Assembly (NCBI GenBank): GCA_011364985.1 | Contig: RDOC01000007.1 | Coordinates: 1,495 to 65,494 of the forward strand | Direction of reading: 5' to 3' | Source of the DNA: Candidatus Thorarchaeota archaeon | Lineage (GTDB): Archaea; Asgardarchaeota; Thorarchaeia; Thorarchaeales; Thorarchaeaceae | DNA length: 64,000 nt | Part shown: piece by piece, positions 1 to 64,000 of the stretch | Position numbering within the stretch: position 1 is the stretch's first letter | Layout of the letters: every line of letters starts with the position of its first letter | Translations under genes and position numbers: made by a program | The notes under the pieces: model-generated | What the model was told of the DNA's origin: nothing | The model's input: only the letters and a program-made list of their open reading frames with translations | The model's database searches: none

Positions 1-262
1 AAGCCGGGTGCAGGGAAAGCGGAACCACTCCAGTATATCCCCCAACTTCAATGAAAACTACAATCATCAGAAATATCTAGAAGGCCCATTTGACAACCGG
101 ATGATTTCTTTCCTCCACCGCAAATCTCTGATATAGTTCAAAGAGGAGTCTGTTTTAGCTGATTCACGCTACATCTTCAACGCCTCAATATTCACTACTG
201 ATATGGGCAAAAGCACCTTTCTGTTCTTGCACAAACATCCGTGGCATATGCCTTCTAAGGTA

Positions 263-350
263 GAGAGAAGTATTAGGCGGCGGTGAGATGAAGTATTGGG
301 GAAATACCCTTTTCATTTTGCTAAGCATCCTCATTCTGAAGCCAATTACT
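263..350 (+). repeat. Copy A of ~85-nt conserved intergenic element (GAGAGAAGT..CGGCGGTGAGAT..GGGGAAATAC..)
   Basis: Nucleotide-level similarity to 5884-5970 and 7147-7236. Shared blocks GAGA(G)AAGT, CGGyGrTGAGAy, GGGGAAmTA and CATTTy..GCATCCTC-like tail. Lies 3' of the convergent rSAM gene. Confidence 0.55.
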
Positions 351-352
351 GA

Positions 353-1822
353 CTAAAGGCAACTACTTCTCCCATCATTCTTCTCCAATTGCCTTTTCTT
401 GTCATCGTCGAGTTCTCCTCTTGCATAGGACAGCAGTTGCCCCCGCTGCCTCACGTTTCTTATGAAAAGTCCCATTCTATACCTGCTCTTCAAAGTCAGA
501 AGTATCTCTCTTGAGAGGTAACGCTTCCTATAGACGAACTTCTCATATGCATCTGAAATCAATCTTTCCAGTATGCCAGTCTGCACTGAATCAGGATGGA
601 TGTCTGATACGAGGACTCCTGTTTCCCAGTATGCCTCTGGGTCCAAATATCCTTGATTGACAAGCTGATTCCAGATATCAGTCCCGGTGACTGCTCCCAG
701 CATGTTCAGTTGAATGAAGTCAATGTCGAGTTTCATGGAGAAATCAATAGTATTCTTTACTTCTTTCACTGTTTCACCAGGTGCTCCAACAATGAATGTG
801 CCTAGAATGATGTCTACACCTGCCTTACGACACGTTTCTGCCGCCTGTATGCTCATCTGTGGAGTTATTCTCTTGCCATATAAATCAAGGATTCTCTGAT
901 TTGCGCTTTCAAACCCAAGATACATGAGTCTACAACCACTTTTGACCATTGATCTGATCGTATGGCTATCAACCTGGTCCACTCGTCCTTCGCAAAGCCA
1001 ACTGAACTCAAGTTTACGTTCCCTTATTAGGTCACAAATCTTTAGTATGCGCTTCCTGTTCATGGTGAAACAATCATCGACAAAGAAGATGGTCTTGAAG
1101 CCCTCTACTAAGAGGTTCTCAATCTCATCCACTACATTCTCAGGACTTCTAGAACGCCACTTTCTACCTGCAAATAGACTGCAACTACAGAATGTACATG
1201 AAAATGGACAACCCCTAGAAGAAACCATAGACGCCAAATTGGGCCATCGCAGTCCTTCAACCTGCCCATACCACTCAGTCTTGACCAAGTCCATTGCAGG
1301 AGGTGGCAAAGCGTCTAAATCGGTTATGAATCTTCTAGGGGCGCCTCTCTTCACAATCCCATTCTCCCGATGGTAGATACCGCTTACAGCCTTAATATGT
1401 CCCCCGCTCTCTAGTGCTCTAACAAGCTCAATCATGGATAACTCACCTTCGCCCGTTATGGTGGAATCGATTTGGGTGTACTTTTTCATCATACGTTCCA
1501 CGTTGAGTGTGGCATGCACTCCTCCAAACACGATATGAGTATCAGGAAGCCGTTTCCTTATCATGGCGGCCAGCTCTGCTGCCTTTGATGCTTGCCATGT
1601 CATCATTGATAAACCAACTACACCGGGTGAGTACCTCTCTACTCTTTTCAATAACCGTTCGTCTGACAGATGTTCTCCAATTTGATCAATGAGCGTGACT
1701 TCAACTCCAGCTTCGCGCAACGAAGATGCTATATAGAGAAGACCAAGCGGAGGACTGAATGTTGGAGTTGCGAATCTGGAGTTGATATAATCTGGAGCAG
1801 GGAATATGAGACAGACTTTCAC
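353..1822 (-). CDS. B12-binding domain radical SAM protein (class B rSAM, methyltransferase-like)
   Basis: 489 aa. N-terminal MKVCLIFP.. cobalamin-binding-like domain, then a CPFSCTFCSC (CxxxCxxC) radical SAM cluster motif. GTG start at 1822. Confidence 0.85.
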   Translation of the reverse strand: MKVCLIFPAPDYINSRFATPTFSPPLGLLYIASSLREAGVEVTLIDQIGEHLSDERLLKRVERYSPGVVGLSMMTWQASKAAELAAMIRKRLPDTHIVFGGVHATLNVERMMKKYTQIDSTITGEGELSMIELVRALESGGHIKAVSGIYHRENGIVKRGAPRRFITDLDALPPPAMDLVKTEWYGQVEGLRWPNLASMVSSRGCPFSCTFCSCSLFAGRKWRSRSPENVVDEIENLLVEGFKTIFFVDDCFTMNRKRILKICDLIRERKLEFSWLCEGRVDQVDSHTIRSMVKSGCRLMYLGFESANQRILDLYGKRITPQMSIQAAETCRKAGVDIILGTFIVGAPGETVKEVKNTIDFSMKLDIDFIQLNMLGAVTGTDIWNQLVNQGYLDPEAYWETGVLVSDIHPDSVQTGILERLISDAYEKFVYRKRYLSREILLTLKSRYRMGLFIRNVRQRGQLLSYARGELDDDKKRQLEKNDGRSSCL

Positions 1823-1983
1823 TTCCTAGATTCTGCCGCGGTTCAAGATAAACGCATCTATCCCCTGTCTAAGTAGGAGTAAGGGCGGTGGAGAGAGGGT
1901 ATTTGGGGGGCTTATCCTCCTCGTATTGCTGAGATGGTGGATTTCTTTTGTCTATCAGTCTTACAAATCTCGTAATATTATAA

Positions 1984-2040
1984 ATTTAAATAAAAGTATC
2001 AGGTAATATATGATGGAATCAGCATTCGCACGATGAGGTG
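1984..2040 (+). promoter_or_regulatory. AT-rich TATA-like box (TTTAAATAAAAG) and Shine-Dalgarno GAGGTGG upstream of SPASM rSAM gene
   Basis: TTTAAATAAAAG at ~1984-1995. GAGGTG at 2035-2040, 6 nt before the ATG at 2046. Region is divergent with the rSAM gene. Confidence 0.4.
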
Positions 2041-2045
2041 GGAAA

Positions 2046-3200
2046 ATGCTTGTGACTGTCACTCACGACGAAATAAGAAGGCGAATTGGGGAAAGAAACA
2101 GGAATCCCCAACAGCGTCCATATGCAGCTATAATGAAATCTGCTGACACATGTAATAATTCCTGTACCTACTGCTATGTTGAACCACACTCAACGGTTCC
2201 CATAATGACAAAAGAAACAGCTGAGATTGCAATTAGAACGATTCTTGAATATGTTGGTCCTAACAGGCAAGTGAACTTTATCTGGCATGGTGGCGAGCCG
2301 TTGCTAGCAGGATTACCTTTCTTTAAACACATTGCTGATGTGTGCGACGAGTATGTTGAGAACAGAATCGAGAATTCCATTCAGACAAATGGTACTCTCT
2401 TGAATGAGGAATTCTTGGAGTTATGCGTGAATAGACACATTCTGATAAGCCTCAGCATAGACGGACCAAAAGATATCCATGACCTCATGCGGAAAGACAA
2501 AGGAGGTCGCGGAACATTCTACCAGGTAATGGATGCAGTGGCAATGATTCGAAATGTTGGTCTTCCAGTTGGCTGTGTTACCGTACTTCACCAGCAGAAT
2601 CTTCATCACATCGAACGGATGTACAAGTTCTTCAGGGACAATGACATTAACTTCCGAATCAATCCCATAGTGAAATCGGGGCGGGCAACAAGAGCATACA
2701 ACGAGCTATCTATTACACCCAAGGAGTACGGCGAAGCAATGTGCAAGCTTTTTGATCTTTGGTTCGAAGAAGACGGCCCTATTCAAATAGAACCACTCGA
2801 AACAATAGTTGGCAACTTAATAGGACCAACTGTATGGGGTTGCGATTATCATGGAACCTGCCTGTTAAGCATCATTTCGGTCAACCCTGACGGCGGATTA
2901 TATCCGTGCGGAAGGTTTGCTGGTCTGGAGAACTTCAAGTTAGGGGATATCAATATTAATTCGGATTTCGAGGCTATGTTTGAATCCAGTCTTTTCAAGA
3001 GACTTTCATCGAGGAGTCCTTTGACAGTTTCTGGGTGTTCTGATTGCGAGTTTGTTGAAATCTGCAATACCGGATGCATGGTGACAGCTTTCATGGGAAG
3101 AAATAGGATTGAAGATCCTGACTACTACTGTTACGGACGGCGGATGCTGTTTTCGCATATCTTCAATGCTCTAATTGGACATTTGCGAGATGTCCAATAG
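2046..3200 (+). CDS. Radical SAM/SPASM-domain protein (anaerobic sulfatase-maturase-like peptide-modifying enzyme)
   Basis: CNNSCTYCY (Cx3Cx2C), GGEPLL, TNGTLL, SIDGP motifs. C-terminal Cys-rich SPASM region (CDYHGTC.., YPCGRFAG, CSDCEFVEICNTGCM). Confidence 0.85.
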   Translation: MLVTVTHDEIRRRIGERNRNPQQRPYAAIMKSADTCNNSCTYCYVEPHSTVPIMTKETAEIAIRTILEYVGPNRQVNFIWHGGEPLLAGLPFFKHIADVCDEYVENRIENSIQTNGTLLNEEFLELCVNRHILISLSIDGPKDIHDLMRKDKGGRGTFYQVMDAVAMIRNVGLPVGCVTVLHQQNLHHIERMYKFFRDNDINFRINPIVKSGRATRAYNELSITPKEYGEAMCKLFDLWFEEDGPIQIEPLETIVGNLIGPTVWGCDYHGTCLLSIISVNPDGGLYPCGRFAGLENFKLGDININSDFEAMFESSLFKRLSSRSPLTVSGCSDCEFVEICNTGCMVTAFMGRNRIEDPDYYCYGRRMLFSHIFNALIGHLRDVQ

Positions 3201-3228
3201 ACAATGAGTGAATGGATGAGTGAATAAT

Positions 3229-3438
3229 ATGGGAAAAGTGAAGAAAGAGAATATTATTGAAGTACTAGGTGAGAATGTGAAGACCGAAGACCTGAAGTCA
3301 TCAGTACAGAGGATTATTGGCCATAGGCGCTTTAAGGGACCTATCGAGTTCGAGCTACGGCTTTCTGAGGAAGACAAGAAGCGTCATGATCCAACAACTA
3401 GCTATTACAACGTCTACCGGTATGCTTTCTTCGATTGA
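3229..3438 (+). CDS. Small protein (69 aa from ATG) with aromatic-rich C-terminus ..TTSYYNVYRYAFFD; candidate precursor peptide
   Basis: ORF immediately 3' of the SPASM gene on the same strand. Protein-like composition (K/E-rich). The track start at 3220 is GTG; first ATG is at 3229. Confidence 0.35.
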   Translation: MGKVKKENIIEVLGENVKTEDLKSSVQRIIGHRRFKGPIEFELRLSEEDKKRHDPTTSYYNVYRYAFFD

Positions 3439-3607
3439 GCCTAGCGTATGGGATAATGAAACGGATAATCTGAAGAAGGAAACACGAGAAACAGATGCAA
3501 TTATCTGGATTCGTATGCCGAAGAGCTTTCAGATTGATTCAGTGCGAAAGCTTGGTCTTGAGATGGATGTATGCCTTGACGATACCTGTACTTGTGCTCC
3601 TACCTAA
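3422..3607 (+). CDS. Small ORF (62 aa from ATG 3422, or 30 aa from ATG 3515) with Cys-rich C-terminus ..EMDVCLDDTCTCAPT
   Basis: Downstream half of track ORF 3317..3607. Only this part has protein-like composition. Overlaps the previous ORF's last 17 nt in another frame. No clear SD. Confidence 0.2.
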   Translation: MLSSIEPSVWDNETDNLKKETRETDAIIWIRMPKSFQIDSVRKLGLEMDVCLDDTCTCAPT

Positions 3608-3846
3608 ACTAAGGGTACTGGTTTAGTGATATAAAACCCAAAAGGAATCAATCTTAAAGAACTACTGAGAAGAGATGGATTCATGCCAAGGGTGGAGTGC
3701 TTTGGATACACATGCAATGCCTAGGTTGAATCGGATTCAAGGCAAGTGGAAGACTTCGAAGTATACCGACAAGATTGAGCTTAGCTGCTTTCTCTGTCAA
3801 GAGATAGCTCGAAATGGAGGCAGCTGGAGTGGCGGTGCAAAAGGAA

Positions 3847-4200
3847 CTAATTTGACGGATCATATCTGACCTGTGCTAATGAGTTTAGATCATTCAGGTC
3901 TTTTCTGACGCCTCCCATCAGTTCTCTCTCGGTGACTTTGAGTTTTGTCCTATAAGCCGATTCATCTGCAATGGATTGCATGATGAGTACATGAGGTAAA
4001 TCATTATCGGACTCGAAAAGGATTGTCTGATGGTTCTCTTCATTTTCAACGTTTGTACTCGCGATGATACTACCATTCAATTCTCCTATCCTTGTAATTG
4101 GTATAGCAGGTGTCACACACACGTAAGGGAAACTCTGGTCTTGTACATTGTAGTTGAGGAGATTGAACTCCATCATGGTCAAACTGCAACTTATTTCCAC
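3847..4200 (-). CDS. Hypothetical protein (117 aa, GTG start), overlaps 3' end of next gene in another frame
   Basis: ORF-track only. The frame stays open upstream of the GTG. Could be a frame-shifted continuation of 4070..4534 or a spurious call. Confidence 0.15.
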   Translation of the reverse strand: MEISCSLTMMEFNLLNYNVQDQSFPYVCVTPAIPITRIGELNGSIIASTNVENEENHQTILFESDNDLPHVLIMQSIADESAYRTKLKVTERELMGGVRKDLNDLNSLAQVRYDPSN

Positions 4201-4534
4201 ATATATTGCATCTGTAAAGAGCTTCGATTCTGAACTTGATTTCTTGAGATGGACAACTGTACACCTTCACATTGCGCTTTGAACTGCCCAGTTCTCTCAT
4301 ATCTCCAAGGGCTCGCATGGAGTGCAATATAGGATACATTCCAATAAGACTCTCTGTGCAAATGCCTTCTGGAGATCTCCAACTGAATTCAAATTCCTGC
4401 CCCACTCTATGGTTGGCACGACAATTTCCCTCATCGACAACTGTGACTCTAAATGCAACTGCTTCCTCCCAAATATCACGAAGTCTTAGTAGCAGATCCT
4501 TCTCAGATTGATTCCTTGTAGTCATTACTACCAC
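4070..4534 (-). CDS. TIGR04076-like protein with C-terminal CxxC..CxxC zinc ribbon
   Basis: RVTVVDEGNCRANHRVGQEFEF..PEGICTESL..YP..CPSQEIKFRIE matches the remembered TIGR04076 pattern (C..H.G.EF..P.G.C..CP...F.I.R). C-terminal RCNICGN..CDTCY. Confidence 0.5.
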   Translation of the reverse strand: MVVMTTRNQSEKDLLLRLRDIWEEAVAFRVTVVDEGNCRANHRVGQEFEFSWRSPEGICTESLIGMYPILHSMRALGDMRELGSSKRNVKVYSCPSQEIKFRIEALYRCNICGNKLQFDHDGVQSPQLQCTRPEFPLRVCDTCYTNYKDRRIEW

Positions 4535-4882
4535 CCATTACTGCTAGGTAATCATCGATATTATCTCTTCTCTCCTCTCATATCAGAGTATGAGAAGAGA
4601 ATTCTGTCACCTGATTCTGCTAGTATACAATTTCTCATGGTTCAAGGAGTCTACAAGACCGCTTTCTCTTTTATTAGCAACCAAGAAATTGGGAAATGGT
4701 CAAGTCTCTCTTTCTTTATATTCTTGCATAGATGTTTGAGGACGCATTCAATTCATTACAAGGTCATCTTGCTGAGAGCCCCTTTTGTCTTTGAGATTTG
4801 ACCTCAGATTTGATTCAATTGGAAATGCACCATCAGCTGTTCCATCATCCTTTTTAGTAGGATTCTTTCACTCCGCATCGAA

Positions 4883-5866
4883 ATGCTACCCGACCCTGTG
4901 ATTTGGCTTGTTCTCTTTATAGCAAGTTATATTGCAATCTACTCTCTGGCTGATTTCATAATTGATACTTTGGGGGATATTAGCGAATCCTTTTGCATAG
5001 CTCCCATAGTATTGGGACTGCTTCTTCTCGGAATTGACTTGGAAGAAAGCATTGTTTCATTAATCGCAGCAGTTGACGGTCTTGCTTACTTGTCATTGGG
5101 TAATCTCATTGGAAACACAGTGATAGCGATTGGGATTGCATTTGGATTGCCTGCGCTCTATCTCAAGGCAGAGATCGACCAGCTCCCGCGATTCTACTAT
5201 GCTGAGCTAATCGTTGCCGGGATATTTGTCCTGATTTCAATGATTCTAACAGATTATCTGTTTGTCTTTGGCCTTTTGAGCATCATCCTCTTTGCTGCTC
5301 ATCTGGCGTACACATATCGAACACAAAGGGCGTTTCAATCAACAAGGGTGCATACTGTAATAGACACGCCAAAATCTGACTTGGACAGTGAAATAGATGC
5401 CCAAGCGACCAAGCATGATCGTACGTGGGCGGGATCCAAACTGCTGTTGGCACTCCTTGTCGTATTCTTGGCTGCTGAAGTCTTGGTGACCAGTGCCGAG
5501 GAACTTGTTCTTCTAACGGGATTGAATGAATCTTTCTTTGGATTGATTATTATGGCGGCTGTGACAAATGTTGAGGAATTCTGGTTGGTTGTCAAATCAA
5601 TTCAAAAGGGCCATGTTGCATTGGGTGTGAGTGCGCAGGTTGGCAAGATACTCTGGAATACCACCTTGATCTTTGGACTCTGCAGCCTGTTGCTAGTTCA
5701 ATTCAGATTTGAGATAGTAATGTTGCTGAGCTCAATTCTTTCTCTCTTTGCGCTGGTGTTATTGGCAGTGAATCTCTCTCAGAATCGATTGTCAAGGGCA
5801 GCTGGTATTGGCTATACCACAATTCTAGTAGCTTTCCTGATTATGAACTCGTTCTTTGCTTTCTGA
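4883..5866 (+). CDS. Ca2+/Na+ antiporter (CaCA family) membrane protein
   Basis: 327 aa polytopic protein with two alpha-repeat-like segments (GNLIGNTV.. and AAVTNVEEF..) and an acidic loop between the halves. Confidence 0.65.
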   Translation: MLPDPVIWLVLFIASYIAIYSLADFIIDTLGDISESFCIAPIVLGLLLLGIDLEESIVSLIAAVDGLAYLSLGNLIGNTVIAIGIAFGLPALYLKAEIDQLPRFYYAELIVAGIFVLISMILTDYLFVFGLLSIILFAAHLAYTYRTQRAFQSTRVHTVIDTPKSDLDSEIDAQATKHDRTWAGSKLLLALLVVFLAAEVLVTSAEELVLLTGLNESFFGLIIMAAVTNVEEFWLVVKSIQKGHVALGVSAQVGKILWNTTLIFGLCSLLLVQFRFEIVMLLSSILSLFALVLLAVNLSQNRLSRAAGIGYTTILVAFLIMNSFFAF

Positions 5867-5883
5867 CACGCAAACCAAGAAGC

Positions 5884-5970
5884 GAGAGAAGTAGAGACGG
5901 CGGTGAGATAGAGCACTCGGGGAACTAGTCCTCCCACATTTCTGAGCGTCCTCTCATCTTTCATTAGACC
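5884..5970 (+). repeat. Copy B of ~85-nt conserved intergenic element
   Basis: GAGAGAAGTAGAGACGGCGGTGAGATAGAGCACTCGGGGAACTAGTCC.. starts 18 nt after the TGA of the CaCA gene. Aligns to copies A and C. Confidence 0.55.
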
Positions 5971-5991
5971 ATCTCGAATGGCCTGCAATGG

Positions 5992-7140
5992 ATGAAATGG
6001 CTAATCTTTCTAACTAATCGCATTTTCGTTTTATTCACAGTCAGATACTTGGATGAGAAGACTGAAAATAGACCAAGCAGTGACATTGTCATGCCAATTG
6101 AGTTCCATCCTATGGGAGCCAAGGTTCTCATATCACATTTACGAAGAGTGCATGACGGGAGCCCTCTATCGGAGCGGGAGATCAATGATATACTAGAACA
6201 ACCGGATATTTATCTCTGGATTTCAGTCTATGATGAATGGATGAAGGGATCTAAATCCGAATTTAGAGATATTCTTTGTTCATTGCACAAAGATTCCATG
6301 AATGACTTGAGTAAATGGGGACAACATATCAATCAAGGACTGAGAAATTCCCTATCCAGGCTTGACGAGCTTGAGCAAGCATTGAACCATCTGACGCGCT
6401 ATGACTGGGGGCTGGCTGCATCAAACACCCTTCAATTCCTCCCCAAAGACACCCCCCTTAATGCTCACGTAATAATGACAATTGATGGCTTTAATGGAGG
6501 TATGTTCCATGATGACAATATGTTTCTCTCTCTAACGATCATAGGTCCGGATACCATGAGCCCTCAGTATTTCACACATGAATTTCATCATATTGGATTG
6601 GGATATTGGTGGGAACGGAACCCTGTCGTCAAGAAATTTGGGCAAGAAAAGGCCTCACGAGAGGCTTGGTTGTTGCGTTTGTACCATTATATGGTCAGTG
6701 AAGGCCTTGCTAACGCATTCTGTTCTCCAGCCATGTTGAGCCAAACTGAACATGACGATGAACAAAATCGAAAACACAACAAGATCATCAGAGAATACGA
6801 CTCACAATTCAATGAGATCTTGTATTCGCTGGAAACCATCCTTGAACAGATTATTGGGCATAGCAATCCCGAAATAACCGAACAATATGAGGAGTTCTCA
6901 CTTGACATGAAAACCCACTACTTGCCCAAGGGCCATTTTCTTTCAGGTAGGATGATTCAAATAATGGATGAATCACCAGCAGTTTCACGTGAAGAAATCA
7001 TCGATCTTGTGAGGGAGCCATTCAGATTCTTTCAATTATACAACCGGGCTGCAAGAGATCGGGGGCATAGGGAAGTTTCCAGGCCTCTTCTTGATTCAGT
7101 CGAAGGAGCAATTCGTTCCATGAAGAAGAACGTCAATTAA
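5992..7140 (+). CDS. Hypothetical protein with HExxH motif (putative zinc metallopeptidase-like)
   Basis: HEFHHIG motif, then a downstream EGLANAF segment. True start may be the ATG at ~6091 (MPIEFHP..). Confidence 0.4.
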   Translation: MKWLIFLTNRIFVLFTVRYLDEKTENRPSSDIVMPIEFHPMGAKVLISHLRRVHDGSPLSEREINDILEQPDIYLWISVYDEWMKGSKSEFRDILCSLHKDSMNDLSKWGQHINQGLRNSLSRLDELEQALNHLTRYDWGLAASNTLQFLPKDTPLNAHVIMTIDGFNGGMFHDDNMFLSLTIIGPDTMSPQYFTHEFHHIGLGYWWERNPVVKKFGQEKASREAWLLRLYHYMVSEGLANAFCSPAMLSQTEHDDEQNRKHNKIIREYDSQFNEILYSLETILEQIIGHSNPEITEQYEEFSLDMKTHYLPKGHFLSGRMIQIMDESPAVSREEIIDLVREPFRFFQLYNRAARDRGHREVSRPLLDSVEGAIRSMKKNVN

Positions 7141-7146
7141 ATGGGT

Positions 7147-7236
7147 GCTGAGAAGTGGAGCTGTCGATGAGACGGAGTGCTGGGGAAATACGTTTCTCAT
7201 ATTGCAGAGCACCCATTTCCCTTTTCGGTAGCTGGG
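7147..7236 (+). repeat. Copy C of ~85-nt conserved intergenic element
   Basis: GAGAAGTGGAGCTGTCGATGAGACGGAGTGCTGGGGAAATACG.. starts 7 nt after the TAA at 7140. Contains the GTGCT..AGCAC and GGGAAAT..ATTTCCC inverted repeats. Confidence 0.55.
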
Positions 7237-7430
7237 CAGATTCCCCATGAATGAATCGTATATGAAAGAAGTTCCCACTAGATACTTTGGAAAGGAGCTT
7301 CAATGCCTCATCATATTTCTGCTTCTTGCAATCTTCATAGGTATTTTCCTCTGAATTTCGATGTTGATGGCTCGAGCACCACAATAGTATTCCTGTTCAC
7401 CCGGAGGGAAGACGGATCTCTTCTGCCTTG

Positions 7431-9074
7431 CTAGTTGTCTATTCTGGAGATCTTCAGTGCTCCGGCAAGAAGGACCAAGGGTCCGACAACCAAAATGGGT
7501 GCGATGGCAACGAGCATTCCAAGAATGACATTCTTGAAGAAGATGTCAGTTCTAAATTCGATTACAAAACCGAGTATAATTGCAAACAGGGATATAACTA
7601 GTGTAGCAATGGTATTTGTGTGGAATGCTGAGCTCTTTATGTCTTCGTATGCTGGGTTCATGGCTGTGAGCCCAATTCCAATGAGTATTGTGTTGCATAG
7701 AACGAGATATGCATGTAATACCATAATACCGCCATCAACAATGGGCAGCGAGAGGACCATAGCAAGAATGAGAGCAGGACTTATTGCCATCGGGATTGCA
7801 AAGAAGAACGCACCAATGATTCTGGCTGCTAAGAATCTTGATATTCCTCGGGGTGCACACTTGATAATCCAAAGATGATCCTTTGATTCCAGGAAACCAA
7901 CTCCCCCAAATGTTACTCCTCCTGTAATTCCAAGTATCATACCAACGAAAAATGATGTGTACATGAGTATCTGAATTGGGTCCTGAATGCTCGTGAGACC
8001 TGAGTAGCTTCCCATAACCGGCACTATAATTGACAGAGATGTGCCATAGATTATTTTCGAAGTGTTCTGCGCCTTTCTGCCAAAGTCTTTCAGCATCGTG
8101 ACAATAAGGGCTCCGAGAGAACCCGGCGCGGCCCGCCTGATTGCACGAAGAACTAAATTCTCTTCTCCTACCGTGGTGACTGTTTCTGTTCGAACTCCTG
8201 CCTCAAAGCTGAAAATCCTATCTGGAGTCACTACTCCAAGAATCAAGACCACCGCGGCAAAAAGGCCGATCAAAACGAGGTCTGACTCAATCCCAAGTTC
8301 AAGAATCCCCTCAAAAACAGTAACAGCCTCAGATGGCAGATTTACTCCATTGAAATAGATGGTTATCCACGTAATTGAATCTGCTGCCCATGTAGATGGC
8401 AACAACAGGAAGCCATTGAGTCCCAATAGCTGAGCAAACGTTTCTGCGAAGTACAAGAGGCCATAGAGGGGTAATAAGAATACAAGTACAATAATGATGC
8501 CCATTGCTTTTGCAATATCATTTCCACGTGGAGAATCTCCAAGTCTTGCCTGAATTGCAGTACTGATGACGGTTGAGAGTAAGAGCGTGGTCAGAACAAA
8601 GACTGCAATGATCACGTAGGCAGTTATTTGTCCAAGGATGGATACTTCATAGAAGATAATGAATGGTGAAATCAAAAGGGGCGCCATAAAGAGGACGAGC
8701 AGGCTGTAAGATGGAATCTTTGCTAGGAATATCCCGAATAGCATGTCACGGGTTCTTACGTTGTTGCTTAGTATAATCTCCCACTGACCTATTCTTACCT
8801 CTTGCAGAGAATAGGAGATCGGATAAATCAGCACCATAGTCCATAAGATAAGAATGACAGCTCTCATTACTCCGGGATAGGTCGCTTGCAGGACTTGTTG
8901 AATTTGGGTTGAGAATAAGTCTAGAAATCCACTCATTATCCGAGGTGCTATGAAGAAAGCCCATGCTAGCCCAATTATGAATAATAGTAGCAAAACATGC
9001 AATCTTTTCTTTCTGAACCTCGCGGTTGTGACACGGAACTCAGTTTTCGCAATAATAGCCCAAGCCCTTACCAT
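7431..9074 (-). CDS. Large polytopic membrane protein (possibly ABC-2-like permease, two membrane halves separated by a soluble loop)
   Basis: 547 aa, many hydrophobic segments, central soluble region. No adjacent ATPase. Confidence 0.45.
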   Translation of the reverse strand: MVRAWAIIAKTEFRVTTARFRKKRLHVLLLLFIIGLAWAFFIAPRIMSGFLDLFSTQIQQVLQATYPGVMRAVILILWTMVLIYPISYSLQEVRIGQWEIILSNNVRTRDMLFGIFLAKIPSYSLLVLFMAPLLISPFIIFYEVSILGQITAYVIIAVFVLTTLLLSTVISTAIQARLGDSPRGNDIAKAMGIIIVLVFLLPLYGLLYFAETFAQLLGLNGFLLLPSTWAADSITWITIYFNGVNLPSEAVTVFEGILELGIESDLVLIGLFAAVVLILGVVTPDRIFSFEAGVRTETVTTVGEENLVLRAIRRAAPGSLGALIVTMLKDFGRKAQNTSKIIYGTSLSIIVPVMGSYSGLTSIQDPIQILMYTSFFVGMILGITGGVTFGGVGFLESKDHLWIIKCAPRGISRFLAARIIGAFFFAIPMAISPALILAMVLSLPIVDGGIMVLHAYLVLCNTILIGIGLTAMNPAYEDIKSSAFHTNTIATLVISLFAIILGFVIEFRTDIFFKNVILGMLVAIAPILVVGPLVLLAGALKISRIDN

Positions 9075-9413
9075 ACACTTCCCTCCGTTGTAGGGAGCTC
9101 AATTCCACAATCTTTCCGCATGTTCCTCACTCAAGCCTAAATCAGAATTCTGTTCACTGCCAGCCATTTACTGCATGCATTTCAGGTATGCTGCTAATGG
9201 ACTTTTCTTTTCTATGAAACTCAGTAGACTTTTCATATCCTGCACGTTTGCCATCGAATCCCAATATTTGTAATGGACGTATACGAAGATCGAGCTCCTA
9301 CGCAGTCACAACATAGATGCCTGTATTCAAAGCTCAAATGAATAAGGAGCATTCCTACTACGAGTACCGATTTGAATAGTTTCCCTTAAATTGACGATGC
9401 CATCCTTACCAGA

Positions 9414-10415
9414 ATGGTCTTATTATTCATGACAGCGATAATCGATGGGGTCGTGCGAATCGAGATACCCACTCCATTTCCGGTAGGCAGTGTTAATTGC
9501 TATCTAATAGAAGGCACTCCACTCACTCTGATTGACACTGGTCCGAGAACCTCCCGCAGTCTAGCAACGATAACACAAGAGATGAGAAACATCCAATATG
9601 ATTTGTCAGATATTGAACAAATACTCCTGACGCACAACCATATTGACCACATTGGGCTTACAGCAGAATTTGTGAGAGAACGCAAACGAGTTCATGACGA
9701 TTCATCAATGGTATGGATTCATCAAAGTGATGCTGACGCATTGGTCGATTATGATCGCTACATGGAACTTTATGCCAAGTCAATTACTCAGCTCATTGCA
9801 GCATGTGGTATCCCCACGGACGAGGTACCAATAGTCATGCTAGAAGATTACATTGAGCACTTCAAGTCCTTTGGGGAGCCGGTTCTGACAGCTCAAGGCT
9901 TCGAGGATGGAACCTCTTTCAAAACAGGCATCGGCGAACTCACTGCTCTTTGGGTTCCAGGTCACTCACCAGGTTCAACATGCTTCGTTTGTGATGAGAA
10001 ACAGGTTGTCTTTAGTGGAGATCACATCTTGGGAGATATCAGTTCAAACCCAAGCATATCGTTTGACAGCTCTGAAAGGATAGGCATGATAACCTACCTC
10101 GAGTCTTTGAGCCGCATATCATCGAAAGAGAACTATATTGCGTTGCCCGGACATAGAGAACCGATTTTTGACATAGAATCGAGAGTCGAAACACTGCGCG
10201 CTGAATATGATAGTAAACTCCAGAAGGCTGCTGATGCACTTACATCTACTCCTCAGACAATCTATAGAATATCAAGGGCTGTCTATGGAGAATATGATGC
10301 GAATTCACTTGCCCTAGCCTTGGCTGAGAGTCGTGATCTGCTTAGTATCCTTGAGAGCAGAAATCAGGCCGAGTTGATTAATCAGAATGGGCTTGTCTAC
10401 GCGGTGAAACATTGA
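9414..10415 (+). CDS. MBL-fold metallo-hydrolase
   Basis: THNHIDHIG (HxHxDH) motif, plus downstream His and Asp residues typical of the beta-lactamase fold. Confidence 0.8.
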   Translation: MVLLFMTAIIDGVVRIEIPTPFPVGSVNCYLIEGTPLTLIDTGPRTSRSLATITQEMRNIQYDLSDIEQILLTHNHIDHIGLTAEFVRERKRVHDDSSMVWIHQSDADALVDYDRYMELYAKSITQLIAACGIPTDEVPIVMLEDYIEHFKSFGEPVLTAQGFEDGTSFKTGIGELTALWVPGHSPGSTCFVCDEKQVVFSGDHILGDISSNPSISFDSSERIGMITYLESLSRISSKENYIALPGHREPIFDIESRVETLRAEYDSKLQKAADALTSTPQTIYRISRAVYGEYDANSLALALAESRDLLSILESRNQAELINQNGLVYAVKH

Positions 10416-10456
10416 CGATTGAGATGTCCCAAGAACTCCCAATTGTGATCAACACC

Positions 10457-11296
10457 TCATTCTTGGATTTGATTGCTTTCTTGCTGAATCAGCTCGCATA
10501 CAATTTTCCAGAAGACAGGAGGATTCTCAGTATGAAGTCCATGTCCAGCTTCAGGTATGAAGAGAAGTGGAAGATTTGCCTTTCTTACAAGAGATTCAGA
10601 GGAAAACACTCCTTTGTTCTTCTCTCCGAAGATGAAATACATTGAGATACCTTGATGCGCTAGCAGTCTGCCGAGAAGGTCACCTTTCATAGAAATCGGA
10701 GCCAAACTCTTGGACGATGCCCATATGGTGAATGGTCCCGCTTTGCGAAACGCTGTCACGAAATTGAGCATGGGCTCTTCCTTGGAATCGCCAAGTATCT
10801 TATCACACCAAGAATCGAATTGGCCTTCAAATTCCGAGAATGTCATCTTCGCAATTTGTGATGAAAAGAAGGCATCGCCAGCGTCAAGATTTCCTTCTAG
10901 ATAGAACAATAGACTGGGTCTGGCTTTCAGCGTTTCCTGATGAGCCAGAAGTTCAATCAAGGAAGCTGCAATTGCTCCTCCCATGGAATGGGCTAGAATG
11001 GAGAGGCGCTTTATGTCTTCCTTCTCTAATATAGCTGCTAAGTAGTCTGCTTGCTGGTCCATAGTATATGCCTCAGCTTCATCACTCTTCGTTGAGTCCC
11101 CATGACCCAACAGGTCTGGAACAATCCACGAGAATCTGTCCAAGGCATAGGTGCTGAAGTGCTTTGGGAACCACTTGCGATTGTCTCCCAATCCATGAAC
11201 ATAGAGATTGACCATTGTCTGGTCCGGGTTTCGATAAACATGGTATACTATAGTCCCGTTGTCTGTTACCAAACGCTTTGTTTCTAAGGCGGCCAT
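10457..11296 (-). CDS. Alpha/beta hydrolase fold protein
   Basis: HGLGDN oxyanion region and GxSxG nucleophile elbow (AHSMGG). Confidence 0.75.
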   Translation of the reverse strand: MAALETKRLVTDNGTIVYHVYRNPDQTMVNLYVHGLGDNRKWFPKHFSTYALDRFSWIVPDLLGHGDSTKSDEAEAYTMDQQADYLAAILEKEDIKRLSILAHSMGGAIAASLIELLAHQETLKARPSLLFYLEGNLDAGDAFFSSQIAKMTFSEFEGQFDSWCDKILGDSKEEPMLNFVTAFRKAGPFTIWASSKSLAPISMKGDLLGRLLAHQGISMYFIFGEKNKGVFSSESLVRKANLPLLFIPEAGHGLHTENPPVFWKIVCELIQQESNQIQE

Positions 11297-11453
11297 TGTC
11301 TAGGTCACAGTCCTTTTCCCAGTAGTTCTTTTCCTTTGCTCATGTGGTCAGCAATCCCTATTATCTTTCTCTTTGATTGTATCTTGGGTTCATTGCACAC
11401 TCACGATTGGTTTCAAGCCAATGGCTAACCAAAGCGCTCGAAGGTCTTGCATC

Positions 11454-12215
11454 CTAGAACTCATGCCTACGGAATCGCCAGATTGCAAGCAACATTAGTA
11501 CAGCTAGCACAAGCAGTGATGTGACCACTGGGGTGATTGAATAGATGTCTTCTCCGACCAAGCTAAGCGATACTTGTAAAAGGCCCCAAGGGCCGAATTG
11601 ACCAAGATCTGGATGTTGACCAAGGTTGATTCCTATGAAGATGAATAGAAACGGTACAGCCATGACCGGACCTGGATCATCAAAGAACGTTCCCGCACAC
11701 AGTGTCAAAAAAACGAGGAACATCTGCCAGAGTGCCATTGGCACCAGAGAGAGAAGATAAATCAGGAAATTCGGTGGGAGGCCAAGTAGAAGGGTTTCTA
11801 GGTAGACAGCGAGCCCCGGAAACAATACCATTGAGAACGAAACACCCAGAGAAAGCCCCAAGAACTTAGGGATTATGAATGCCTCTCTCGATACTGGTTT
11901 TGAGAGTACCCATGCCGCGGATCCCGACCGTTTCTCCTCAAGAATCGTTTCATGCGAGATGATTATGGTGGCAATTGATGGAAAAATCGTAGCCATCATA
12001 TAGAATATGGCCAGACCTGTGTCTGGATCAGAGATTCCCACAGAGCCAAACATTCCCAGTATAAGGCTCCATAGTAGGCCTTGCTGCCACCAGAACGGAG
12101 AACCAAACCATGCCTTTAGTTCCTTCTTCATCAGAACAGTGAATCCCATTCTCCATCCTCTCTCTGTGGTTGGCTCGAATGAATCTTTAGCAATCATTGC
12201 TATGGTCCTCCACAA
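11454..12215 (-). CDS. ABC-2 family transporter permease
   Basis: 253 aa polytopic. Immediately downstream of the ABC ATPase, overlapping it by 29 nt. Confidence 0.6.
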   Translation of the reverse strand: MWRTIAMIAKDSFEPTTERGWRMGFTVLMKKELKAWFGSPFWWQQGLLWSLILGMFGSVGISDPDTGLAIFYMMATIFPSIATIIISHETILEEKRSGSAAWVLSKPVSREAFIIPKFLGLSLGVSFSMVLFPGLAVYLETLLLGLPPNFLIYLLSLVPMALWQMFLVFLTLCAGTFFDDPGPVMAVPFLFIFIGINLGQHPDLGQFGPWGLLQVSLSLVGEDIYSITPVVTSLLVLAVLMLLAIWRFRRHEF

Positions 12216-13149
12216 GTTTCATGAAAATTTCTTCAAGCTCATACTGCTTGAGACCAAAGTCAAGAACATCAACCTCTTCATCGGCTAGCACCGTTCTGAG
12301 AAGTTGTTTTCTTGCCATAGAGTCATCATTGACGTCTACGACCCAATGAGTTCGGTTTCGTTCTTCTCTCTCCGAGATGCCCGTGACCCATGGTTCAGCT
12401 GAAAGTTTCTTGTAAGCCTCTTGAGTATCGCCCTCAAGTACGAGGATATAGGCCATTCCTTCGCTTCCCGCAAGGAGTTCTTCAATAGGGGCCTGAGCAA
12501 TTAGGTTACCCTTGTTCAAAATCGCCACTCTGTCACTCACTCGCTGTACATCGTCAAGGATGTGGGTGCTGTAGAATATGGTCGATTCCGACCGAAGGGA
12601 TTCCATTATCTTCAGCACTTTCTCTCGTCCTTCGGGGTCTAGTCCTGCAGCTGGCTCATCCAGAATCAGCAACTCGGGAAAATTGATCTGTGCCTGCGCA
12701 ATCCCCAACCGTTGCATCTCGCCGCCGGAAAATCCTTCGATTGGTCGGTCTGCCTTGTCCTCCAAGTCAACGATTCGCAGGAGATGCTCAATTCTTTCCT
12801 CAATCTTGTCCTCCGGTCCTTTAAAGAATAGGCGCGCAGCGAACCTCATGGTTTCACGGGCACTCAGCTCCTTGTAGAATCTGGGATGTTGCGCAAGATA
12901 TCCAATCCTTCTTCTGACCTCATCATTGTCACCAATCACACTTCGACCAAGGACGTTTGCACCACCGGCTGTAGGATGTGTGAGACCGAGCAGAAGTTTG
13001 ATGGTCGTTGTCTTCCCAGCTCCATTTGGCCCTAAGAAGGCGAAAATCGAATTCTTGGGAACCTTGAGATTCAGCTGGTTCAGTGCAAGTACATCACCAT
13101 ATCTCTTGGTTAAGTTGTCTGTTTCAATGACATACGCTTGGGAATGCAT
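12187..13149 (-). CDS. ABC transporter ATP-binding protein (with ~90 aa C-terminal extension)
   Basis: Walker A GPNGAGKTT, signature LSGGEMQRLGIAQA, Walker B LILDEP. Start probably M18 (MHSQAYVIE..); the track ORF extends to 13200. Confidence 0.9.
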   Translation of the reverse strand: MHSQAYVIETDNLTKRYGDVLALNQLNLKVPKNSIFAFLGPNGAGKTTTIKLLLGLTHPTAGGANVLGRSVIGDNDEVRRRIGYLAQHPRFYKELSARETMRFAARLFFKGPEDKIEERIEHLLRIVDLEDKADRPIEGFSGGEMQRLGIAQAQINFPELLILDEPAAGLDPEGREKVLKIMESLRSESTIFYSTHILDDVQRVSDRVAILNKGNLIAQAPIEELLAGSEGMAYILVLEGDTQEAYKKLSAEPWVTGISEREERNRTHWVVDVNDDSMARKQLLRTVLADEEVDVLDFGLKQYELEEIFMKLVEDHSNDC

Positions 13150-13460
13150 TGTCCGTTCTCCTAGTCTTCTATTGAGTTGGTCATCGACTCCATCACACAA
13201 TATAAATCAGCTGAGCAAGGATGAAGATATCAAGGCCCAGCCCCGTCAGATTATCCATGCAATTATTGCATCTTTACTCAAATCATGGGGCTTTGTAATT
13301 CATATGAGGAGTATAATAGGTGCTTTGTATGGAAGAAGAATTAAGTGGCGCCATTTATAGCATGAATTGATTATACATACTGCATTTTGAGCATCCCTTT
13401 GATGTAACAGCAAATGAATGGAAACTAACAGGTGCTGAGTTAGTCCGTTCAATCAGGCTG

Positions 13461-13649
13461 ATGATATCTACTGAATGTGAAGCGATTCGGTTCTATATGC
13501 AACCTGCAGAATCAACAGACAGCAAACTGGCAAAAGAGGTATTGGTTGACATTGCTGACAAAGAGCGAGTTCACGCTGGTGAATTTCTGAAACTTCTTTA
13601 TCATCTTGATCCGGAAGAGGAGAACTTCTACAAGGAATGGAAAAAGTAG
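13461..13649 (+). CDS. Small ferritin-like / rubrerythrin half-domain protein
   Basis: 62 aa. N-terminal E..FY and an ExxH (ERVH) motif, consistent with a half diiron-binding site. Confidence 0.35.
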   Translation: MISTECEAIRFYMQPAESTDSKLAKEVLVDIADKERVHAGEFLKLLYHLDPEEENFYKEWKK

Positions 13650-13749
13650 AAAAAATAATGGGACGAATTGGCATTAAGTAGACTCCACAATGGCGTGCTT
13701 AATCTTGGAAATGGAGTCCATTAGCTGAAAGCGATGACAATCCGCCTTT

Positions 13750-14439
13750 TCAGGGGTAGCCATATGGCCCATAAGGCATGAGTTCGAGTAGTCCTGGCGG
13801 GCTGACAGTTCCAAACAAAGACCATCCAATGACTAGTGTGAAACCGAACAATACTAAGGGGATGAGTGCCCTATTCCATGATAGACCATACAGATAATGA
13901 GCGGTTGCACTGAATTGTAGGAACCCTGTCCATAGGAGTCCTATGGCTGCTGAAAAGGGCAAAAACCCGAAGAGAAGCGAAGGCAGGTCTCCATAACATA
14001 CTCCTGCTACAGCATGTCCATACTGGCCCTGTCCACCAAGTACATACTTGTACGCCATGTGTAGGAAGAGCGCAAAGAAGAGCGCAGTGACAATTGTGTC
14101 AAGATACACTACTGGAATACACAGGAGCCAAGAGATTACGATGCTTCCCGTGTAGGAATAGAACAACGGGTACCAATCCTTGTGAATGGACAGAAATACT
14201 TGATTTCCATAATGAAAATCCAGTATAGGAGTGGCACAGATTCCCAGAATCCAATCGTTAAGGGCAATCCAGATTGGAATGGTCGCGGAATAAATGACTA
14301 GGAATGTTGCTAGAAATAGAACTGGGCGTCTAGTAAATCTACCAGTCAGCTCATCCTCCTGTTGAGACACAAGACTCTGGAAGAATCCCGTAGGATTCAA
14401 GACAATTGCTTTAGCATCTGACATAGCAGTATTTGGCAT
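13750..14439 (-). CDS. Hypothetical polytopic membrane protein
   Basis: 229 aa, multiple hydrophobic helices. Confidence 0.45.
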   Translation of the reverse strand: MPNTAMSDAKAIVLNPTGFFQSLVSQQEDELTGRFTRRPVLFLATFLVIYSATIPIWIALNDWILGICATPILDFHYGNQVFLSIHKDWYPLFYSYTGSIVISWLLCIPVVYLDTIVTALFFALFLHMAYKYVLGGQGQYGHAVAGVCYGDLPSLLFGFLPFSAAIGLLWTGFLQFSATAHYLYGLSWNRALIPLVLFGFTLVIGWSLFGTVSPPGLLELMPYGPYGYP

Positions 14440-14520
14440 ATTAATTCACCTATTTTGCAATATCTTGCAAATTGCGCCGTAGCGCAAAAGTAAATATGAT
14501 TATCGTTCATAGCAAACAAC

Positions 14521-15000
14521 ATGCCTTCTGAACCAGAGAAGAAGTTGCAAACAATCCTAGCGAATATTGCTGCAGCCCGAGGTTTCAACGCAGTTGAAGG
14601 TTCGATACTAGGAACATTGCTGTTGCATTCTCAACCAAGAACTCAACGCGACATTGCAGCAGCAGTCGGGCGCAGCCAATCCACAATCTCAAGAGCCCTA
14701 CGTCGTCTCATTGATAGAGGAGTTATTGAATGGAGGCGAAAACCCGGGTCGAGAGAGATGCTCTTCTCACTCGTGAGCGAAAGCCCAAAGGGACTAATCC
14801 TATCAGGACTGCTAAAATGGCTAAATACGAATTCAGTCCTCAGAGATGTTCTGGAGGCACTCATTGATGAAATGCCTGCTGGATCGGACACCAAGGTGGA
14901 ATCTGTGGCAAGAGATCTGATTGGCACAATCGACTATGTTGGTCAAGTTCTAAAACCAGCACTCAACACCTTGAAGCTCGCGCAATCGCTTTCGGAATGA
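14521..15000 (+). CDS. MarR-like winged-helix transcriptional regulator
   Basis: TQRDIAAAVGRSQSTISRALRRLIDRGVIEW matches the helix-turn-helix plus wing pattern. Confidence 0.6.
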   Translation: MPSEPEKKLQTILANIAAARGFNAVEGSILGTLLLHSQPRTQRDIAAAVGRSQSTISRALRRLIDRGVIEWRRKPGSREMLFSLVSESPKGLILSGLLKWLNTNSVLRDVLEALIDEMPAGSDTKVESVARDLIGTIDYVGQVLKPALNTLKLAQSLSE

Positions 15001-15047
15001 AAAGATGTCCGGATAGCTCTGTTTTCCTTTCACCTTGATTTCATCGT

Positions 15048-15608
15048 CTATTCAAGTGCTTCTATAGCCTCTTCGGTTGTTAACAGAGTGGTGCCGTGTA
15101 CGCTCCTCATATGTTCTAGGGCAAAGAGATGGTTCTCTTCAGATGTGCTTGCTGTTGCATCTGTAATTACAATTACATTGTAGCCCCTTGCAGATGCGTC
15201 TGCTGATGTGTACATGACACAGATGTCAGTGAGCACACCGACAAGAATCATAGTTACGATGCCTTTCTCTCTGAGGCGGAGGTCCAAGTCAGTTCCAAAG
15301 AAGCCTGAGTACCTTCTCTTTGGGATGACCTCACTACTCTGTTCTGGCTTTAACTCATCAACAATCTCCGATCCCCAAGTGCCTACTACTGCATGTGCCG
15401 GCCATTTTCCGAACTCGTCATCATCTGGCTCATGGTTGTCCGCGAGATACATCACTCTCAATCCCAAGTGACGAGCCATCTCAAGCAGTCTGGACTGATT
15501 GAACAGTAAGTCCGTTGCCTTAGGTACCACCAATCTCCCCTTCTCTCTCACAAAGTCATTCAACATATCCACTACAATGATGGCGGTCTTCTTAGGGTCC
15601 AGCTTCAC
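15048..15608 (-). CDS. pncA: Isochorismatase-family cysteine hydrolase, probable nicotinamidase
   Basis: TAIIVVDMLNDF start and a conserved Cys (DICV). Adjacent to, and with no gap from, the NAPRTase gene. Confidence 0.7.
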   Translation of the reverse strand: MKLDPKKTAIIVVDMLNDFVREKGRLVVPKATDLLFNQSRLLEMARHLGLRVMYLADNHEPDDDEFGKWPAHAVVGTWGSEIVDELKPEQSSEVIPKRRYSGFFGTDLDLRLREKGIVTMILVGVLTDICVMYTSADASARGYNVIVITDATASTSEENHLFALEHMRSVHGTTLLTTEEAIEALE

Positions 15609-16808
15609 TTATTCCTCCTCCATTATTGCCAACTGCGCAAGTATCTTCTCTCTCGTGTCTGCTGGCCGTTCTGGTTTGTATACCAGTCTACCATCTTCAA
15701 TAAGTGATACTGTCACAATCATGGTTTTCTTCTCGCAGCATGAGCATTTCGGCGCAGCGCTCCCATGCTCTATTGCACCTGTGTTTCCACAAATTGGACA
15801 TCGCCATACAATTTTGCGTCCAGAGAACTTTCCTCTCTTTGCAATCGGTTTCCATTTCCCATTCTCATTTAGCGCGACTATATCCATAGCAAAATCAATA
15901 GAAGGCGAATTACTTATCGCTCCTCCAACTCCGTATCCATCAACAGGGGCATTCTGCAATTCTTTGATCTTCTTCCTGTCAAGCCCTCCGCTGACATAGA
16001 TCTTGGTACTGCCGAATCCGCGGATATCTAGCTCCCATCGGACTTCCTCAGTAATTCTGCGAAAATTCCCTCGTCTGCTACTTGGAGTGTCAAGCCTCAC
16101 TCCTAAGAGGCCCTCTACATTTTCGGCTGCGTTCAGGGACTCGACCACCTCATCAAAATAGGTGTCAGCTATCGCAATCCTCGGAACGCCCTTCGGAATG
16201 TGTCTATCAAAGGCTTTCCATGCCTTGGTTTGGTTTCCAAAAGCGATGACCAATGCATGCGGCATTGTTCCAGATGGGGATATGTTAAGAAGCTCCGCTC
16301 CAAGAACGCATGAAATGCCATCACAACCACCGATGTATGCTGCGTATTCAACTTGCGGTGTGATTGCTGGATGGGTTCTTCTTGCTCCAAATGAGAGGAG
16401 AGTTCTATCTCCGGCTGCCTTTCTAATATATGCCGCCCGTGTTGCCATGCCTGATGTATGACAAATGAAGCCCAGCATCGGTGTTTCCAAGACAGCAAAC
16501 TCAGAGTAGGGGCCTTCTATTGATAGAACAGGTATCTTTACTCCATTCTTCCCATGCGGGAAGAATAAGGTCCCCTCTGATAGTCCATAAACGCTAACTC
16601 TCTTGTTTTCAAGGAGCTTAAGGGCGTCATTAACTCCGGCAACTACAGCCCAAGTAGTATCCTCGGGCATTCCTGAAACGGTGACTTCTGCGTGAACTAT
16701 TGGGTCAATGCCTTCCTCTTGAAGAACCTTCAGGGTGTTTTCGAAATAGGTGTCTGTTGTCTTGCCCGAGAGTATTTCTTCCTCTGAGGCAATACGCCAT
16801 GTTCTCAT
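15609..16808 (-). CDS. pncB: Nicotinate phosphoribosyltransferase (archaeal type) with C-terminal zinc ribbon
   Basis: GISCVLGAELLNISPSGTMPHALVIAFG region. C-terminal CPICGN..CSCC. Confidence 0.8.
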   Translation of the reverse strand: MRTWRIASEEEILSGKTTDTYFENTLKVLQEEGIDPIVHAEVTVSGMPEDTTWAVVAGVNDALKLLENKRVSVYGLSEGTLFFPHGKNGVKIPVLSIEGPYSEFAVLETPMLGFICHTSGMATRAAYIRKAAGDRTLLSFGARRTHPAITPQVEYAAYIGGCDGISCVLGAELLNISPSGTMPHALVIAFGNQTKAWKAFDRHIPKGVPRIAIADTYFDEVVESLNAAENVEGLLGVRLDTPSSRRGNFRRITEEVRWELDIRGFGSTKIYVSGGLDRKKIKELQNAPVDGYGVGGAISNSPSIDFAMDIVALNENGKWKPIAKRGKFSGRKIVWRCPICGNTGAIEHGSAAPKCSCCEKKTMIVTVSLIEDGRLVYKPERPADTREKILAQLAIMEEE

Positions 16809-16910
16809 TGTCCTTCCTCGTTTTCCACTCTTTCAGGCACGCTGTTAACTATATTGAATGTTCTTTATAAGATATGGGAATACACAAAGGCATCAAAGCA
16901 GATCTCAAGA

Positions 16911-17906
16911 CTAGCTAGATATCTGATAGCTTCTGTACCGGTTTTGGCATGGGTACCCAGAGGCGAGGTATATTTTGCCAGTTCCAAGCTCCGCAATCCA
17001 AGACCATATCGTGCCTCCTAGTGGGTCCTTGAGATGCTCGCAAATGCCATTTTCGTGGTCCCTACAGAAATCCTCCGCTTTGCCTAGTGATATTTTTCCT
17101 CGATGCTGATCAAACCAGTCATTGATTCTTCGATAGTAGACTCTTGAACGATCATCTCTGGGCATCTTATCAAAATGTCGAGTACCCTCCAACATGAAGA
17201 AATTGCAAACCGTATTTAGGCCATCTTGTGATTCGAAAGATGATACTCCTCTTGGCGTACATTCGACGCGTGCTGATATTCCTCTCGAATCTGCAACCAA
17301 AAAACCAATCGCCTCCGCATGAGGAATGTTTTCAAGATACTCCACAGCTTCTTCCGTTGTTGAGAAATTGTCCAGAATCCATCTCGTGGCGAAGCTATCT
17401 CTGAGACCTACACCCGTTTTTCCGTCATAGAATGGGACTGAGGCTGTACCAACCGTCAATCCGGCTTCATTAAAGCCATCATAGCAGCCAACATCTGAGA
17501 AATTGAAACCAATTGCAGTGTGTTTCCCAGTTGGCTTTGTTTCAAGCATTATGCCATATTGCAGATCTTCCTCGATCCAATCCATGTAACGAATGAAAAG
17601 AGAATAACCGGATTTCGTATGTTCTCCACTTACAAAGAAGAGGTTACACTCCAATGTCTTTTGAGGAACAAGATGCGTCGCTATCACCTACTCATAATCC
17701 ACATCAATTCCTTCGGCGAATCTCTTGAGTTCTTCCAGAAGACCTGGTGAATGACTTCCGACCTCTATTTCGCAGTTCCGGGCCCTTCTGAGCACGTCAT
17801 CTTTCGGCGCCGAGTATTCAATGACTCCCCTGATCGATTCTCCAAATCTCCTTCCAATTTCATAATATGTCCCAGTTAAGCGCAAGTGCTTCAATCTGAC
17901 AACCAT
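16911..17906 (-). pseudogene. Peptidase C45 / acyl-CoA:6-APA acyltransferase-like Ntn-hydrolase gene interrupted by an in-frame TAG (17688-17690)
   Basis: Track ORFs 17688..17906 and 16911..17687 are in the same frame. The TAG stop of the first abuts the ATG of the second. The N-terminal part ..YEIGRRFG.. and downstream ..KTLECNLFF.. (Cys nucleophile) together make one ~331 aa C45-like protein. Confidence 0.5.
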
Positions 17907-18158
17907 CTCTTTACTTATAGCAACATATCATACTACATTCGACGGCATGTTGAGATTCTATCAATAAAATTGAGCACGAGTCAAGTACTAAGATTCCACT
18001 GACTTAACTGCCCAGCCATTGACAGGCTCTCTTTGATAAACCCAATCTTATCAGAACGCTGAAGACCTCCAGACACCATCATTTGCATCGAATACAAATA
18101 TATGGAATACAAACAGAATCTTTTTTCACGAATTTTCGTTCAAAACTGGAACGGTATC

Positions 18159-19481
18159 TCATCTGCAGGTCTCGTTAGTAGGTTCTTTTAGTATCATATT
18201 CCAAGTACTCAGTGCTCTCTTCTTTTCCTCTATCACAGGGTCCCTTGCTCTCATCAAGGCAAAACCTGCTGCAATGAGCAAGGCTGCAGCCAATACAAAA
18301 GGAAGCGCACCAATGAGACCTGAATGAGAAACGCCTTCAACTGGCGTCGCAGTAAGGTCTGCCAAGAAACCGAGCAAGATTGGACCAGTAACAAATCCCA
18401 TGTCACTAATCATACGATAGAGGCCCATTGACACCTCAAGTTTGTCTTGTGGCGACACATCCGTTACGTATGCAGCTATTGGTCCTGATAGTCCTGTTGC
18501 TGCTCCGTACATCGCCATTACTGCTGTGAAACCGAACATGTCCATCGAGAACGGAATGAGTGTTGTAACAGCAGCAATCGCAAGCAGGCAGAGTATCAGA
18601 GGATTTCTCCTTCCGATTCTATCTGAGATAGTCCCCATAGGAATCATTGTGATAGCCGTTGTTACCCCTGCAACTGTAAGGATTATACCTATCCTAGTTG
18701 AGTCCAAACTTAGATTATTGCCAGCATAGAGTGGGACAAGGGTACTTCGTACTCCGGTCCTGATGAAGAATAGAGTGAATGTTGCGAATGTCGCAAGAAG
18801 AAATGAAGGGGCAGATAGAATCTGCCACACATCACTGAAGATTGATTTTGGCTTGAAGTCTAAAGAAACATACTCGGAGCTTGTTATGTTGGGTAATACT
18901 AGAGTTGGAACGACTCCGAATCCCGAAACCAGCGCATAGGCAAAGAATGGAGCGTGGATGTCATAGATACCAGCAATCAGACCGCCAAATGTGGGTCCGA
19001 AGATGCTTCCGAGGAGAAGCATACCCATGTATAAGCTCATCCATTGCCCACGCTTTTCTTTTCCAGAGATTTGGGCCAGAAACACTGTGGCAGCAGTAAC
19101 ATACATAGCGGACCCTACTCCCTCTATCATTCGGGCAATGACTAAGACGCTGTAATTGGGAGCAATACCGGCCAGTATAGACGATAATAGAATCAGTGTC
19201 AAACCGGTAATCATGATCTTCTTCTTGTTGAACTTCCTTGAGAGAAGACCTGCTGGCACATCAAGAACCATTCTTGTAACGGCAAAGGCAGAGATGACAA
19301 AACCGACCAACGTGTACGAAACTTGGAAGCTCTCTGCGTAATCAGGAAGAATTGGTGCTACCATATTCAAGCCCAGCAGCACTAAGAATGTCACCAGTGA
19401 GAGATTCAATACTGTCCAGATGTTTCCGTCCATTTCTGGATTTTCCATATTCCCGTTGTTAGGCTCGCTTCGGTCTTCCAA
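18159..19481 (-). CDS. MFS transporter
   Basis: 440 aa, 12 predicted TM segments, MFS-like loop motifs (GxLxDRxGRR-like RIGRRNP). Confidence 0.8.
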   Translation of the reverse strand: MEDRSEPNNGNMENPEMDGNIWTVLNLSLVTFLVLLGLNMVAPILPDYAESFQVSYTLVGFVISAFAVTRMVLDVPAGLLSRKFNKKKIMITGLTLILLSSILAGIAPNYSVLVIARMIEGVGSAMYVTAATVFLAQISGKEKRGQWMSLYMGMLLLGSIFGPTFGGLIAGIYDIHAPFFAYALVSGFGVVPTLVLPNITSSEYVSLDFKPKSIFSDVWQILSAPSFLLATFATFTLFFIRTGVRSTLVPLYAGNNLSLDSTRIGIILTVAGVTTAITMIPMGTISDRIGRRNPLILCLLAIAAVTTLIPFSMDMFGFTAVMAMYGAATGLSGPIAAYVTDVSPQDKLEVSMGLYRMISDMGFVTGPILLGFLADLTATPVEGVSHSGLIGALPFVLAAALLIAAGFALMRARDPVIEEKKRALSTWNMILKEPTNETCR

Positions 19482-19537
19482 GTTTCTGGTCTTCCTAATT
19501 CTCTTTTATTGAGATTCAGCAGTCAATGATTTTGAGG

Positions 19538-21100
19538 CTAACTGGGTTCTCCTTTCCTGTTCCCCTGCTTTTGATGTTCTTTTGAAGTCGTAGGTTCGGC
19601 CCCATCACTGAGTTGCTTCGCTCTCCTTTTCCTTTTAACAGCTTTCTTGGTTAGTTTCATTGGAGTCTGAAAAGTATGACGAAGTCCATCAATTGTTGAT
19701 ATTGTTCTCACATTTCGTCTTGTTTCAGCTATTATTGCCTCCAACACGACCTTTTCTTCCACCTCTCCTTCCTCCTTGATATATGCCAGCCTATAGAGTG
19801 CAAGAAGTCCCAATAGAACAGAGAAGATGAAAATGAAGTCAAGGCCCATCAGTCGATATGTGTCAATTATCGTCACACCGTGCGGTCCAGTCCAAGTTAT
19901 GGAGAATGAAAGCTCGTATAAGTTGAAGACATCCGCTAAGGTTCCTGCAAGAATGGGTGCGATTGTTCCTGTAAACGCCGCGACCACCCCCTTTGCCGCA
20001 AGATACACCGAAGACTCCCCTCTTGGTGCGATTTTCAGTCCAATGTTGTTTGAGCTGAGATTCACACCAGCAGCCGAGAAGCCTGTGAGAATGTGGATCA
20101 TCACAAGCAAATGGACAACAAAGCCATAGTCCACTGCTATGGAGGAAAACGTCCAAAGAAGTGTTCCTAACATGAAGACTGGAACCGTGACTTGCAGGAT
20201 GGACTTGTTGCTGAATCTGTCTGAGAGCCTTCCCCAAAATCTAAAGAAGATCACACTAGTTAGCTGGGTCAGAGCCGCTAACGCTGCGACTAAGGGGACT
20301 GCGAGGCCCAATCGAAGCAATAGGTAAACTGTGAAGAATGGAGCGGCTAGTCCTGTACTGAATCCCCAAATTGCTGTAAACCACATCAGGTTCCTGTAGT
20401 TTGTGTTCTGAAATGGTTTGGCCATGAGATCTGAATAGCCTAGCTTCTCCTGTGTTGTATGCAACGGTGGCTCAGGGGTAGTGGATGTGTAGTATAGTGC
20501 AGTCATTCCTGCGATGAATGCAAGAAAGAAGATGATTGAATACCCACTTACAATATCATCTGGGTTTGCAGAGGACCATACGCCAATAAAGAATCCTCCA
20601 AGAAGGGATGCGAGAATTCCCACAATCCCCATGATTGCCATTCTTTTAGCAAAGAAGCTTCCAAGTCTATCTTGGGGAACCAAGTCTCTAAGCCATGAGT
20701 TCCAGCTGGGCGCTCCTAGAGCAGTGAAGATTGATTGAATGGTAATCGAACCGAGCAGCAGGACAAGTCCAATCTCGGAAGTCGAAATGAAGGGAATGAG
20801 AGCTAGTAGAAGCACGCCCAATCTGTTTCCAAGCTGAGTAAGGAGATTAAGATTCCGTCGGTTTCTATATTTCTGAATCAGAATCACTGCTGGCATTTGC
20901 AAGAACTGCGTTAACGAGGGAATTGCTGCAAGTATCCCAATCACACTATTCGGTGCACCCAGTAGAATCGCAAAAGCCACCAGAAACACACTCTCTGTAA
21001 GTGTGGTTCTTATCTGAACGGCGGCTCCTTGGCCCACCATCTTTGAGAGAGCCTTCTCTGTTTCTTCAGATGACAATTCAGACACGGGCTCTTGGCTCAT
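19538..21100 (-). CDS. MFS transporter with charged C-terminal extension
   Basis: 520 aa. MFS-like TM pattern. C-terminal K/R/E-rich tail. Confidence 0.75.
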   Translation of the reverse strand: MSQEPVSELSSEETEKALSKMVGQGAAVQIRTTLTESVFLVAFAILLGAPNSVIGILAAIPSLTQFLQMPAVILIQKYRNRRNLNLLTQLGNRLGVLLLALIPFISTSEIGLVLLLGSITIQSIFTALGAPSWNSWLRDLVPQDRLGSFFAKRMAIMGIVGILASLLGGFFIGVWSSANPDDIVSGYSIIFFLAFIAGMTALYYTSTTPEPPLHTTQEKLGYSDLMAKPFQNTNYRNLMWFTAIWGFSTGLAAPFFTVYLLLRLGLAVPLVAALAALTQLTSVIFFRFWGRLSDRFSNKSILQVTVPVFMLGTLLWTFSSIAVDYGFVVHLLVMIHILTGFSAAGVNLSSNNIGLKIAPRGESSVYLAAKGVVAAFTGTIAPILAGTLADVFNLYELSFSITWTGPHGVTIIDTYRLMGLDFIFIFSVLLGLLALYRLAYIKEEGEVEEKVVLEAIIAETRRNVRTISTIDGLRHTFQTPMKLTKKAVKRKRRAKQLSDGAEPTTSKEHQKQGNRKGEPS

Positions 21101-21201
21101 TGCCCTCAGGCTCCATTATCGGGACTTAACAGCCCTTTGACAGATAGATTCAGCCTAATGAAGATTCGTACACGAATGCACTACAAAGGTAGTTTCTTTG
21201 G

Positions 21202-22695
21202 TTATCGGTTCAGCTTCTCAAGTTGTTTCAGGGTCCACAAGCCCCTCTCGGTCAATGCGTAGTAGCTTCTTTGTCGCCTCTGATATGTTTGCTCTATCCG
21301 AGTGCTCTTGATTAGCCCGCTACTAGTCAGTTCAGAAAGATGCTGGTATACACTTGGAATTTTGATGCATATTCTGTACTCATCCATTAGTTCTCTCCAA
21401 ATTCCGTACCCATAAGATTCGCCCTCAGAGAGAACTTCAAGAATTCGCATTTTAGTTTGACCCAGTTTGGTAGTGACTCTCCTGCCCTCTACTCTACTAA
21501 GAAGACGTTCCAGCTCTCTTCTGCCTTTAACAAACGTCCTAGCAATGTCGGGATATTTGAGCCCCATTCCAGTTATTGCACATACGACACTCTGGTCTTG
21601 ACTAATCTTCCCCAAAAGAACTAGCCTTTTCAGAGCCGCGATTGTCGTAGCTGAAGCTGGTTCGGCAAAGACCCCTTCCCGTCTAGCTAGTTGTTTGACC
21701 GCATCCAGAATCTCCCTATCAGACACAGAAATTGCTAGTCCATTTGATTCTGCGATTGCTCTTAGCGCAGTGTGCCCACAGAGAGGGCTCTTCACACTGA
21801 TATCATAAGCTATTGTCGATTCGGATGTTGCAGGAGAAACCGTTCTTTCTCCTTTCTCGAAGGCCTCAACGATGGGAGCACAACCGCTAGCCTGTGCGCC
21901 TACGATTCTGGTATGACAAACGTCTATCATCCCAATGGTTTGTAGTTCGATCAATCCTTTCCAAATCATCGATATGTGTCCTCCATTTCCCATAGGGGCA
22001 ATAATCCAGTCTGGGGAAGTCCAGTCTAGCTGTTCACATATCTCATAGACTGTTGTCTTTTCTCCCTCCATAAAATGCGGATTGGAGGAGGCGACGCAGT
22101 GGCTCATCTTGCCTTCTTGTCGAGCTCTTGCTAAGGCCTCATCATGGTCCTTGACAATCTCTACATCAGCGGCATAGGCTAGAATCTGATAGAACTTGCC
22201 TATGTCCACATTTCCCGTCTGCCCTATGAACACCTTGCTCTTAAGACCTGCACGGGCAGCATAGGCAACAAGAGATGCGGCAAGATTTCCCGTGGACCCA
22301 CAACAGACAGAAGCAATTCTGTGTTCTTTGGCTGCAGAGATCTCTACTGCTGTTCCTCGGTCAATAAAGGCTCCAGTTGGATTGGTGGTCTCATCCTTGA
22401 GGAACAGTTCGTCAAGTTCAAGGTCCTTTGCGAGTCCATCGCACTTATGAAGGTACGTCCCTCCTTCTCCTAGAGATATAATGTTGGTCTCGCTTCGGAC
22501 TGGAAGCAGATCGAGATACTTCCAAACACCGGGTCTACGACCTCTTAATCTCCTTGATGTGAAATGACTCTTCGCTCTCTCAAGATCATAGACTACCTCC
22601 AAGGCTCCTCCACATTGTACGCAGGAACTTCGATGGGTTTCCGAGTCATAGACTGACCCACATACCGTACATGTGAAACCAGTTTGGAGAAACAT
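21202..22695 (-). CDS. Threonine-synthase-like PLP-fold protein with N-terminal Zn ribbon and C-terminal PadR-type wHTH domain; canonical PLP lysine replaced (GAFIDRG)
   Basis: CTVCGS..CVQCGG ribbon. LKDETTNPTGAFIDRG..CGSTGN aligns to ThrC NPTGSFKDRG but has I at the Lys position. C-terminal RILEVLSEGESYGYGI..YYALTERG matches the PadR family. Confidence 0.8.
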   Translation of the reverse strand: MFLQTGFTCTVCGSVYDSETHRSSCVQCGGALEVVYDLERAKSHFTSRRLRGRRPGVWKYLDLLPVRSETNIISLGEGGTYLHKCDGLAKDLELDELFLKDETTNPTGAFIDRGTAVEISAAKEHRIASVCCGSTGNLAASLVAYAARAGLKSKVFIGQTGNVDIGKFYQILAYAADVEIVKDHDEALARARQEGKMSHCVASSNPHFMEGEKTTVYEICEQLDWTSPDWIIAPMGNGGHISMIWKGLIELQTIGMIDVCHTRIVGAQASGCAPIVEAFEKGERTVSPATSESTIAYDISVKSPLCGHTALRAIAESNGLAISVSDREILDAVKQLARREGVFAEPASATTIAALKRLVLLGKISQDQSVVCAITGMGLKYPDIARTFVKGRRELERLLSRVEGRRVTTKLGQTKMRILEVLSEGESYGYGIWRELMDEYRICIKIPSVYQHLSELTSSGLIKSTRIEQTYQRRQRSYYALTERGLWTLKQLEKLNR

Positions 22696-22788
22696 ATTCT
22701 TTCATACTTATATATAGGCTCAAGGTTATATATCCTTCTCTCCAGAGCAGATTTGTTCAAGATGGTGGCACCCACAAGAGGATGAATA

Positions 22789-23394
22789 TTGATGGAATAC
22801 TTCAAACCCAAAACACGCAGCTATTCAGTATACCTGTCCTTGTTGGCAGTACTAACAGCCTTAACAACTGTGGCGACGATCATAATTGCCATTCCATTTC
22901 CAACGAGTACTGGGTATCTGAATTTTGGCGACGTACTAGTGATGCTCAGCGGTTTACTGCTAGGTCCTATTGGGGGATTTCTTGCTGGAGGCATTGGATC
23001 CGCAATGGGCGATGTCGCTCTGGGCTATATCCACTTCGCACCGATAACTCTTGTTGTGAAAGGATGCGAGGGGCTGATAGTTGGTCTGCTCAGCATTAGA
23101 GTGCGAACCTCTAAGACTCTTACCTTGTATGATGTTGCAGGACTAATTCTATCGTCTCTTATCATGTTACTCGGATATTTCGTTGCTGAAGTTTTCCTGT
23201 TTGGATATGCGGCCGCTTTAGCCGAATTACTCACACTAAACTGGATTCAAGTCACAGTTGGCTCTATAATCACTGCACTCATTGGACCCACTACAAGAGG
23301 ATTTCTTCAGCAGTTTCTCTACACGCCCGAGAATGAAATACTAGAGGATGGTAGGTCCGCTGAATTTGATGCGGTACCTGAACAGACAACTTGA
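22789..23394 (+). CDS. ECF-type transporter S (substrate-binding membrane) component
   Basis: GYLNFGDVLVMLSGLLLGPIGGFLAGGIGSAMGDVALGY.. is typical of ECF S components (BioY/ThiW-like). No A/T components nearby. Confidence 0.6.
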   Translation: MMEYFKPKTRSYSVYLSLLAVLTALTTVATIIIAIPFPTSTGYLNFGDVLVMLSGLLLGPIGGFLAGGIGSAMGDVALGYIHFAPITLVVKGCEGLIVGLLSIRVRTSKTLTLYDVAGLILSSLIMLLGYFVAEVFLFGYAAALAELLTLNWIQVTVGSIITALIGPTTRGFLQQFLYTPENEILEDGRSAEFDAVPEQTT

Positions 23395-23537
23395 GGCCGT
23401 ATGCAACGGAGAAGAATAGTAGGTCATTCCCAAAAACTAGATTCCGGCATACAGGACGTTCATTTTGTTTCACGATGGGCGAATTCTTGGTGCGAAAGAC
23501 TCATACTCTGGAGACCTCCAAGTAGTACGGGACTAAA

Positions 23538-24212
23538 ATGGGCGAATACTACTCAGACTGTCTGTCTGCCTGGCGACTCAAGAAATGCTATGATATTGCT
23601 CCTAAACGCACAAGACAATACTTGGAGGCTGAAATCTCGTATATTCTCAGTAAGATTGACCAGCAGGATTCAGTTTTGGAACTTGGATGCGGCTATGGGC
23701 GGATATTAAGACGTCTTGTTCCGTTCTGCACGAAAATCACAGGGATTGATATTTCCCTTGAAAGCTTGGCTCTGGGTCTAAACGAACTTCAGCCGATACT
23801 AGGGAGGAATCTATTACAGGTGAATGCAGACACGCTTCCATTTGCCAATGAACAGTTTGATTTTGTTCTTTGCGTTCAAAATGGCATATCAGCATTCAAG
23901 CTCGATTCCTTGAGTCTGGTGAAAGAGAGCATGAGAGTAACACGTTCAGGAGGTTTGTGCCTGTTCTCTAGTTACTCGGAGAAATTCTGGGGGCATCGTC
24001 TTGAGTGGTTCAGGCTTCAATCCGAACAGGGTCTTATTGGACCAATCAATTGGGAAGAAACGCGTAATGGCATTATTGTCTGTGAAGATGGATTTAGAGC
24101 CACTACTTACAGAGCAAAGGATTTCAAAGAGCTGGCCGCTAGGCTTGGAGTAAGATGTCAGGTCATTGAAGTTGATGATTCATGCCTGTTCTGCGAGATT
24201 CCTGTGAAATAA
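23538..24212 (+). CDS. Class I SAM-dependent methyltransferase
   Basis: VLELGCGYGR motif I. Confidence 0.7.
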   Translation: MGEYYSDCLSAWRLKKCYDIAPKRTRQYLEAEISYILSKIDQQDSVLELGCGYGRILRRLVPFCTKITGIDISLESLALGLNELQPILGRNLLQVNADTLPFANEQFDFVLCVQNGISAFKLDSLSLVKESMRVTRSGGLCLFSSYSEKFWGHRLEWFRLQSEQGLIGPINWEETRNGIIVCEDGFRATTYRAKDFKELAARLGVRCQVIEVDDSCLFCEIPVK

Positions 24213-24534
24213 TATTGCTCGACCATCAAGAATCGAATCTTAGTCAATAGTTAGATTGGGATTTTAGTTTCCTTTCAGGTGTTCTTTATTTGAACTCAGG
24301 CATCATCATCCTCGTCAATACATTGATGGGTCTCTTCGATATTTCATCGGTCAGAGCGGAAGTTCTGATGAATAGGGTTGGCTGACAGGTTTGTGTTCTT
24401 AGCTCTTCGTTAGTCCTCTTGTTAAATGATACTTCTCCTTCACGAGATACGGTTTCCCTCTTGGGATGGAACGCTCTGAGATTCATTTTGCTACCTGCAG
24501 CCGCCAGCAGAGGTTTCCTCTTTCCAGAAATGAA

Positions 24535-25461
24535 TCATGCCCTTAGCATGATTATGCCTAGAGCGGCAATACTAACAAGAATGCCAACACCGTATGCAAC
24601 GTCAAAGTAAGGCATCAAACCTGATAGATCAACTAACAAGAACATATAGGTGAAGAGCAATGGTACAACCATGGCGATGATTATCAAGAATATCCTTTCA
24701 ATGACGCCGAATCCTACTCTATCAAGTGAGAACATTCGAATCCACAAGACAAAGGTCACGAGAGCAAGTGGAGGGAAAGGCAGGAAGAACATTGCCAATG
24801 GGAGGAGAATCATGCCGCTAAGAAATGCACGAATTGAGTCAAGTTGTATTCTGTATCTTTCAAACTCCTGAGCATAGATCCTTCCATAATCACGTCTGAA
24901 GTATGACTGATATCCTCTCCATGCTATGAATCTCCATCTATCAAAGGTCTTTCTTACTCTTGCACTGTCAGTTTCACGCCAGCTAGGGTCATACTTCCCT
25001 TCGATTAGCGGAAGCAAATAGACAAAGATGAATAACAACCATACCCCTGCCAGTGATGTCAGTATTTCGATCTGAGTGAGAGACTCTGAATAGATTAGAG
25101 ACCGGATAAAGACTGTTCCAGCGTAAGCTAATACACCGATTATTGGAACCGTCACAGCAGCTTTCAGTATGCCTGCTTTTCCCTGATTTCCTTTTACCCA
25201 ACCCGACAATCCACTGAAAACAAGAACACACAAGAACGCATAGGTCAACATGATGCCTGTGCCGCTTAGAAATTTCATCACAGATCCTGAAACAAGAAGA
25301 AGCTCGTTTGTTATCATTATGCTGACTAGCAATCTAATATCCCAATCCGTGAGGTAAAGAAGTATCAGAAATGCAACGATTCCTACGACCAAGGCAAGGG
25401 CATAGCTCAGCATTTGATCATCGGATATCCGAATGCTCAGTTTCGTAATGGGATCTGTCAT
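24535..25461 (-). CDS. Hypothetical polytopic membrane protein
   Basis: 308 aa, several TM segments. Confidence 0.45.
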   Translation of the reverse strand: MTDPITKLSIRISDDQMLSYALALVVGIVAFLILLYLTDWDIRLLVSIMITNELLLVSGSVMKFLSGTGIMLTYAFLCVLVFSGLSGWVKGNQGKAGILKAAVTVPIIGVLAYAGTVFIRSLIYSESLTQIEILTSLAGVWLLFIFVYLLPLIEGKYDPSWRETDSARVRKTFDRWRFIAWRGYQSYFRRDYGRIYAQEFERYRIQLDSIRAFLSGMILLPLAMFFLPFPPLALVTFVLWIRMFSLDRVGFGVIERIFLIIIAMVVPLLFTYMFLLVDLSGLMPYFDVAYGVGILVSIAALGIIMLRA

Positions 25462-25691
25462 TTCTGGTCGGCACTCATCGTAGTGTTCTGATGTGTACAG
25501 TCAACTAGTCTGCAATTGAAGCAATACTATCCAACACGGCTCGAATCATAGTAGTGAGCCTCCAGTGATAAGTGGCATGGTTTTTCTCAGGTTATTCTCC
25601 TCTAAGCCACAATTGAAGCTCTTCAACCTGATTTTAATGAACCACGAAAGTCCTCTCTGCCGAAGAACAGGAGCCCGACTCCAGTTGTCTT

Positions 25692-26600
25692 CTAGAATAC
25701 TAGCACCACCAATGCTACTCCGAGAAAGGCAAGAATTGTGCCCACAATGACTTGCCCTGTTGCCTTTTCATCAAGAATGACAATGGAAATTGGTGTACTC
25801 ACAAGAGGAGACGCTGCCAAAATGACCGAGTTCACCGTCGCACCAATATATGCCACTGCGAAAGTCAATAGAACGAGCGTGACGCTAAACCCAACAAATC
25901 CTGTTGCCAAAACTATTCCCAACAGCTTTCTATCAGTACGAATGGCACTTTTTTTTCCCGAATATGGCACTAGTGGAAGGAACACTATAACTCCAATGAT
26001 GATTCTTATGAAATTCGCATCTAACGGGTCGACATCAATAAGACCAACCTGAAGCGTCAGATCACTCAAGGCCCATGCAACGAACGTGACGAGGGCAAGG
26101 CCAACTCCAATAATTATCTTTTCCTGGTCCTCAGTCGAGTTTCTCGCTTGTTTGTGCTGGTCCCGAGTTATCAGTCCAATACCCACTACTACCATGATCG
26201 CACCCAAGACTCTAGTTGGAATGACCGGCTCATTGAGAAAAAGTGCTGCAAGAAGATAGACCAAGAGAGGATAGCTCGCGGATATGGGAAAAGCCCTGGA
26301 AACGCCAATTCTTTCTTGGCTTTCGAAGTAGAGAAGATCTCCTATTACAAGTCCAATGACCATTGAGAAAGTCAAGAACAGGAATCCATCCAAGGTCAAA
26401 GAAATGCCATCAGGATTGAAGGGAGGAAGTACCAGAACTATGGCTAATGGAAGACTAATCAAGGACCTTGTGATAACAATCTCAAGAGGTGTAATCCTAT
26501 CCCCAAGTTTCTTGTAGACAACATTCGTGGCAGCAAATAGGGCTGCTGTAATGATTGATGCAAGTACTCCCAGAATGTAGACACCAGTAGCTGTTTGCAA
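25692..26600 (-). CDS. DMT-superfamily (EamA) transporter
   Basis: 302 aa, 10 TM, duplicated EamA-like halves. Confidence 0.7.
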   Translation of the reverse strand: MQTATGVYILGVLASIITAALFAATNVVYKKLGDRITPLEIVITRSLISLPLAIVLVLPPFNPDGISLTLDGFLFLTFSMVIGLVIGDLLYFESQERIGVSRAFPISASYPLLVYLLAALFLNEPVIPTRVLGAIMVVVGIGLITRDQHKQARNSTEDQEKIIIGVGLALVTFVAWALSDLTLQVGLIDVDPLDANFIRIIIGVIVFLPLVPYSGKKSAIRTDRKLLGIVLATGFVGFSVTLVLLTFAVAYIGATVNSVILAASPLVSTPISIVILDEKATGQVIVGTILAFLGVALVVLVF

Positions 26601-26633
26601 TTGGGGTTCACCAGACCTTCCTTCCTCGGCGTT

Positions 26634-28814
26634 CTAGTTTCCTTTATGAAGTCGTTTGTGCAAGTGATTGAACGAAATAACTCCCTTCTTACTTATGTTC
26701 AAATCCAATTCTCTCTCAAGTTGCTTCATTGCACCTGCGAACCAATCGTATTGGATATTGCTACTTGATGCAATTCTAAGTATATTTCCAATGAATCTTA
26801 TGACTGCTTCTTTTCTGGTTCGTGCCATGTTGCTATCGAGGGCAAACCGTAAGGCACGTTCCAAAAGCTGAGCCGGAGTTGAGAGAGAAGTCAATATGTC
26901 CAGTCTTGGCTTACAAAACAACACGAGATCCATGTCAAGAGTGTCTTTCTGTCGAATATGCGGGTTCATCTTGTACTCGCTGTTAACTGGGAATGAAGTG
27001 TTGATTGAGAAACCGCTTTCTCTTAATGCACACAGAATCGCCCACCATGCCTGCAATTTGGAGTGATGGAACGTGAACGCTAGAGTTCCTTCTTCCTTTA
27101 GCACTCTTCGGCACTCTTTGAAGACAGAGACCATAATCTGTTGGTATTTTTTGCTATCCTTACCCATTCCTAAATTTACTACTGCCTCGTTCTCAGGTGA
27201 AACATACTTCTCTTCAAAATACTCGTTCTCAATCAGCAATCTTAGCCAAACGTAGAAGAAATTGGAAAGTTCTGAGTAGTGAACATTGTCAAAATACGGC
27301 GGATCTGTGATTACCAAGTCAACGGAATTGTCAGGAATCTCCGGCACATGCGATGAATCACGACAGAATAGCATGGCGCCTCGCTTTTCCTTGGTGAGAT
27401 GCTGGAAAGTGTCTACAAATTTAGCTTCTATCCTCTCTGTAGGAGTGAAGACTGTACGAATGCGGCCACTTGCATCCTTGTACTTCTCAAAAGGTCTCCG
27501 ACAATACAGCTTCGCTTTGAGATACCGCTGATAGCAGTTAACAAAGGTCCCAGCACCCATATTCGCAGATCCCCAGAAGGAGTTCTCTACCGGTGTTGTT
27601 GTCAGAGGAAATGAGTGATATGTGAACAGATGGTGAAGCTTTCTGTGCGGATAGTTGTAGGGTGTCATCATGTTATTATACTCAAGGCTATTTGACAAAA
27701 TGGTTACGAAAGCATCTCTATACTCATATGATGTTTTTCCAAGAGACTGCTCAACGAAGTTCAATGCAAGAAGCTGGCGTGAACTGAATATCTGAGAATA
27801 GTATCTATATCCGTGTGTTCGCCATCGTCTAGACGAAGACCCCTTAGGAATGCTCTGATGAGGCAGTGTCATGTCTTCCTTCGTTTCTCGAAATTGTCTT
27901 TCGATTTCCTTGATTCTGGAATAGTCCTTAGAATCAGGTGACTTGTAGAGTCGTTTCTTACAACTGGGACACCAATATTCAATCGCAACAATCCTTTCAG
28001 TCATCAGTCGGCTGTTTCCTGCTACTTCAGCAAGCTTCTGCCCTGCTTCGCCGCAATTTGGACAGCAGAACCTTCCGTGGTCGAACGTCCCCTTCATGGG
28101 ATCAAATTCAGCATTGCAGGCGTTGCACGTACAGATTCCGCTCCCCTCCCATGTGTTCAAACTAAAGCAATTGGCGCAAAAGATGGATGCCTTGTTTTCC
28201 TCAGATATAGGCTTGTTTCTTTTCAATCCCTTATTCAGGAGAGTTCTCTTGTAAAGGGGCACTTGCTTGCTGCACTTGGGACAGATGATCTCTCTAATCC
28301 AAAATACATGGAGTCCTTCGCAGTTCTTTCTTCCACATACAACGCAGTCTGTCCGATATATTTCCCGAATGCTTTCCCCAACTGTTTCATTCAGATTGTC
28401 GAAGATGGATGAAAGCTGCTGCAGATCAATGGGTCTAAGGCTTTCGCGTACAATCCAATATGAAACAGGATTTATATCACAGCCTATTACCTTCGCTCCA
28501 AGCCGATTCGCCTCAACGAGAGTTGTTCCTCCTCCCATGAACGGATCGAACACAATGAGACGTTCGAGATTGGGCGGGTGAAAGTACTTACTGGATTCCA
28601 GCAAGCCTCCGGTTTCATCGATTTCGAAGAGACCATCGTCTAATCCTGCAGCCAGCAGTATGATAGACCGGAATTGCGCTCCTGACCTTCTGGCCCACCA
28701 TTTATGCAGCGAATAAACTGGTCGATAGTGTTGACGCTTTCCAGACTCATCCTGTGCAAGCTTACTGATTGTCCTCTCAATCAATGACTTGAACGGTTGC
28801 CTATTTCTTTTCAT
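26634..28814 (-). CDS. DNA (N6-adenine/N4-cytosine) methyltransferase with internal Zn ribbons, DUF1156-like N-terminus
   Basis: N-terminal ..LHKWWARRSGAQFR.. Motif I VFDPFMGGGTTLVEA. Central CPKC..CANC..CTCNAC..CPNC ribbons. Motif IV DLVITDPPYFDNVHY. Confidence 0.75.
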   Translation of the reverse strand: MKRNRQPFKSLIERTISKLAQDESGKRQHYRPVYSLHKWWARRSGAQFRSIILLAAGLDDGLFEIDETGGLLESSKYFHPPNLERLIVFDPFMGGGTTLVEANRLGAKVIGCDINPVSYWIVRESLRPIDLQQLSSIFDNLNETVGESIREIYRTDCVVCGRKNCEGLHVFWIREIICPKCSKQVPLYKRTLLNKGLKRNKPISEENKASIFCANCFSLNTWEGSGICTCNACNAEFDPMKGTFDHGRFCCPNCGEAGQKLAEVAGNSRLMTERIVAIEYWCPSCKKRLYKSPDSKDYSRIKEIERQFRETKEDMTLPHQSIPKGSSSRRWRTHGYRYYSQIFSSRQLLALNFVEQSLGKTSYEYRDAFVTILSNSLEYNNMMTPYNYPHRKLHHLFTYHSFPLTTTPVENSFWGSANMGAGTFVNCYQRYLKAKLYCRRPFEKYKDASGRIRTVFTPTERIEAKFVDTFQHLTKEKRGAMLFCRDSSHVPEIPDNSVDLVITDPPYFDNVHYSELSNFFYVWLRLLIENEYFEEKYVSPENEAVVNLGMGKDSKKYQQIMVSVFKECRRVLKEEGTLAFTFHHSKLQAWWAILCALRESGFSINTSFPVNSEYKMNPHIRQKDTLDMDLVLFCKPRLDILTSLSTPAQLLERALRFALDSNMARTRKEAVIRFIGNILRIASSSNIQYDWFAGAMKQLERELDLNISKKGVISFNHLHKRLHKGN

Positions 28815-28999
28815 AGGAAGCCTCAGACTGGTCTTGTTGTCAAAGTATGGACATTACGATTTGCTTTCATGTAGCAAGGCGCCTATAAAGCTCCGCTTTG
28901 GCTTCTCAAAGGGAATTGCGACGAACATAATGAAATACTATAAGACGATATTGAATCTATAAATCAGCCAACTCAGGCCTCGCTTTGTGTTGAAACAGT

Positions 29000-29959
29000 A
29001 TGATTTTGAATCAGAATCTTGTTCGACGTAATTCTGTTCTTCAGGACGTAACAGAAAGAATAGGTAGTTCAGTCCGAGTTCTGCATGTGGAGCACAATCG
29101 TCTTCTTCAATACACGTACATTATTGAATCTCCGAGCGCTCTTCGCATTCTTCTGGAGCCATGGGCAGTAGGATCAAGGCTAGCGAATCTCGCTCGGTCA
29201 AGCACAATTGACTTTCTTCGTGTTGCCTATCAGCTTTGTCCGGAGCTAGCCCGGTCAACCTTTGAAACCGTAGTTGAAATTGTACCTCTCGCGGGCTCGT
29301 TATACTATAGCCTTGCTGAGGCGTTTGAGGAGGTGTTTGGAGAAACGATCAACCGTTGTTTCATTGGAGCACGTCGTCACCTGACCACCACCGGATGGGT
29401 TACAGAGCTATCCTACGAGAACTTCGAAGCAATGCCACATGATCCTGTTCTACTTATTGGTGACACAATAGCCACCGGTAGTACAATAGAACGAATCGTT
29501 AATTCTTCAATTGATCACAGCTCTAGCATTAGAGCGATCGTGATATACTCCATTGCAGGAGGATTGGTTGGAGCTGTGAGAATCAGAGAGATGGCACAGC
29601 GAATTAACATCCCAACATATCTCTTCTATTCCAATGCAATTTTCGGTGTTGAACCAAATGGTACTGACATGCCGTGGTTGCACCCAGGCACCATAGCAAC
29701 AATCGAGAATCAAGCGAAGGCAAGAGCTGTCTATGGACCCGATCTAGGTTGCAGATGGTGCTCAATTTGGGATTGGGGGGATCGGGCCAAGAATCCTTTG
29801 AAGCATCTTGAAGAACTGCTAGAGCGATGCAAGACTGAACTCAAACAGACGGAGTCCAGGAGTACGAAACGTATCCTGACCACAATCTGCCAAAGAACAG
29901 AGTCTTCTATTGCTTCTTGGAAGCAACCCATCAAAAACGTCTTCAGTCCCACCTATTAG
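29000..29959 (+). CDS. Phosphoribosyltransferase-domain protein (UPRT-like) with N- and C-terminal extensions
   Basis: EIVPLAGSLYY and PVLLIGDTIATGSTI PRTase motifs. 319 aa versus ~215 for canonical Upp. Confidence 0.55.
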   Translation: MILNQNLVRRNSVLQDVTERIGSSVRVLHVEHNRLLQYTYIIESPSALRILLEPWAVGSRLANLARSSTIDFLRVAYQLCPELARSTFETVVEIVPLAGSLYYSLAEAFEEVFGETINRCFIGARRHLTTTGWVTELSYENFEAMPHDPVLLIGDTIATGSTIERIVNSSIDHSSSIRAIVIYSIAGGLVGAVRIREMAQRINIPTYLFYSNAIFGVEPNGTDMPWLHPGTIATIENQAKARAVYGPDLGCRWCSIWDWGDRAKNPLKHLEELLERCKTELKQTESRSTKRILTTICQRTESSIASWKQPIKNVFSPTY

Positions 29960-29984
29960 ATCAATCCTCTACGCCATCCTCTGC

Positions 29985-30431
29985 TCATTTGGTTTGCTCT
30001 TCATACTCTATCAAATTCTGCAGGACACGCCGCAATAGGTCATCGAATTGATCCCTCTCTCTTGAACTCAATCCATCATAAACTATCTCTGTCATTCTAC
30101 AGGATGCCAATTCATACTTTTGATTCATGTCTTGCGCTTCAGCAGTGAGTTTGATGATTACCTGTCGCCTGTCTTTCTTTGAACGATTTCTTTCCACTAT
30201 TCCTGATTCCTTGAGTCTGTCAACCAACTCCGTCACAGCGGGCTTGCTCAGTTGTGTTTCTTTAGCCAATTCATTTGCAGATATTCCATCCTTTCGCCAG
30301 AGAGCAAGGAGTATGCGTCCCTGACCCGGTTTGACATCGATACTAAGGTCTCTGAGTATTTGCGTGAAAATCCTCCCTACGAGATGGTGAATCTTGGTAA
30401 TGAGAAACCCTCCCTCCCTTATTCTAATCAC
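29985..30431 (-). CDS. MarR family transcriptional regulator
   Basis: ISANELAKETQLSKPAVTELVDRLKESGIVER. Confidence 0.7.
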   Translation of the reverse strand: MIRIREGGFLITKIHHLVGRIFTQILRDLSIDVKPGQGRILLALWRKDGISANELAKETQLSKPAVTELVDRLKESGIVERNRSKKDRRQVIIKLTAEAQDMNQKYELASCRMTEIVYDGLSSRERDQFDDLLRRVLQNLIEYEEQTK

Positions 30432-30907
30432 TCTTTCTCACCAAGATTTAGTCGGAAAGTATGAGTCTGATTCCATCCCCTAATGAGGATTGGTTCAAGT
30501 CGAAGCACAGTATGGTCCGGATCATTATATCCTTCAGGATAGTATCTCTCCCACTCATCGTGCCAGAGGGCTTTCTTCAATTTAACATCATCAACAATCT
30601 CAATATCCCCGCTTAGCATAACGCCTCGTGATTCATCTGGAACGCAATAGTATACAGAGACCTTTGAATGCTTCTTGATGTCGTCAATCTTTGTAGACGA
30701 TGTGTTTGTAGTGAAAATCGTAGTGAACTCCTTTTCTAGTCTGAGAAACAAGGATTCAAGTTTCGGAAAATAGCGCTTGTTCCTCAAATTGAACATTGCT
30801 CGCGTTTGAGGATATCCTCTCTCGCCAACTGTTGTGAGATATGCAGGCCATGCATCATTCAAGACTCTCAAACACATCTCTCTTGAGCTGTTCTTTCGCG
30901 TAATCAC
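30428..30907 (-). CDS. Pyridoxamine 5'-phosphate oxidase-like FMN-binding family protein
   Basis: 159 aa with a PNPOx-like split-barrel pattern. Low-specificity assignment. Confidence 0.4.
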   Translation of the reverse strand: MITRKNSSREMCLRVLNDAWPAYLTTVGERGYPQTRAMFNLRNKRYFPKLESLFLRLEKEFTTIFTTNTSSTKIDDIKKHSKVSVYYCVPDESRGVMLSGDIEIVDDVKLKKALWHDEWERYYPEGYNDPDHTVLRLEPILIRGWNQTHTFRLNLGEKE

Positions 30908-30995
30908 ATCACCGTAATAGTTCGTAACAGAATAATTCGTATGCGAACTAAAAAATATTATTATTCTGCTATTGCCATAGCATAGAAGAAACGCA

Positions 30996-31973
30996 CTAAG
31001 GTCTCACAGTAGGCAATGCCTTTTGCTCTCTAGCGGTCTTCTTGGCCTGAAGTACTTGCACAGCCGCAACACAAAAGACCAGTAGTATAAGACCGAACCA
31101 CTCCAAGGATGTTGGCATTGCACCAAGGAAGATGATCGATAGGATTGTAATCTGTGGAAGCATGGTACTATTGATAATTGTTGTATCCACTGCTCTCAAG
31201 GTCTGCATGGCACTGTTCCATAGCGTGAAGGCAAATGCAGTATTTACTACGCTCAGCCAAAGGATGTAGAAGATGGATAGAGGCGAAAGAGCTGGAATTC
31301 CTTCAAGGAGTACACCTGCAGCTAGCAGAATGAATGAACCTATCATCATGCTGGCTGCCGTGATGACTATGGAAGGTGCAGCATGCTGTTTATTGACGTA
31401 TCTACCGATAATTGATGACAAGGCGTTTGCAATCAATCCCACAATCATCACAAGTACTCCCAGAGTTGCGGAAGCATCAAAATCGAAGGGGTAGAAGTAA
31501 ATCATTGCTCCAACGACGACCAAAATAATAAGCAAGACTTGCAGTAGTGTAGGGACTTCTTTCAGCAAGACCGCTCCAAGGACCAGGACAACGATTGGTG
31601 TCAGATTGAGTATAATCGAAACAGAGATCGTATCAAGCAGGTCCAATCCTACAAATTGTGCTCCCTGTGTTATAGATATAAAGACCACACCGTAGGCCGC
31701 CATCAGCAGCCACCAGCTTCTTGGTTTTTCGCCAATTGAAGTTCGGTACTCACTGCGCATGGTCACTATTGTCAGAAGAATGAGGGCTGCAATGACATAA
31801 CGCAATCCTGAGAAGATCAACGGTGATAGCTCCTGAAGACCAAACTTGATTATCACCCACGAAGAGGACCAAAGCATCGTGACAAAGACGGCCTCTGCCG
31901 CAGCTCGATAGTGCCTTCTCATTGCATGCTGAGCTGCCGATGTTTCGTTTTGTTCATGTGATTCCGAAGCCAT
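30996..31973 (-). CDS. DMT-superfamily (EamA) transporter
   Basis: 325 aa, 10 TM. Confidence 0.7.
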   Translation of the reverse strand: MASESHEQNETSAAQHAMRRHYRAAAEAVFVTMLWSSSWVIIKFGLQELSPLIFSGLRYVIAALILLTIVTMRSEYRTSIGEKPRSWWLLMAAYGVVFISITQGAQFVGLDLLDTISVSIILNLTPIVVLVLGAVLLKEVPTLLQVLLIILVVVGAMIYFYPFDFDASATLGVLVMIVGLIANALSSIIGRYVNKQHAAPSIVITAASMMIGSFILLAAGVLLEGIPALSPLSIFYILWLSVVNTAFAFTLWNSAMQTLRAVDTTIINSTMLPQITILSIIFLGAMPTSLEWFGLILLVFCVAAVQVLQAKKTAREQKALPTVRP

Positions 31974-32040
31974 CTTTCTTTGTTCTCCATATAACTAGAA
32001 GGATTCAAGTACCGATTAGTATAGTGCCGTCATAAGACGG

Positions 32041-32694
32041 GTGATCATTCTGGTTGTTCAATGCACTATTCAGGTCAGTCCGGAGAACTACTACTCCTGT
32101 GACCTGACAAGGAAGATTCCTGTTCGGGTGACAATTGTGTCAATCAATGGTGATGTTGGATTCGGCATAATTGAGGCTCTTGAAGGAGGAGAGAAATCCA
32201 TTCAAACCTATGTTGAGGAGATGAGTCTGTCCCCCAGTATCGAGGATGTCAAAGTCACATACAAATCCCCCAAAGCCTACTGGACAAGAGTAGTACATAG
32301 AATGGAATCAGGCTCAATATACGAAACCATTTTGAAAAACGACTGCATGACACGCCTTCCGGTCACAATTCAAGGTGGGATTCAATATCATATTGTTCTT
32401 GCCCCATCTAATGACCTCCTCAAGAAACTCCTGAGAGAACTAAAATCAAAGTTCATCTCAGCAAAACTTGTGCAAATCAGATCAAATCCATTAAGTCCTT
32501 TTGAATCAATTCTAACTGATAGACAGAGGGAGGCCTTTCTTCTTGCTTTTCAGGAGGGATATTATGAGATGCCTCGCAGAGTCCACATCGCAGAGCTCGC
32601 CGAAAGGCTTGGAATAAAGCGTGTTGCAATGCAGGAGCGACTTCGTCGTGTTGAGTTTCGAATCATGTCGGATTTTGCAGATGGTCTGATCTAG
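32041..32694 (+). CDS. HTH_10 (Bat-type) transcriptional regulator
   Basis: C-terminal DRQREAFLLAFQEGYYEMPRRVHIAELAERLGIKRVAMQERLRRVE. Confidence 0.6.
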   Translation: MIILVVQCTIQVSPENYYSCDLTRKIPVRVTIVSINGDVGFGIIEALEGGEKSIQTYVEEMSLSPSIEDVKVTYKSPKAYWTRVVHRMESGSIYETILKNDCMTRLPVTIQGGIQYHIVLAPSNDLLKKLLRELKSKFISAKLVQIRSNPLSPFESILTDRQREAFLLAFQEGYYEMPRRVHIAELAERLGIKRVAMQERLRRVEFRIMSDFADGLI

Positions 32695-32708
32695 AATCAC
32701 TAACAGCA

Positions 32709-33956
32709 TCAGATCATCAAAGAGATCGCATCTCTTGGTCTAGTTCTCAGCATTCTCATAGTCAGCTTTCTTCTTACAATCTTTGGAGGCAATAATCCGC
32801 CTATCATCGCAGCTATGAGGTAACTAGCATAGTCATCTGCCTTGAAGAAATGCATTAGTGTCTGCATGTTCTTCTGGCTCTTATAAAACAGCCCTGCCAT
32901 ATACTCAGAAACCTTAAGCACGCTTACGATTTCCTTCTTGCAGGCCCTTTCATAATGCTGCAATAATTTCGAATCATTTGCTCGTATGGCCTCTTCCAAG
33001 GTTTGTGCCGCAAGTACTCCTGAGCGAATTGCATACTTGATACCCTCCCCCGTAAAGGCATCCACAAAGCCTGCGGCATCTCCTACAAGAATCGTGCGCT
33101 CTTTTATTGTAGAGTCTCTTACAATGCATGGAAAACGGGCACCAGCCTCTGATAGTATGATGGGTGCGATCTCGTAGTTCAAACAAAACTGGTTAAACCA
33201 TTGATCATAAGTTCTTCTTAGACCTGCTGCTTTCTCTTGCCTGCAGCAAGCCCCTAGACTCAGGATAGAGCGTTTCGGAAAACACCAAATGTATCCATGA
33301 GGGACCTGTCCAAAATACAGGAAGAATAGGTCCGCATCATATCCACTTGGCTCACCACATATTTCCCTCACTTTGCCCTCGCCAACCTCGGCCTCAATCT
33401 CTATTGCAACGAAAGCAGAACTGCTAGGCCACCCGGAGTAGAATTTCAGACTCCTTGCCACAACTCCATTAATGCCGTCAGCGCCAACAAGGAATTTTGA
33501 ACTGATTTGTTCTCCCTCTTCGGTAAACACAGTGGCACTGTGTCCATTTTGTGACACATCTAGTACCTTTGTTTCCTCTCTAACTTCAGCGCCTGCATCA
33601 GAAGCTTTCCTTAGTAGCAAATGGTCAAACTCAGAACGCATAACGGTATGCCCTGGTTTTGATCTATCTTCGGGAATGCAATCTACTCGAAACCCTTGAG
33701 GTGCATATAGGGCCAACCCACTAATATTCCTGTGAATAATACCGGTGATGTCGAAGTCAAGTAGTTCCTTTGTTTCGCTTGGTATCGCACCAGCACAGGG
33801 CTTGTATCTTGGAAACTTGGCCTTATCAAAAACAACTACGTTAAGTCCTGCCTGTGCTGCTCTCCTAGCTGCTGTTGCCCCTGCGGGACCACCACCCACT
33901 ACTATGATGTCATACTCTGGCATGATACTCCACTCCTCCTTGATTGAGTTTTCCAA
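32709..33956 (-). CDS. Geranylgeranyl reductase family FAD-dependent oxidoreductase
   Basis: DIIVVGGGPAGATAARRAA dinucleotide fold. GDAAGFVDAFTGEGI. Confidence 0.8.
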   Translation of the reverse strand: MENSIKEEWSIMPEYDIIVVGGGPAGATAARRAAQAGLNVVVFDKAKFPRYKPCAGAIPSETKELLDFDITGIIHRNISGLALYAPQGFRVDCIPEDRSKPGHTVMRSEFDHLLLRKASDAGAEVREETKVLDVSQNGHSATVFTEEGEQISSKFLVGADGINGVVARSLKFYSGWPSSSAFVAIEIEAEVGEGKVREICGEPSGYDADLFFLYFGQVPHGYIWCFPKRSILSLGACCRQEKAAGLRRTYDQWFNQFCLNYEIAPIILSEAGARFPCIVRDSTIKERTILVGDAAGFVDAFTGEGIKYAIRSGVLAAQTLEEAIRANDSKLLQHYERACKKEIVSVLKVSEYMAGLFYKSQKNMQTLMHFFKADDYASYLIAAMIGGLLPPKIVRRKLTMRMLRTRPRDAISLMI

Positions 33957-34002
33957 TTGTTAAACTCTCGGGTTGATTGGGGCCAGCATAATCAATGAAT
34001 GC

Positions 34003-36021
34003 TCAAGAGGGGTAGTCTAGAAGTATCATCTTTGCTTTCTTGACAATGTTCTCTGCTGTGAAGCCAGATTTCTCAAAGAGAACATCGCTCGGTGCGGAGA
34101 CTCCGAAGGAGTCCATTGTGATCATGGCTCCCTTTGGTCCTACCCACTTTTCCCAGCCCTGTGAAACACCGGCTTCAACAATGACTCTAGCTGTCACCTT
34201 AGATGGCAGCACAGACTCCTGATAGTCCTTCGATTGGGCTTCAAAGAGTTCCCAACTTGGGAATGACACAAGTCGTACATTGATACCTTCGCTGGAGAGA
34301 GTTTCTCCTGCTTCTTTAATCAGGGCCACCTCTGATCCTGTTGCCATTAGAATCACTTCCAGTGGCCCTCTACCAAGGTCTGCTAACACGTATGCTCCCT
34401 TTGCGAGACCACTAGCCGGTGCATAGACTGCTCTGTCAAGTACTGGCACTTTTTGCCTAGTTAATGACAACAATGTCGGACCATCTCTTCTCGCTACTGC
34501 GACTCTCCAGGCCTCAGTCACTTCATTTGAATCGCAAGGTCTAATGACTACAAGACCTGGAATTGCTCTGAGTGAGGCGAGATGCTCTATAGGCTGATGA
34601 GTGGGTCCATCTTCACCTAGCCCGATACTATCATGAGTGAATACCCATATACTGGGGTGTCTTGAAAGAGCAGATAGTCTGATGGCTGGCCTCATGTAGT
34701 CTGAGAAGACAAGAAAGGTGCTACAATACGGGATTAACCCTCCATGAGCAGCCATTCCATTAACAGCTGCTGCCATTGAATGTTCACGTATACCCCAATA
34801 CAGATTGCGTCCTTGAGGATTATCCACCTGAAAGGCATCGCTATCACTAATCCATGTCTTGTTCGACCCTGTTAGGTCCGCTGACCCGCCAATTAGCTCA
34901 GGTAGCTTGGGGGCCAAAGCATTGATGACTTTTCCAGACGCTGTTCTGGTTGCCTCTCCTTTGGGATTGGTTTCAAAAACAGGAAGGTTTCTATCCCATC
35001 CATCAGGGAGTTCACCTGAGAGGCGGCGCCTCAGCTCTGCCGCAAGCTCTGGATGCTCACGTGAATAGGCCTTCACAGCATCAATCCAGTGTTTCTCAAG
35101 TTCTTCTCCCCTGTCTATGGCTTGACGGAAATGTTCGTAGACCTTTTCTGGCACATGAAACTCTGGCTTAAGCGGCCATCCAAGATTCCTCTTTGCGCCC
35201 TCGATTTCTTCTTCTCCTGCAGGTTCACCGTGGGCTTTTGAGGTGTCCTGTTTCGTTGGCAAGCCAAAACCAATGTGGGTTCGACATAGAATCAGGGATG
35301 GACGAGGGTCCGCCTTCGCATTTTGAATAGCTTCATCTATGGCATCGACATTGTTACCGTCTTGAACATTGAGTATTTGCCATCCTAGCGCTTCAAATCG
35401 AGCAGCTCTGTCCTCGGTGAATGTAAGATCTGTAGATCCATCAATTGAGATTCGGTTATCATCATAAAGCAGAATCAGCTTTCCAAGTCGGAAGTGACCA
35501 GCCAATGAAGCGGCCTCATAGGAAATTCCCTCCATCAAATCGCCATCTGTCACAATGGCATATACGAAGTGGTTTATGATCTCATGCTCTGGACGATTGT
35601 ATATGGCAGCTAGATGAGCTTCTGCAATGGCCATTCCAATGGTGTTTCCTACTCCCTGACCGAGAGGTCCGGTTGTAACCTCAACCCCAGGTGTTAGAAA
35701 ACACTCAGGATGGCCTGGGGTCTTGCTTTCCCATTGCCGGAACTGCCTTATGTCGTCTAAAGAGAGGTCGTATCCTGTCAAATGTAATAGCGAGTAGAGG
35801 AGCATTGATCCATGTCCTCCAGAGAGGACAAATCGATCACGGTTAGGCCAGCTTGGATTGCGTGGATTGAATCTGAGATGACGCATCCATAGGGTATATC
35901 CAATAGCTGCAGCACCCATTGGCATTCCAGGGTGGCCCGAATTAGCTTTTTGAACAGCATCTGCTGATAGAAATCGTATCGTGTTGATAGCTAGATTCTG
36001 GATATCTTTGGAATCTGTCAT
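34003..36021 (-). CDS. tkt: Transketolase (full-length, fused N- and C-terminal halves)
   Basis: [19 protein letters not shown] (TPP binding), [11 protein letters not shown]. Start likely MTDSKDIQ.. (track ORF to 36057). Confidence 0.9.
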
Positions 36022-36256
36022 CGCTCTGTTTCCTCTCCTAGAATGATACTGTCGCATTTGCAGGACGGGCGAAATAACTTACTTTTGGTTGTTGCGCCTA
36101 ACGCTTCTTTCAACTTCCCCTATACAACTCTTGCCGTTGATTGTCTAGCTTTTTGAAGCTGTGCCCTACCCTCATTCTCTTCTCTTTTTTTCGTCAATTC
36201 AATAGTGATATTACCCTGTTAATCTGGTTCAATCATTGAAGAGGACTTGATACCTG

Positions 36257-37684
36257 ATGAACAAGCTCGACAAGCTGCATGATCAGCTCGAACGAATTGT
36301 GGGTCCTGAATATGTAACATTCGAACTCTGTGATCGTCTGGTATACTCCAAGGACTACTCCATTGAAGGCTTTGCCGGTAACTACACGCCTGACATTGTT
36401 GTAAAGCCTGGAAGCACCGATGAGGTTGCAGCGATCGTAAGAATTGCAATTGAGCTAGACATTCCAATCTATACTTGGGGTGGCGGCACTTCCATGTCTG
36501 GTAATCCACTTGCAGTTCAACATGGGATTGTTCTTGACATGAAACGGATGAATCGCATCATTGAAGTTGACCCCGAGAATCTTACCATAACTGCAGAGGC
36601 TGGTTCCACAATGGCTGCAGTGCAAGCTGCAGCACAAAAACATGGCGTATTCTTTACACATCAGCCGGAGAGCTGTCTTTCCTCAACAATAGGTGGAGCG
36701 CTAAGCTGCATGGGTATTAGCATCTTCAGTGCCAAATATGGTTATGTATATGATCAAGCTCTAGGAATTGAGGTCGTCCTTGGCACAGGTGAGAAACTTG
36801 AGATTGGGGGGAAAAGCTACCTCTCTGTACCATCCCACAATCTACTCAACTTGTTCTTGGGGGCCGAAGGAACTCTTGGGATTATTACAAAAGCAATTCT
36901 CAAGGTCTATCCAATACCACAGCATCGTGACCATCTAAGCTTCGGATTTCCGAACATAACCATGGCGATGGCTGCGTGCAAGAGAATCCACGCCGCTGGA
37001 TGTTGGCCTGAAACTGTTTACGCTTTCGACAAGCGGTCTCTTGCGCAGTACATGGAGCGTGCAAAGACACCAATTCCCGAGGATGTCAAAATGGCCATCT
37101 TGTTTGGATGCTCAGGGGATCAAGATATGGTGAACGCTTCTATGAAGTCGATTGCAGCATGCTGTACTGAACTGCATGGTCATATTTTGCCAGATGAGCT
37201 CACACACTCTTGGTGGAACTCTGTCAACATTAATCGAGATACCTTCGACCAAAGCAATTTCGCACTATCTCATACCGAGTACGAACCTGATTTAATTGAT
37301 GCCTGCGTACCATTAAGCAAATTCCAAGAATACAGTGATTTCTGTGATGAATTGAAGGCGGAGTTCGGATGGATTGACATAGACTTCGGCGCATTTATTG
37401 TGGCCTCACCCAGAGGTCCAATTCCCTTTGCTATCTATTTCAGTGTGCCAATTGACACAAGACTATCTGCCGAAGCGGAGAAATGGTTTGCGTTCAAAGA
37501 ACGCATGTACAGGAAAGCACTAGCATTAGGCGGAAGCATCTCAGATGTCAATGGTGTTGGGCTCAGGTCTGCTCCATGGATTCGTGAGCAACTCGGCACT
37601 GCATGGACTTTCTTAACGCGCATAAAGAGCCTCGTAGATCCCAAGAATATTCTGAATCGAGGGCAGAGGGGGTTTGACCAATGA
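36257..37684 (+). CDS. FAD-linked oxidase (GlcD / D-lactate dehydrogenase-like)
   Basis: FAD_binding_4 pattern (WGGGTSMSGN). 475 aa. Confidence 0.8.
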   Translation: MNKLDKLHDQLERIVGPEYVTFELCDRLVYSKDYSIEGFAGNYTPDIVVKPGSTDEVAAIVRIAIELDIPIYTWGGGTSMSGNPLAVQHGIVLDMKRMNRIIEVDPENLTITAEAGSTMAAVQAAAQKHGVFFTHQPESCLSSTIGGALSCMGISIFSAKYGYVYDQALGIEVVLGTGEKLEIGGKSYLSVPSHNLLNLFLGAEGTLGIITKAILKVYPIPQHRDHLSFGFPNITMAMAACKRIHAAGCWPETVYAFDKRSLAQYMERAKTPIPEDVKMAILFGCSGDQDMVNASMKSIAACCTELHGHILPDELTHSWWNSVNINRDTFDQSNFALSHTEYEPDLIDACVPLSKFQEYSDFCDELKAEFGWIDIDFGAFIVASPRGPIPFAIYFSVPIDTRLSAEAEKWFAFKERMYRKALALGGSISDVNGVGLRSAPWIREQLGTAWTFLTRIKSLVDPKNILNRGQRGFDQ

Positions 37685-38814
37685 CGGAGAAGCTCAGGAG
37701 ATACGAAGACTGGGCTCGTGCGTGTATGCACGTACGCTGCGGTCTTTGCCGTGAGAACTGTCCAGCCTATGGTCAGATGAAACTTGATAGCTATTCTGCA
37801 AAGGGGAAGGTTACAATGCTCTACCACTGGCTTGAGGGTAGCTTGGAGCCTAGCGAGAAAATGGCAGAACGTGTATTTGCCTGTACAAGCTGCGGTCTGT
37901 GCGACATTGCCTGTGGATACCCACAAAGCGAGGCTATTCAAGAGATGAAGATCGCTTTGTTCGATGCTGGAATTTTTCCTTCGGCACAATACTCACGAAT
38001 CAGTGAACACACAAGAAGAGCTGGGAATCCGTATGGAGAGACCCCAGAAACGGGACAACAACTCCTTAAAGCAATACCTGAGGCATCTGCTGAGAACGCC
38101 GAGTATCTACTCTTTTTTGGGTGCACTGAGATATATCGGGGAGCTCCTCAACGTGAAAGCGTTCTCAAGATACTTCGTTCTGCCGGAATTCCTTTCAAAA
38201 CACCTTCCGAAAACATCTGCTGTGGGTCTCCGGTCTATCGTGTTGGTGACTTGGAGCAAGCAACGATTCAGGCCAAATCTGTTCAGAGTATGGTCAAAAA
38301 CATTGGAATAGACCAGGTGATTGCATCATGTTCAGGCTGCTATAGGACTCTCTCACATGACTACTCTACACTCTTGAGAACTGATCCAGGCTTCCGAACT
38401 ATCCATACGGTTCAATTGATTGACCGACTTATAAAGGAAGGAACCATAAGGATGCGACGAATGAATGCCAAGGTCACCTATCATGACCCCTGTCATCTTG
38501 GCCGGCATTCCGGGATCTACGAAGAACCCAGAGAAATACTCCGGTCGATTCCTGGTGTGTCTTTTGTTGAGATGGAATGGAATCGCAAATTCAGCAGATG
38601 CTGCGGAGCTGGAGGTGGACTTCGAAGTGCACGTGGTGAAGATGCAATTGAAATTGCATCGCGAAGGGTGAAGGAGGCCGAAGAAACGGGCGCAAGCCTT
38701 CTTGTTACTGCATGTCCTTTCTGCTTGCGAAATTTGGAGGATGGGGCGAAGTCGATCGGGTCTTCGATTAAGGTGTGTGCAATCGAATCTCTTGTGGCCA
38801 ATCTAATCGAATGA
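37681..38814 (+). CDS. Fe-S / CCG-domain protein (GlcF-like partner of the FAD oxidase)
   Basis: CxxCxxC..CP ferredoxin-like motifs (CGLCRENCP, CTSCGLCDIAC) and two CCG-like domains (CCG, CPFC). Overlaps the upstream gene by 4 nt. Confidence 0.8.
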   Translation: MTEKLRRYEDWARACMHVRCGLCRENCPAYGQMKLDSYSAKGKVTMLYHWLEGSLEPSEKMAERVFACTSCGLCDIACGYPQSEAIQEMKIALFDAGIFPSAQYSRISEHTRRAGNPYGETPETGQQLLKAIPEASAENAEYLLFFGCTEIYRGAPQRESVLKILRSAGIPFKTPSENICCGSPVYRVGDLEQATIQAKSVQSMVKNIGIDQVIASCSGCYRTLSHDYSTLLRTDPGFRTIHTVQLIDRLIKEGTIRMRRMNAKVTYHDPCHLGRHSGIYEEPREILRSIPGVSFVEMEWNRKFSRCCGAGGGLRSARGEDAIEIASRRVKEAEETGASLLVTACPFCLRNLEDGAKSIGSSIKVCAIESLVANLIE

Positions 38815-38828
38815 AGTCAGGATCAATC

Positions 38829-39407
38829 CTATGTCTTGGAGGCTTCGCCAACAAAGCTACCTGGCGGATATTCTTCTAGAAACTCGCTCTTGAGAATATC
38901 CATTGCCAATAAGTCATGGAACGCCCCTTGCATATACACTGCCTGTCTAAATGCCCCGATTGACTTGAATCCGGCCTTTTCGTAAGCTCTCTTCCCTCGG
39001 TCGTTGAACTCGGCATGATACAGATAGATTGAATTCAACCCCAATACATGAAATCCTATCCAGAGCATCACCTTCACGGCATCTGTTCCATAGCCTTTTC
39101 CCATGTGCTCTTCATTATGAATTGCAATGCCAAGCTCAGCGCGCTGGAATGCCTTGCTAATGCCAAAAAGACTAACTGTACCAAGGAACTTCTTCGAATT
39201 CTTATCCTCAACCGCCAGAACTATCTGTCCGTCTTTCCAAGGATCATACTGCGTGGCTTTCTCTAGCCAGACCCTTTCTGCATTCTCTGAACATGGCAAT
39301 GCAGTCCCCAGAAATCTCCTCATTGCAAATGTGTTCCAATGTTCTAGTATCTTGTTCAAATCGGACATTTCAAGGGCACGCAGGCACACTTTCTCGCCAA
39401 AGTACAT
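38829..39407 (-). CDS. GNAT family N-acetyltransferase (RimJ/RimL-like)
   Basis: 192 aa. GNAT motif A region (GKGYGTDA). Confidence 0.75.
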   Translation of the reverse strand: MYFGEKVCLRALEMSDLNKILEHWNTFAMRRFLGTALPCSENAERVWLEKATQYDPWKDGQIVLAVEDKNSKKFLGTVSLFGISKAFQRAELGIAIHNEEHMGKGYGTDAVKVMLWIGFHVLGLNSIYLYHAEFNDRGKRAYEKAGFKSIGAFRQAVYMQGAFHDLLAMDILKSEFLEEYPPGSFVGEASKT

Positions 39408-39487
39408 AGCTGTTTCTCAGCACTCTACTGGATTAAAGATTCCGGCTTCGGGTATTTCAGTCAGCTGGCCTTGTTCGACAGACTCTT

Positions 39488-40141
39488 TTGTCCAGAATTG
39501 GCAATCATCATAGCATCATTAGGAAGCACATGCAATTGAGTCCAAAACGAGTTGTGTTTGATCAACCTATCGTAAGAGTGTCTTTGGATGGAATGCAGTT
39601 TCCACAGATTTGTCCAATATGCACTGCTCCGGCTGAGGATTATATCCGTGTGTCTGTGGTGTCCGAAACGCGGGCTGCTTTGACATCGACAGCGCGACCA
39701 ACAGCAGCCCTCTTCGGCTCAAGGTATCAGAAAGACTCATCAATTAGGCTTTCAGAAGGGAAGGCGTTCATTATTCCTGTATGCCGAGAACATCATTACA
39801 CCGATGAGGGGTCCTACCGCTACAAATCCTATTGCATTGTGTTTGATGGCTTGGCCTTATGCCTTCTAATTCTAGCTTTTCTTATGAGTGGCAACAACTT
39901 CTGGAGAGGCGAGCCTCCAAGTCCTTGGCTATTTATCTCCACTGCAATATTCGCGGTATTTCTTGGATTAACTTACGTCTTATTTCAGCCAGGCCCAATC
40001 GAATCCGCAGTACGTATTATTGGTTTTGACACTGGCTTCAGCAACGTATGGATTGCTTTCAAGAATCCAGCGTATCGTGATGAGTTCGTCCGCCACAATG
40101 AGATGTCAGCAGAACTTGTGAAATGGGTAATGAAGAACTAG
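39488..40141 (+). CDS. Hypothetical protein with Zn-ribbon-like CPIC..C motif and TM helices
   Basis: ORF-track. Start possibly the ATG at ~39530. Confidence 0.35.
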   Translation: MSRIGNHHSIIRKHMQLSPKRVVFDQPIVRVSLDGMQFPQICPICTAPAEDYIRVSVVSETRAALTSTARPTAALFGSRYQKDSSIRLSEGKAFIIPVCREHHYTDEGSYRYKSYCIVFDGLALCLLILAFLMSGNNFWRGEPPSPWLFISTAIFAVFLGLTYVLFQPGPIESAVRIIGFDTGFSNVWIAFKNPAYRDEFVRHNEMSAELVKWVMKN

Positions 40142-40557
40142 ATTCAACAAAGAGTACTCAAGTAGCTTCCCACTTGAGTACTTCTTTGCAGATTGGACAT
40201 TTATGTTCTGCATCGTCTTTGTCTGAACTGGAGAATGGGGAATTGACACGGGAAGCGTTAGGTACAATGGTCATTGTCACTAAGCCTCTCTGTGCAGGTA
40301 TGCGTATGCTAGAGCTCTGGTTGATACAACATTTCTGATCTTCTTCTTGTTATCTTTCTTTGTCAACGCCATCTGTTGTCACCTCCGATACAGGTATGCT
40401 TGATACAGAGCATAGGTTGAGCTAATTCTTGCTCTGGATTTCTTTCTCGTCACAGACGAATTCTGGAAGTTCTTCGCTAGAGCCATAGTGGTTCACAAGA
40501 AATTCTGCTCAGAATCAGTATATATAGCGAAGCCACAATGTAGGGTCACACGTTGAA

Positions 40558-40572
40558 GTCACAATATGTGAC
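40558..40572. promoter_or_regulatory. Palindromic operator-like site GTCACAATATGTGAC downstream of a TATATATA box
   Basis: Perfect 5-6 bp inverted arms GTCACA/TGTGAC. A further GTCACAC half-site lies at ~40545. TATATATAG at 40520-40528. ORF start ATG at 40602. Confidence 0.4.
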
Positions 40573-40601
40573 TATGTGAAGGATGAGGTTGTGTTTTGTC
40601 C

Positions 40602-40853
40602 ATGAGTTTGAAAAACATCTGTGCTGTGGGCGTAATATCGAAAATACCTGATGAATATGTTATTACAACTGAAGATGGAACTCGATATAGACTCTCAGCC
40701 ATCATGCCCTATGAGGCAGTATCCCCTGACTTCGATAGGGGAGGTTTGCTTCGGCACTTGGCAGAAGAACAACGATTGTTGAAGTCACTGGTGGTCATTC
40801 GATTCAGCGCCACTATTATGGATGAGAAATCAATTCTGGCATCTTCCAAGTAA
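40602..40853 (+). CDS. Hypothetical small protein (84 aa)
   Basis: ORF-track (TTG at 40596; first ATG at 40602). Protein-like composition. Confidence 0.3.
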   Translation: MSLKNICAVGVISKIPDEYVITTEDGTRYRLSAIMPYEAVSPDFDRGGLLRHLAEEQRLLKSLVVIRFSATIMDEKSILASSK

Positions 40854-41058
40854 TCACTAATTGATGGTTGTAGAGCATTTGAAGGACATTACAATCGAAT
40901 ATCTGGGTCATTGCCTTTTTGTTGTCAATGATTGTTGACCGCCTAGTCAAGAATGAAAGAAGGATATCTCTTCTTAAGAAAATGGAGTTGAGTCATAGTG
41001 AGTGTCGATGATGCCCTTGATGCAATCATCTACCCAATACTCATTAGGATTCTGAAAA

Positions 41059-41418
41059 GTGTTATCAAGGAAGTCAGCTATGTTTGCAGACCTAAGGAGA
41101 AAGCTGGAGATTTCTAGTAGCGGGCAGCTTGATTTTGATCTAAAAGAAAATGATACTTCTAGTGACTACGGATTCGTGGGGGATGTGCGCACTGACCTCC
41201 AAAGGGTGCGCAGTCCTTTACGCAATAGACATTATACCAAAACATGGATGGCAAAGGCGGTTCTTCTTCGTAAATTTCGGCGTTGTGTTTGTAAACAATA
41301 CTACACTTGCTATAACTGCTACCGAACTCCTTCCCTTGAGCCTCGTTGTCGCTATATCATGGATCGTCTTCTATTGTTATTGGACCTTTGTGAAAAGAAA
41401 AGTACGACTACGAAATAA
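41059..41418 (+). CDS. Hypothetical protein
   Basis: ORF-track only. Confidence 0.2.
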   Translation: MLSRKSAMFADLRRKLEISSSGQLDFDLKENDTSSDYGFVGDVRTDLQRVRSPLRNRHYTKTWMAKAVLLRKFRRCVCKQYYTCYNCYRTPSLEPRCRYIMDRLLLLLDLCEKKSTTTK

Positions 41419-41521
41419 TGGTCAGTCATCAGTCAGTGAATAGATTCAACAACAGATAGAGTCCGATGTTGACGGGATCCTTCTCACGAGCAAGCCCCAT
41501 TAGATATATCTTCAGGCTATG

Positions 41522-41899
41522 CTATCCGAGCTCTACTTCGCTTTTCCAGAGACCATGAATATTGCAGTAGGCAGTGGCCATGAGCGTTCCCTTTTTCTTC
41601 GTTTTGAAGACAAACTTGGCTATGGGCTCAGTATAGATAGTGCTTGTGTCGGGTCCGTCGATGCTTTCCCCATGATGGTCGAAGGTACAGTACCCGATCT
41701 CAACAGGGAACTTCGCACCTTCCGGCCAAAAGAATAGATCACACCACTTTATGTGATGCTTTGTTTCATTAGGATGGGGTATCTCCTTTCCAACTTGAAC
41801 CATCACATGAGCCACTCCATCTTCGAATTTCTTTATCGTGATAACAGGTACATGTTTCTCACTCTTCCAGTCATCAGTTTGAATCCATTTCTTGGACAT
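41522..41899 (-). CDS. sor: Superoxide reductase (neelaredoxin/desulfoferrodoxin family, 1Fe-SOR)
   Basis: EKHVPVI, ..HP..ETKHHIKW.., CNIHGLW motifs. Confidence 0.8.
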   Translation of the reverse strand: MSKKWIQTDDWKSEKHVPVITIKKFEDGVAHVMVQVGKEIPHPNETKHHIKWCDLFFWPEGAKFPVEIGYCTFDHHGESIDGPDTSTIYTEPIAKFVFKTKKKGTLMATAYCNIHGLWKSEVELG

Positions 41900-42060
41900 T
41901 CCTATTCCTCCCAAAGCATTAGGATAGAATGATGATATAGACCTATTTATAAAAAGCCTACCAATTAGCTGTAACCACTCTGGTTTTCCTTTTCACTCGT
42001 TCTGTGCCAGACATATCATCATGTCCTAAGACCTTTAGATTCGATCTTTGATATGCCATC

Positions 42061-42375
42061 ATGGCTGGTAAGACATACCGTGATAGCCGTGGCAATTTTC
42101 GATTCAATGATTCGGGAAGACCCGTTCACAGATGGGCAACCGAGAAGAAGCTAAAACGGAAGCTTTCCCCTGGTGAGGTTGTACACCACAGAAATAGGAT
42201 CCTGATCAACAATAGGAGACGAAACCCAACAATATTCTCGTCGCAAAAGGAGCATCTAGCTCATCACATCAAACAATCATGGGAACATCCGCAGTATCGG
42301 CAAAGACACAGTCGCTGGAAATGGCAGATGCACATTAAGTCTCAATTAGAATCGTTTTTTAGTCAGTGGAAATAG
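42061..42375 (+). CDS. Small HNH-like endonuclease-domain protein
   Basis: ..VVHHRNRILINN..H..HH spacing resembles an HNH motif. Weak. Confidence 0.35.
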   Translation: MAGKTYRDSRGNFRFNDSGRPVHRWATEKKLKRKLSPGEVVHHRNRILINNRRRNPTIFSSQKEHLAHHIKQSWEHPQYRQRHSRWKWQMHIKSQLESFFSQWK

Positions 42376-42432
42376 GTTGGCTCAAGCCCATTGTAGGCTT
42401 TTCATCACATTAGTACATCGGAAGTTCTTGAT

Positions 42433-43713
42433 ATGATTGACCGAAGCAAGCTCAGGATTGATGTGGAACGACTCAATGAACTAAACGACTTCCTTTTGAA
42501 GGATGACAATCCACTAGTAACAGATTTTCTCAAGGTAATTGAGAAACATGGGGGCATCGATGAGATCAACAAAAAGGCGGAAGAAGCAAGAAAACTGGAG
42601 AATCTGATGGCTAAGCTGGAAGAGAAGAAATCTTCCTACGTCACGGATCTTTTCTGGCTTCAAGAACAACGTGATAATGATGCCTTCATAAGCATCCCTG
42701 AGTATCGCCGCCAAGTTCTAGGTGACAAGGCCGATTCCATGTCTTTTGATGAGAGCTTTGCTGTTACACTAGAAATCAGTGCATGCCAGTACTTTCCGTA
42801 TATCATTCCCCAAACAAAAGAAGCCATTGAGAAGAAGGAATTAATGCCTGGTCGTTTTATTCGCGTGCGAAATATGGCCGAGCAAGTGAAAGATAATGAT
42901 GTGATTGCTTTCGCCGCAGCAATGCAGATTGTTGGCGCATCCTATGTTGAAACACTGGACACAAAGGGAACTCTCCCCGGTCCGGATGGAGCACCCGCGA
43001 ATATTCATCTGGGTGGACCTGATACGATCACTGGATACTTCGGAGGAGTGGGGATGCCCAATGACTTCGCTCTGAAATGGGCTGATGAGTTCCTTCACTA
43101 TTACACAGAGTATGGCATCAAACAGGTCCTTAACATCAATCCTGGGAGTGTGCTCGTTGGTTACATGATGCACAAGCTCGGAATTGACATGGAGTTCAAA
43201 ATCTCTGTGTATATGGGAAATGACAATCCCTATGCTTGCCTCTGGACCCTACTAACAGCTAAGCTCTTCAGTCGCGATGATGGAACAAGTCCTCTTATTG
43301 GTTTCAATCTGGCTAACAGTGTAGACAACAAGACCATCGAGCTTGCAGCCTATGTGAGGAAGGATCTAGGATTTGAGGATGTTGTGAGAATCGAACATCA
43401 TATCACCGAGACCTACAAGTCCATCGTCCGTCAGCCATATGATCGACTTGATGAATTGGTTGAGCTCGCTGATCATGTTAAGAATATCAGTGCAAAGCAT
43501 GAAGGTGCAGGTCCAAAGATTGATGCAACACGTGAGCATCCTAGTGACATCTTGGACTATTTCAGGGCAAAAGAAGAGATAATTGAAGCTGGGGACTGGA
43601 ACTTCCTGTTGCGCAATTACCTTGACAAGCATGCTTCATTGAATAGAACGGCTAGAGTTCTTACAGAGAACGGGCTGACCTTCATTGCTGCTCAAAATCT
43701 ACACAAGAAATAG
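42433..43713 (+). CDS. Hypothetical protein (426 aa), no recognisable domain
   Basis: Long ORF with good coding composition. I recognise no motif. Confidence 0.5.
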   Translation: MIDRSKLRIDVERLNELNDFLLKDDNPLVTDFLKVIEKHGGIDEINKKAEEARKLENLMAKLEEKKSSYVTDLFWLQEQRDNDAFISIPEYRRQVLGDKADSMSFDESFAVTLEISACQYFPYIIPQTKEAIEKKELMPGRFIRVRNMAEQVKDNDVIAFAAAMQIVGASYVETLDTKGTLPGPDGAPANIHLGGPDTITGYFGGVGMPNDFALKWADEFLHYYTEYGIKQVLNINPGSVLVGYMMHKLGIDMEFKISVYMGNDNPYACLWTLLTAKLFSRDDGTSPLIGFNLANSVDNKTIELAAYVRKDLGFEDVVRIEHHITETYKSIVRQPYDRLDELVELADHVKNISAKHEGAGPKIDATREHPSDILDYFRAKEEIIEAGDWNFLLRNYLDKHASLNRTARVLTENGLTFIAAQNLHKK

Positions 43714-43748
43714 GCTAGAGATGAACAAGGTCATACAAGGCCCTTGCT

Positions 43749-44225
43749 TTACATCCAAGGTTGAATGTGTTGATCATATATGCTTTCAAGACGTTCCTTG
43801 TGAATCTGTTCTTCTTTGGCGAGAGTTTCAAAAACCGTTCGATTGGATGCATCTTCCGTTAGCTTCGAGAGTGCCTTGTAGAAATCGCGTGCGTTTTCTT
43901 CTCTCTTTATCGCCACAATAAGAATGTCCTGTGAGGTTGATGATGGTTCTAATGGAATGTCAAGAAGATACTTGCTAAGGTCATACCTGTCGAATTCGTC
44001 GATAGTGGTGCAGGTGAACGTTTCACAGACTCCGCCTCCAAGAGCCTCTTCTAGCTTCTCCTTGTGTCCGACCTCCTGTCTTGCAAGTTCCTTCAGCAAT
44101 TTTGCTGAGGATGGCAACTCCGCATTATTTGCTGCCTTTGTATAGAACTCGTAGGCCTCTTCCTCTCTTTGAATTGCAAGGGATATGAGTTTCTCAAACG
44201 ATTGTTGGACAGTTGTCAAGGTCAA
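43749..44225 (-). CDS. Rubrerythrin/ferritin-like diiron protein
   Basis: Two E..(30)..ExxH half-sites (QEVGH, EEQIH). Confidence 0.7.
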   Translation of the reverse strand: MTLTTVQQSFEKLISLAIQREEEAYEFYTKAANNAELPSSAKLLKELARQEVGHKEKLEEALGGGVCETFTCTTIDEFDRYDLSKYLLDIPLEPSSTSQDILIVAIKREENARDFYKALSKLTEDASNRTVFETLAKEEQIHKERLESIYDQHIQPWM

Positions 44226-44350
44226 TTCCCGGCCTGAATGTGCACATATGTGTTTTAAGCGTGCTGCTTTGGCTCTTTTCCATGCAGATTCTTACGTGCA
44301 TCAAAACTCTTTTGATAAGGTCATATTTCGCTCGAACTGGGACTTGGACA

Positions 44351-44797
44351 ATGGAAGAGAAGAATGGAAACAGATTCAATTGTGCTGAGAGCGTCCTTAT
44401 TAAAGTGAGTCGAGACATCTCTTTGAGCGGGTTCAATCTCTCCTGTATGAAGATTGCATCAGCATTCGGAGGAGGTGTGGGGGGCACACAGGAGATCTGT
44501 GGAGCTGCAAGTGGAGGCGCCATGTGCATAGGTCTTGCCCTTGGAACTACTGGTGATGAACCCAGTGATGTCTTCAATGAGAAGCGTACCAAGGCCAGAG
44601 AGATCACAGGAAAATTCCTTGTTGACTTTGGTAAGGCATGGGGGTCCACACGTTGCCAAGTTCTCACAGCAATGGATAAGGGTGAACAGACAGCAGATGG
44701 GACTCTCCGCATGAATGACACGGCTGTTCGTAATCGATGTGACGAATATGTCCTATGGGCAGCGAAGCAAGTCTGTGAACTGCTAAGTCGAACCTAG
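44351..44797 (+). CDS. C_GCAxxG_C_C family protein
   Basis: NCAESV..CMKIASAFGGG..CGAASGG..C pattern. Start probably MEEKNG (track ORF begins at 44213). Confidence 0.65.
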   Translation: MEEKNGNRFNCAESVLIKVSRDISLSGFNLSCMKIASAFGGGVGGTQEICGAASGGAMCIGLALGTTGDEPSDVFNEKRTKAREITGKFLVDFGKAWGSTRCQVLTAMDKGEQTADGTLRMNDTAVRNRCDEYVLWAAKQVCELLSRT

Positions 44798-44921
44798 ACC
44801 TTCTTCAACTCCAGAGTGGCATCTTCTTATCGGAATCTGTCAGATGCGAGAACGTGCTAAAACCTGATTTCATTCTTCAGTGAAGAAATGAAAGAGGTAT
44901 AGGGAGTCGCATTGACCACCG

Positions 44922-46223
44922 TTACTTTCTCGGCTCAATCTCTCTGATTCGAACTGGAAGGTATTTGTGTAGAATCTTTGGTATGACTATACTCCCATCG
45001 GCCTGTTGGTAGTTCTCCATAATGGCAACAATGGTGCGCGGATTGGCCATCATTGTACTATTCAGAGTGTGAGGATAATCCTTCTCTGTTCCGCCCTTCT
45101 TGATTCGATACTTGATGTTAAGTCGTGCTGCTTGATATGCCGTGCAATTGCTACAAGATCCTCCTTCCCGGTACTTGCCCTGTCCAGGCATCCAGAATTC
45201 TAGGTCGTATCTCTTTGCAGCTACCGTACCGATATCTCCGGTGCAGATATTCACTACTCTATAGGGTAGTTTCAAAGCTTGAACAAACTCCTCCTCGTTT
45301 TTTAAAATCTTTTCATGTATGTCCCACGACTCATCTGGATGACTGAACACGAATTGCTCGACTTTGTTGAATTGATGTACTCTAAAGATACCCTTTGTGT
45401 CTTTTCCATGACTGCCTGCTTCTCTCCTAAAGCAGGCGCTAACTCCGGCGAATCTAACAGGCAAGTCAGTTGGCTCAAGAATCTCGTCCATATACATGGC
45501 TGCTATGGGATGTTCTGAGGTGGCTATTAGATAAAGGTCCTCATCTTCAATCTTATACATCATCTCACCAAAGTCAGCAATATCGACCACACCTTCATAG
45601 GGCTCTCGCCGCATCATGAATGGTGGGTAGATTGGAGTATACTTCTTTTTGATGAGCATTTCCAGCGCCATTTGCTGCATTGCGATATCCAAAAGCACAA
45701 GTTCGTTCGTCAAGTAGTAAAACCTTGATCCGGCTATCTTAGCTGCTCTTGGTATGTCTGCAACGCCTAGTGACTCAAGAAGATCAATGTGGCTTTGAAT
45801 TTCAAAGTCAAAAACAGGCTTGCCACCCCACTCTCTTACAACTTCATTATCTTCTTCACCCATGCCATAAGGAACACTATGATGCAGGATATTTGGAATG
45901 CTCATTTGGATGGTTCGAAGCTTGTCTTTAGCCTTCTTCTTCTTCTTCTCCTTCAATTCAATTGCATTGTTCACATCATTCGCCTTGCTGGATATCAGCG
46001 AGGTATCCTTTCCCTCTTTCTTGAGCTGGCCGAACTCCCTAGAGAGACGATTTCTTTGAGTTCGTAGGTCCTGAATCTCTCTCATTAGTTTCTTCACTTT
46101 CAAGTCCAGCTTCAGAAGATTCTCAAAGTCCTTTAGTTTCGCCTCATCTCGCCTTCGATGAAGATTCTCTCTGACAACTTCCACATTCTCTCTGATGAAT
46201 TTCAGGTCCAGCACTAAGTTCAC
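44922..46223 (-). CDS. serS: Serine--tRNA ligase
   Basis: N-terminal coiled-coil (MNLVLDLKFIREN..). Class II motifs (FRRE, GSHGKDTKGIFRVHQF, GGSCSNCT). Confidence 0.9.
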   Translation of the reverse strand: MNLVLDLKFIRENVEVVRENLHRRRDEAKLKDFENLLKLDLKVKKLMREIQDLRTQRNRLSREFGQLKKEGKDTSLISSKANDVNNAIELKEKKKKKAKDKLRTIQMSIPNILHHSVPYGMGEEDNEVVREWGGKPVFDFEIQSHIDLLESLGVADIPRAAKIAGSRFYYLTNELVLLDIAMQQMALEMLIKKKYTPIYPPFMMRREPYEGVVDIADFGEMMYKIEDEDLYLIATSEHPIAAMYMDEILEPTDLPVRFAGVSACFRREAGSHGKDTKGIFRVHQFNKVEQFVFSHPDESWDIHEKILKNEEEFVQALKLPYRVVNICTGDIGTVAAKRYDLEFWMPGQGKYREGGSCSNCTAYQAARLNIKYRIKKGGTEKDYPHTLNSTMMANPRTIVAIMENYQQADGSIVIPKILHKYLPVRIREIEPRK

Positions 46224-46267
46224 ACCAGCCTATGTTTCTTCACTAGAGCGACAATATGTGCCGCTTT

Positions 46268-46954
46268 TTAGACTCTTCCCATTGACGTTTCAAGCATTGC
46301 AGAGGGGCAGAGGTCCTTCACTGCACAAACAGGGCATTTTGGATTCCTTGCATCGCATGTCTGTCTTCCGTGTGCACCAACCAGTCTTGCATACTCGTAC
46401 CACAGGTCTTGAGGAAGCAAATTCATCAGATCTTTCTCCACCTTGTTTCGATTGGATCTCTGCTTCGTAAAACCTAGCCGTTGTGTCACTCTCAATACAT
46501 GAGTATCTACAACGACGCCCTCGTTCTTTCCGAAAGCAACCGAGAGTACAACATTGGCAGTTTTCCTGCTAACTCCAGGAAGCTGAACCAACTCCTCCAT
46601 TGTCTTAGGCACTTCACTGTCGAAATTCTCCACTAGAAGTCTGGCAGAATCTCGAATGTAGGCAGACTTTCGATTGTACGTTCCGCATGGGCAGATAATC
46701 TCTTTCAAGCTATCAAGAGGCGCTTCTGCCATCTTCTGAGGCGTCGGATACTTTTCAAACAAAATAGGCGTTATGATATTCACGCAGGCGTCCGTCGTGT
46801 GCGCAGAAAGAAGTGTTGCGATTACCATCTCGAAGGGGTTGCTGTGATTAAGATAGGTCAATGGAGCATCGGGATAAGCGGCATCCAATAGATAAAGCAC
46901 TTTTTGAATTCGTTTCTTGTCATCCATCGTAGAGGTGTTCTCCTGACGAATCAT
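46268..46954 (-). CDS. nth: Endonuclease III (DNA glycosylase/AP lyase)
   Basis: HhH-GPD (LVQLPGVSRKTANVV..D). 4Fe-4S loop CDARNPKCPVCAVKDLC. Confidence 0.85.
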   Translation of the reverse strand: MIRQENTSTMDDKKRIQKVLYLLDAAYPDAPLTYLNHSNPFEMVIATLLSAHTTDACVNIITPILFEKYPTPQKMAEAPLDSLKEIICPCGTYNRKSAYIRDSARLLVENFDSEVPKTMEELVQLPGVSRKTANVVLSVAFGKNEGVVVDTHVLRVTQRLGFTKQRSNRNKVEKDLMNLLPQDLWYEYARLVGAHGRQTCDARNPKCPVCAVKDLCPSAMLETSMGRV

Positions 46955-47010
46955 TGGCTCTCTTAGTCTACGTATTCCTCAAAGGCAATAGGAGCTTGTC
47001 CTCCTGTTGA

Positions 47011-48501
47011 TTACTCCTTGTCCAAGTTCGCATCATCTATCTTGTCTTCTCCAAAATGGAATCTGCTGATTCCGCCCAGAATCATGATGTTTGATATAAA
47101 GACAAGCGCAAATAGAATTGCTGGGTCGAAGAATGTGAAGACCACTCCTCCCAGGAATGGGCCTAGGGGCGTGAAGACGAATACGATGAACCAGAACACT
47201 CCAAGGATTTTCGATGTGTCAGTTCTTGGCATTTGTTTCTGGATAAGAGTAAGAAGAACAAGATACCAAAGAGCGTCGTTAACATACTTGCCTACAATTG
47301 CAATGAATGGGGTTGTGAAAACGACCCCAAGTCCAGGAAGGATAAGGTTTGCTGAGTCAATGAGTTCCTGTGGTGCCCAGATTGGAAACTGCTGTGCTAT
47401 CATCAGCAGGAACGCACATATCGGCATAATGGCATAAACTGTTAGAGCAGTTCGTCGCATTCCTTTTTTATCCGACATTCTTCCAATCTTGAGTTGCAGA
47501 GGAACAGTGACCAGCAAAGAAACCAGGACAATGATATTGATTCCTGCAAAGTCCACATTCAGGAATTCATTGGTATAGATTAACGCACCGAATTTGAAGA
47601 GGGCATCACTAAGTGCATCTAGCATTACAATACCCAGCACCCCTGGCATTATTCCAAAGATCAAATTGACAGCGCGTTTGTTTTCACTTATGAAGTCACG
47701 CCAGAGTGGGATTTCATTCTCTCTCTTCTCCTGTTCACCACCTTTTAGGTAGACATATCTGACTATGGTGCACACCATGAGTGCACAGCCTGCAATAAGA
47801 AATATCAGTTGCATCCCGCCAATGAATCCCATAATAGGCATTAGCACATGAAAGGCAACTAATGTTAGGATGCCAAATGAAGATCCTGCAGTAAATAGCG
47901 CAATTGCAAGGCCACTGTGCTGTCGCGGAATATTGTCCAAGATATAGGCTGACGAGCCTCCCTTTACCAGATCCATTAGCGAATAAATCACAAGAGCTGC
48001 AAAGATCAGTGCGAACTCCATTGTTAGTCCCATTATGAGATTGAATACTGCTGCCAGAAACATTGCGATGACAGACAACGATTTACGATTTACGATATCT
48101 CCTAGATATCCTCCCAAGAGTCTTGAAATCGCTGAAATTGCTGCCGTGATTGCACACACCGTTCCTAGGATTATGAAATCCCAGCCTATGTTGAATAGGT
48201 ACAGATTAAAGTATCCATAGATCGCCGAAAAGGCATTGAATACCCATGCTGTTGATAAATAGATGGCATAATTGCGCCACGAGAATATAGATTTTAGAGC
48301 TTCTCGGACGCCATGCTGTTCATCGCCTTTCTTTGCCAACGCATTCAATTCCGCTTTATCCCCCTCCTCAAGTAGATAATTCCGAGTCGAACTATCTCCT
48401 ACTTCCTTGTCGCTCCTTACCTCCTGCGTGGCTAATCTGTCCATATATCGTTCCTCTGTTTTGTGTACCGTTCCATCTCTCTCTCCAAAACACCTCGTCA
48501 C
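47011..48501 (-). CDS. MFS transporter
   Basis: 496 aa, 12-14 TM. Confidence 0.7.
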   Translation of the reverse strand: MTRCFGERDGTVHKTEERYMDRLATQEVRSDKEVGDSSTRNYLLEEGDKAELNALAKKGDEQHGVREALKSIFSWRNYAIYLSTAWVFNAFSAIYGYFNLYLFNIGWDFIILGTVCAITAAISAISRLLGGYLGDIVNRKSLSVIAMFLAAVFNLIMGLTMEFALIFAALVIYSLMDLVKGGSSAYILDNIPRQHSGLAIALFTAGSSFGILTLVAFHVLMPIMGFIGGMQLIFLIAGCALMVCTIVRYVYLKGGEQEKRENEIPLWRDFISENKRAVNLIFGIMPGVLGIVMLDALSDALFKFGALIYTNEFLNVDFAGINIIVLVSLLVTVPLQLKIGRMSDKKGMRRTALTVYAIMPICAFLLMIAQQFPIWAPQELIDSANLILPGLGVVFTTPFIAIVGKYVNDALWYLVLLTLIQKQMPRTDTSKILGVFWFIVFVFTPLGPFLGGVVFTFFDPAILFALVFISNIMILGGISRFHFGEDKIDDANLDKE

Positions 48502-49178
48502 CCATTCTGCGGCATACCTTGAGGCTTACGCATGCACTTACAGTAGAGCGCTGGCATACGTTGGACAGAGTCCATTCCTCCTTAGGAATTGATGTTGGTT
48601 ACGCTACGGTACAGATCCATACTATATTAGCTCCTTCCGCTCATTACGTTATGCTCCATTGAACTCACTGGAGGGATAAATCCCTCTATTGGAGTTCGCT
48701 TTCACACGCAATTGCCGGTTTCACTCAAAGACTAGCACCTTTACGTCTCCATTGCCATCTGGCATAGCAACAAGACTGTGCGAGCAAATGTCTGCGGTGA
48801 GCACCAGACAATCCGGTGGCGTTTGAGAACTGATCAAGTTCCTAACAGCCAGCTCCAAGTTGAGCGCAACGAGCCTAACGAGTTCGGGGTCGGTAAAGGG
48901 ATCTACTGCTCTTCCTTCTTCTGGTACATATGCACTTGCAAACGCTGTTGCGGTTTTTTCTGAAATCATTTCTTTTCCTCCTATTATTAGGATATTCGAT
49001 TTTTACCATGGTTCTGGAATTTCGCTTCCTGTTGGGGCCATACATTCTCTCTCCGTTTGTTTATTCTCTCTCTGATTTAGTCAGATTATACCGATGACAC
49101 GATGACATCAAGGCCAATCGACTCATACAGACATCATGTTAACCTAGAATCCACTATTCACTGCAGGCAGTAAATAGG

Positions 49179-49337
49179 TCAGTATGGAAGTGGATCTTCA
49201 CATGGTGGCTGTATAACGGTCGATATGCCACGAACAACTCCGATTGATAGCAGCTCTAAGGCGACACGGTTCTCTGTCATGTTCTCATAGAGGCTTCGAA
49301 TCTTCTCTGTGCTAATCGCTTTCACCTCCTTCGTCAT
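49179..49337 (-). CDS. Unlisted small ORF (52 aa) MTKEVKAISTEKIRSLYENMTENRVALELLSIGVVRGISTVIQPPCEDPLPY
   Basis: Hand-translated from the minus strand inside the ~700-bp gap 48970-49673. Has AAGGAGGTG (SD-like) inside its own first codons (unusual). Below the track's 60-aa cut-off. Confidence 0.15.
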   Translation of the reverse strand: MTKEVKAISTEKIRSLYENMTENRVALELLSIGVVRGISTVIQPPCEDPLPY

Positions 49338-49673
49338 CTTGCGTTCGGTATGGCATCACTAAGCGATGCTCATAATCAAGGAATGAGTAATTCTGGCATA
49401 AGTGACCTTCGGTCAACCTATTACCGAGATATGTATCTGGATATTCATCCTTGACGTAAAACATCGCCCGCAATGTACTGACAAGCAATTAAGGGCAAAA
49501 CCCACATATGAAAGGGTCGAGTTTGGATTCTCTGGCGCAGAAAGTGCTAATTGACCATCTCCGTCGGTTTCCAGAATCCAGCGGCGAAATCACGAAACAC
49601 CGGTAGATAAATAGGACACGAGCACGCCTAACATCTTAACAATCGGTCATACAAAATCTGTGGAGGCTAGATA

Positions 49674-50753
49674 GTGGATGGACTAGGGTCTGGCGAATTA
49701 CGGCTTCTTAGAAGAGTTACTATCTCACCAAGGCTACGAAAAGCTGCTTTAGCCAAAGAACTGGGAATCTCAAGATCTGCAATTACTCAACTTTGGGACA
49801 AGCTAGAGTACAGCAGAAATCTTCGTATCGAGTCCTACTTCGACCATGGCCTTCTAGGACTCACAATCTTATTCGGCTGGGCAAAGGCAGAGGAGGGATC
49901 AGAAGTGTTGTTCAAATTCGCGACATGGCTGCGTTCCAACCCACTTGTATCAAGAGTTGTAGAATCTGCTATTTCCTCTTCAATGGACCATCGCGTCTAC
50001 TTTGAAGCCAGACTTCCAGCTGGTCCGCGCGGTAACTGGTTTCGCAGTCAGCTTGCTCGTTTTGAGAAGCGTCCGTACAGCCTCCGTCTTATCTATACTT
50101 CAGCATCACACATTGCTCATCATATGAATCTTGGGCTTTTTGATGGTTCTCAATGGGATTTTGATGTTGGGTTTCGATTTACGGCTGCTATTGATATGGC
50201 AAGAGGATACGCAGATGTCATTCCAGTTGATCGCACAGTTCAACAAACTGCCCAAGGCGAGCTTGATAGTGAAACGCTTGTGGTAGCCGCCGCGCTGAAT
50301 CAGAATTACCACGCTACCGCACTTGACTTACATGAATGCTATCTGCGTCTAGGGCTCAACCCCCCCTCCGAAAGAACATTGCGGAGAAGGCTGAATTATC
50401 TGAGAAAAGAAGCAATTCCTTATGTAGGAATTGAAAACATCGGTCTCACAAAGACGGCTGTTATTAGTCTGCATCATCCATCAACCGGTTCTGAGATTGC
50501 GCGACTTCTACTTGCACAAGCAAGCACACTTCCAAAAACCAGAGCCGTTTACGCACCCACAATGACTATCCTGATTACGGAACTGCCTGAACCAGTAGAG
50601 TGGTTCACCCTCTCTCAGGCACTATCTCCGCTTGCTGCTTCCTCCATCGAGATGTGTACATTTATAGCAGATGGCTCTCAATTATGGAAATCACTTGAGA
50701 GTTTTACGCAATACATGATTTCAAGTATCTCTTCAAGTGAAGATGGCATATAG
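49674..50753 (+). CDS. Tandem Lrp/AsnC-module protein (repeated HTH+RAM-like units)
   Basis: LRLLRRVTISPRLRKAALAKELGISRSAITQLWDKLE + GLTILFGWAK.. is an Lrp-like HTH plus RAM. A second unit sits at ..ERTLRRRLNYLRKEAIPYVGIENIGLTKTAVISL. Confidence 0.45.
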   Translation: MDGLGSGELRLLRRVTISPRLRKAALAKELGISRSAITQLWDKLEYSRNLRIESYFDHGLLGLTILFGWAKAEEGSEVLFKFATWLRSNPLVSRVVESAISSSMDHRVYFEARLPAGPRGNWFRSQLARFEKRPYSLRLIYTSASHIAHHMNLGLFDGSQWDFDVGFRFTAAIDMARGYADVIPVDRTVQQTAQGELDSETLVVAAALNQNYHATALDLHECYLRLGLNPPSERTLRRRLNYLRKEAIPYVGIENIGLTKTAVISLHHPSTGSEIARLLLAQASTLPKTRAVYAPTMTILITELPEPVEWFTLSQALSPLAASSIEMCTFIADGSQLWKSLESFTQYMISSISSSEDGI

Positions 50754-50756
50754 CAC

Positions 50757-52235
50757 TTGGCGTTGAAGACATTGAAGAAAGCTCATCATCGAGCAGAAGA
50801 TGTTACGCAGAACCTCGGCTCATCTGAGAATGGACCATTGAGTTTCTCCACTCCGTACGACGATGATATTCCAATGACCGAGGATTCGATTGTCAAGTTT
50901 TACATAGATGTCCTAAGAGTCTATCTGGCTCTTTATTCAGGAGAGATCTCACTCCAAGAAGCATTAGCTGCTGTGGAAGTATTACGAAAGCATCCCGAAT
51001 TCATTCGAGCTCCCACAGATCCGACTCTCTTACCAATGAGTGAAGAGCTTGTCAATAAGATCATCGCGAACCTCCAGACACTGAAGAAACTGAATTTGGT
51101 TACAAGAGATGCAATTAGATCTGCTTTCAGTTTCTCCTTCTTATCTCAGGATGCACCTGTTTCCCAATCAGACTTGGACGTCCTTCGGATTCTTGCCGAA
51201 AATGCATTGGAATCACTAGTTGCCATTGGAGAGAAACTTGAACTGAATCCCCGAACTGTGGCTAGGGCCATTGAGCGATTGGAAAACCGTAATAGACTAC
51301 GTTTTAGCTCACACATGGATGCTACTGCTTTTGGCATTCAACCATTCATTCTTTTCTTCTCTCTGGCAGAAGGCGTTAATTGGGATGAGTTTGAAGAGGG
51401 GATTTCCATCTATCCATTTACAAAGAACATCCTCAAGACATCGATGACAGATCTTGGATATATTTCATTCATGATTCCAGGACCACCAAGCAACTACAAC
51501 GCATTTCGGAAACACATCAGTGATATCTCTTCAATTCTCTTTGAATACTCCAGTCTTCACCATCAGGTAGCAATTGGAAACAGCCTATCATTTTCTCATT
51601 TCGACGGAAGTCAATGGAGGTATCCTGATGAGATTGCTGCTGCACTTGACACTGAAAGAGAAATATGCCATGGCGATAATCCCCGTTTGCTTTTCTGTCA
51701 AGGACATAGACGAGGTCTATCACTGGAAGACTATCTAGTCTTGATCGAACACAGGATTGGTGCAAGACAGCCGCCCCGAGTTCTAAGTAGTAGACTTAGA
51801 GCACATGGATGGGATTTAGGAGCCAAGGAGGTCACAAATTCACTAAGGAAATTGAATACGCGCAATATGCTTTTACCATTTATCGCAGTTAGTTTCATTG
51901 GTCTTTCTACAAACTTGTGCTTTGAGATAATCTGCAATGATGAGTGGAGAGAGCGCATTCTCTCTTCCGCCAAGTATATTCCATCTTGTTACTACTATTT
52001 GTCACAGAAGGGGATTATCCTGTGGGCTCATGTCCCCAGTAACCACCAGGTGGATTACTACCAGCTTTTCCGTTCTCTTGCGGAAAATCCAGGAGTGGAA
52101 TCTGTTCAGCCAATAATGACTTTACTTCCCAAGGGGTCCCAATCAGAACTTGAACTGATAAAGAACTGGAAATATAGAAAGCACGGTTGGACCGCTGATC
52201 CCATGTCTCTAGACCTTACCAATTACTTGCTTTGA
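50757..52235 (+). CDS. Tandem Lrp/AsnC-module protein (paralog-like neighbour)
   Basis: Lrp-like HTH+RAM unit at DLDVLRILAENALESLVAIGEKLELNPRTVARAIERLENRNRLRF..; a second such unit sits further C-terminal (..LRKLNTRNMLLPFIAVSFIGLS..). 4 nt from the previous gene. Confidence 0.45.
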   Translation: MALKTLKKAHHRAEDVTQNLGSSENGPLSFSTPYDDDIPMTEDSIVKFYIDVLRVYLALYSGEISLQEALAAVEVLRKHPEFIRAPTDPTLLPMSEELVNKIIANLQTLKKLNLVTRDAIRSAFSFSFLSQDAPVSQSDLDVLRILAENALESLVAIGEKLELNPRTVARAIERLENRNRLRFSSHMDATAFGIQPFILFFSLAEGVNWDEFEEGISIYPFTKNILKTSMTDLGYISFMIPGPPSNYNAFRKHISDISSILFEYSSLHHQVAIGNSLSFSHFDGSQWRYPDEIAAALDTEREICHGDNPRLLFCQGHRRGLSLEDYLVLIEHRIGARQPPRVLSSRLRAHGWDLGAKEVTNSLRKLNTRNMLLPFIAVSFIGLSTNLCFEIICNDEWRERILSSAKYIPSCYYYLSQKGIILWAHVPSNHQVDYYQLFRSLAENPGVESVQPIMTLLPKGSQSELELIKNWKYRKHGWTADPMSLDLTNYLL

Positions 52236-52588
52236 GCTGTTCTACTGCGAATCTCTTGGAGCATCTCCTCTTTCGTCTCTCTACATTTTCCTGTGACGAG
52301 AGGACCAAGAATAATCTCAGTTAGTCCTGATCCTGCTATCTTCTCAAATCTATCCACCATACTGTCTTTACTACCCGTGATGGATAACATCTCCAGCAAA
52401 TCATCATTGACAAGCTCCACTTCCACGTCAGGTTCACCTTGTATCACCGCTTTCTTGAGATTCTTGACCCGCTGTTGGTCAATGTCTAGCATGTCAAGGA
52501 CACCAGATGATGTATCAGCAACTACAATTGAGACAACCTTTTTCGCCCACTTCTCCTTTTCTTCCTTAAAGGTCGGAATGGTTGGCAA
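52223..52588 (-). pseudogene. Possible C-terminal fragment of a luciferase-like (LLM/F420-dependent) oxidoreductase
   Basis: ..GSKDSMVDRFEKIAGSGLTEIILGPL resembles the LLM C-terminal GTPEeVaerleelaeaGvDEliL. Only 121 aa, TTG start. An N-terminal two-thirds is not found. Confidence 0.25.
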
Positions 52589-53159
52589 TCAGGCTACCTT
52601 TTCCACTTCTGCCGGTGCTCTTCCAGCATTGATCGCCGCTTCATTCATACATCCTTTATCGGGCATTTCGGAACCATCGAATCACTTACCAGGCTTCTCT
52701 TTCAATAATCGAAAGACACATTGAGTCGTTAGGTCTCCAGGAGGTTCGCGGTCGTCATCATCAAGCCGATCAGGCAATATCGCAGGTCTACGTTGGTGCT
52801 ATTCCTTCGTCGATTGATACCTTGTCAAGTCATCCTAGTATTGGTCGATATCTGGCTGTCGCCATTGTCAATTTTGTCTTTGGCGAGTCTGTTCCCAATG
52901 ATAGATGGGAATGTTACCTGTCTACCCAATCGTGTATTCAATATGAAACTGAAAGATGCTGAGGATGAACGTGCTTGAGAACTCATGCAGCAGCTTGGCA
53001 GTCCAAGGCATGAAAGAGAGCTGTACTGGTAGATTATTGACATCGTTGCGACTCTTTGTCTACTAAAATGCCCTTGGTGCGCAATCTGTCCATTGGCAGA
53101 GATGTACTCCTCTTCCCAAGAGTGCTCTATCCACTAAGATTAACAGTGCAATACGATTC

Positions 53160-54482
53160 TTGCCCCGATGGGTGTCCTCAATGAAAAACTCTCTCTTTCA
53201 GAGCCTCCCTGATGGCTTTGAATATGGCATTGTTCAAACCGAAGAGGAAATGGACAAGATAATCGAATTCAATGAAGCAATCCACGGAGAAAATGATGCC
53301 TCTACACTTCGACATCTTGTTGAGGAATATCCAGATTTTCGAAAGGAAATGAATTTCTACATTCGAGATACCGACAAGGGAATTATCGTTTCTGCTCTAA
53401 ATGCGATACCAAGTACTTGGGACTATAATGGAATCTTATTGAAGAATCTTGAACTTGGATATGTAGGAACGCATATCGATTACCGGAATCAGGGCCTACT
53501 ACGAGCTCTATATCTATCTCAATTCGAGAATGAACTCTTCAAGGGCAAATATCATATCTCCACAATAATGGGCATACCTTTCTTCTACCGCCAATTCGGC
53601 TATGATTTTATTCTACCCCTATCGCGAGCAGTCATGCTAGATCCTCGAGAGATCCTTAGGACAAATGTAAAGCCCCTGCCTTCGTTTGAGGAGATTGAGG
53701 TTCGTCCTGCCACTCTTCAGGACCTACCTCATATCAAGCAACTGTATAAGGATTTATGCAAGCGTTTCTTGGTCACTGTAAGACGCGACGATTCCTTATG
53801 GACACTTCAAGAAAGGACACACCGAGTTTGGGAACGCAAGTTCGAGACCTTTGTCATGGAAAGGAAGGGTGATATTGAGGGATATTTGCGATTTTCAATT
53901 CGGGACAACCCTAAGGATCACTTTCATAATTCATTGGATGTGATAGAGAGTAGTGTAAGATCCATTGGCGCGGTAAAGAGAACCCTGGATCTTCTTGCGA
54001 AGAAGTGTCAGGAAACTGGGCTTGTTCGCATTCTTCTTCCTGGCACAGATGTCTGTCATCTGTCAAGAGTCGCATTAGACCTTGGCGGAACCATGTCACG
54101 AGGATGGAAGTTTCAAATTCGGATTCCAAACATGCTTCACTTCCTGAAAAGGATACGTCCAGTCTTGCAACGAAGACTAAGACGCACTATCTTCGAAAAT
54201 CTCACTATTGACCTAAAACTCGATATCTATCGCACCTGCTATACTCTGAAGATTGTGCAAGGGAATATTATTGAAGTGACTGAAGATAGAAGACCGCCCC
54301 CTAGTGAATACTTCGGAATCAGGATGCCCCCACGAGATTTTCTTCGACTTGTTCTTGGAGAATACGACTTGGATGAGCTGAGCAATTACAATACTGATTT
54401 CATTGTCGATGGCTTTTTCCGGTTTCTTCTGCGTACACTCTTTCCAAAGCAGGAGAGCTGGATTTCTTACTATTTTGTGTAA
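53160..54482 (+). CDS. Eis-like GNAT acetyltransferase (GNAT + GNAT + SCP2-like architecture)
   Basis: 440 aa. GNAT core RNQGLLRALY, then a C-terminal sterol-carrier-like region. Confidence 0.55.
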   Translation: MPRWVSSMKNSLFQSLPDGFEYGIVQTEEEMDKIIEFNEAIHGENDASTLRHLVEEYPDFRKEMNFYIRDTDKGIIVSALNAIPSTWDYNGILLKNLELGYVGTHIDYRNQGLLRALYLSQFENELFKGKYHISTIMGIPFFYRQFGYDFILPLSRAVMLDPREILRTNVKPLPSFEEIEVRPATLQDLPHIKQLYKDLCKRFLVTVRRDDSLWTLQERTHRVWERKFETFVMERKGDIEGYLRFSIRDNPKDHFHNSLDVIESSVRSIGAVKRTLDLLAKKCQETGLVRILLPGTDVCHLSRVALDLGGTMSRGWKFQIRIPNMLHFLKRIRPVLQRRLRRTIFENLTIDLKLDIYRTCYTLKIVQGNIIEVTEDRRPPPSEYFGIRMPPRDFLRLVLGEYDLDELSNYNTDFIVDGFFRFLLRTLFPKQESWISYYFV

Positions 54483-54514
54483 CAGAGTACCCGAAGATCA
54501 ATCATATCCCACAC

Positions 54515-54898
54515 TCAGTCGAGATCAGGAATTGGAATCTCAATATTGAATTTGTTGCCACAAGGACATGCAGCTGGAATCGTGAACTTGTCAACGGTGT
54601 CAATGCTAATTCTTACCCCCTCCTTTGCTGCTCGGTCAATTAGTGATTGCATATTCGTTGTCATGTACTTCGCGAAGTTCTCAACCAATCCTGGTATTGA
54701 TAGATCGTTAATCCAGTAGACAAAGCTGCCATTGCAATCAGGATTTGGACACTGGCTTAACATGACTCGTGTCTCATCGCCACAATGAGTACACCTCAGC
54801 TCTGAATGATGAAACTCAGGTGCTCTGGGGCACGGCAATTGAAGTTCGTTCTTTCTTCCACAACGGTAGCAGTAGTATCTAAGACCAACCTCATTCAT
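54515..54898 (-). CDS. Hypothetical Zn-ribbon protein
   Basis: CYRCG..CTHCG..CPNPDC..CPCG pairs. Confidence 0.4.
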   Translation of the reverse strand: MNEVGLRYYCYRCGRKNELQLPCPRAPEFHHSELRCTHCGDETRVMLSQCPNPDCNGSFVYWINDLSIPGLVENFAKYMTTNMQSLIDRAAKEGVRISIDTVDKFTIPAACPCGNKFNIEIPIPDLD

Positions 54899-55309
54899 TG
54901 AATCTGCACCACAAGTACTGCAAGAAACACATTGAATAAAATATGTGCATGTTACTGCTCAATCATACTCGAATATCTTCTTTCATCTTGAAGTTTGTAG
55001 GTTCTAATAAGGTAAGATACGACCCTAACTGTGAGAAGGTGACTATGATTTGCAAGTAGTTCGTCCGCGATCGAGTTTACTCTCTCTGCTAATCGTATTC
55101 TTGGGAGAAAACTTCGAGAACAAAGCTGGAAGCTGTTCACACTGTGGAAGCTCTATTCCCCGCTGTGGAAGAGTCTATAGAATAAACGATGCTTGGATTT
55201 GTGTAGACTGCGTCATTAATCGCATCCATGGCAACTGAGTATTGAGAACTGTCTAAGCCCAAGAGTGAAAAGCAGGTATTGCAATCATAGTGATGATTAG
55301 GTGAATACA

Positions 55310-56077
55310 ATGAAGCGTAGGATTCAGCCTCATCTCAGAATTGGCGAGGGTGACGTTGAAGATGTCGTCATTATTACAGGCAACCCAGATAGAGTGCCAG
55401 TCATTGCCTCAAAGATGAAAAATGGCGAAGAAGTCGCTCATTATAGGGGCCTTGTCACCTACAAGGCGTACACTCCTAAGGGAATTCCCGTGACAATCTC
55501 CAGTACTGGAATGGGTACTCCTTCGACGCATATTTGCATTGAGGAATTGGCGAATCTTGGAATGGATGTCTTGATTCGAATTGGATCCTGCGGAGGAATC
55601 GATCCAAAGGTCAAGACGGGTGATGTTGTTGTGCCCACGGCAGCAGTCCGCGATGATCGTGCAGGGCTCAACTATGTTCCAATTGAGTATCCTGCGGTCG
55701 CATCTCCTGTCTGGTCAATTGCTCTCCACGATGAAATCTCCAAGCTTTTGCCTTCGGACAGAATCCACATGGGAATCTGCTGGACAAGTGACGTCTATTA
55801 CATGAATCCCAACAACAATCCCCTTGATATGTGGACCCGCGCCAATGTAAAATGTGTCGAAATGGAAAGCTCCCTTCTCTTTGTTTTTGCATCAACCCGT
55901 GGTATTGACGCAGCTTCGATACTTGGATGTGATGGAAACCTTCATGGCACACAGAAGGGCGAACAAGAAGATGTTTCAGAGGAAAGTGGTGAACAAAATC
56001 CATTGCTCATAGAAGCAATTGAGAAGGAGATTATTGCCACAACAAGCGCCATAGACAGGCTTCGAGGAAAGGAATGA
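55310..56077 (+). CDS. PNP/UDP family nucleoside phosphorylase
   Basis: ..RIGSCGGI.., ..ISSTGMGTPS.., VEMES motifs of phosphorylase family 1. Confidence 0.75.
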   Translation: MKRRIQPHLRIGEGDVEDVVIITGNPDRVPVIASKMKNGEEVAHYRGLVTYKAYTPKGIPVTISSTGMGTPSTHICIEELANLGMDVLIRIGSCGGIDPKVKTGDVVVPTAAVRDDRAGLNYVPIEYPAVASPVWSIALHDEISKLLPSDRIHMGICWTSDVYYMNPNNNPLDMWTRANVKCVEMESSLLFVFASTRGIDAASILGCDGNLHGTQKGEQEDVSEESGEQNPLLIEAIEKEIIATTSAIDRLRGKE

Positions 56078-56186
56078 GCAAATCGACAGGTAAAATCAGC
56101 AATCATCTCTCGTAAGTGAGGAAACGGGATTGGCTTCCGAAGAAAGCGAAACCAGTGGCTCAAAAACAACTAGGTCATATACCATT

Positions 56187-56774
56187 ATGAAGGCTGATAC
56201 CCAAGAGGCTCTTGAGCTCGCTAAGAAGTGGTGGTCAAATCGAAGCGTTCCAAGCTATGTAAGCGTCAGGCGATTGGACAAGGAGCGCCTGACCGAGTTT
56301 GTTGAGGTCTATAATCGATGTTTCATTGCTTCTCCTGATCCATTCTGTCCTCTGACTAACGAACAGGCGGCACATTTAGATACTGAGGGTATCTTTATTG
56401 CTGATCTTTGGGGACAGATAGCTGGATTCATTGCATGTTTTGTTGAGAGGAGACAAATGTCTGTTTTTGGCGAGATAACCGGGATTGGAGTTCTGCCTAG
56501 TAGAAGAAGAAGAGGTATTGCTACAGCTCTCATCCAGCGGGCCGTCGAATACTTTCTTGCTGCTGGTGTTGATGAGGTGTACTGCGAGGTATATGAAAAG
56601 AATATCCCCTCACAGATGCTGATACTGGCTTACGGTTTCAAGGAAGTGGGTCGTCGATCAGTCCCTATTGTTTCTTCACTGGAAGACCCGGAAACAGACC
56701 TGCCAGGTGGGAAGATAATGAGACGGTTAGGATTGAGACCCCGCCCCGGCTGCGAAGGATGTAGAGATCTCTGA
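56187..56774 (+). CDS. GNAT family N-acetyltransferase
   Basis: Motif A ..GVLPSRRRRGIATALI... The track ORF starts at 56130; I take the ATG at 56187 as the likely start. Confidence 0.65.
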   Translation: MKADTQEALELAKKWWSNRSVPSYVSVRRLDKERLTEFVEVYNRCFIASPDPFCPLTNEQAAHLDTEGIFIADLWGQIAGFIACFVERRQMSVFGEITGIGVLPSRRRRGIATALIQRAVEYFLAAGVDEVYCEVYEKNIPSQMLILAYGFKEVGRRSVPIVSSLEDPETDLPGGKIMRRLGLRPRPGCEGCRDL

Positions 56775-56834
56775 CCCAAAGTGAAGTTTTAATAGTTGAC
56801 ATCTGGAGTCTAATTAAGAAAATATGATCTTGGC

Positions 56835-58091
56835 ATGAATAGCTGCATTTGTTGGAGGAGACCAACCGATTTGCTTTATGATGTAGTAGTTGTCGGAGCA
56901 GGTCCTGCCGGAGCAATAGCGGCATATGACTGCGCCAGAGCCGGCTTGAGAACACTTCTTCTTGAGAAGTATCAATTACCAAGGGAGAAGCCCTGTGGTG
57001 GCGCGGTTATGTATAGAGGCCTTCGTATATTGCAAGGGAATATTCCCTCTAGGCTAATTGAGCAGAAAATACACGGCCTCAGATTCAAGCTTCCAAGTGG
57101 CGAATCGGCAGAGTTCACTTCGGACAAGCTAATCGGAATTACGGTCTTCAGAGACCGTTTTGATGAGTTCCTAGCTCGCCGAGCAGAGGAAGCTGGTGCT
57201 GAGCTATTGGAAGGAACCCGAGTCACTAATGCATCTGTTGATGAAAGAATCGCCTCCGTAGAAATCAAGAAAGGAGGAACCTATAAGGCCAAAATCTTGA
57301 TCGGTGCCGATGGTGTCAATTCCGTTGTGGCAAAATCCCTTAAGCTTCGTCCAGAACGGAAGAATCTTTGTCGTGTTGGTCTTGGAATGGAGTCTGATTT
57401 TCATGTTGGCGAGGAAGGAGTCATAAAAGCTACAAATGGCAACCCTTCAATATTAGAGATACTCCCGGTGGAAGGACGTGTTTCTTATGGTTGGATATTC
57501 CCCAAACGTGAGCGCCTCGCTATCGGAATAGCCGGTGCAGCGGCACAGATGTATCCTCTTAGACCCTCTTTCGAGCATTTCTATAGAGACCTAGAGAACA
57601 GATTCGGAATGAAGCTCACCCCAGAAAGACGTCGGACTCATTTCTTGGGAGCTGACGGAGTGACCAGTGTGAATGTCACAACTAGGGCACTCCTTGTGGG
57701 TGATGCAGCTGGCTTTGTGGATCCAATGATGGGGGAAGGGATTGCCTATGCGATGCAATCTGGAGTCTACGCAGCTCAGGTGGCCGCTGCTGCAATAGAA
57801 GCTGACCGATACGATTCTGAGTTTCTTGAGTCCTATCAGCATCTCTGTGTGGATGAGTTTGGTGACAATTTCCAAATGGCTGAGTGGGCAGGTCTTCGAG
57901 GAACCTCTTTTGCGGAGTTCGTACTGACAAGGGCAAGGGGTCATCCTCTCGCCTCTGATATAATGACAAAACTTGCAAGAGGCGAGCTTGGATACTCACG
58001 CATCCCTTACTACGTCCTTAGGAAGCTTCCAAGGGAGCTGCCTGGAATAATTCAGAGGATTGTGCTTTCAAGTATTAACACATCGAGTTAA
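56835..58091 (+). CDS. Geranylgeranyl reductase family FAD-dependent oxidoreductase (second paralog)
   Basis: DVVVVGAGPAGAIAAYDCARAG, GDAAGFVDPMMGEGI. Confidence 0.8.
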   Translation: MNSCICWRRPTDLLYDVVVVGAGPAGAIAAYDCARAGLRTLLLEKYQLPREKPCGGAVMYRGLRILQGNIPSRLIEQKIHGLRFKLPSGESAEFTSDKLIGITVFRDRFDEFLARRAEEAGAELLEGTRVTNASVDERIASVEIKKGGTYKAKILIGADGVNSVVAKSLKLRPERKNLCRVGLGMESDFHVGEEGVIKATNGNPSILEILPVEGRVSYGWIFPKRERLAIGIAGAAAQMYPLRPSFEHFYRDLENRFGMKLTPERRRTHFLGADGVTSVNVTTRALLVGDAAGFVDPMMGEGIAYAMQSGVYAAQVAAAAIEADRYDSEFLESYQHLCVDEFGDNFQMAEWAGLRGTSFAEFVLTRARGHPLASDIMTKLARGELGYSRIPYYVLRKLPRELPGIIQRIVLSSINTSS

Positions 58092-58107
58092 AAGGTTCAT
58101 AGGACAT

Positions 58108-59148
58108 ATGCTAGGCAGTGGTCCCAAGATGAGTTCATTGCATGCCATACTACTGCTATTTTTGTTGCTTCCGTTGGGAGGTTTCAGAAGCCAGCAAGTG
58201 GACTATTCGCCTGTTTTTGACGGATCCAGTGCCTATTCCTACATCATACAGCAATGCGAATTTGGACCGAGGCCTCCGGGTTCAGAGAATCTTAGTGAAT
58301 GCAGGGAATTTATGATTCAAACATTGGAGGCCTTTGGCTGGATAGTTACCATGCAGAACTTCATCTTTGATTCTATTGAGTGTGTCAACATAATTGCGAA
58401 CTATGGATTCGAGCCAAACGTGTCTGTGATTCTTGGTGCTCATTATGATACTCGACCAAATGCAACAGAGGACCCAGAAAACACAAACACTCCCATTCTG
58501 GGAGCCAATGACGGTGGTAGTGGTACTGCAGCTCTTCTGGAACTATCCCATACTATACCTGAGGACCTCCGTCCCAAGATAGAATTAGTTTTCTTTGATG
58601 GGGAGGACTCTGGAGATATTGATGTCAACAACACCGGTACTAAATGGCCATGGATTCTGGGGTCCACCTACTATGTGGATCAACTGTCGGCCAATGAGAT
58701 CCAATCGACCAGTGCCATGATTCTTCTCGACATGATTGGTGATGAGCGTCTCCGACTTCCGCGCGAAATCACATCAACAGACTCCCTTCAGAATGCAGTG
58801 TGGGCTGTTGCAGACCAGCTTGGCTATGGCAACATATTCCTTGATGAGTTTGGTGGAGCTGTTATGGATGACCATAAGCCATTCCTTGATGCTTCAATTC
58901 CTGCTCTCGATATTATTCAAACTCCATTTCCCTCCTCTTGGCATACCCTCAACGATACGCCCGAACGATGTAGCGCTGATAGTCTTAATGCCGTTGGAGA
59001 AGTCGTTGAGGCCTTTCTCGTAAGCCATCTTGGAACAGATACGACTTTTGCTCCTGACACTCCTCTATTGCTCTATATTGGCTTGCTGGCTATTCCAATC
59101 ATGATTATTGTCTTGGTCTATGATCGGTATTCTCGAAATCGTGTCTAA
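58108..59148 (+). CDS. M28 family metallopeptidase / glutaminyl-cyclase-like, secreted with C-terminal TM anchor
   Basis: Signal-like LHAILLLFLLLPLGG. GAHYDTRP, GANDGGSGTAALLE, FFDGEDSG zinc-ligand motifs. C-terminal hydrophobic helix. Confidence 0.7.
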   Translation: MLGSGPKMSSLHAILLLFLLLPLGGFRSQQVDYSPVFDGSSAYSYIIQQCEFGPRPPGSENLSECREFMIQTLEAFGWIVTMQNFIFDSIECVNIIANYGFEPNVSVILGAHYDTRPNATEDPENTNTPILGANDGGSGTAALLELSHTIPEDLRPKIELVFFDGEDSGDIDVNNTGTKWPWILGSTYYVDQLSANEIQSTSAMILLDMIGDERLRLPREITSTDSLQNAVWAVADQLGYGNIFLDEFGGAVMDDHKPFLDASIPALDIIQTPFPSSWHTLNDTPERCSADSLNAVGEVVEAFLVSHLGTDTTFAPDTPLLLYIGLLAIPIMIIVLVYDRYSRNRV

Positions 59149-59204
59149 AAGGTCATACACACTTTTAACAGAAGAACACAAGGATTAATACAGAAACTCT
59201 TCTC

Positions 59205-60110
59205 ATGGTGATATCTTTGACCATAGGTACCCTCTATAGACCAAGTGCGGCAGCACCATCTCCTATCACATCTCTGTCGGTCGACAAGAGAGGGAAGACA
59301 ATTGCCTGTGGGACAATGGATTCTGACATACTTCTGCTTGATGCAACTTCAGGAAGACCAAAGCGAGCTCTGAAAGGGCACGAAGCAATGGTATCATCCG
59401 TGACATTTGCAAAAGGCGGAAAATCGATTCTTTCCGCTAGCTGGGATCACACAACACGTAAATGGACCGTGCACGGCGCTGACAAAGCGGCTTCTCCAAT
59501 AAAACACAAAGCAGAAGTTAAGCTCGTGGTCGTCGACGATTCTTCATCGAGAGGCGTATCGGGAGCCAGAAATGGTGTAATAAAGCTCTTTTCTGTCGAT
59601 TCACTTCGTTGCTTCCGGATTATTCAGGCCCATAGAAATGACATCTCTGGACTAGCCTTTGGCCATGACAGTTCTACTCTCGTAACATCTTCTTGGGATG
59701 GCGAATGCAAGTTATGGGACTTGACCAATTATGAGATGATTCAATCCCTTGTCAGACTGAAGGAACGAATCCGATCGTTGGCTCTATCCCCGGATGATTC
59801 CCGCTTCTACTTAGGACTTCACAGCGGAAGAATTCTCTCTATTGATTTTGCAGATGAGTGCAAAGTGACGAAGCTGAAAGGTCATGAAGACATCGTGACA
59901 TCATTGGCTTTGAATCCATCTGGGACAATGCTCGCTTCAGCAAGTTGGGACCGGAAAATCAAGATTTGGTCGACTAGCACAGGAAAAGAAAAGGCACAAA
60001 GGCGACTGCTCACTGGAGCTTCATGTATTGCTTGGACTCCAGATGGTTCTGCAATCTTCGCATCCGATTTCTCAGGGGCTATTCTAAATTGGCCCTTTGA
60101 AAGAAAATAG
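59205..60110 (+). CDS. WD40-repeat protein
   Basis: Repeated GH..V.S..F..DG..L.S.S.D..I.IW-type units (WD dipeptides ASWDHT, SSWDGE, ASWDRK). Confidence 0.8.
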   Translation: MVISLTIGTLYRPSAAAPSPITSLSVDKRGKTIACGTMDSDILLLDATSGRPKRALKGHEAMVSSVTFAKGGKSILSASWDHTTRKWTVHGADKAASPIKHKAEVKLVVVDDSSSRGVSGARNGVIKLFSVDSLRCFRIIQAHRNDISGLAFGHDSSTLVTSSWDGECKLWDLTNYEMIQSLVRLKERIRSLALSPDDSRFYLGLHSGRILSIDFADECKVTKLKGHEDIVTSLALNPSGTMLASASWDRKIKIWSTSTGKEKAQRRLLTGASCIAWTPDGSAIFASDFSGAILNWPFERK

Positions 60111-60123
60111 AATATGCAGAATC

Positions 60124-60675
60124 CTACTCTTTTGCCTGTATGTCAATGTCCGCGTATCCTTGCTTATTCCATGTAATTCTGATTCTTCCAAGCATAGAGG
60201 CATTCTTCGAAAGTGCCAACAATTCATCTGCATTCTGATTCCTACTACGCTTATCGAATGGTATTGGCAGCTCAGAGTTGTTGGAGACTCGTACTGCCAA
60301 GCCCTTTTCATCAACGGAAACCAAGGGATGACTTAGTATCATTTTACCTAGTCTAAAGTAGGCGGTTCTTCCTCGCATAGTTCGAATGGTTCTTGCCATC
60401 CGACGGTGTCTTCCAACTTCGCTCCTTGCAGTCTTCACCACATCTCTCAGATACTCTGGTCGCGAATCGAATCGGGTTGAAAACAACGCCTCTACAACTT
60501 CGATGGCCTTCTGTTCCTTCGTGATGTGTTTCTGCATGATGACTTTGATCACGTAGTTTGTACTGGATGCATACTTCTCAAGTTCTTCTTGGAGGATAAG
60601 CTGCTTCTCTCGAGTGAGGGCGACACTTGTCAGTTTCAGAATCCTCATTGCGGAGTCAGACATTTGCTTCCACAT
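60124..60675 (-). mobile_element. Truncated TnpB-like (IS200/IS605 OrfB) N-terminal fragment, 183 aa
   Basis: ILKLTSVALTREKQLILQEELEKYASSTNYV resembles the OrfB N-terminal L.PT.EQ..L....RfvYN motif. Ends where the RuvC-I GIDLG would begin. No RuvC/Zn-finger part downstream. Confidence 0.3.
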
Positions 60676-60718
60676 CGATTCTCATATGAGCTTTCACTAA
60701 TCAATTTACCCACAGGTA

Positions 60719-61741
60719 TTACAACCGCTGAGCTATGAATCTAGCCTCATTGACCCCTCGTAAAACTCCCTTGGCTGTGAAGTCGAAGGCGCCATATTGA
60801 ACCAAGATGTTCTCATAATAGACAGGTTCGCTCTCCTTGAGTTCCTGAATGAAGCTGGTCTGATCCACCTCAAATTTACCTGAGAGTGCAATGAGCACTT
60901 TGCCTAGGTCATCAATTGCACGACGCATCTCCAGAACCGCAAGTTCGATGTCTCCGGCCAAGGTACAGTTGGTTGCACTGTGATGTCCTCTTTGAACTCT
61001 GTTAATGAGTTCCATTACATATTCATCGGCTGTTCCGTCACCAGCTCTTTCCATAGCGATACCTATCCATTGTTCTATCTCTTCCAATATAATCATCAAG
61101 TCGTCTTCTTCGAGTCCTCTCAGCTTAAAGGTGCGAATGAAGAGCTGGTATGCCAATGGATCGAGAAGTCTGATTTCGGTTAGAATCTCAGAAGGCTTCA
61201 TGATTGAGAAGTAATTGTTCTTCATGACAATGACTCTGCCTAGGTCAAAGAGACCAGTGCGGAGATCATGAATTGCACTGATCGTATCATCTGTTTCAGT
61301 ATTTCTTATAGCATTGGCTAGTGAGAGTTCTACTCTATTCTTCATGGTTTCGATGGCTTCCATAGGCCAGAGAAAACCTGCTGCGCTCTTCTTCCAATTG
61401 CTTAGAGATCCGTTGGTGTCATACACAACCTGGGCATTCCTGAGAATCTCTACAAGTTCTGCAATCTGCAGGACATCCTCAACTTTGCCATCCAGTATGT
61501 CGTCAATTAGCTTTGCTGACTTGAATAGCACATCAACCCTAACAGCCATATGTTCAGAGATAAGTTGGACAGGTGCCTCGGAATCTTCCCAAACCACAAG
61601 GAGATCAAGATCTGAAGTACTGGTAATGGTTCCTCTCACGAATGAGCCGTATACGAAGATTCCTTTGACCTTTTCATGCCTTTTCCACTCCTCCACAGTG
61701 TCTTTGAGAGCTGCATTGAATCGTGATTTAATGTCAAACAT
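60719..61741 (-). CDS. Nucleotidyltransferase-domain protein (Pol-beta-like NTase, possibly with HEPN-like C-terminus)
   Basis: GIFVYGSFVRGTITSTSDLDLLVV (GS..DxD). C-terminal R-x4-H (RVQRGHH) candidate HEPN motif. Confidence 0.65.
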   Translation of the reverse strand: MFDIKSRFNAALKDTVEEWKRHEKVKGIFVYGSFVRGTITSTSDLDLLVVWEDSEAPVQLISEHMAVRVDVLFKSAKLIDDILDGKVEDVLQIAELVEILRNAQVVYDTNGSLSNWKKSAAGFLWPMEAIETMKNRVELSLANAIRNTETDDTISAIHDLRTGLFDLGRVIVMKNNYFSIMKPSEILTEIRLLDPLAYQLFIRTFKLRGLEEDDLMIILEEIEQWIGIAMERAGDGTADEYVMELINRVQRGHHSATNCTLAGDIELAVLEMRRAIDDLGKVLIALSGKFEVDQTSFIQELKESEPVYYENILVQYGAFDFTAKGVLRGVNEARFIAQRL

Positions 61742-61883
61742 CGTTCACTTGCCTCTAATACTCAGCGTTCTCTTGAAGGTCACAAATCAGTTAATCGTAC
61801 TTCATCAATAAAACTATCTAGTGCACCATTGGCCGAGGGAAATAATAAGCGGAGATGTACAACAGATCAAGGAGCAATCCCTA

Positions 61884-62588
61884 ATGTGCCGTACAGATGG
61901 AAGAAAAAATGACGAATTGCGCCCTGTTTCGATTGTTCGCGACTTTCTCAAATACCCAGAGGGATCAGTTCTCATCAGTACAGGTGACACCCGAGTAATC
62001 TGTACAGCGACAGTAGAGGAAGGAGTGCCCAGCTGGCTTAATGGTCATGGTCAGGGATGGGTAACAGCAGAGTATGCCATGTTGCCTCGTGCAACGGAAG
62101 ACCGGACAAATCGGAATCGCGTAAGTGGGCGCGGCGCAGAGATTCAGCGACTTATTGGGCGGTCTCTTAGAGCAGCAGTGGACCTTAGGGGTCTTAATGA
62201 GAATACAGTTCGTATCGATTGCGACGTCATCCAAGCTGACGGTGGAACAAGAACCGCCTCAATAACAGGTGGATACGTGGCACTCTGTGATGCCCTGCGG
62301 TACATGGTTGATTTGGATATGATCACTGATATGCCTCTCCTCGGCAATGTTGCCGCGGTCAGTGTGGGCATGATTGATTCAGAGATTGTTCTAGATCTCT
62401 GCTACATTGAAGATTCTCGAGCTGAAGTGGACATGAATATCGTGATGCGCAACCATGAATATGTCGAAGTCCAGGGGGCCGGAGAAAGCAGTACTTTCAA
62501 CCATGAGCACTTGGAAGAGATGTTGAAGCTTGCTCGTAAAGGCATTACGAGCTTGATTGACAAACAAAAAGAGGCATTAAGCCAATAA
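61884..62588 (+). CDS. rph: Ribonuclease PH (bacterial-type)
   Basis: [52 protein letters not shown]. Start likely [14 protein letters not shown] (track ORF from 61821). Confidence 0.85.
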
Positions 62589-62895
62589 CTCCTCCGTTTC
62601 CTTTTCGCAAAGGCAGAGGTTTCTTCTTTTCAAATACATAACAATACTTGAGCGCTATTGTATTGAGCAGAGGGAGTGTTATCGGGCGGCTGTCGAAAGG
62701 TCCCTATCTAAAATGATCCCAGAAGTACTCATCATACATTTGCATTTCTTCCATGGCATTGAATCACTAAAGAGATGATTTCGACTTGCAATTCAATGAG
62801 ATTAGAAGAAACATGAAACATTCAATTAGTTGCAACGAATGGCACAAGACATGCCGTACCTTAAACATGAAATTTGAAGGCATGAGATTCCCAAG

Positions 62896-63228
62896 TTGGG
62901 CTCGCAATATGTTTTGGGCAGAGTCCTGCAAATATCACTCTTGAAAGGTCTGGCATCGGATATTTATCAGATGTTGAGATACACTCCCGACTTCTATAAT
63001 TCTGAGAAGGTCCAGAGGTACATCAGTATCCGTGTGAATGAACAGATGCGAAAGGGTTTGGAATTAGGTGCCTCATCCATGTTTCTTTCGATGAGCGACT
63101 TGGTTGCTTCTGGCTGCAGGGACCTGCTGCAGGCTGTCTTGAAGAGAAGACAACTTGAGCTACCAGAAGCCCTGTTGGCTTCCCTACAAAGCTATGAGAA
63201 TGGTTTCTATTCGTTTTGGTCCCTTTAA
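62896..63228 (+). CDS. Hypothetical protein
   Basis: ORF-track only. Confidence 0.25.
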   Translation: MGSQYVLGRVLQISLLKGLASDIYQMLRYTPDFYNSEKVQRYISIRVNEQMRKGLELGASSMFLSMSDLVASGCRDLLQAVLKRRQLELPEALLASLQSYENGFYSFWSL

Positions 63229-63617
63229 CTCACTTCCTATGGATTTACATTGCCATGGGACTAGGTTTCGATTTCAAAGAAAGAACTGAAGGCATGGAGA
63301 GAGTCATCTGTCCCTTTCCTAAAAGTGAAATGCCTATTCGTAGAGTGGAAATGAAATTGGATGACCAACCGTTCTCAATGGCATTTTTATTCTTCCTGAA
63401 GAGTCAAATCGAGAGAACGGAACGGCTCCCCTTGAAAATGGCGCACCTGGGCTTCTATCTCCTGAATTTGATAGGACCACAAGTGCACTTGAATCACATC
63501 TTCTCAGTTTACAAAAACCGAGCTTCTGAACACTGGAGGGACAAATCTCCAGAATTGCCCATATGCATAGTATCGATGATTCCTAGGAATTATGACAAGT
63601 TCCTGTCTTCTTTCTGA
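63216..63617 (+). CDS. Hypothetical protein
   Basis: ORF-track only. Confidence 0.25.
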   Translation: MVPLTHFLWIYIAMGLGFDFKERTEGMERVICPFPKSEMPIRRVEMKLDDQPFSMAFLFFLKSQIERTERLPLKMAHLGFYLLNLIGPQVHLNHIFSVYKNRASEHWRDKSPELPICIVSMIPRNYDKFLSSF

Positions 63618-64000
63618 GATAATCTGTCTTTTCCCATAGATGCCCAAGAGAATGTTTATGCCCAAGGCTAAAGCCTCACGAATGAAAACTCTCTTTCTAG
63701 TACTTCTGCCATATGTAGTGAATGATAGTGAGACCGGGCTCTTCCCCTTGATCCGCGCCTACTGACTCAAATGTATGGTTTCATTTGCATCTTCCTGAGT
63801 CCTGACACCAATGACCACTTTGGTCACGCACAAAAGGTCAATCCTGAAGAGGCTGAAAGAATAGCAATCTCCTTCAAGATAGCCCACGACTTCCTGACCA
63901 GTAACGATATTCTTCATGAGAGCGAAAGTCGGAAGGAGTGATTTGACAGGCTTGCTCAACAGATGGAAGCAAGAATCTAGAATCTACATGGGCGTACCAT

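Follow-up and report, generated by a model that had tools for sequence, protein, structure and literature searches.

Repeats related to the 3′ strand of the pre-16S rRNA processing stem separate accessory genes at a Thorarchaeota locus and may be the junctions of a recombination-shuffled cassette array

The window, a 64,000-nucleotide stretch of contig RDOC01000007.1 from a Candidatus Thorarchaeota archaeon, carries near its left end a series of accessory genes separated by copies of a short non-coding repeat, which we designated E (Table 1). Reading from the left, the order is a partial E, a small reversed ORF, copy A, the reversed B12/radical-SAM gene, copy D, the radical-SAM/SPASM gene with the small ORFs and the TIGR04076 gene, a second partial E, the Na/Ca exchanger gene, copy B, the DUF5700 gene and copy C, after which non-array DNA begins. 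The homologues of the DUF5700 protein were 335 to 357 aa long and covered 87 to 91% of the 382-aa ORF, and the real start of this gene is probably close to position 6092. Ordinary chromosomal DNA in the window included the genes for seryl-tRNA synthetase, transketolase and transporters. The G+C content of the window was 45%, and the array showed no compositional break. No tRNA genes were found in the window. To the left, the sequence was extended by an 8.8-kb Logan contig carrying the window DNA (L001). A conserved Thorarchaeota protein gene was located on it approximately 100 nt left of the leftmost E remnant, and the array abuts that gene. The protein encoded just left of the window was 100% identical to the hypothetical protein EAX81_06850 of a Candidatus Thorarchaeota MAG.

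Table 1. Copies of repeat E and genes of the array in the window and at its left border.
Feature	Position	Strand	Evidence	Remarks
Partial E (CTCATTGCTGAGCACACTCTCATTTT)	L001 1220-1254, ~240-275 nt left of window start			Clearer than the partial copy at 4764-4784
Copy A of E	252-335/340	+	nhmmer, family profile, E-value 1.8e-21	Best-preserved window copy
B12-binding radical-SAM enzyme	353-1822	-	Pfam PF02310, PF04055	Cargo, A to D; reversed relative to the repeats
Copy D of E	1862-1935	+	nhmmer, E-value 0.09 with the 3-copy profile (match 1878-1933), 1.8e-12 with the family profile
Radical-SAM/SPASM enzyme	2046-3200	+	Pfam	Cargo, D to partial copy
Small ORFs	3220-3869	+		Cargo, D to partial copy
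TIGR04076-family protein	4070-4534	-	NCBIfam	Cargo, D to partial copy
Partial E, 3′ third only (CATCTTGCTGAGAGCCCC...)	4764-4784	+	HMM positions 58-83, E-value about 1	Tentative
Na+/Ca2+ exchanger family protein	4883-5866	+	Pfam PF01699	Cargo, partial copy to B
Copy B of E	5878-5960	+	nhmmer, family profile, E-value 6e-18
DUF5700 putative Zn peptidase (EAX81_06900)	5992-7140	+	Pfam PF18958	Cargo, B to C
Copy C of E	7138-7222	+	nhmmer, family profile, E-value 5e-18	Final copy of the array

Three copies of the repeat (A, B and C) had been proposed from inspection of the letters and the ORFs of the window. The three quoted sequences were found where this sequence-only reading had placed them, and an alignment demonstrated that they are collinear with small indels. 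A profile built from these three copies recovered all of them in the 64-kb window with E-values of 2e-26 to 4e-23, indicating a real repeat family. The count of three was too low: D, which is also a full copy, had been missed, and so had the partial copy at 4764-4784. A family profile was made from the window copies together with copies from other genomes, and the window total came to four full co-oriented copies (A, D, B and C), all on the plus strand. Neither profile detected a further copy in the remaining 57 kb, in agreement with the earlier inspection by eye. E is approximately 85 to 90 nt long and has the consensus ACCTTCTAAGGTAGAGAGAAGTGTAGGCGGCGGTGAGATAGAGTATTGGGGAAATGCCCTTCTCACATTGCTGAGCACCCTTTCATTTT. 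The partial copy at 4764-4784 matches, in position and extent, the clearer 3′-third remnants at L001 1220-1254 and at positions 6776-6802 and 2484-2521 of a related genome (T, see below), and is tentatively regarded as a remnant of a junction repeat.

The copies had also been described as sitting just 3′ of stop codons. This is correct for B and C and does not apply to A and D. Copy B starts approximately 5 to 12 nt past the stop codon of the exchanger gene (5866) and ends approximately 130 nt before the probable true start of the DUF5700 gene (~6092), and copy C overlaps the DUF5700 stop codon (7138-7140) and has a convergent 547-aa gene after it. Copy A has no plus-strand gene upstream; it does lie beside a convergent gene, as had been noted, its 3′ end being 13 to 18 nt from the stop codon (353-355) of the minus-strand B12/radical-SAM gene. 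Copy D is located between the divergent radical-SAM genes, where it follows the start of the minus-strand gene and precedes the start at 2046 by approximately 110 nt, with an AT-rich TATA-like box in between. The partial copy at 4764-4784 lies 99 nt upstream of the exchanger gene.

Candidate identities of E were then compared with the sequences. By eye, copies A, B and C were found to differ in reading frame and to contain internal stops. A small peptide was rejected on these grounds, and the earlier statements that the copies share no reading frame and that conservation is at the nucleotide and not the protein level were upheld. The suggested Rfam and covariation checks were both carried out. 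A search of Rfam 15, which includes C/D-box sRNAs and riboswitches, gave no match in the window at gathering thresholds, and no match at E ≤ 10 in positions 1-9000 overlapped the copies. The RNA folds of single copies had z values of −1.3 to +1.0 against shuffles, and the DNA folds of typical copies, on both strands, had z values of +0.8 to −0.3. RNAalifold applied to 20 copies gave −9.7 kcal/mol with a covariation term of −0.04, and a double change was seen in 2 of 16 pairs. The nested inverted repeats noted in copy C do exist and are specific to that copy, which alone has an 11-bp closing stem of its own (AAATGGGTGCT / AGCACCCATTT) and whose DNA fold had a z of −2.4; apart from this stem, a fold signal was absent from both strands and covariation was absent. 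An independent structured RNA was accordingly rejected, and with it the proposals of a small ncRNA family or a structured 3′-UTR motif. A C/D-box or K-turn reading of GUGAGA...CUGAGC was also discarded because the boxes misfit the consensus and Rfam support was absent.

The same outcome was obtained for mobile-element identities. The suggestion of a MITE or REP-like element is contradicted by the lack of terminal inverted repeats, of an inverted partner and of a palindrome, by variable boundaries without target duplications, and by the restriction of E to one locus per genome instead of dispersal. An attC site was rejected as well, because E has no imperfect palindrome or single-strand hairpin and the RYYYAAC / GTTRRRY ends were not seen in the consensus. 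Searches with Pfam, NCBIfam and PHROGs detected no integrase, recombinase or transposase in the tested window ORFs or in 8 to 20 kb of array flanks. Two scans of viral contigs for a viral or plasmid donor (attP) gave zero matches or chance matches in a coding region, and no virus or plasmid bearing E was found in them.

In order to survey other genomes, one representative genome per GTDB species was scanned with a 20-base degenerate pattern. Matches were obtained on three Asgard MAG contigs, several times each, together with two bacterial matches that are presumably due to chance, and the pattern-matching copies were confined to a single contig in every genome. The profile revealed two copies on one of the Asgard contigs and six to eight, full or partial, on each of the other two (P and T), with one orientation per contig. 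Five more came from a scan of metagenomes, where they lay on three short contigs. The sequence-only reading had been made conditional on further copies or on conservation elsewhere; extra copies are present in the window, and related Asgard MAGs and metagenomes contain more than 20. The labels of the three MAGs are Thorarchaeota, Hermodarchaeota and Promethearchaeota. However, the nucleotide identity of their genes is 87 to 92%, indicating that they are close relatives despite these labels. The window organism is more distant from them, with 73.6% DNA identity in ABC transporter genes and 82% protein identity in an ATPase.

The identity of E became apparent from its position in these relatives. 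In two of the three MAGs, E starts 12 nt past the 3′ end of the 16S rRNA gene as delimited by Rfam SSU_rRNA_archaea (L006 272 and L004 527), and the 16S gene is followed by protein genes and not by 23S. In archaea, the pre-16S processing stem is formed by an inverted repeat of leader and trailer and is cut by the splicing endonuclease EndA. When 200 nt upstream of the 16S gene of contig L006 were cofolded with 130 nt downstream, the E core (GAAGTGTAGGCG ... CACATTGCTGAGC) paired with the 16S leader in nine helices, which included 12- and 13-bp stems and involved E positions 28 to 86 (approximately 60 nt). The ddG of this pairing was −21.9 kcal/mol, compared with −6.5 ± 2.6 kcal/mol for 200 dinucleotide shuffles of E (z = −5.9). 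Midway along the duplex, only a relaxed form of the bulge-helix-bulge motif for EndA can be drawn, with a bulge of 2 nt on the leader, a helix of 4 bp and a UGA bulge on E, and this is a candidate EndA site. The leader was also conserved in another relative. From its position 12 nt after the 16S gene and its pairing with the leader, it is concluded that E is the 3′ strand of the pre-16S rRNA processing stem in these relatives. E is therefore not a new RNA family.

Copy A of the window matched the true 16S trailers of the relatives with 86 to 88% identity in blastn (E-values of 1e-20 to 1e-21). In a comparison of all window copies with these trailers, the identities were 82 to 83% for A, 74 to 78% for B, 75% for C and 58% for D, and the window copies were only 48 to 70% identical to one another. 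Because the window copies are nearer to the trailers of the relatives than to each other, they fit decay from a conserved master copy. The divergence among E copies was star-like, with some orphan copies (D and L003_2765) decayed to 44 to 58% identity. Two subtypes, GTAGAGG and GTGTAGG, were mixed within each genome, and the 5′ boundary of homology varied by approximately 12 nt between copies. No rRNA gene was found next to any orphan copy, including the four window copies. In addition, an inverted-repeat search combined with a duplex scan found no local leader-like partner for any orphan, and no dispersed copies of the leader turned up when the real leader was used as the query. The window copies thus appear to be orphan paralogues of the 16S trailer strand, without a leader partner, and not functional trailers. 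The 16S gene of the window organism itself probably has an E-like trailer, judging from homology to the relatives.

One orphan retains more than the trailer. The distal copy of P (L008 536-620) is accompanied by approximately 43 nt of a degenerate 16S 3′ end (L008 621-667), and L008 539-664 aligns with L006 178-314, that is, with E, the spacer and 43 nt of the 16S 3′ end, at 78.8% identity (78 to 79% over 137 nt). Such a diverged 16S 3′ end is the signature expected from insertion at the 16S 3′ end or trailer with target duplication. This remnant was found on one copy only, and the other copies begin inside E.

In the contigs, E copies were spaced 0.3 to 3.7 kb apart with one to three accessory genes between them in either orientation, and the orientation of E was constant along the array whatever the direction of the cargo. 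The cargo consisted of unrelated accessory genes, namely those for peptidases, transporters, GNAT proteins and radical-SAM enzymes. All eight co-oriented ORFs ended 0 to 40 nt before E. Six of the seven reversed ORFs ended 18 to 63 nt after it, and the seventh ended 209 nt beyond copy C. Where the following ORF was co-oriented, its start was usually 70 to 230 nt downstream of E, and the spacer contained an AT-rich TATA-like box.

The evidence for shuffling was taken from the three closely related genomes, seen as 8-kb pieces. In P, the 16S gene is followed by E, a reversed 362-aa gene and a GNAT gene, E, an M24 peptidase gene, E, an SBF transporter gene with orf98, and E. Next come a segment of about 250 nt (Y), a weak E, reversed ABC transporter genes with a DUF1801 gene, the degenerate 16S 3′ end with its E, and a reversed MFS gene. 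The array of H is shorter and consists of 16S, E, a 253-aa gene, E, and SBF with orf98, which leads into the backbone. In T, the order is E, a 186-aa gene, E, AAT, a partial E, three genes, E, Y, E, M24 and a second partial E, followed by two genes, a diverged E, a reversed CODH-type gene with others, E, a reversed 211-aa gene, an E remnant, SBF with orf98, and the backbone. Each block of homology among P, T and H is bounded by E copies, and the modules are permuted: M24, SBF and Y in P correspond to Y, M24 and then SBF in T, and H has one cassette before SBF. Furthermore, the E at T 5236-5321 is chimeric, corresponding in its left and middle parts to the Y-weak E junction of P and in its right part to the junction between the second E and M24 of P, with the switch point inside E at approximately HMM position 55 to 60. 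Several partial copies keep only HMM positions of approximately 50 to 88, starting at positions 50 to 63.

The first 12 genes of the window had no homologues in the arrays of the relatives, and homologues were found there only for genes beyond copy C (ABC transporter, AAT and MFS). Homologues of the backbone gene, of the 16S-upstream gene and of the DUF5700 cargo in other Asgard or Thorarchaeota genomes had no E beside them. Since the homologous loci of other Thorarchaeota carry no E, the array is probably a lineage-specific insertion.

The identity of E with the trailer, its pairing with the leader in the relatives, its co-orientation at one locus, the permutation at its copies, the one recombinant and the star-like divergence are best brought together if the orphan trailer paralogues are the junction repeats of a single-locus cassette array that is shuffled by recombination, a reading to which we give slightly better than even chances. 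DNA with an E-like segment would recombine with a resident E, originally the 16S trailer, possibly via circular intermediates, and such an event would duplicate E and insert between one and three genes, which would bring their own promoter and could face either way. Recombination between E copies would later delete, permute and exchange cassettes, and orphan copies would decay where they are not kept uniform with the master trailer by gene conversion. The upstream ORFs may use the stop codons in the 5′ end of E and its T-rich tail incidentally. Because no recombinase was linked to the arrays, we lean towards homologous (RadA-type) or otherwise unspecified exchange rather than site-specific exchange. 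The junction repeats are, on the best reading, both scars and substrates of cassette gain and shuffling. Rfam detected no rRNA in the window. It counts against the cassette reading that the window array is not beside a 16S gene, and that the searches for a recombinase and for a viral or plasmid donor pointed to no agent or source of the insertion. The coupling of stop codons to E and the T-rich tail could equally reflect selection for a 3′-end function.

A bolder version, which we regard as unlikely, is that these arrays represent an undescribed gene-capture platform of Thorarchaeota. This would be an integron-like array whose repeat is the 3′ strand of the pre-16S stem, which is anchored at or seeded from the 16S gene, and which is serviced either by a distant recombinase with a preferred crossover near the GGGGAAATGCCC/TTCTCAC boundary or by homologous recombination of circular cassettes. 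In addition, orphan repeats in mRNA 3′ ends might pair with the rRNA leader.

If selection for a 3′-end function were the whole explanation, E RNA would be a functional 3′-end module, a terminator or 3′-UTR stabiliser made of a weak hairpin and oligo-U as at the end of the unlinked 16S unit, and the array would be a set of genes that had acquired this terminator. The tight coupling of all eight co-oriented upstream ORFs to E agrees with this, as do the separate 70 to 230 nt spacer with TATA-like boxes of the next ORF and the end of the consensus (CCCTTTCATTTT), 12 of 20 tails having T4+. Most copies are also compatible with a weak hairpin (GCGG-UGAGA / UCUCA-UUGC), and in the relatives, where protein genes follow the 16S gene, a terminator is needed. 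However, the orientation of E tracks the array and not the neighbouring gene, and no co-oriented ORF precedes A, D, L003 3013-3099, L002 4249-4335 or L008 536-620. The folds are no better than those of shuffles, the covariation term is about 0, and orphans D and L003_2765 have decayed to the low identities given above. The terminator also leaves the one-locus restriction and the recombinant copy unexplained, and is in our estimation unlikely. A role in trans is extremely improbable. In that case, orphan E in mRNA 3′ ends would pair with the pre-16S leader, as a decoy or as a trans bulge-helix-bulge substrate, and thereby couple mRNAs to rRNA processing, or in a variant the copies would be a family of small-RNA genes. 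Approximately 60 nt of E are indeed complementary to the leader, some orphans of P and T pair with it as well as the true trailer does (ddG of −17 to −26), and the relaxed bulge, 4-bp helix and bulge can, on our reading, be drawn in the middle of the duplex. On the other hand, decayed orphans pair no better than shuffles, and orphan substitutions keep the leader pair in approximately 44% of cases, a figure about as expected by chance from transitions alone and in itself uninformative; evidence of separate E promoters, an Rfam match and structural covariation are all absent.

Two further alternatives concern the recombination itself. E could be a dedicated recombination site, an analogue of attC or attI in an integron-like system with its recombinase elsewhere and a fixed crossover near the GGGGAAATGCCC/TTCTCAC boundary. 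Co-oriented repeats in one array per genome, short cassettes and a repeat tight behind the ORF are what such a system would show, and integrons with classical folded attC sites have been reported in Asgard archaea and are reported to be enriched there (PMC9668308). The breakpoints are recurrent, with partial copies starting at HMM positions 50 to 63 and the chimera switching at approximately 55 to 60, but they are few and the 5′ boundary of homology varies by approximately 12 nt. Moreover, the attC palindrome, the R''/R' motifs and a single-strand hairpin are missing (z of about 0 on both strands), and no tyrosine or serine recombinase was detected in the tested window ORFs or the 8 to 20 kb flanks. 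We consider this system quite unlikely. The copies could also be inert relics, that is, scars of old segmental duplications or insertions that arose beside a 16S gene and were later moved by rearrangement, with no present role and with ordinary indels in place of shuffling. This account overlaps the cassette-array reading on origin and differs from it only on current activity. It suits the star-like divergence with its strongly decayed copies, the distance of the window array from a 16S gene and the failure to find a recombinase. However, cassette order is permuted between genomes that have diverged by only 8 to 13%, and one E is chimeric. Many orphans are 90 to 98% identical to the trailer, compared with 87 to 92% for flanking genes, which points to ongoing exchange or conversion, and we consider inert relics very improbable.

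The components of the cassette-array reading, an rRNA processing stem and a variable array bounded by repeats, are known, and their combination in an Asgard archaeon was absent from the literature searched, in which no description of such repeats was found. To our knowledge, multiple dispersed trailer strands are not part of any described rRNA maturation pathway. Asgard archaea are the archaeal lineage closest to eukaryotes. If the reading is true, part of the rRNA maturation signal has been co-opted, or at any rate recycled, as the homology by which an archaeon of this lineage gathers and rearranges accessory genes at a single locus. Gene flux in the lineage would then have an additional mechanism, different from both classical integrons and integrative elements that target tRNA genes, and it would be easier to understand why the 16S gene in these MAGs is unlinked and is followed by variable, assembly-breaking DNA. 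Annotators should also be aware that a conserved "intergenic RNA motif" close to a 3′ end may be a paralogue of an rRNA flank and not a new ncRNA family.

Several known systems resemble these arrays in part. Like REP/BIME, ERIC and MITE repeats, E is short, non-coding and intergenic and often lies just after genes, but it has no palindrome, terminal inverted repeats or target-site duplication and is found at one locus instead of being dispersed. With integron arrays it shares the occurrence of one array per genome, the co-orientation, the position close behind the ORF stop and the accessory cargo that varies between close relatives. In contrast to integrons, E is a conserved sequence and not an imperfect palindrome defined by structure, no IntI was found, and the cassettes, which are often reversed, have promoter regions of their own. 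As in the archaeal pre-16S processing stem, E of the relatives lies immediately 3′ of the 16S gene and forms a long imperfect helix with the leader, whereas the window copies and most copies of the relatives are orphans with no rRNA gene or leader partner nearby. Unlike islands anchored at tRNA or tmRNA genes through att direct repeats, the E arrays have the 16S trailer as their anchor, modules of one to three genes, many repeats per array and no detected integrase; as in such islands, however, co-oriented repeats of the 3′ flank of a stable RNA bound variable accessory genes, and a distal repeat (that of L008, the only such copy) keeps the degenerate 3′ end of the RNA gene.

The 16S rRNA gene was located in two of the stretches from the relatives, L006 and L004, and in both, what comes after it is the repeat array with protein genes; a 23S gene is absent there. 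Assemblies break in this region, since several contigs homologous to it (L027, L028) terminate exactly at the 16S leader. L006 also has a 105-nt Rfam tRNA match (positions 4613-4717, + strand), located upstream of 16S at a distance of about 3 kb, and its length suggests an intron-containing tRNA gene.

The stretches of the relatives, L002 to L008, were taken from three MAG contigs (JBHLRP010000015.1, JBHLLF010000021.1, and JBHLPF010000020.1), which are labeled Thorarchaeota, Hermodarchaeota, and Promethearchaeota. These MAGs share 87-92% nucleotide identity across several kb, and the 3' end of 16S is 97.5% identical between the two in which it was recovered. Given this degree of sequence identity, the taxon labels of at least two of the three must be wrong or inconsistent.

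In copy C of the window, its own 5' flank (AAATGGGTGCT) and the 3' conserved block (AGCACCCATTT) form an 11-bp stem (window 7135-7235; DNA fold z = -2.4), and this self-stem is private to copy C among the repeat copies. In the true trailer, the copy starting 12 nt after 16S, the corresponding segment pairs with the leader; the stem of copy C in effect supplies that segment with a partner close at hand. A deletion variant of the repeat in L014 (1759-1811) lacks the segment between two GAGAG motifs (…GGTAGAGAGAG|TAATGGGG…), which looks as if short direct repeats inside the element had undergone slippage or had recombined with each other.

Coordinates of the genes in the window and of the 16S rRNA gene in the relatives
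Feature	Position	Strand	Remark
B12-binding radical-SAM gene	window 353-1822	-	
Radical-SAM/SPASM gene	window 2046-3200	+	
Three small ORFs	window 3220-3869	+	after radical-SAM/SPASM gene
TIGR04076-family protein gene	window 4070-4534	-	after three small ORFs
ABC-2 permease/ATPase pair and MFS gene	window 11454-13200 and 18159-19481		homology to relatives' cargo
16S rRNA gene	L006 272-1773 and L004 527-711		relatives

The genes at window 353-4534, in which the two radical-SAM genes are arranged head to head, look like a peptide-modification (RiPP-like) set, and this set is divided between two repeat-bounded cassettes. The 382-aa DUF5700 ORF was probably called too long at its start (window 5992-6092), because its homologues are 335-357 aa long and cover 87-91% of it. 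An ATG at window ~6092 agrees with these lengths, and a start there would leave approximately 130 nt with a TATA-like box between copy B and the gene.

Weak, sub-threshold Rfam matches to the archaeal C/D-box sRNA models sR41 and sR14 (E = 4-6), which lie in the spacer that separates copy C from the 547-aa gene (window 7294-7342, - strand), are probably due to chance. Further along, a single ORF (21202-22695, - strand) encodes a fusion protein in which a PALP domain, typical of PLP-dependent enzymes, is followed at the C terminus by a PadR-type transcription regulator domain. A 726-aa protein with DUF1156 and N6/N4 DNA methylase domains (26634-28814, - strand) may belong to a restriction or defence system of the variable region. 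The ABC-2 pair and the MFS gene, also past the last repeat, have homologues among the cargo genes within the array of the relatives; the ABC pair shows 73.6% DNA identity over 1.7 kb, and its ATPase shows 82% protein identity. None of these genes is flanked by a repeat in the window.

What the first reader, a model, noticed from the sequence alone, without database searches (positions are those of the whole stretch)
353..4534. Divergent B12-rSAM / SPASM-rSAM locus with two small ORFs and a TIGR04076-like Zn-ribbon protein: candidate RiPP-like or lipid-tailoring cluster
A class B (cobalamin-binding) radical SAM gene (353..1822, -) is divergently paired with an anSME-like SPASM radical SAM gene (2046..3200, +). 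The two share an AT-rich promoter region. Directly downstream on the + strand are two small ORFs with composition suited to rSAM-modified core peptides. A TIGR04076-like protein with a C-terminal zinc ribbon (4070..4534, -) follows, and a CaCA-type antiporter lies beyond. SPASM maturases next to short ORFs are the hallmark of RiPP loci (sactipeptides, ranthipeptides, triceptides/cyclophanes, PQQ/mycofactocin-like). Alternatively, archaeal B12-rSAM and rSAM enzymes tailor isoprenoid lipids, and two geranylgeranyl reductases are elsewhere in this window. Without homology searches the substrate is open.
Basis: partly seen in the sequence, partly recalled or inferred. Interest (0 to 1): 0.7.

Follow-up and report, generated by a model that had tools for sequence, protein, structure and literature searches.

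The report
Archaeal dynobactin-like peptide maturation cassette

Summary
All the reported genes are present. Only two form a demonstrable unit: the SPASM radical-SAM gene (2046-3200, +) and the small ORF 28 nt downstream (3229-3438, 69 aa, ending ...SYYNVYRYAFFD).

- **Conservation:** every one of 13 distinct loci encoding a 45-59 % identical enzyme has an adjacent small ORF with the same leader motif. All share an invariant Y-[K/R]-Y-A-F-F core, seen in 50 precursors, none named by Pfam or NCBIfam.
- **Closest relative:** the enzyme's best family match is the dynobactin maturase DynA, at 287 bits against a cut-off of 450. Gene order, leader motif and core register (N-V-Y-x-Y-x-F against dynobactin W-N-S-N-V-H-S-Y-R-F) also match.
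- **Not a sulfatase maturase:** the Asp after the third auxiliary-cluster Cys is Gly, the score is below cut-off, and no sulfatase was found.
- **Not linked:** the B12 radical-SAM gene, the TIGR04076 gene, the antiporter and the other small ORFs are not conserved with the cassette. The lipid reading has no support.

Best reading: a new Tyr-based variant of dynobactin-type cyclophane RiPPs. The cross-link positions and the target are inferred, not shown.

The parts
2046..3200 (+). Radical SAM/SPASM peptide maturase (384 aa), DynA-like but outside the DynA equivalog
   Evidence: PF04055 at 77.8 bits and PF13186 at 23.2 bits. Best NCBIfam hit is DynA NF041298 at 286.8 bits (cut-off 450); anSME TIGR03942 scores 246.8 (cut-off 349). 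The AF2 model has pLDDT 92.4 and TM 0.80 to both anSMEcpe and the cyclophane synthase ChlB. There are 40 homologues at 43-58 % identity.
2151..2174 (+). CX3CX2C radical-SAM cluster motif (C36, C40, C43)
   Evidence: Invariant in the 40-sequence alignment A1.
2841..3131 (+). SPASM region with eight conserved Cys (C266, C272, C288, C331, C334, C340, C344, C362) for two auxiliary [4Fe-4S] clusters; Gly289 sits where anSME has its Asp
   Evidence: All eight are invariant in A1 and align with the Cys of anSMEcpe. Gly is found in 50 of 50 family members, Asp in 46 anSME-like loci.
3229..3438 (+). Precursor peptide gene (69 aa from ATG 3229; the ORF is open from GTG 3220): MGKVKKENIIEVLGENVKTEDLKSSVQRIIGHRRFKGPIEFELRLSEEDKKRHDPTTSYYNVYRYAFFD
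   Evidence: It starts 28 nt after the maturase stop. Its hexamer coding score of 0.056 is in the top 0.2 % of the null. A homologous small ORF lies next to the enzyme in 13 of 13 related loci. A profile search found 45 further members. NCBI annotates it as hypothetical protein EAX81_06870.
3253..3333 (+). Leader recognition motif (IIEVLGENVKTEDLKSSVQRIIGHRRF; family consensus h-x-V-L-G-x-x-V-x-E-x-x-L-K-x-S-L-K-D-V-L-x-K-R-G-L)
   Evidence: G14, L22 and R33 are invariant in alignment A2. The motif aligns with the L-N-x-A-L-x-D-V-F-G motif of DynA-type precursors: hhalign on full precursors gives probability 93 %, P 3e-7; on leaders alone P 0.006.
3403..3435 (+). Predicted core Y-Y-N-V-Y-R-Y-A-F-F-D; the invariant hexapeptide YRYAFF is at 3415-3432
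   Evidence: Across 50 precursors Y6, Y8, F10 and F11 are invariant, A9 is 49/50, K/R7 is 48/50, Y2 is 39/50, N4 is 40/50 and V/I5 is 40/50. The register matches dynobactin A WNSNVHSYRF and DynA-family cores WSGN[VI]Y[KR]Y[SN]F.
1960..2020 (.). AT-rich TATA-like stretch 30-85 nt upstream of the maturase ATG; a probable archaeal promoter region
   Evidence: Read from the sequence and the GC dip to 0.377. Function is inferred, not tested.
353..1822 (-). Class B (cobalamin) radical SAM gene, divergent neighbour; membership of the cassette unproven and considered unlikely
   Evidence: PF02310 and PF04055 are present. No NCBIfam equivalog is reached; the best are BchE at 203 bits (cut-off 481) and HpnJ at 199 (cut-off 578). 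A B12-rSAM is absent from 11 of the 12 other family loci, and the one in L168 is 28 % identical and lies in what looks like another peptide operon.

Best explanation
Genes 2046-3200 and 3229-3438 form a two-gene RiPP cassette.

Shown:
- The 69-aa precursor has a conserved N-terminal leader and a C-proximal core, Y-Y-N-V-Y-R-Y-A-F-F.
- The neighbouring enzyme has one radical-SAM [4Fe-4S] site and a full SPASM domain with two auxiliary clusters.
- The pair is conserved as a unit across a family of at least 40 enzyme clusters and 50 precursors.
- Enzyme, gene order, leader motif and core register are all homologous to the dynobactin system.

Inferred mechanism:
- The leader docks on the enzyme.
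- Reductive cleavage of SAM gives a 5'-deoxyadenosyl radical.
- That radical abstracts a C-beta hydrogen from acceptor residues, by analogy with dynobactin's Asn4 and Tyr8.
- The oxidised C-beta is captured by an upstream Tyr side chain, and the auxiliary clusters take up the electron.
- The result would be small side-chain macrocycles: Tyr6 to Tyr8 within the invariant Y-x-Y, and Tyr2 to Asn4 within Y-x-N.

An unidentified protease would then remove the leader. The rigid, beta-strand-like aromatic peptide is most plausibly a secreted antagonistic or signalling molecule. A BamA-type target, as for dynobactin, is possible but untested.

The B12 radical-SAM gene, the TIGR04076 gene and the other small ORFs are neighbours, not demonstrated parts.
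For: - **Enzyme class:** Pfam Radical_SAM and SPASM domains. Eight SPASM Cys plus CX3CX2C are invariant in 40 homologues and align with the anSMEcpe cluster ligands. The AF2 model has pLDDT 92.4 and TM 0.80 to the cyclophane synthase ChlB in complex with its leader, and to anSMEcpe.
- **Precursor:** a small ORF with the Y-x-Y-A-F-F core lies next to the enzyme in all 13 distinct loci examined. These are the window, L002, L003, L005, L007, L087, L167-L173. Their GC content ranges from 27 to 64 %.
- **Family size:** a profile search found 45 further precursor clusters.
- **Co-diversification:** four precursor subtypes track enzyme subclades in the NJ tree.
- **Coding status:** the hexamer score is coding-like, and codon usage and GC match the host window.
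- **Link to dynobactin, enzyme:** DynA is the top NCBIfam hit.
- **Link to dynobactin, true DynA loci:** bona fide DynA loci score 551-610 bits. They carry the precursor downstream, with cores WNSNVHSYRF or WSGN[VI]Y[KR]Y[SN]F.
- **Link to dynobactin, precursor:** profile-profile alignment of the precursors gives 93 % probability, with leader motif and core in register.
- **Dynobactin chemistry:** the cross-links are Trp(i)-C6 to Asn(i+3)-C-beta and His-N to Tyr-C-beta (PMC11002830).
- **Precedent for Tyr donors:** radical-SAM enzymes are known to form Tyr-C3 to C-beta(i+2) cyclophanes, for example YxdB and YhhB and ChlB on a YDR motif.
Against: - No modified peptide has been observed; the cross-link positions and types are extrapolated.
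- The enzyme is below the DynA cut-off (287 against 450). The precursor does not hit the dynobactin peptide model NF041295, whereas the Photorhabdus peptide scores 88 bits.
- Trp1, one of the two dynobactin donor residues, is absent.
- Eleven of 50 precursors lack Y-x-N, so the first ring cannot be universal.
- No conserved protease, transporter or immunity gene accompanies the pair.
- The strictly invariant core would also fit a cofactor-like or signalling peptide.
- Assignment of the contig to Thorarchaeota rests on the NCBI label of a MAG. I could not verify it phylogenetically.
Confidence: 0.85

Rival explanations
1. The SPASM enzyme is an anaerobic sulfatase-maturating enzyme (anSME) that makes formylglycine in a sulfatase, and the small ORF is incidental.
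For: TIGR03942 scores 246.8 bits. The closest solved structure by sequence is anSMEcpe at 159 bits, with TM 0.80.
Against: - The score is below the cut-off of 349.
- True DynA enzymes score equally high on the anSME model (232-256 bits), so this score level does not discriminate.
- The Asp following the third Aux-I Cys (C276-D277 in anSMEcpe; its role as the proposed catalytic base is from my own knowledge) is Gly in 50 of 50 family members. It is Asp in 46 anSME-like loci.
- No sulfatase domain was found in the 30 ORFs of the window scanned against Pfam, which include most of the largest.
- The adjacent conserved precursor is unexplained by this reading.
- DarE is also most similar to anSME in sequence yet forms cyclophanes (PMC10288494).
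Confidence: 0.03
2. The whole 353-4534 region is one cluster. The B12 radical-SAM enzyme additionally tailors the same peptide (for example by C-methylation), and the TIGR04076 protein is an accessory factor.
For: The B12 gene is divergently adjacent with a shared 224-bp spacer. B12-rSAM genes lie within a few kb of the SPASM gene in four related loci: L055 (a Sphingomonas DynA locus), L092, L099 and L168. The B12 enzyme shows partial matches to RiPP methyltransferase models: ApyD at 169 bits and TIGR03975 at 120 bits.
Against: - All of those matches are far below their cut-offs.
- Eleven of the 12 other family loci have no B12-rSAM near the cassette.
- The four hits are only 28-31 % identical, which is paralogue level. 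The one in L168 sits in what looks like a separate operon with its own 83-aa peptide.
- TIGR04076 has no homologue in any related locus. It is convergently oriented, 630 nt away.
Confidence: 0.12
3. The two radical-SAM enzymes tailor archaeal isoprenoid lipids.
For: The host is labelled an archaeon. Two geranylgeranyl-reductase-family genes are in the window. B12-rSAM lipid enzymes exist (TIGR04072, HpnR, HpnJ) and give partial hits. The radical-SAM lipid enzyme GDGT-MAS appears only as a distant fold match, TM 0.45.
Against: - The reductase genes are 29 and 53 kb away.
- The lipid-family scores are far below their cut-offs: 136 against 360, 156 against 650 and 199 against 578.
- The SPASM enzyme's relatives are found in bacteria with 27-64 % GC, always next to a YAFF peptide.
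Confidence: 0.02
4. The cassette is a genuine RiPP system, but the product is a peptide-derived cofactor or signal (as for PQQ or mycofactocin) rather than an antibiotic-like beta-strand mimic.
For: The core is unusually invariant (YKYAFF in 50 of 50 precursors) across enzymes only 43-58 % identical. No conserved exporter or immunity gene was found. Genomic neighbourhoods differ from locus to locus.
Against: No conserved partner enzyme that would use a cofactor was seen. The C-terminus is variable (free FF, +D/E/S, +DCLG, or a follower of about 30 aa), unlike mycofactocin, which needs a C-terminal Tyr (my own knowledge). The only characterised close relatives (dynobactin, darobactin, xenorceptides) are BamA-binding antibiotics.
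Confidence: 0.25

Closest known systems
Dynobactin system (DynA-type rSAM/SPASM maturase NF041298 plus dynobactin A family peptide NF041295; Photorhabdus)
   Same: - DynA is the best family hit of the enzyme.
- The gene order is the same, with the maturase followed by the precursor.
- The leader motif is homologous, and the core register N-V-[Y/H]-x-Y-x-F sits at or near the C-terminus.
- The residue after the third Aux-I Cys is not Asp in either family.
   Different: - The enzyme is only about 33 % identical and scores 287 bits against a cut-off of 450.
- The precursor does not match NF041295.
- There is no Trp1; a Tyr stands two residues before the Asn instead.
- Position 6 is Tyr, not His, and an extra invariant Ala-Phe-Phe follows.
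- The enzyme has a family-specific N-terminal extension of about 27 aa.
- The host is labelled an Asgard archaeon.
- Product and target are unknown.
Darobactin (DarE/DarA) and xenorceptides (XyeB/XyeA), the 'bamabactins'
   Same: These are rSAM/SPASM enzymes that build 3-residue side-chain macrocycles on an aromatic-rich C-terminal core ending in Phe. The products are beta-strand mimics.
   Different: DarE scores 125 bits against a cut-off of 650, and XyeB 90 against 450. Those cores are Trp-based, and darA precedes its transporter and maturase genes (own knowledge). The O2-dependent ether chemistry described for DarE (PMC9055067, PMC10705402) is unlikely in an anaerobe.
Triceptide 3-residue cyclophane-forming enzymes (ChlB, YhhB, YxdB, GrrM/OscB, FxsB)
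   Same: - The core contains aromatic-x-x triplets (Y-Y-N, Y-R-Y, Y-A-F).
- Tyr-C3 to C-beta(i+2) links are an established activity.
- The predicted fold matches the ChlB-leader complex with TM 0.80.
   Different: All the HMM scores are below their cut-offs: YhhB 186 against 445, GrrM 133 against 310, FxsB 115 against 370. The core is a single invariant motif rather than repeated variable triplets.
Anaerobic sulfatase-maturating enzyme (anSMEcpe, PDB 4K36-4K39; TIGR03942)
   Same: It is the closest solved structure, with the same cluster ligands and overall fold.
   Different: The score is below cut-off, the Asp after the third Aux-I Cys is replaced by Gly, there is no sulfatase partner in the window, and a dedicated small peptide substrate is present.

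Membership tests
Radical SAM / SPASM superfamily | CX3CX2C cluster motif and PF04055 domain | tested here: met
   C36, C40 and C43 are invariant. PF04055 scores 77.8 bits against a cut-off of 29.5.
Radical SAM / SPASM superfamily | C-terminal SPASM domain with Cys ligands for two auxiliary [4Fe-4S] clusters | tested here: met
   PF13186 scores 23.2 bits against a cut-off of 21.5. Eight Cys are invariant and align with those of anSMEcpe. The AF2 model has TM 0.80 to anSMEcpe and ChlB.
DynA dynobactin maturase (NF041298) | Score at or above the curated equivalog cut-off (450 bits) | tested here: not met
   286.8 bits. Bona fide members L030, L034, L040 and L055 score 551-610.
Dynobactin A family peptide (NF041295) | Precursor matches the model (cut-off 40 bits) | tested here: not met
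   No hit at E <= 0.01 for the window precursor. The Photorhabdus tasmaniensis precursor scores 88.4 bits.
Dynobactin-type RiPP | Maturase followed directly by a precursor whose core lies at or near the C-terminus | tested here: met
   The gap is 28 nt and the core occupies the last 11-12 residues. The arrangement is the same in L034 and L055.
Dynobactin-type RiPP | Core W1-x-x-N4-V5-[H/Y]6-x-Y8-x-F10, with Trp1 and His6 as donor residues | tested here: inconclusive
   N4, V5, Y6, Y8 and F10 are in register, but Trp1 is absent and Tyr stands at position 2. Whether Tyr can take the donor roles is untested.
Dynobactin-type RiPP | Trp-C6 to Asn-C-beta and His-N to Tyr-C-beta cross-links in the product; BamA as target | not testable with these tools
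   This needs mass spectrometry or NMR of the modified peptide, and bioassays.
Anaerobic sulfatase maturase (TIGR03942) | Score at or above 349.45 bits | tested here: not met
   246.8 bits.
Anaerobic sulfatase maturase (TIGR03942) | Asp after the third Aux-I Cys (C276-D277 of anSMEcpe) | tested here: not met
   The window has C288-G289. Gly is found in 50 of 50 family members, Asp in 46 anSME-like loci. The catalytic role of D277 is from my own knowledge of the anSMEcpe structure paper.
Anaerobic sulfatase maturase (TIGR03942) | Sulfatase substrate gene nearby | tested here: not met
   No PF00884 hit in the 30 ORFs of the window scanned against Pfam, which include most of the largest. The rest of the genome was not available.
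Triceptide 3-CyFE families (XyeB, GrrM/OscB, YhhB, FxsB) | Score above the respective cut-offs | tested here: not met
   XyeB 90 against 450, GrrM 133 against 310, YhhB 186 against 445, FxsB 115 against 370.
Triceptide 3-CyFE families (XyeB, GrrM/OscB, YhhB, FxsB) | Aromatic-x-x triplets in the core | tested here: met
   Y-Y-N, Y-R-Y and Y-A-F occur in the window core.
Class B (cobalamin-dependent) radical SAM (gene 353-1822) | N-terminal B12-binding domain plus radical SAM domain | tested here: met
   PF02310 at 83.3 bits and PF04055 at 97 bits. No functional equivalog is reached.
TIGR04076 family (gene 4070-4534) | Score at or above 33 bits | tested here: met
   40 bits over residues 28-105. 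The family has no established function; one genome annotation guesses 'redox or iron cluster metabolism' (PMC8667426).

The most novel reading that the evidence does not exclude
An Asgard archaeon, together with a scattered set of uncultured bacteria, makes a Trp-free, all-Tyr/Phe dynobactin-type bicyclic peptide built on the invariant core Y-K/R-Y-A-F-F. It is formed anaerobically through a Tyr-to-Tyr-C-beta link not yet described for this enzyme clade. The product acts as a beta-strand mimic against BamA/Omp85-type insertases of neighbouring diderm bacteria. That would make it an archaeal weapon against bacteria and a new bamabactin scaffold.
Probability: 0.15. Interest if true: 0.85.

Novelty: new variant of a known kind. 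Interest (0 to 1): 0.62.

Why it matters
Dynobactin and darobactin are among the few natural scaffolds that kill Gram-negative bacteria from outside, through BamA. A sister family with a different, strictly conserved, Tyr-based core would matter in two ways:
- It widens the chemical space for that target.
- It offers new radical-SAM cross-linking chemistry, with Tyr as both donor and benzylic acceptor, presumably without O2.

Finding it in a genome labelled Thorarchaeota adds a concrete, testable example of a radical-SAM RiPP in Asgard archaea. It also bears on archaeal-bacterial antagonism. The family (at least 50 precursors and 40 enzyme clusters) has no Pfam or NCBIfam model, so genome annotation and standard rule-based mining would label the peptide only as hypothetical.

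Tried and rejected
- A single-sequence search with the 72-aa ORF found only itself. The family appeared only after I collected neighbours of enzyme homologues and searched with a profile.
- The metagenome-contig scan was saturated by generic radical-SAM patterns and gave only one close locus.
- Rfam and tRNA scans of the window found nothing.
- Full-text searches for KYAFF, RYAFF, YAFFD and YKYAF returned only irrelevant papers. Searches on Asgard or archaeal radical-SAM RiPPs found nothing describing this family.
- The cluster look-up gave no taxonomy for most homologues.
- The second small ORF (3386-3607) has no homologue among 1.84 billion representatives. ORF 3675-3869 has a non-coding-like hexamer score. 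Both are rejected as supported precursors.
- The anSME, lipid-tailoring and 'one big cluster' readings were considered and rejected or down-weighted (see the rival explanations).
- The dynobactin mechanism paper PMC11695099 is not held, and a search for 'dynobactin' with 'quinone methide' found nothing. No mechanistic detail from it is used.
- The sigma-70 promoter and terminator scanner was not used, because the host is archaeal.

Full report
**1. What is in the sequence**

- 353-1822 (-), 489 aa: B12-binding plus Radical_SAM domains.
- 2046-3200 (+), 384 aa: Radical_SAM plus SPASM domains.
- 4070-4534 (-), 154 aa: passes TIGR04076 (40 bits, cut-off 33) and ends in CxxC...CxxC.
- 4883-5866 (+): a Na/Ca-exchanger-type protein.
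- 5992-7140 (+): a DUF5700 putative peptidase.

The 224-bp spacer between the divergent radical-SAM genes holds an AT-rich, TATA-like stretch at about 1960-2020. Several small ORFs lie between 3200 and 4070.

The enzyme sequence is identical to NCBI protein NHI84005.1. That protein comes from a 66-kb contig of a MAG labelled Candidatus Thorarchaeota archaeon. I could not verify the label independently. Codon usage and GC of the cassette match the rest of the window.

**2. The key result: a conserved maturase-precursor pair**

The SPASM enzyme has about 40 homologue clusters at 43-58 % identity. I fetched the genomic context of twelve of them.

In every one of the 13 distinct loci, counting the window, a small ORF lies next to the enzyme. 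It is directly downstream in 11 loci and upstream in 2. The ORFs share a leader motif (h-x-V-L-G-x-x-V-x-E-x-x-L-K-x-S-L-K-D-V-L-x-K-R-G-L) and a C-proximal Y-x-Y-A-F-F motif.

In the window this is ORF 3220-3438. From ATG 3229, 28 nt after the enzyme's stop codon, it encodes 69 aa ending ...DPTTSYYNVYRYAFFD. Its hexamer coding score is typical of real genes.

A profile built from eight precursors retrieved 45 further members. Sources call them 'hypothetical' or give no name, and none hits Pfam or NCBIfam.

Conservation across the 50 precursors:

| Core position | Residue | Count |
|---|---|---|
| 2 | Tyr | 39/50 |
| 4 | Asn | 40/50 |
| 5 | Val/Ile | 40/50 |
| 6, 8 | Tyr | 50/50 |
| 7 | Lys/Arg | 48/50 |
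| 9 | Ala | 49/50 |
| 10, 11 | Phe | 50/50 |

Four precursor subtypes track the enzyme subclades in a neighbour-joining tree:
- ending at FF, or FF plus one residue;
- ending in FFDC[L/I/V][G/S];
- FFG followed by about 30 more residues;
- short 28-32-aa peptides encoded upstream of the enzyme.

The host loci range from 27 to 64 % GC. They include an Ignavibacteriales MAG and an Acidobacteria MAG.

**3. Relationship to known systems**

The best NCBIfam match of the enzyme is the dynobactin maturase DynA at 286.8 bits (cut-off 450). Next come anSME at 246.8 (cut-off 349), YhhB at 186 and TIGR04083 at 175.

Genuine DynA-family loci recovered in the genome scan score 551-610 bits. These are Photorhabdus tasmaniensis, Sphingomonas, Flavihumibacter and Rhodothalassium. 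They carry the precursor downstream, as the window does.
- The Photorhabdus peptide ends in WNSNVHSYRF, the dynobactin A sequence.
- Other loci with the same downstream core motif end in WSGN[VI]Y[KR]Y[SN]F or close variants.

Aligned on Asn-Val, the window core reads x-Y-Y-N-V-Y-R-Y-A-F-F. It shares N4, V5, Y8 and F10 with dynobactin. It shares Y6-[K/R]7-Y8-x-F10 with the wider DynA family.

The leader motifs also correspond: L-K-x-S-L-K-D-V-L-x-K-R-G-L against L-N-x-A-L-x-D-V-F-G. Profile-profile alignment of whole precursors gives 93 % probability (P = 3e-7), with both elements in register. Leaders alone give only P = 0.006.

In dynobactin the cross-links are Trp(i)-C6 to Asn(i+3)-C-beta and His-N to Tyr-C-beta (PMC11002830).

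**4. Why it is not an anSME**
- The score is below cut-off, and true DynA enzymes score just as high on the anSME model.
- The alignment to anSMEcpe shows that all cluster-ligand Cys are conserved. The residue after the third Aux-I Cys (C276-D277 in anSMEcpe) is Gly289 here.
- Across my collection that position is Gly in 50 of 50 family members and Ala in 12 of 13 DynA-type enzymes. It is Asp in 46 loci of the anSME type, such as Bacteroidales and Vibrio.
- No sulfatase domain is present in the 30 ORFs of the window scanned against Pfam, which include most of the largest.
- The AF2 model (pLDDT 92.4) matches anSMEcpe and the cyclophane synthase ChlB bound to its leader equally well, at TM 0.80.
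- It is already documented that DarE resembles anSME in sequence while doing cyclophane chemistry (PMC10288494).

**5. What does not belong**

I ran tblastn with the window's other proteins against about 170 related loci.
- There was no homologue of the TIGR04076 protein, the antiporter, DUF5700, or ORFs 3317-3607, 3675-3869 and 185-334.
- B12-rSAM hits appeared in only four loci, at 28-31 % identity.
- In L168 the B12 enzyme lies in what looks like a separate operon, with two more radical-SAM genes and its own 83-aa peptide.

The B12 enzyme reaches no functional NCBIfam model; the best are BchE at 203 bits (cut-off 481) and HpnJ at 199 (cut-off 578). It may still act on the peptide, but nothing shows it.

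ORF 3386-3607 looks coding by hexamers, yet has no homologue other than itself among 1.84 billion representatives. ORF 3675-3869 looks non-coding.

The geranylgeranyl reductases are 29 and 53 kb away, so the lipid hypothesis has no support.

**6. Mechanism: shown versus inferred**

Shown:
- a radical-SAM/SPASM enzyme with three cluster sites;
- a dedicated, co-diversifying peptide with a leader and an invariant aromatic core;
- homology to the dynobactin pair.

Inferred:
- leader-guided binding;
- C-beta hydrogen abstraction at Asn4 and Tyr8, by analogy with dynobactin;
- capture by Tyr2 and Tyr6 to give two small macrocycles, with Y6-x-Y8 universal and Y2-x-N4 present in about 80 % of members.

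Tyr-C3 to C-beta(i+2) links are established for other radical-SAM cyclophane synthases. Whether the Tyr6-Tyr8 link is C-C or C-O, and whether Phe10 or Phe11 also take part, cannot be told from sequence.

No conserved protease or exporter accompanies the pair. Accessory genes vary between loci:
- a sedolisin-like protease in L003;
- ABC transporters in L170;
- a protein of about 285 aa with only weak acetyltransferase hits in L167 and L170.

**7. Novelty and verdict**

The kind of system is known: a radical-SAM cyclophane RiPP of the dynobactin type. This family nevertheless fails both curated dynobactin models, lacks the Trp donor, and has its own invariant Tyr/Phe core. I found no description of it in Pfam, NCBIfam or the searchable literature.

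I rate it a new variant of a known kind, made more interesting by its presence in a putative Asgard archaeon. The rest of the proposed cluster is unsupported.

Noticed in passing
L008, L009, L010, L011, L012, L013 (archaeal MAG loci): This is a wider uncharacterised radiation of DynA-like rSAM/SPASM enzymes. Three of the six were scored and give 271-334 bits on NF041298, below cut-off. All six have 'YPCGRF' with Gly at the anSME Asp position. They occur in Methanosarcinales, Woesearchaeota, Aenigmatarchaeota and an unclassified archaeon. In the three loci read (L008, L011, L013) small downstream ORFs follow with a similar leader pattern (a conserved Gly, spaced hydrophobic residues, a later Arg). 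The cores of L008 and L013 are Tyr/His/Asp-rich.
   Followed up: partly
L055 6113-6313, L040 6129-6545, L030 6155-6556, L037 3949-4287, L044 6146-6598, L048 4441-4938: Loci outside Photorhabdus carry cores WSGN[VI]Y[KR]Y[SN]F, with Tyr in place of dynobactin's His6. L030, L040 and L055 pass the DynA model; L037, L044 and L048 were placed by core motif and tree position only. They occur in Sphingomonas, Flavihumibacter, Rhodothalassium, Nocardioides, Pyrinomonadaceae and Caldimonas. None matches the NCBIfam dynobactin peptide model.
   Followed up: partly
L168 1525-5380 (-): Next to a YAFF cassette lies a second peptide operon. It has an 83-aa ORF ending ...ELLCANGGCGVASA, followed by three radical-SAM genes, one of them B12-binding.
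   Followed up: no
window 3847-4200 (-): This ORF (up to 117 aa) has a coding-like hexamer score and overlaps the last 130 nt of the TIGR04076 gene in another frame. Within the overlap its frame scores better (0.08) than the zinc-ribbon frame (-0.15). It could be a frameshift or an extra small gene; this is unresolved.
   Followed up: partly
window 3386-3607 (+): This 61-73-aa ORF ends ...DVCLDDTCTCAPT and overlaps the 3' end of the precursor gene. It is coding-like by hexamers but an orphan: only a self-hit among 1.84 billion representatives.
   Followed up: yes
window 2046-2126 (+), residues 1-27 of the maturase: This N-terminal extension is specific to the YAFF family (consensus W-I-G-x-K-x-x-D-P-x-x-R-P-F). 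It lies outside the region matched by the DynA and anSME models.
   Followed up: no
window 21202-22695 (-): A PLP-dependent enzyme domain (PALP) is fused to a C-terminal PadR-type transcription-regulator domain.
   Followed up: no
window 26634-28814 (-): A 726-aa protein has N6/N4 DNA-methylase hits and a weak, below-threshold DUF1156 hit. It may be part of a restriction or defence system.
   Followed up: no
L055 6491-10183: In Sphingomonas qilianensis the DynA-type pair is followed by ORFs of 299, 260, 656 and 210 aa. The 656-aa ORF is a B12-rSAM 29 % identical to the window's; the others were not scanned against any family library. This may be a larger or composite peptide cluster.
   Followed up: no

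Follow-up and report, generated by a model that had tools for sequence, protein, structure and literature searches.

The question raised by this locus is whether a short open reading frame lying directly behind a radical SAM (rSAM)/SPASM gene is a genuine gene, and, if so, what the two genes make together. Both lie within the 64-kb stretch of DNA analyzed here (the window), which belongs to a MAG assigned to Thorarchaeota by its record name. The initial annotation had pointed to a 69-codon ORF with an aromatic-rich, cysteine-free tail and a leader-like N-terminal part, as would befit the substrate of a cross-linking SPASM rSAM enzyme. The features of the window on which our analysis centers are as follows:

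2046..3200, + strand: radical SAM/SPASM peptide maturase, 384 aa, with the Pfam Radical_SAM and SPASM models both above their cut-offs
3214..3223, + strand: purine-rich, Shine-Dalgarno-like stretch GGATGAGTGA, read from the sequence and of putative function, ending 5 nt 5' of the precursor ATG
3229..3438, + strand: gene of the precursor peptide, 69 aa and a stop codon, member of an unannotated peptide family
3229..3393, + strand: leader region, residues 1-55, from alignments and an AF2 model
3403..3432, + strand: conserved core Y59-Y60-N61-V62-Y63-R64-Y65-A66-F67-F68, predicted modification site

The ORF proved to be as first described: it opens with an ATG at 3229, closes with a TGA at 3436-3438, and encodes in its 69 codons the peptide MGKVKKENIIEVLGENVKTEDLKSSVQRIIGHRRFKGPIEFELRLSEEDKKRHDPTTSYYNVYRYAFFD, which has no Cys over its whole length and carries four Tyr and two Phe among its last 14 residues (TTSYYNVYRYAFFD). 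As only 28 nt separate the stop of the rSAM/SPASM ORF from this start codon, the two genes are probably co-transcribed; a terminator scan found no terminator-like site between them or just past them, and the counts of the sigma-70 promoter and terminator scan were at the level of shuffled sequence, the host being archaeal and the scan therefore uninformative. An in-frame GTG at 3220, upstream of the ATG, would add three residues, but homologs nonetheless align from the ATG. Of all 14-residue segments of long ORFs in the 64-kb window, only 0.11% hold at least six F/Y/W residues, and what is decisive for the reality of the ORF is conservation rather than this chance estimate. Homologous peptide ORFs are present in every related locus, dN/dS for the peptide ORF is about 0.08 (two pairs with unsaturated dS), and synonymous variation is evident throughout the core, where both codons are in use at each invariant residue and all four Ala codons occur at A66. 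The 69-codon gene is real, conserved and under strong purifying selection. The initial annotation had made its reading hinge on conservation of both the ORF and its tail, and both are borne out, as conservation within the family peaks in the aromatic core and no homolog was found to have lost the aromatic tail.

Linkage between the two genes was tested both ways, by a metagenome scan from the peptide motif to the rSAM gene and from rSAM homologs to the peptide. The scan with the motif N[VI]Y[KR]YAFF alone returned 13 confirmed loci, all of which (13/13) carry an rSAM homolog directly upstream and on the same strand, ending 10-150 nt upstream, and a YAFF peptide was found directly downstream of each of the eight rSAM homologs at 43-59% identity (8/8). 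The rSAM and the peptide are the only genes common to the loci, and with no further gene conserved the pair constitutes a two-gene cassette; comparison of the loci revealed no protease, exporter or immunity gene conserved along with it. Four flanking genes of the window, encoding a B12-rSAM (353..1822), a TIGR04076 protein, a Na/Ca exchanger and a DUF5700 peptidase, have no homolog in the other loci and are therefore not counted as parts of the cassette. Gene order within the cassette is enzyme first, precursor second. The loci span 34-63% GC, and their bearers comprise the Thorarchaeota MAG and bacteria of soil, peat and sediment; one locus lies in a prophage region of Blastochloris viridis (AP014854.2; locus L028, gene pair at 2501..3962). 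The surroundings of the loci are in part mobile: the B. viridis copy sits in a prophage head module, locus L003 is flanked by IS200/IS605, and locus L024 has phage-like genes. A scan of genome contigs with the single rSAM sequence retrieved only a Parcubacteria enzyme at 27% identity.

The peptides sharing the near-invariant YxNVY(K/R)YAFF core form an undescribed precursor family of more than 30 unannotated members. These homologs surfaced through ORFs downstream of rSAM homologs and a subsequent profile search; queried on its own, the 69-aa peptide had matched only itself in a word-index protein search. No Pfam or NCBIfam model was found for the peptide in searches with 16 members, extended up to E = 10 for NCBIfam. 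A Cas2 match (E = 0.043) in one of the 16 was taken as chance. Peptide relatives were found neither in plasmids nor in IMG/VR viral contigs, and what the rSAM matched among plasmids and phages were ordinary anSMEs, about 30% identical. Full-text literature searches with core strings yielded nothing relevant, and a search of the Asgard radical-SAM RiPP literature turned up no description of the family, which the triceptide-landscape networks (PMID 35729768) might include.

Alignment of 16 cluster representatives gives a nearly invariant consensus core, Y-x-N-[VI]-Y-[KR]-Y-A-F-F, in which Y59, N61, Y63, Y65, F67 and F68 are invariant (16/16) and positions 60 (Y/A/G), 62 (V/I), 64 (K/R) and 66 (A/S) vary; D69 (3433-3435) is an extra, variable residue. 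Invariance thus extends over the alternate positions 59, 61, 63, 65 and 67 with the middle residues free, a pattern matching the expectation for i-to-i+2 aromatic-to-Cβ cross-links. The tail had at first been parsed into YYN, VYR and YAF units; its aromatic residues stand, but the register has to be shifted to the conserved Y59-x-N61, Y63-[KR]-Y65 and Y65-[AS]-F67, Y60 itself being variable. The same core recurs in additional family members and subtypes, although P0148, P0152, P0153 and L023 are without the Y-x-N motif, so that the first predicted ring would not be universal. Several members feature a Pro immediately ahead of the first motif (DDPPP preceding YYN). We distinguish three tail subtypes, ending in a C-terminal YAFF, in YAFF-DC[LV]G, or in YAFF-G with a follower of about 30 aa. 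In an NJ tree, the peptide subtypes go with the clades of their rSAM enzymes, indicating co-diversification of enzyme and peptide, and the DC[LV]G and follower subtypes imply that a free C-terminus is not required. Cys is absent from the window's peptide and from all 16 representatives and occurs, as a single residue, only in the DC[LV]G subtype; the earlier argument that the lack of Cys speaks against a sacti- or ranthipeptide holds accordingly for most of the family, which offers no Cys donor.

Upstream of the core, the family shares the leader motif ..[IV]xVLGxxVxxxxLKxxhxxhhxxR.., after which comes a linker that varies in sequence and is acidic and rich in Pro/Gly (RHDPTTS for the window's peptide). 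The AF2 model predicts β-strands at residues 9-12 and 15-18 and a helix at 19-32 (pLDDT of about 75) with the core tail disordered, and the leader motif is retained in DPANN-type relatives despite their different cores. The model supports an N-terminal part that would behave as a leader, a structured β-hairpin and helix with a disordered core behind, in agreement with its first description as leader-like. The core is better conserved than the leader. Such a ranking is unusual for antibiotic RiPPs and equally compatible with a cofactor or a signal.

By its cluster-binding motif and SPASM match, the product of 2046..3200 belongs to the radical SAM/SPASM superfamily: it scores 77.8 bits against Radical_SAM PF04055 (cut-off 29.5) and 23.2 bits against SPASM PF13186 (cut-off 21.5), with the CX3CX2C motif at C36, C40 and C43 and SPASM cysteines at C266, C272, C288, C331, C334, C340, C344 and C362. 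All 11 cysteines are invariant among 71 homologs, and the eight SPASM cysteines align with Cys 255, 261, 276, 317, 320, 326, 330 and 348 of anSMEcpe, which we take to be the ligands of two auxiliary [4Fe-4S] clusters. An N-terminal RRE domain is absent. For the window's enzyme, the top NCBIfam family is the dynobactin maturase NF041298; all 11 family enzymes tested match it, and no other family gives so low an E-value (best 1.1e-93). The match of the window's enzyme spans the whole model (3-352 of 356), yet its score of 286.8 bits lies below the cut-off of 450, so that the enzyme is not a dynobactin-maturase equivalog. The anSME family TIGR03942 comes second (246.8 bits, cut-off 349.45), and lower scores were obtained with YhhB (186.1/445), GrrM/OscB (133.2/310), DarE NF038005 (125.1/650), FxsB (115.1/370), AmcB (113.0/425), XyeB (90.0/450) and the mycofactocin rSAM (78/265), leaving the enzyme under the curated cut-off of every NCBIfam family. 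Other cyclophane synthases (YhhB, DarW, GrrM/OscB, DarE, FxsB, AmcB, XyeB) score as well and stand high among the matches. The AF2 model of the enzyme (pLDDT 93.9) has as its nearest solved folds anSMEcpe and the triceptide synthase ChlB, and because both match at a TM of about 0.8 the fold search is unable to separate an anSME from a cyclophane synthase.

We consider it probable that 2046..3200 and 3229..3438 together form a self-contained two-gene RiPP cassette that makes a cross-linked peptide with three-residue rings. Most likely, to judge from homology and motif logic, cross-linking would turn the YxNVY(K/R)YAFF core into a ringed peptide resembling dynobactin or the triceptides; the strict linkage and the best match to the dynobactin maturase lend support to the tail as a SPASM rSAM cross-linking motif, as originally suggested, with the cross-links themselves predicted. 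In such a model, the β-hairpin and helix of the leader would dock on the RRE-less enzyme as the ChlA leader does on ChlB, and reductive cleavage of SAM would generate a 5'-deoxyadenosyl radical that takes a Cβ hydrogen from a core residue. The resulting carbon radical would attack the aromatic ring two residues upstream and close a three-residue ring, at -2 Da per step. Predicted rings join Tyr59 to Asn61 Cβ (triceptide or dynobactin ring-1 type) and Tyr63 to Tyr65 Cβ (daropeptide or dynobactin ring-2 type, C-C or C-O), and a third may join Tyr65 to Phe67 Cβ, fused to the second as in darobactin. The product would be a rigid, β-strand-like peptide of 10-11 residues, possibly released by an unlinked protease cutting in the acidic, Pro-rich linker.

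The same enzyme-substrate pair could instead serve to make an intracellular peptide-derived cofactor or signal, as known for PQQ, mycofactocin and streptide, which we regard as unlikely. Such a role would account for a core that is near-invariant across enzymes only 40% identical and loci of such different GC content, exceeding leader conservation in the manner also seen in PqqA and MftA, and for the want of a conserved exporter, immunity gene or protease. PQQ and mycofactocin systems, however, are multi-gene operons, whereas the loci compared here share only the rSAM and the peptide: no partner dehydrogenase or other biosynthetic gene is conserved, neither PqqBCD nor the MftB/MftD-F accessory genes, which in those systems go with precursors bearing an E-x3-Y or a C-terminal GVY motif. 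Mobile settings (prophage, IS200/IS605, phage-like genes) better suit an accessory or competitive trait, and darobactin cores are likewise highly conserved. That the enzyme acts on the peptide by some other chemistry, such as epimerization, β-hydroxylation, a C-methylation-like reaction, Tyr side-chain cleavage, or thioether formation in the Cys-bearing subtype, is quite improbable. Although SPASM enzymes catalyze many reactions, this one scores under the cut-off of every curated cyclophane family, and the DC[LV]G subtype does have a Cys, its best-scoring families are cyclophane-forming, the alternating invariant aromatic and acceptor positions fit cross-link motifs, the core resembles that of dynobactin, and most members, the window's peptide included, are without Cys.

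More distant readings dissociate the enzyme from the 69-aa peptide. An anaerobic sulfatase-maturating or other protein-modifying enzyme next to an unrelated or spurious small ORF might be suspected from the second-best NCBIfam match, from anSMEcpe matching best in sequence of all solved structures and sharing the top fold match with ChlB, and from the annotation of the B. viridis homolog as a 'putative arylsulfatase regulatory protein'. This is nonetheless very unlikely, as the score falls short of the anSME cut-off, no sulfatase motif (C/S-x-P-x-R) occurs in any ORF of at least 250 aa in the 64-kb window, and the small ORF keeps strict synteny and evolves under purifying selection. In addition, the positions of anSMEcpe Asp277 and Tyr24, said to be catalytic-base candidates in work of Goldman et al. 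from 2013, are occupied by an invariant Gly289 and an invariant Val45 in the family. DarE, too, is overall most like anSME in sequence yet performs a different chemistry (PMC10288494). Finally, the true substrate in the archaeon could be sought in the overlapping ORF 3386..3607 (73 aa, ending in DVCLDDTCTCAPT), for which the Logan contig has a gene call and whose C-terminus, with three Cys next to Thr and Asp, would suit a thioether sacti- or ranthipeptide-like product. We find this scarcely credible: the ORF overlaps the core-coding part of the 69-aa gene in a different frame, is missing from the ORF lists of L004 and L006, and, having no tblastn counterpart in the other 27 loci (the window's own contig, L001, being left out), was rejected as a part of the system.

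Returning to the cross-linked peptide as the preferred product, we know of only darobactin, dynobactin and the xenorceptides as natural peptide scaffolds that hit BamA, all from a narrow set of Enterobacterales. Here, an unannotated family combines an enzyme nearest to the dynobactin maturase with a core of predicted dynobactin-like layout, and its bearers include the culturable phototroph B. viridis as well as an Asgard MAG. The peptides could conceivably represent a third such 'bamabactin' scaffold, Tyr-based and dynobactin-like β-strand mimics of the OMP β-signal carried by a mobile two-gene cassette that has reached an Asgard archaeon and a B. viridis prophage, a speculation to which we give a low probability. 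If it were true, the arrival of a BamA-targeting cassette in Thorarchaeota would mean that an archaeon without an outer membrane makes a weapon directed specifically against diderms. It is also conceivable that the cassette installs a fused bicycle, Tyr-to-Tyr or Tyr-to-Phe, of a kind unseen so far in rSAM RiPPs. Since it consists of two genes and a 10-residue core, it lends itself to an easy co-expression test. Cross-linking as predicted would make the family a new member of the rSAM cyclophane RiPPs, adding a Tyr-only ring chemistry, a further lead scaffold, and a RiPP cassette that, like few others, points to antagonism between archaea and bacteria; a peptide that is not cross-linked would still leave a clean new rSAM-substrate pair for enzymology.

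Compared with known systems, the enzyme shares with anSMEcpe (PDB 4K36-4K39) the fold and all eight auxiliary-cluster cysteines, and departs from it in its score under the anSME cut-off, in the Asp277 and Tyr24 positions, which are not kept, and in having a dedicated small peptide partner in a window whose long ORFs show no sulfatase motif. With darobactin and the daropeptides (DarA/DarE) the family has in common an evolutionarily related enzyme class and a precursor of about 60 aa that carries its core close to the C-terminus. The motif aromatic1-X2-aromatic3 defines daropeptides (PMC12912966), and Y63-[KR]-Y65 and Y65-[AS]-F67 of our family, invariant at their aromatic positions, conform to it and could give a fused bicycle like that of W1-N-W3-S-K5. 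In contrast to darobactin, however, the core is without Trp, the enzyme lacks the N-terminal extension of DarE and reaches only 125 of the 650 bits required by the DarE model, and no darBCD-type transporter is linked.

Triceptides are defined by an aromatic1-X2-X3 precursor motif next to an rSAM/SPASM enzyme (PMC11499958), an arrangement seen here in Y59-x-N61, invariant in 16/16 representatives, and in the rSAM gene adjacent in every locus. As with XncB, OscB, MscB, YxdB, YhhB, HaaB, ChlB and MicB, an RRE-less rSAM/SPASM enzyme stands beside such a precursor, and the structural match to ChlB (TM 0.80) is of note in view of the solved ChlB-leader complex (PDB 9GM3), in which the RRE-less fold binds leaders directly. 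Links from Tyr C3 to Cβ are known from YxdB, YhhB, ChlB on YDR and MicB on YSK, and Asn is a known acceptor (PMC11499958, PMC12912966); triceptide cleavage sites have a Pro ahead of the first motif (PMC12912966), as do some members of our family. Differences from the triceptides lie in the YhhB, XyeB, GrrM/OscB and FxsB scores, all far under their cut-offs, in the additional aromatic-x-aromatic units typical of daropeptides (Y-K-Y, Y-A-F), in the single, almost invariant core in place of repeated or variable ones, and in the enzyme gene preceding the precursor gene.

The core also resembles dynobactin A of Photorhabdus australis, WNSNVHSYRF, whose rings join Trp1 to Asn4 Cβ and His6 to Tyr8 Cβ. 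The donors here would be Tyr throughout rather than Trp and His, the predicted first ring would span three residues and not four, and the C-terminus is longer by a Phe, in some cases with Asp after it, or by a follower. The family is hosted by environmental bacteria and B. viridis as well as by a Thorarchaeota MAG, and its leader, compared with the curated peptide models of NCBIfam and Pfam, fits none of them. The family enzyme is likewise RRE-less, an architecture it has in common with the dynobactin maturase, since the NF041298 match covers the whole model. The two cores align without gaps over N-V-[H/Y]-x-Y-x-F, a pattern whose chance of occurring in a 14-residue tail is about 7e-6 by a post-hoc estimate, and with the rings placed as predicted they would present a like succession of a ring onto Asn Cβ, a Val, an aromatic-x-Tyr ring, and an x-Phe near the C-terminus.

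The cassette in the window comprises an enzyme gene and a short peptide gene on the same strand:

2046..3200, forward strand: radical SAM (rSAM)/SPASM enzyme gene
3229..3438, forward strand: peptide ORF of 69 codons, MGKVKKENIIEVLGENVKTEDLKSSVQRIIGHRRFKGPIEFELRLSEEDKKRHDPTTSYYNVYRYAFFD, with ATG at 3229 and TGA at 3436-3438

The two are separated by 28 nt, and a purine-rich stretch, GGATGAGTGA, ends with 5 nt left before the ATG. The initial annotation had put forward this 69-aa ORF after the SPASM gene as the enzyme's substrate, and we confirm both its position and its tail of four Tyr and two Phe per 14 residues without Cys, a content reached by only 0.11% of 14-residue stretches in the long ORFs of the window. 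Cassette GC content (42-45%) is like that of the surrounding DNA, and both proteins are titled 'MAG: ... [Candidatus Thorarchaeota archaeon]' in the source record.

Queried alone, the peptide found no match beyond itself in a protein search; many rSAM homologues were returned at 50-59% identity. On all four of the first homologue contigs fetched, an ORF of 63-70 codons lies a few bases past the rSAM stop, with tails ...PPPYYNVYRYAFFE, ...SDYGNIYKYAFF, ...GGYANVYKYAFF and, read past a frameshift in a long-read assembly, ...DYANVYKYAFF. A peptide profile search of 5.8 billion proteins yielded 16 cluster representatives, all at E <= 4e-13, and an HMM run exhaustively against 1.84 billion representatives gave 20 matches at E <= 0.001; none of the retrieved peptides carries a name, Pfam domain or NCBIfam match. 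The aromatic core, whose conservation the initial annotation had proposed to check at homologous loci, is kept among homologues, and the peptide ORF gives dN/dS ~0.08 in the two pairs with unsaturated dS (Nei-Gojobori). Both synonymous codons occur at every invariant core residue, as do all four Ala codons at A66, and with the low dN/dS this variation indicates that conservation acts on the protein rather than the DNA.

The pairing of peptide and enzyme holds from either direction. With nothing but the motif N[VI]Y[KR]YAFF as query, a metagenome scan led to 13 confirmed loci; every one of them, even where a contig end cuts the locus, has a same-strand rSAM homologue whose end lies 10-150 nt upstream of the peptide. 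Searches begun from the enzyme found a YAFF peptide directly downstream of 8/8 rSAM homologues (43-59% identity), and three remoter enzymes (39-42% identity) adjoin a peptide with a recognisably related leader and a different aromatic or charged core. An all-against-all comparison of neighbouring ORFs, across loci with GC contents of 34 to 63%, leaves rSAM and peptide as the only common genes. In a neighbour-joining tree, the enzymes cluster by peptide tail type:

Type 1, the window's own: C-terminal YAFF with 0 or 1 extra residue
Type 2: YAFF-DC[LV]G
Type 3: YAFF-G, then a conserved follower of ~30 aa
Type 4: non-YAFF, an archaeal outgroup

Judged by these sequences, peptide and enzyme are co-diversified, as expected of a maturase-substrate pair.

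The enzyme scores above cut-off for Pfam Radical_SAM (77.8 bits) and SPASM (23.2 bits). Without exception, 71 homologues retain its CX3CX2C motif and the eight cysteines of SPASM, and these eight align one-to-one with eight of anSMEcpe, the solved anaerobic sulfatase maturase (anSME), which we take to be auxiliary-cluster ligands; an N-terminal RRE domain is absent. The top NCBIfam score belongs to the dynobactin maturase family NF041298 (286.8 bits over model positions 3-352 of 356, below the curated cut-off), which was matched by 11/11 enzymes tested and gave the lowest E-value among families, 1.1e-93. Runners-up for the window's enzyme are anSME (246.8 bits), YhhB (186) and a methanogen peptide-modifying family, followed in order by DarW, PapB, GrrM/OscB, DarE, FxsB, AmcB and XyeB, and no NCBIfam family reaches its curated cut-off. 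The confident AF2 model (pLDDT 93.9) comes about as close to anSMEcpe as to ChlB, a triceptide synthase whose structure was solved with the leader of its precursor (TM 0.80-0.85), and the fold alone therefore cannot choose between the two functions. Four points nevertheless oppose a role in sulfatase maturation: the enzyme scores below the anSME cut-off; Asp277 and Tyr24 of anSMEcpe, presumably its catalytic-base candidates, align to invariant Gly289 and invariant Val45; and no sulfatase motif was found in ORFs of at least 250 aa in the 64-kb window. Lastly, DarE is closest to anSME in overall sequence and yet catalyses cyclophane formation (PMC10288494).

Peptide anatomy would suit a RiPP precursor with a cross-linked core. 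Among the 16 representatives, M1, V17, L22, R33, E42, Y59, N61, Y63, Y65, F67 and F68 are invariant and core positions 60 (Y/A/G), 62 (V/I), 64 (K/R) and 66 (A/S) vary, such that invariance alternates along the core with free residues in between. AlphaFold predicts a leader beta-hairpin (9-12 and 15-18) followed by a helix (19-32; pLDDT ~75), with residues 57-69 disordered; the leader-core linker is of variable length and rich in Asp, Glu, Pro and Gly, and Pro immediately precedes the first Tyr in several members. Members lacking Y-x-N (P0148, P0152, P0153 and that of locus L023) retain YKYAFF, and the second ring system would therefore be the universal one. In a follower subtype (loci L017, L021, L022, L024, L025 and L028; enzymes 40-48% identical), YAFF is succeeded by Gly and ~30 aa with the conserved motif K[VI]PEVx[LI]DPRA[KR], and the core, being internal there, implies either that a further cleavage occurs or that the end product differs. 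The three remoter enzymes (39-42% identical) accompany the following peptides:

L026, 4160..4360: remote peptide; the enzyme adjoins an archaeal-type Hef helicase-nuclease gene
L027, 2207..2497: remote peptide, upstream of the enzyme in reversed gene order; Woesearchaeota by name in the enzyme-search matches
L029, 3597..3800: remote peptide; Aenigmatarchaeota by name in the same matches

They share the leader pattern ..V.G..V.....I.NP.L...L and differ widely in their cores (e.g. FLFKYWDHF... or a Tyr/Lys/Asp/His-rich tail), which suggests a larger, leader-defined superfamily.

Triceptides carry aromatic-to-C-beta cross-links on aromatic1-X2-X3 motifs (PMC11499958), and daropeptides use aromatic1-X2-aromatic3 motifs, their enzymes sharing a common origin with those of triceptides (PMC12912966). 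Three motifs of these kinds, Y59-x-N61, Y63-[KR]-Y65 and Y65-[AS]-F67, match the alternating invariance and are candidate rings; Tyr C3 to C-beta links are known from YxdB, YhhB, ChlB and MicB, and Asn acceptors from XncB, OscB and dynobactin. The peptide core aligns without gaps to that of dynobactin A (WNSNVHSYRF) over N-V-[H/Y]-x-Y-x-F, a pattern with a chance of ~7e-6 in one tail by post hoc estimate; since the rings of dynobactin join Trp1 with the C-beta of Asn4, and His6 with that of Tyr8, its ring positions are the ones aligned. In the mechanism that we infer as the most likely one, the leader would dock on the RRE-less enzyme, SAM-derived radicals would take C-beta hydrogens from N61 and Y65, and possibly F67, and Y59 and Y63, perhaps with Y65 too, would receive the ring closures, each at -2 Da, before an unlinked protease frees a rigid peptide of 10-11 residues. 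Linkage, enzyme class and core motifs thus support the initial reading of an aromatic tail cross-linked by a SPASM rSAM enzyme, and we regard a maturase-precursor pair forming aromatic cross-links as probable. A product that acts on BamA in the manner of dynobactin appears unlikely; such near-invariance of the core may stem from a conserved target, as for darobactin and BamA, or from a role as cofactor or signal.

Across the compared loci, the cassette has no conserved exporter, immunity gene or protease, and three of them happen to have different peptidase genes within 3 kb: DUF5700 (the window), S53 sedolisin (L004) and an Asp-protease/PDZ protein (L025). Further features of the window are:

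353..1822, reverse strand: B12-binding radical SAM protein of 489 aa, divergent from the cassette
3386..3607, forward strand: ORF of 73 codons in another frame, overlapping the precursor gene 3' end
4070..4534, reverse strand: TIGR04076-family protein (40 bits, cut-off 33), with CxxC pairs in a C-terminal extension
5992..7140, forward strand: DUF5700 putative zinc peptidase, 2.5 kb downstream of the precursor
21202..22695, reverse strand: PALP + PadR-like fusion ORF (PLP-dependent enzyme domain 222.7 bits, regulator domain C-terminal)

The B12-binding protein, with best NCBIfam matches to BchE, HpnJ and the RiPP enzyme ApyD, all below cut-off, has no homologue beside the cassette in other loci; it may be a tailoring enzyme specific to Thorarchaeota or have no link to the cassette. 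ORF 3386..3607 ends in a Cys/Thr-rich tail, DVCLDDTCTCAPT, is called as a gene on a Logan contig and has no counterpart in the other loci checked; neither the TIGR04076 protein nor the DUF5700 peptidase is conserved with the cassette there. The window (1..64000) holds no tRNA gene or Rfam family at gathering threshold.

Elsewhere, the cassette occupies varied settings:

L028, 2501..3962: Blastochloris viridis complete genome (AP014854.2, record 2393323-2399504)
L003, 4355..7201: IS200/IS605 Y1-transposase genes on both flanks
L024, 5559..7099: adjoins phage-like HNH, DUF1064 and DUF2958 genes
L018, 1879..2913; L021, 6580..8019; L023, 1..2154: one or two extra radical SAM genes beside the cassette

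In B. viridis the genes are annotated as a 'putative arylsulfatase regulatory protein' and a 101-aa ORF without function call, with the ending ...DYYNIYRYAFFGFQAPEDV.... They lie between prophage head genes and on the opposite strand to these, with capsid and prohead-protease genes to one side and those for portal and terminase to the other; the position is moron-like, and the host can be cultured. No close relative turned up in the phage collections. The L003 peptide gene is frameshifted in its assembly, and a Logan contig calls it as an intact 63-aa gene. The extra radical SAM genes show no homology at E <= 0.01 to the window's B12-binding protein. From its prophage, IS and phage-like settings the cassette appears mobile, and mobility would account for its occurrence in an Asgard MAG, the Thorarchaeota assignment of the window having the record name as its sole basis.

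No relative of the precursor was detected among described families, and full-text search found nothing on the motif, large triceptide networks lying beyond its reach. We file the pair as a new precursor/enzyme family within the known rSAM/SPASM cyclophane-type RiPPs, with a core of moderate interest as dynobactin-like and an unusual host range. In how it would operate, the cassette resembles the systems of dynobactin, triceptides and daropeptides, yet it misses the curated membership score of each.
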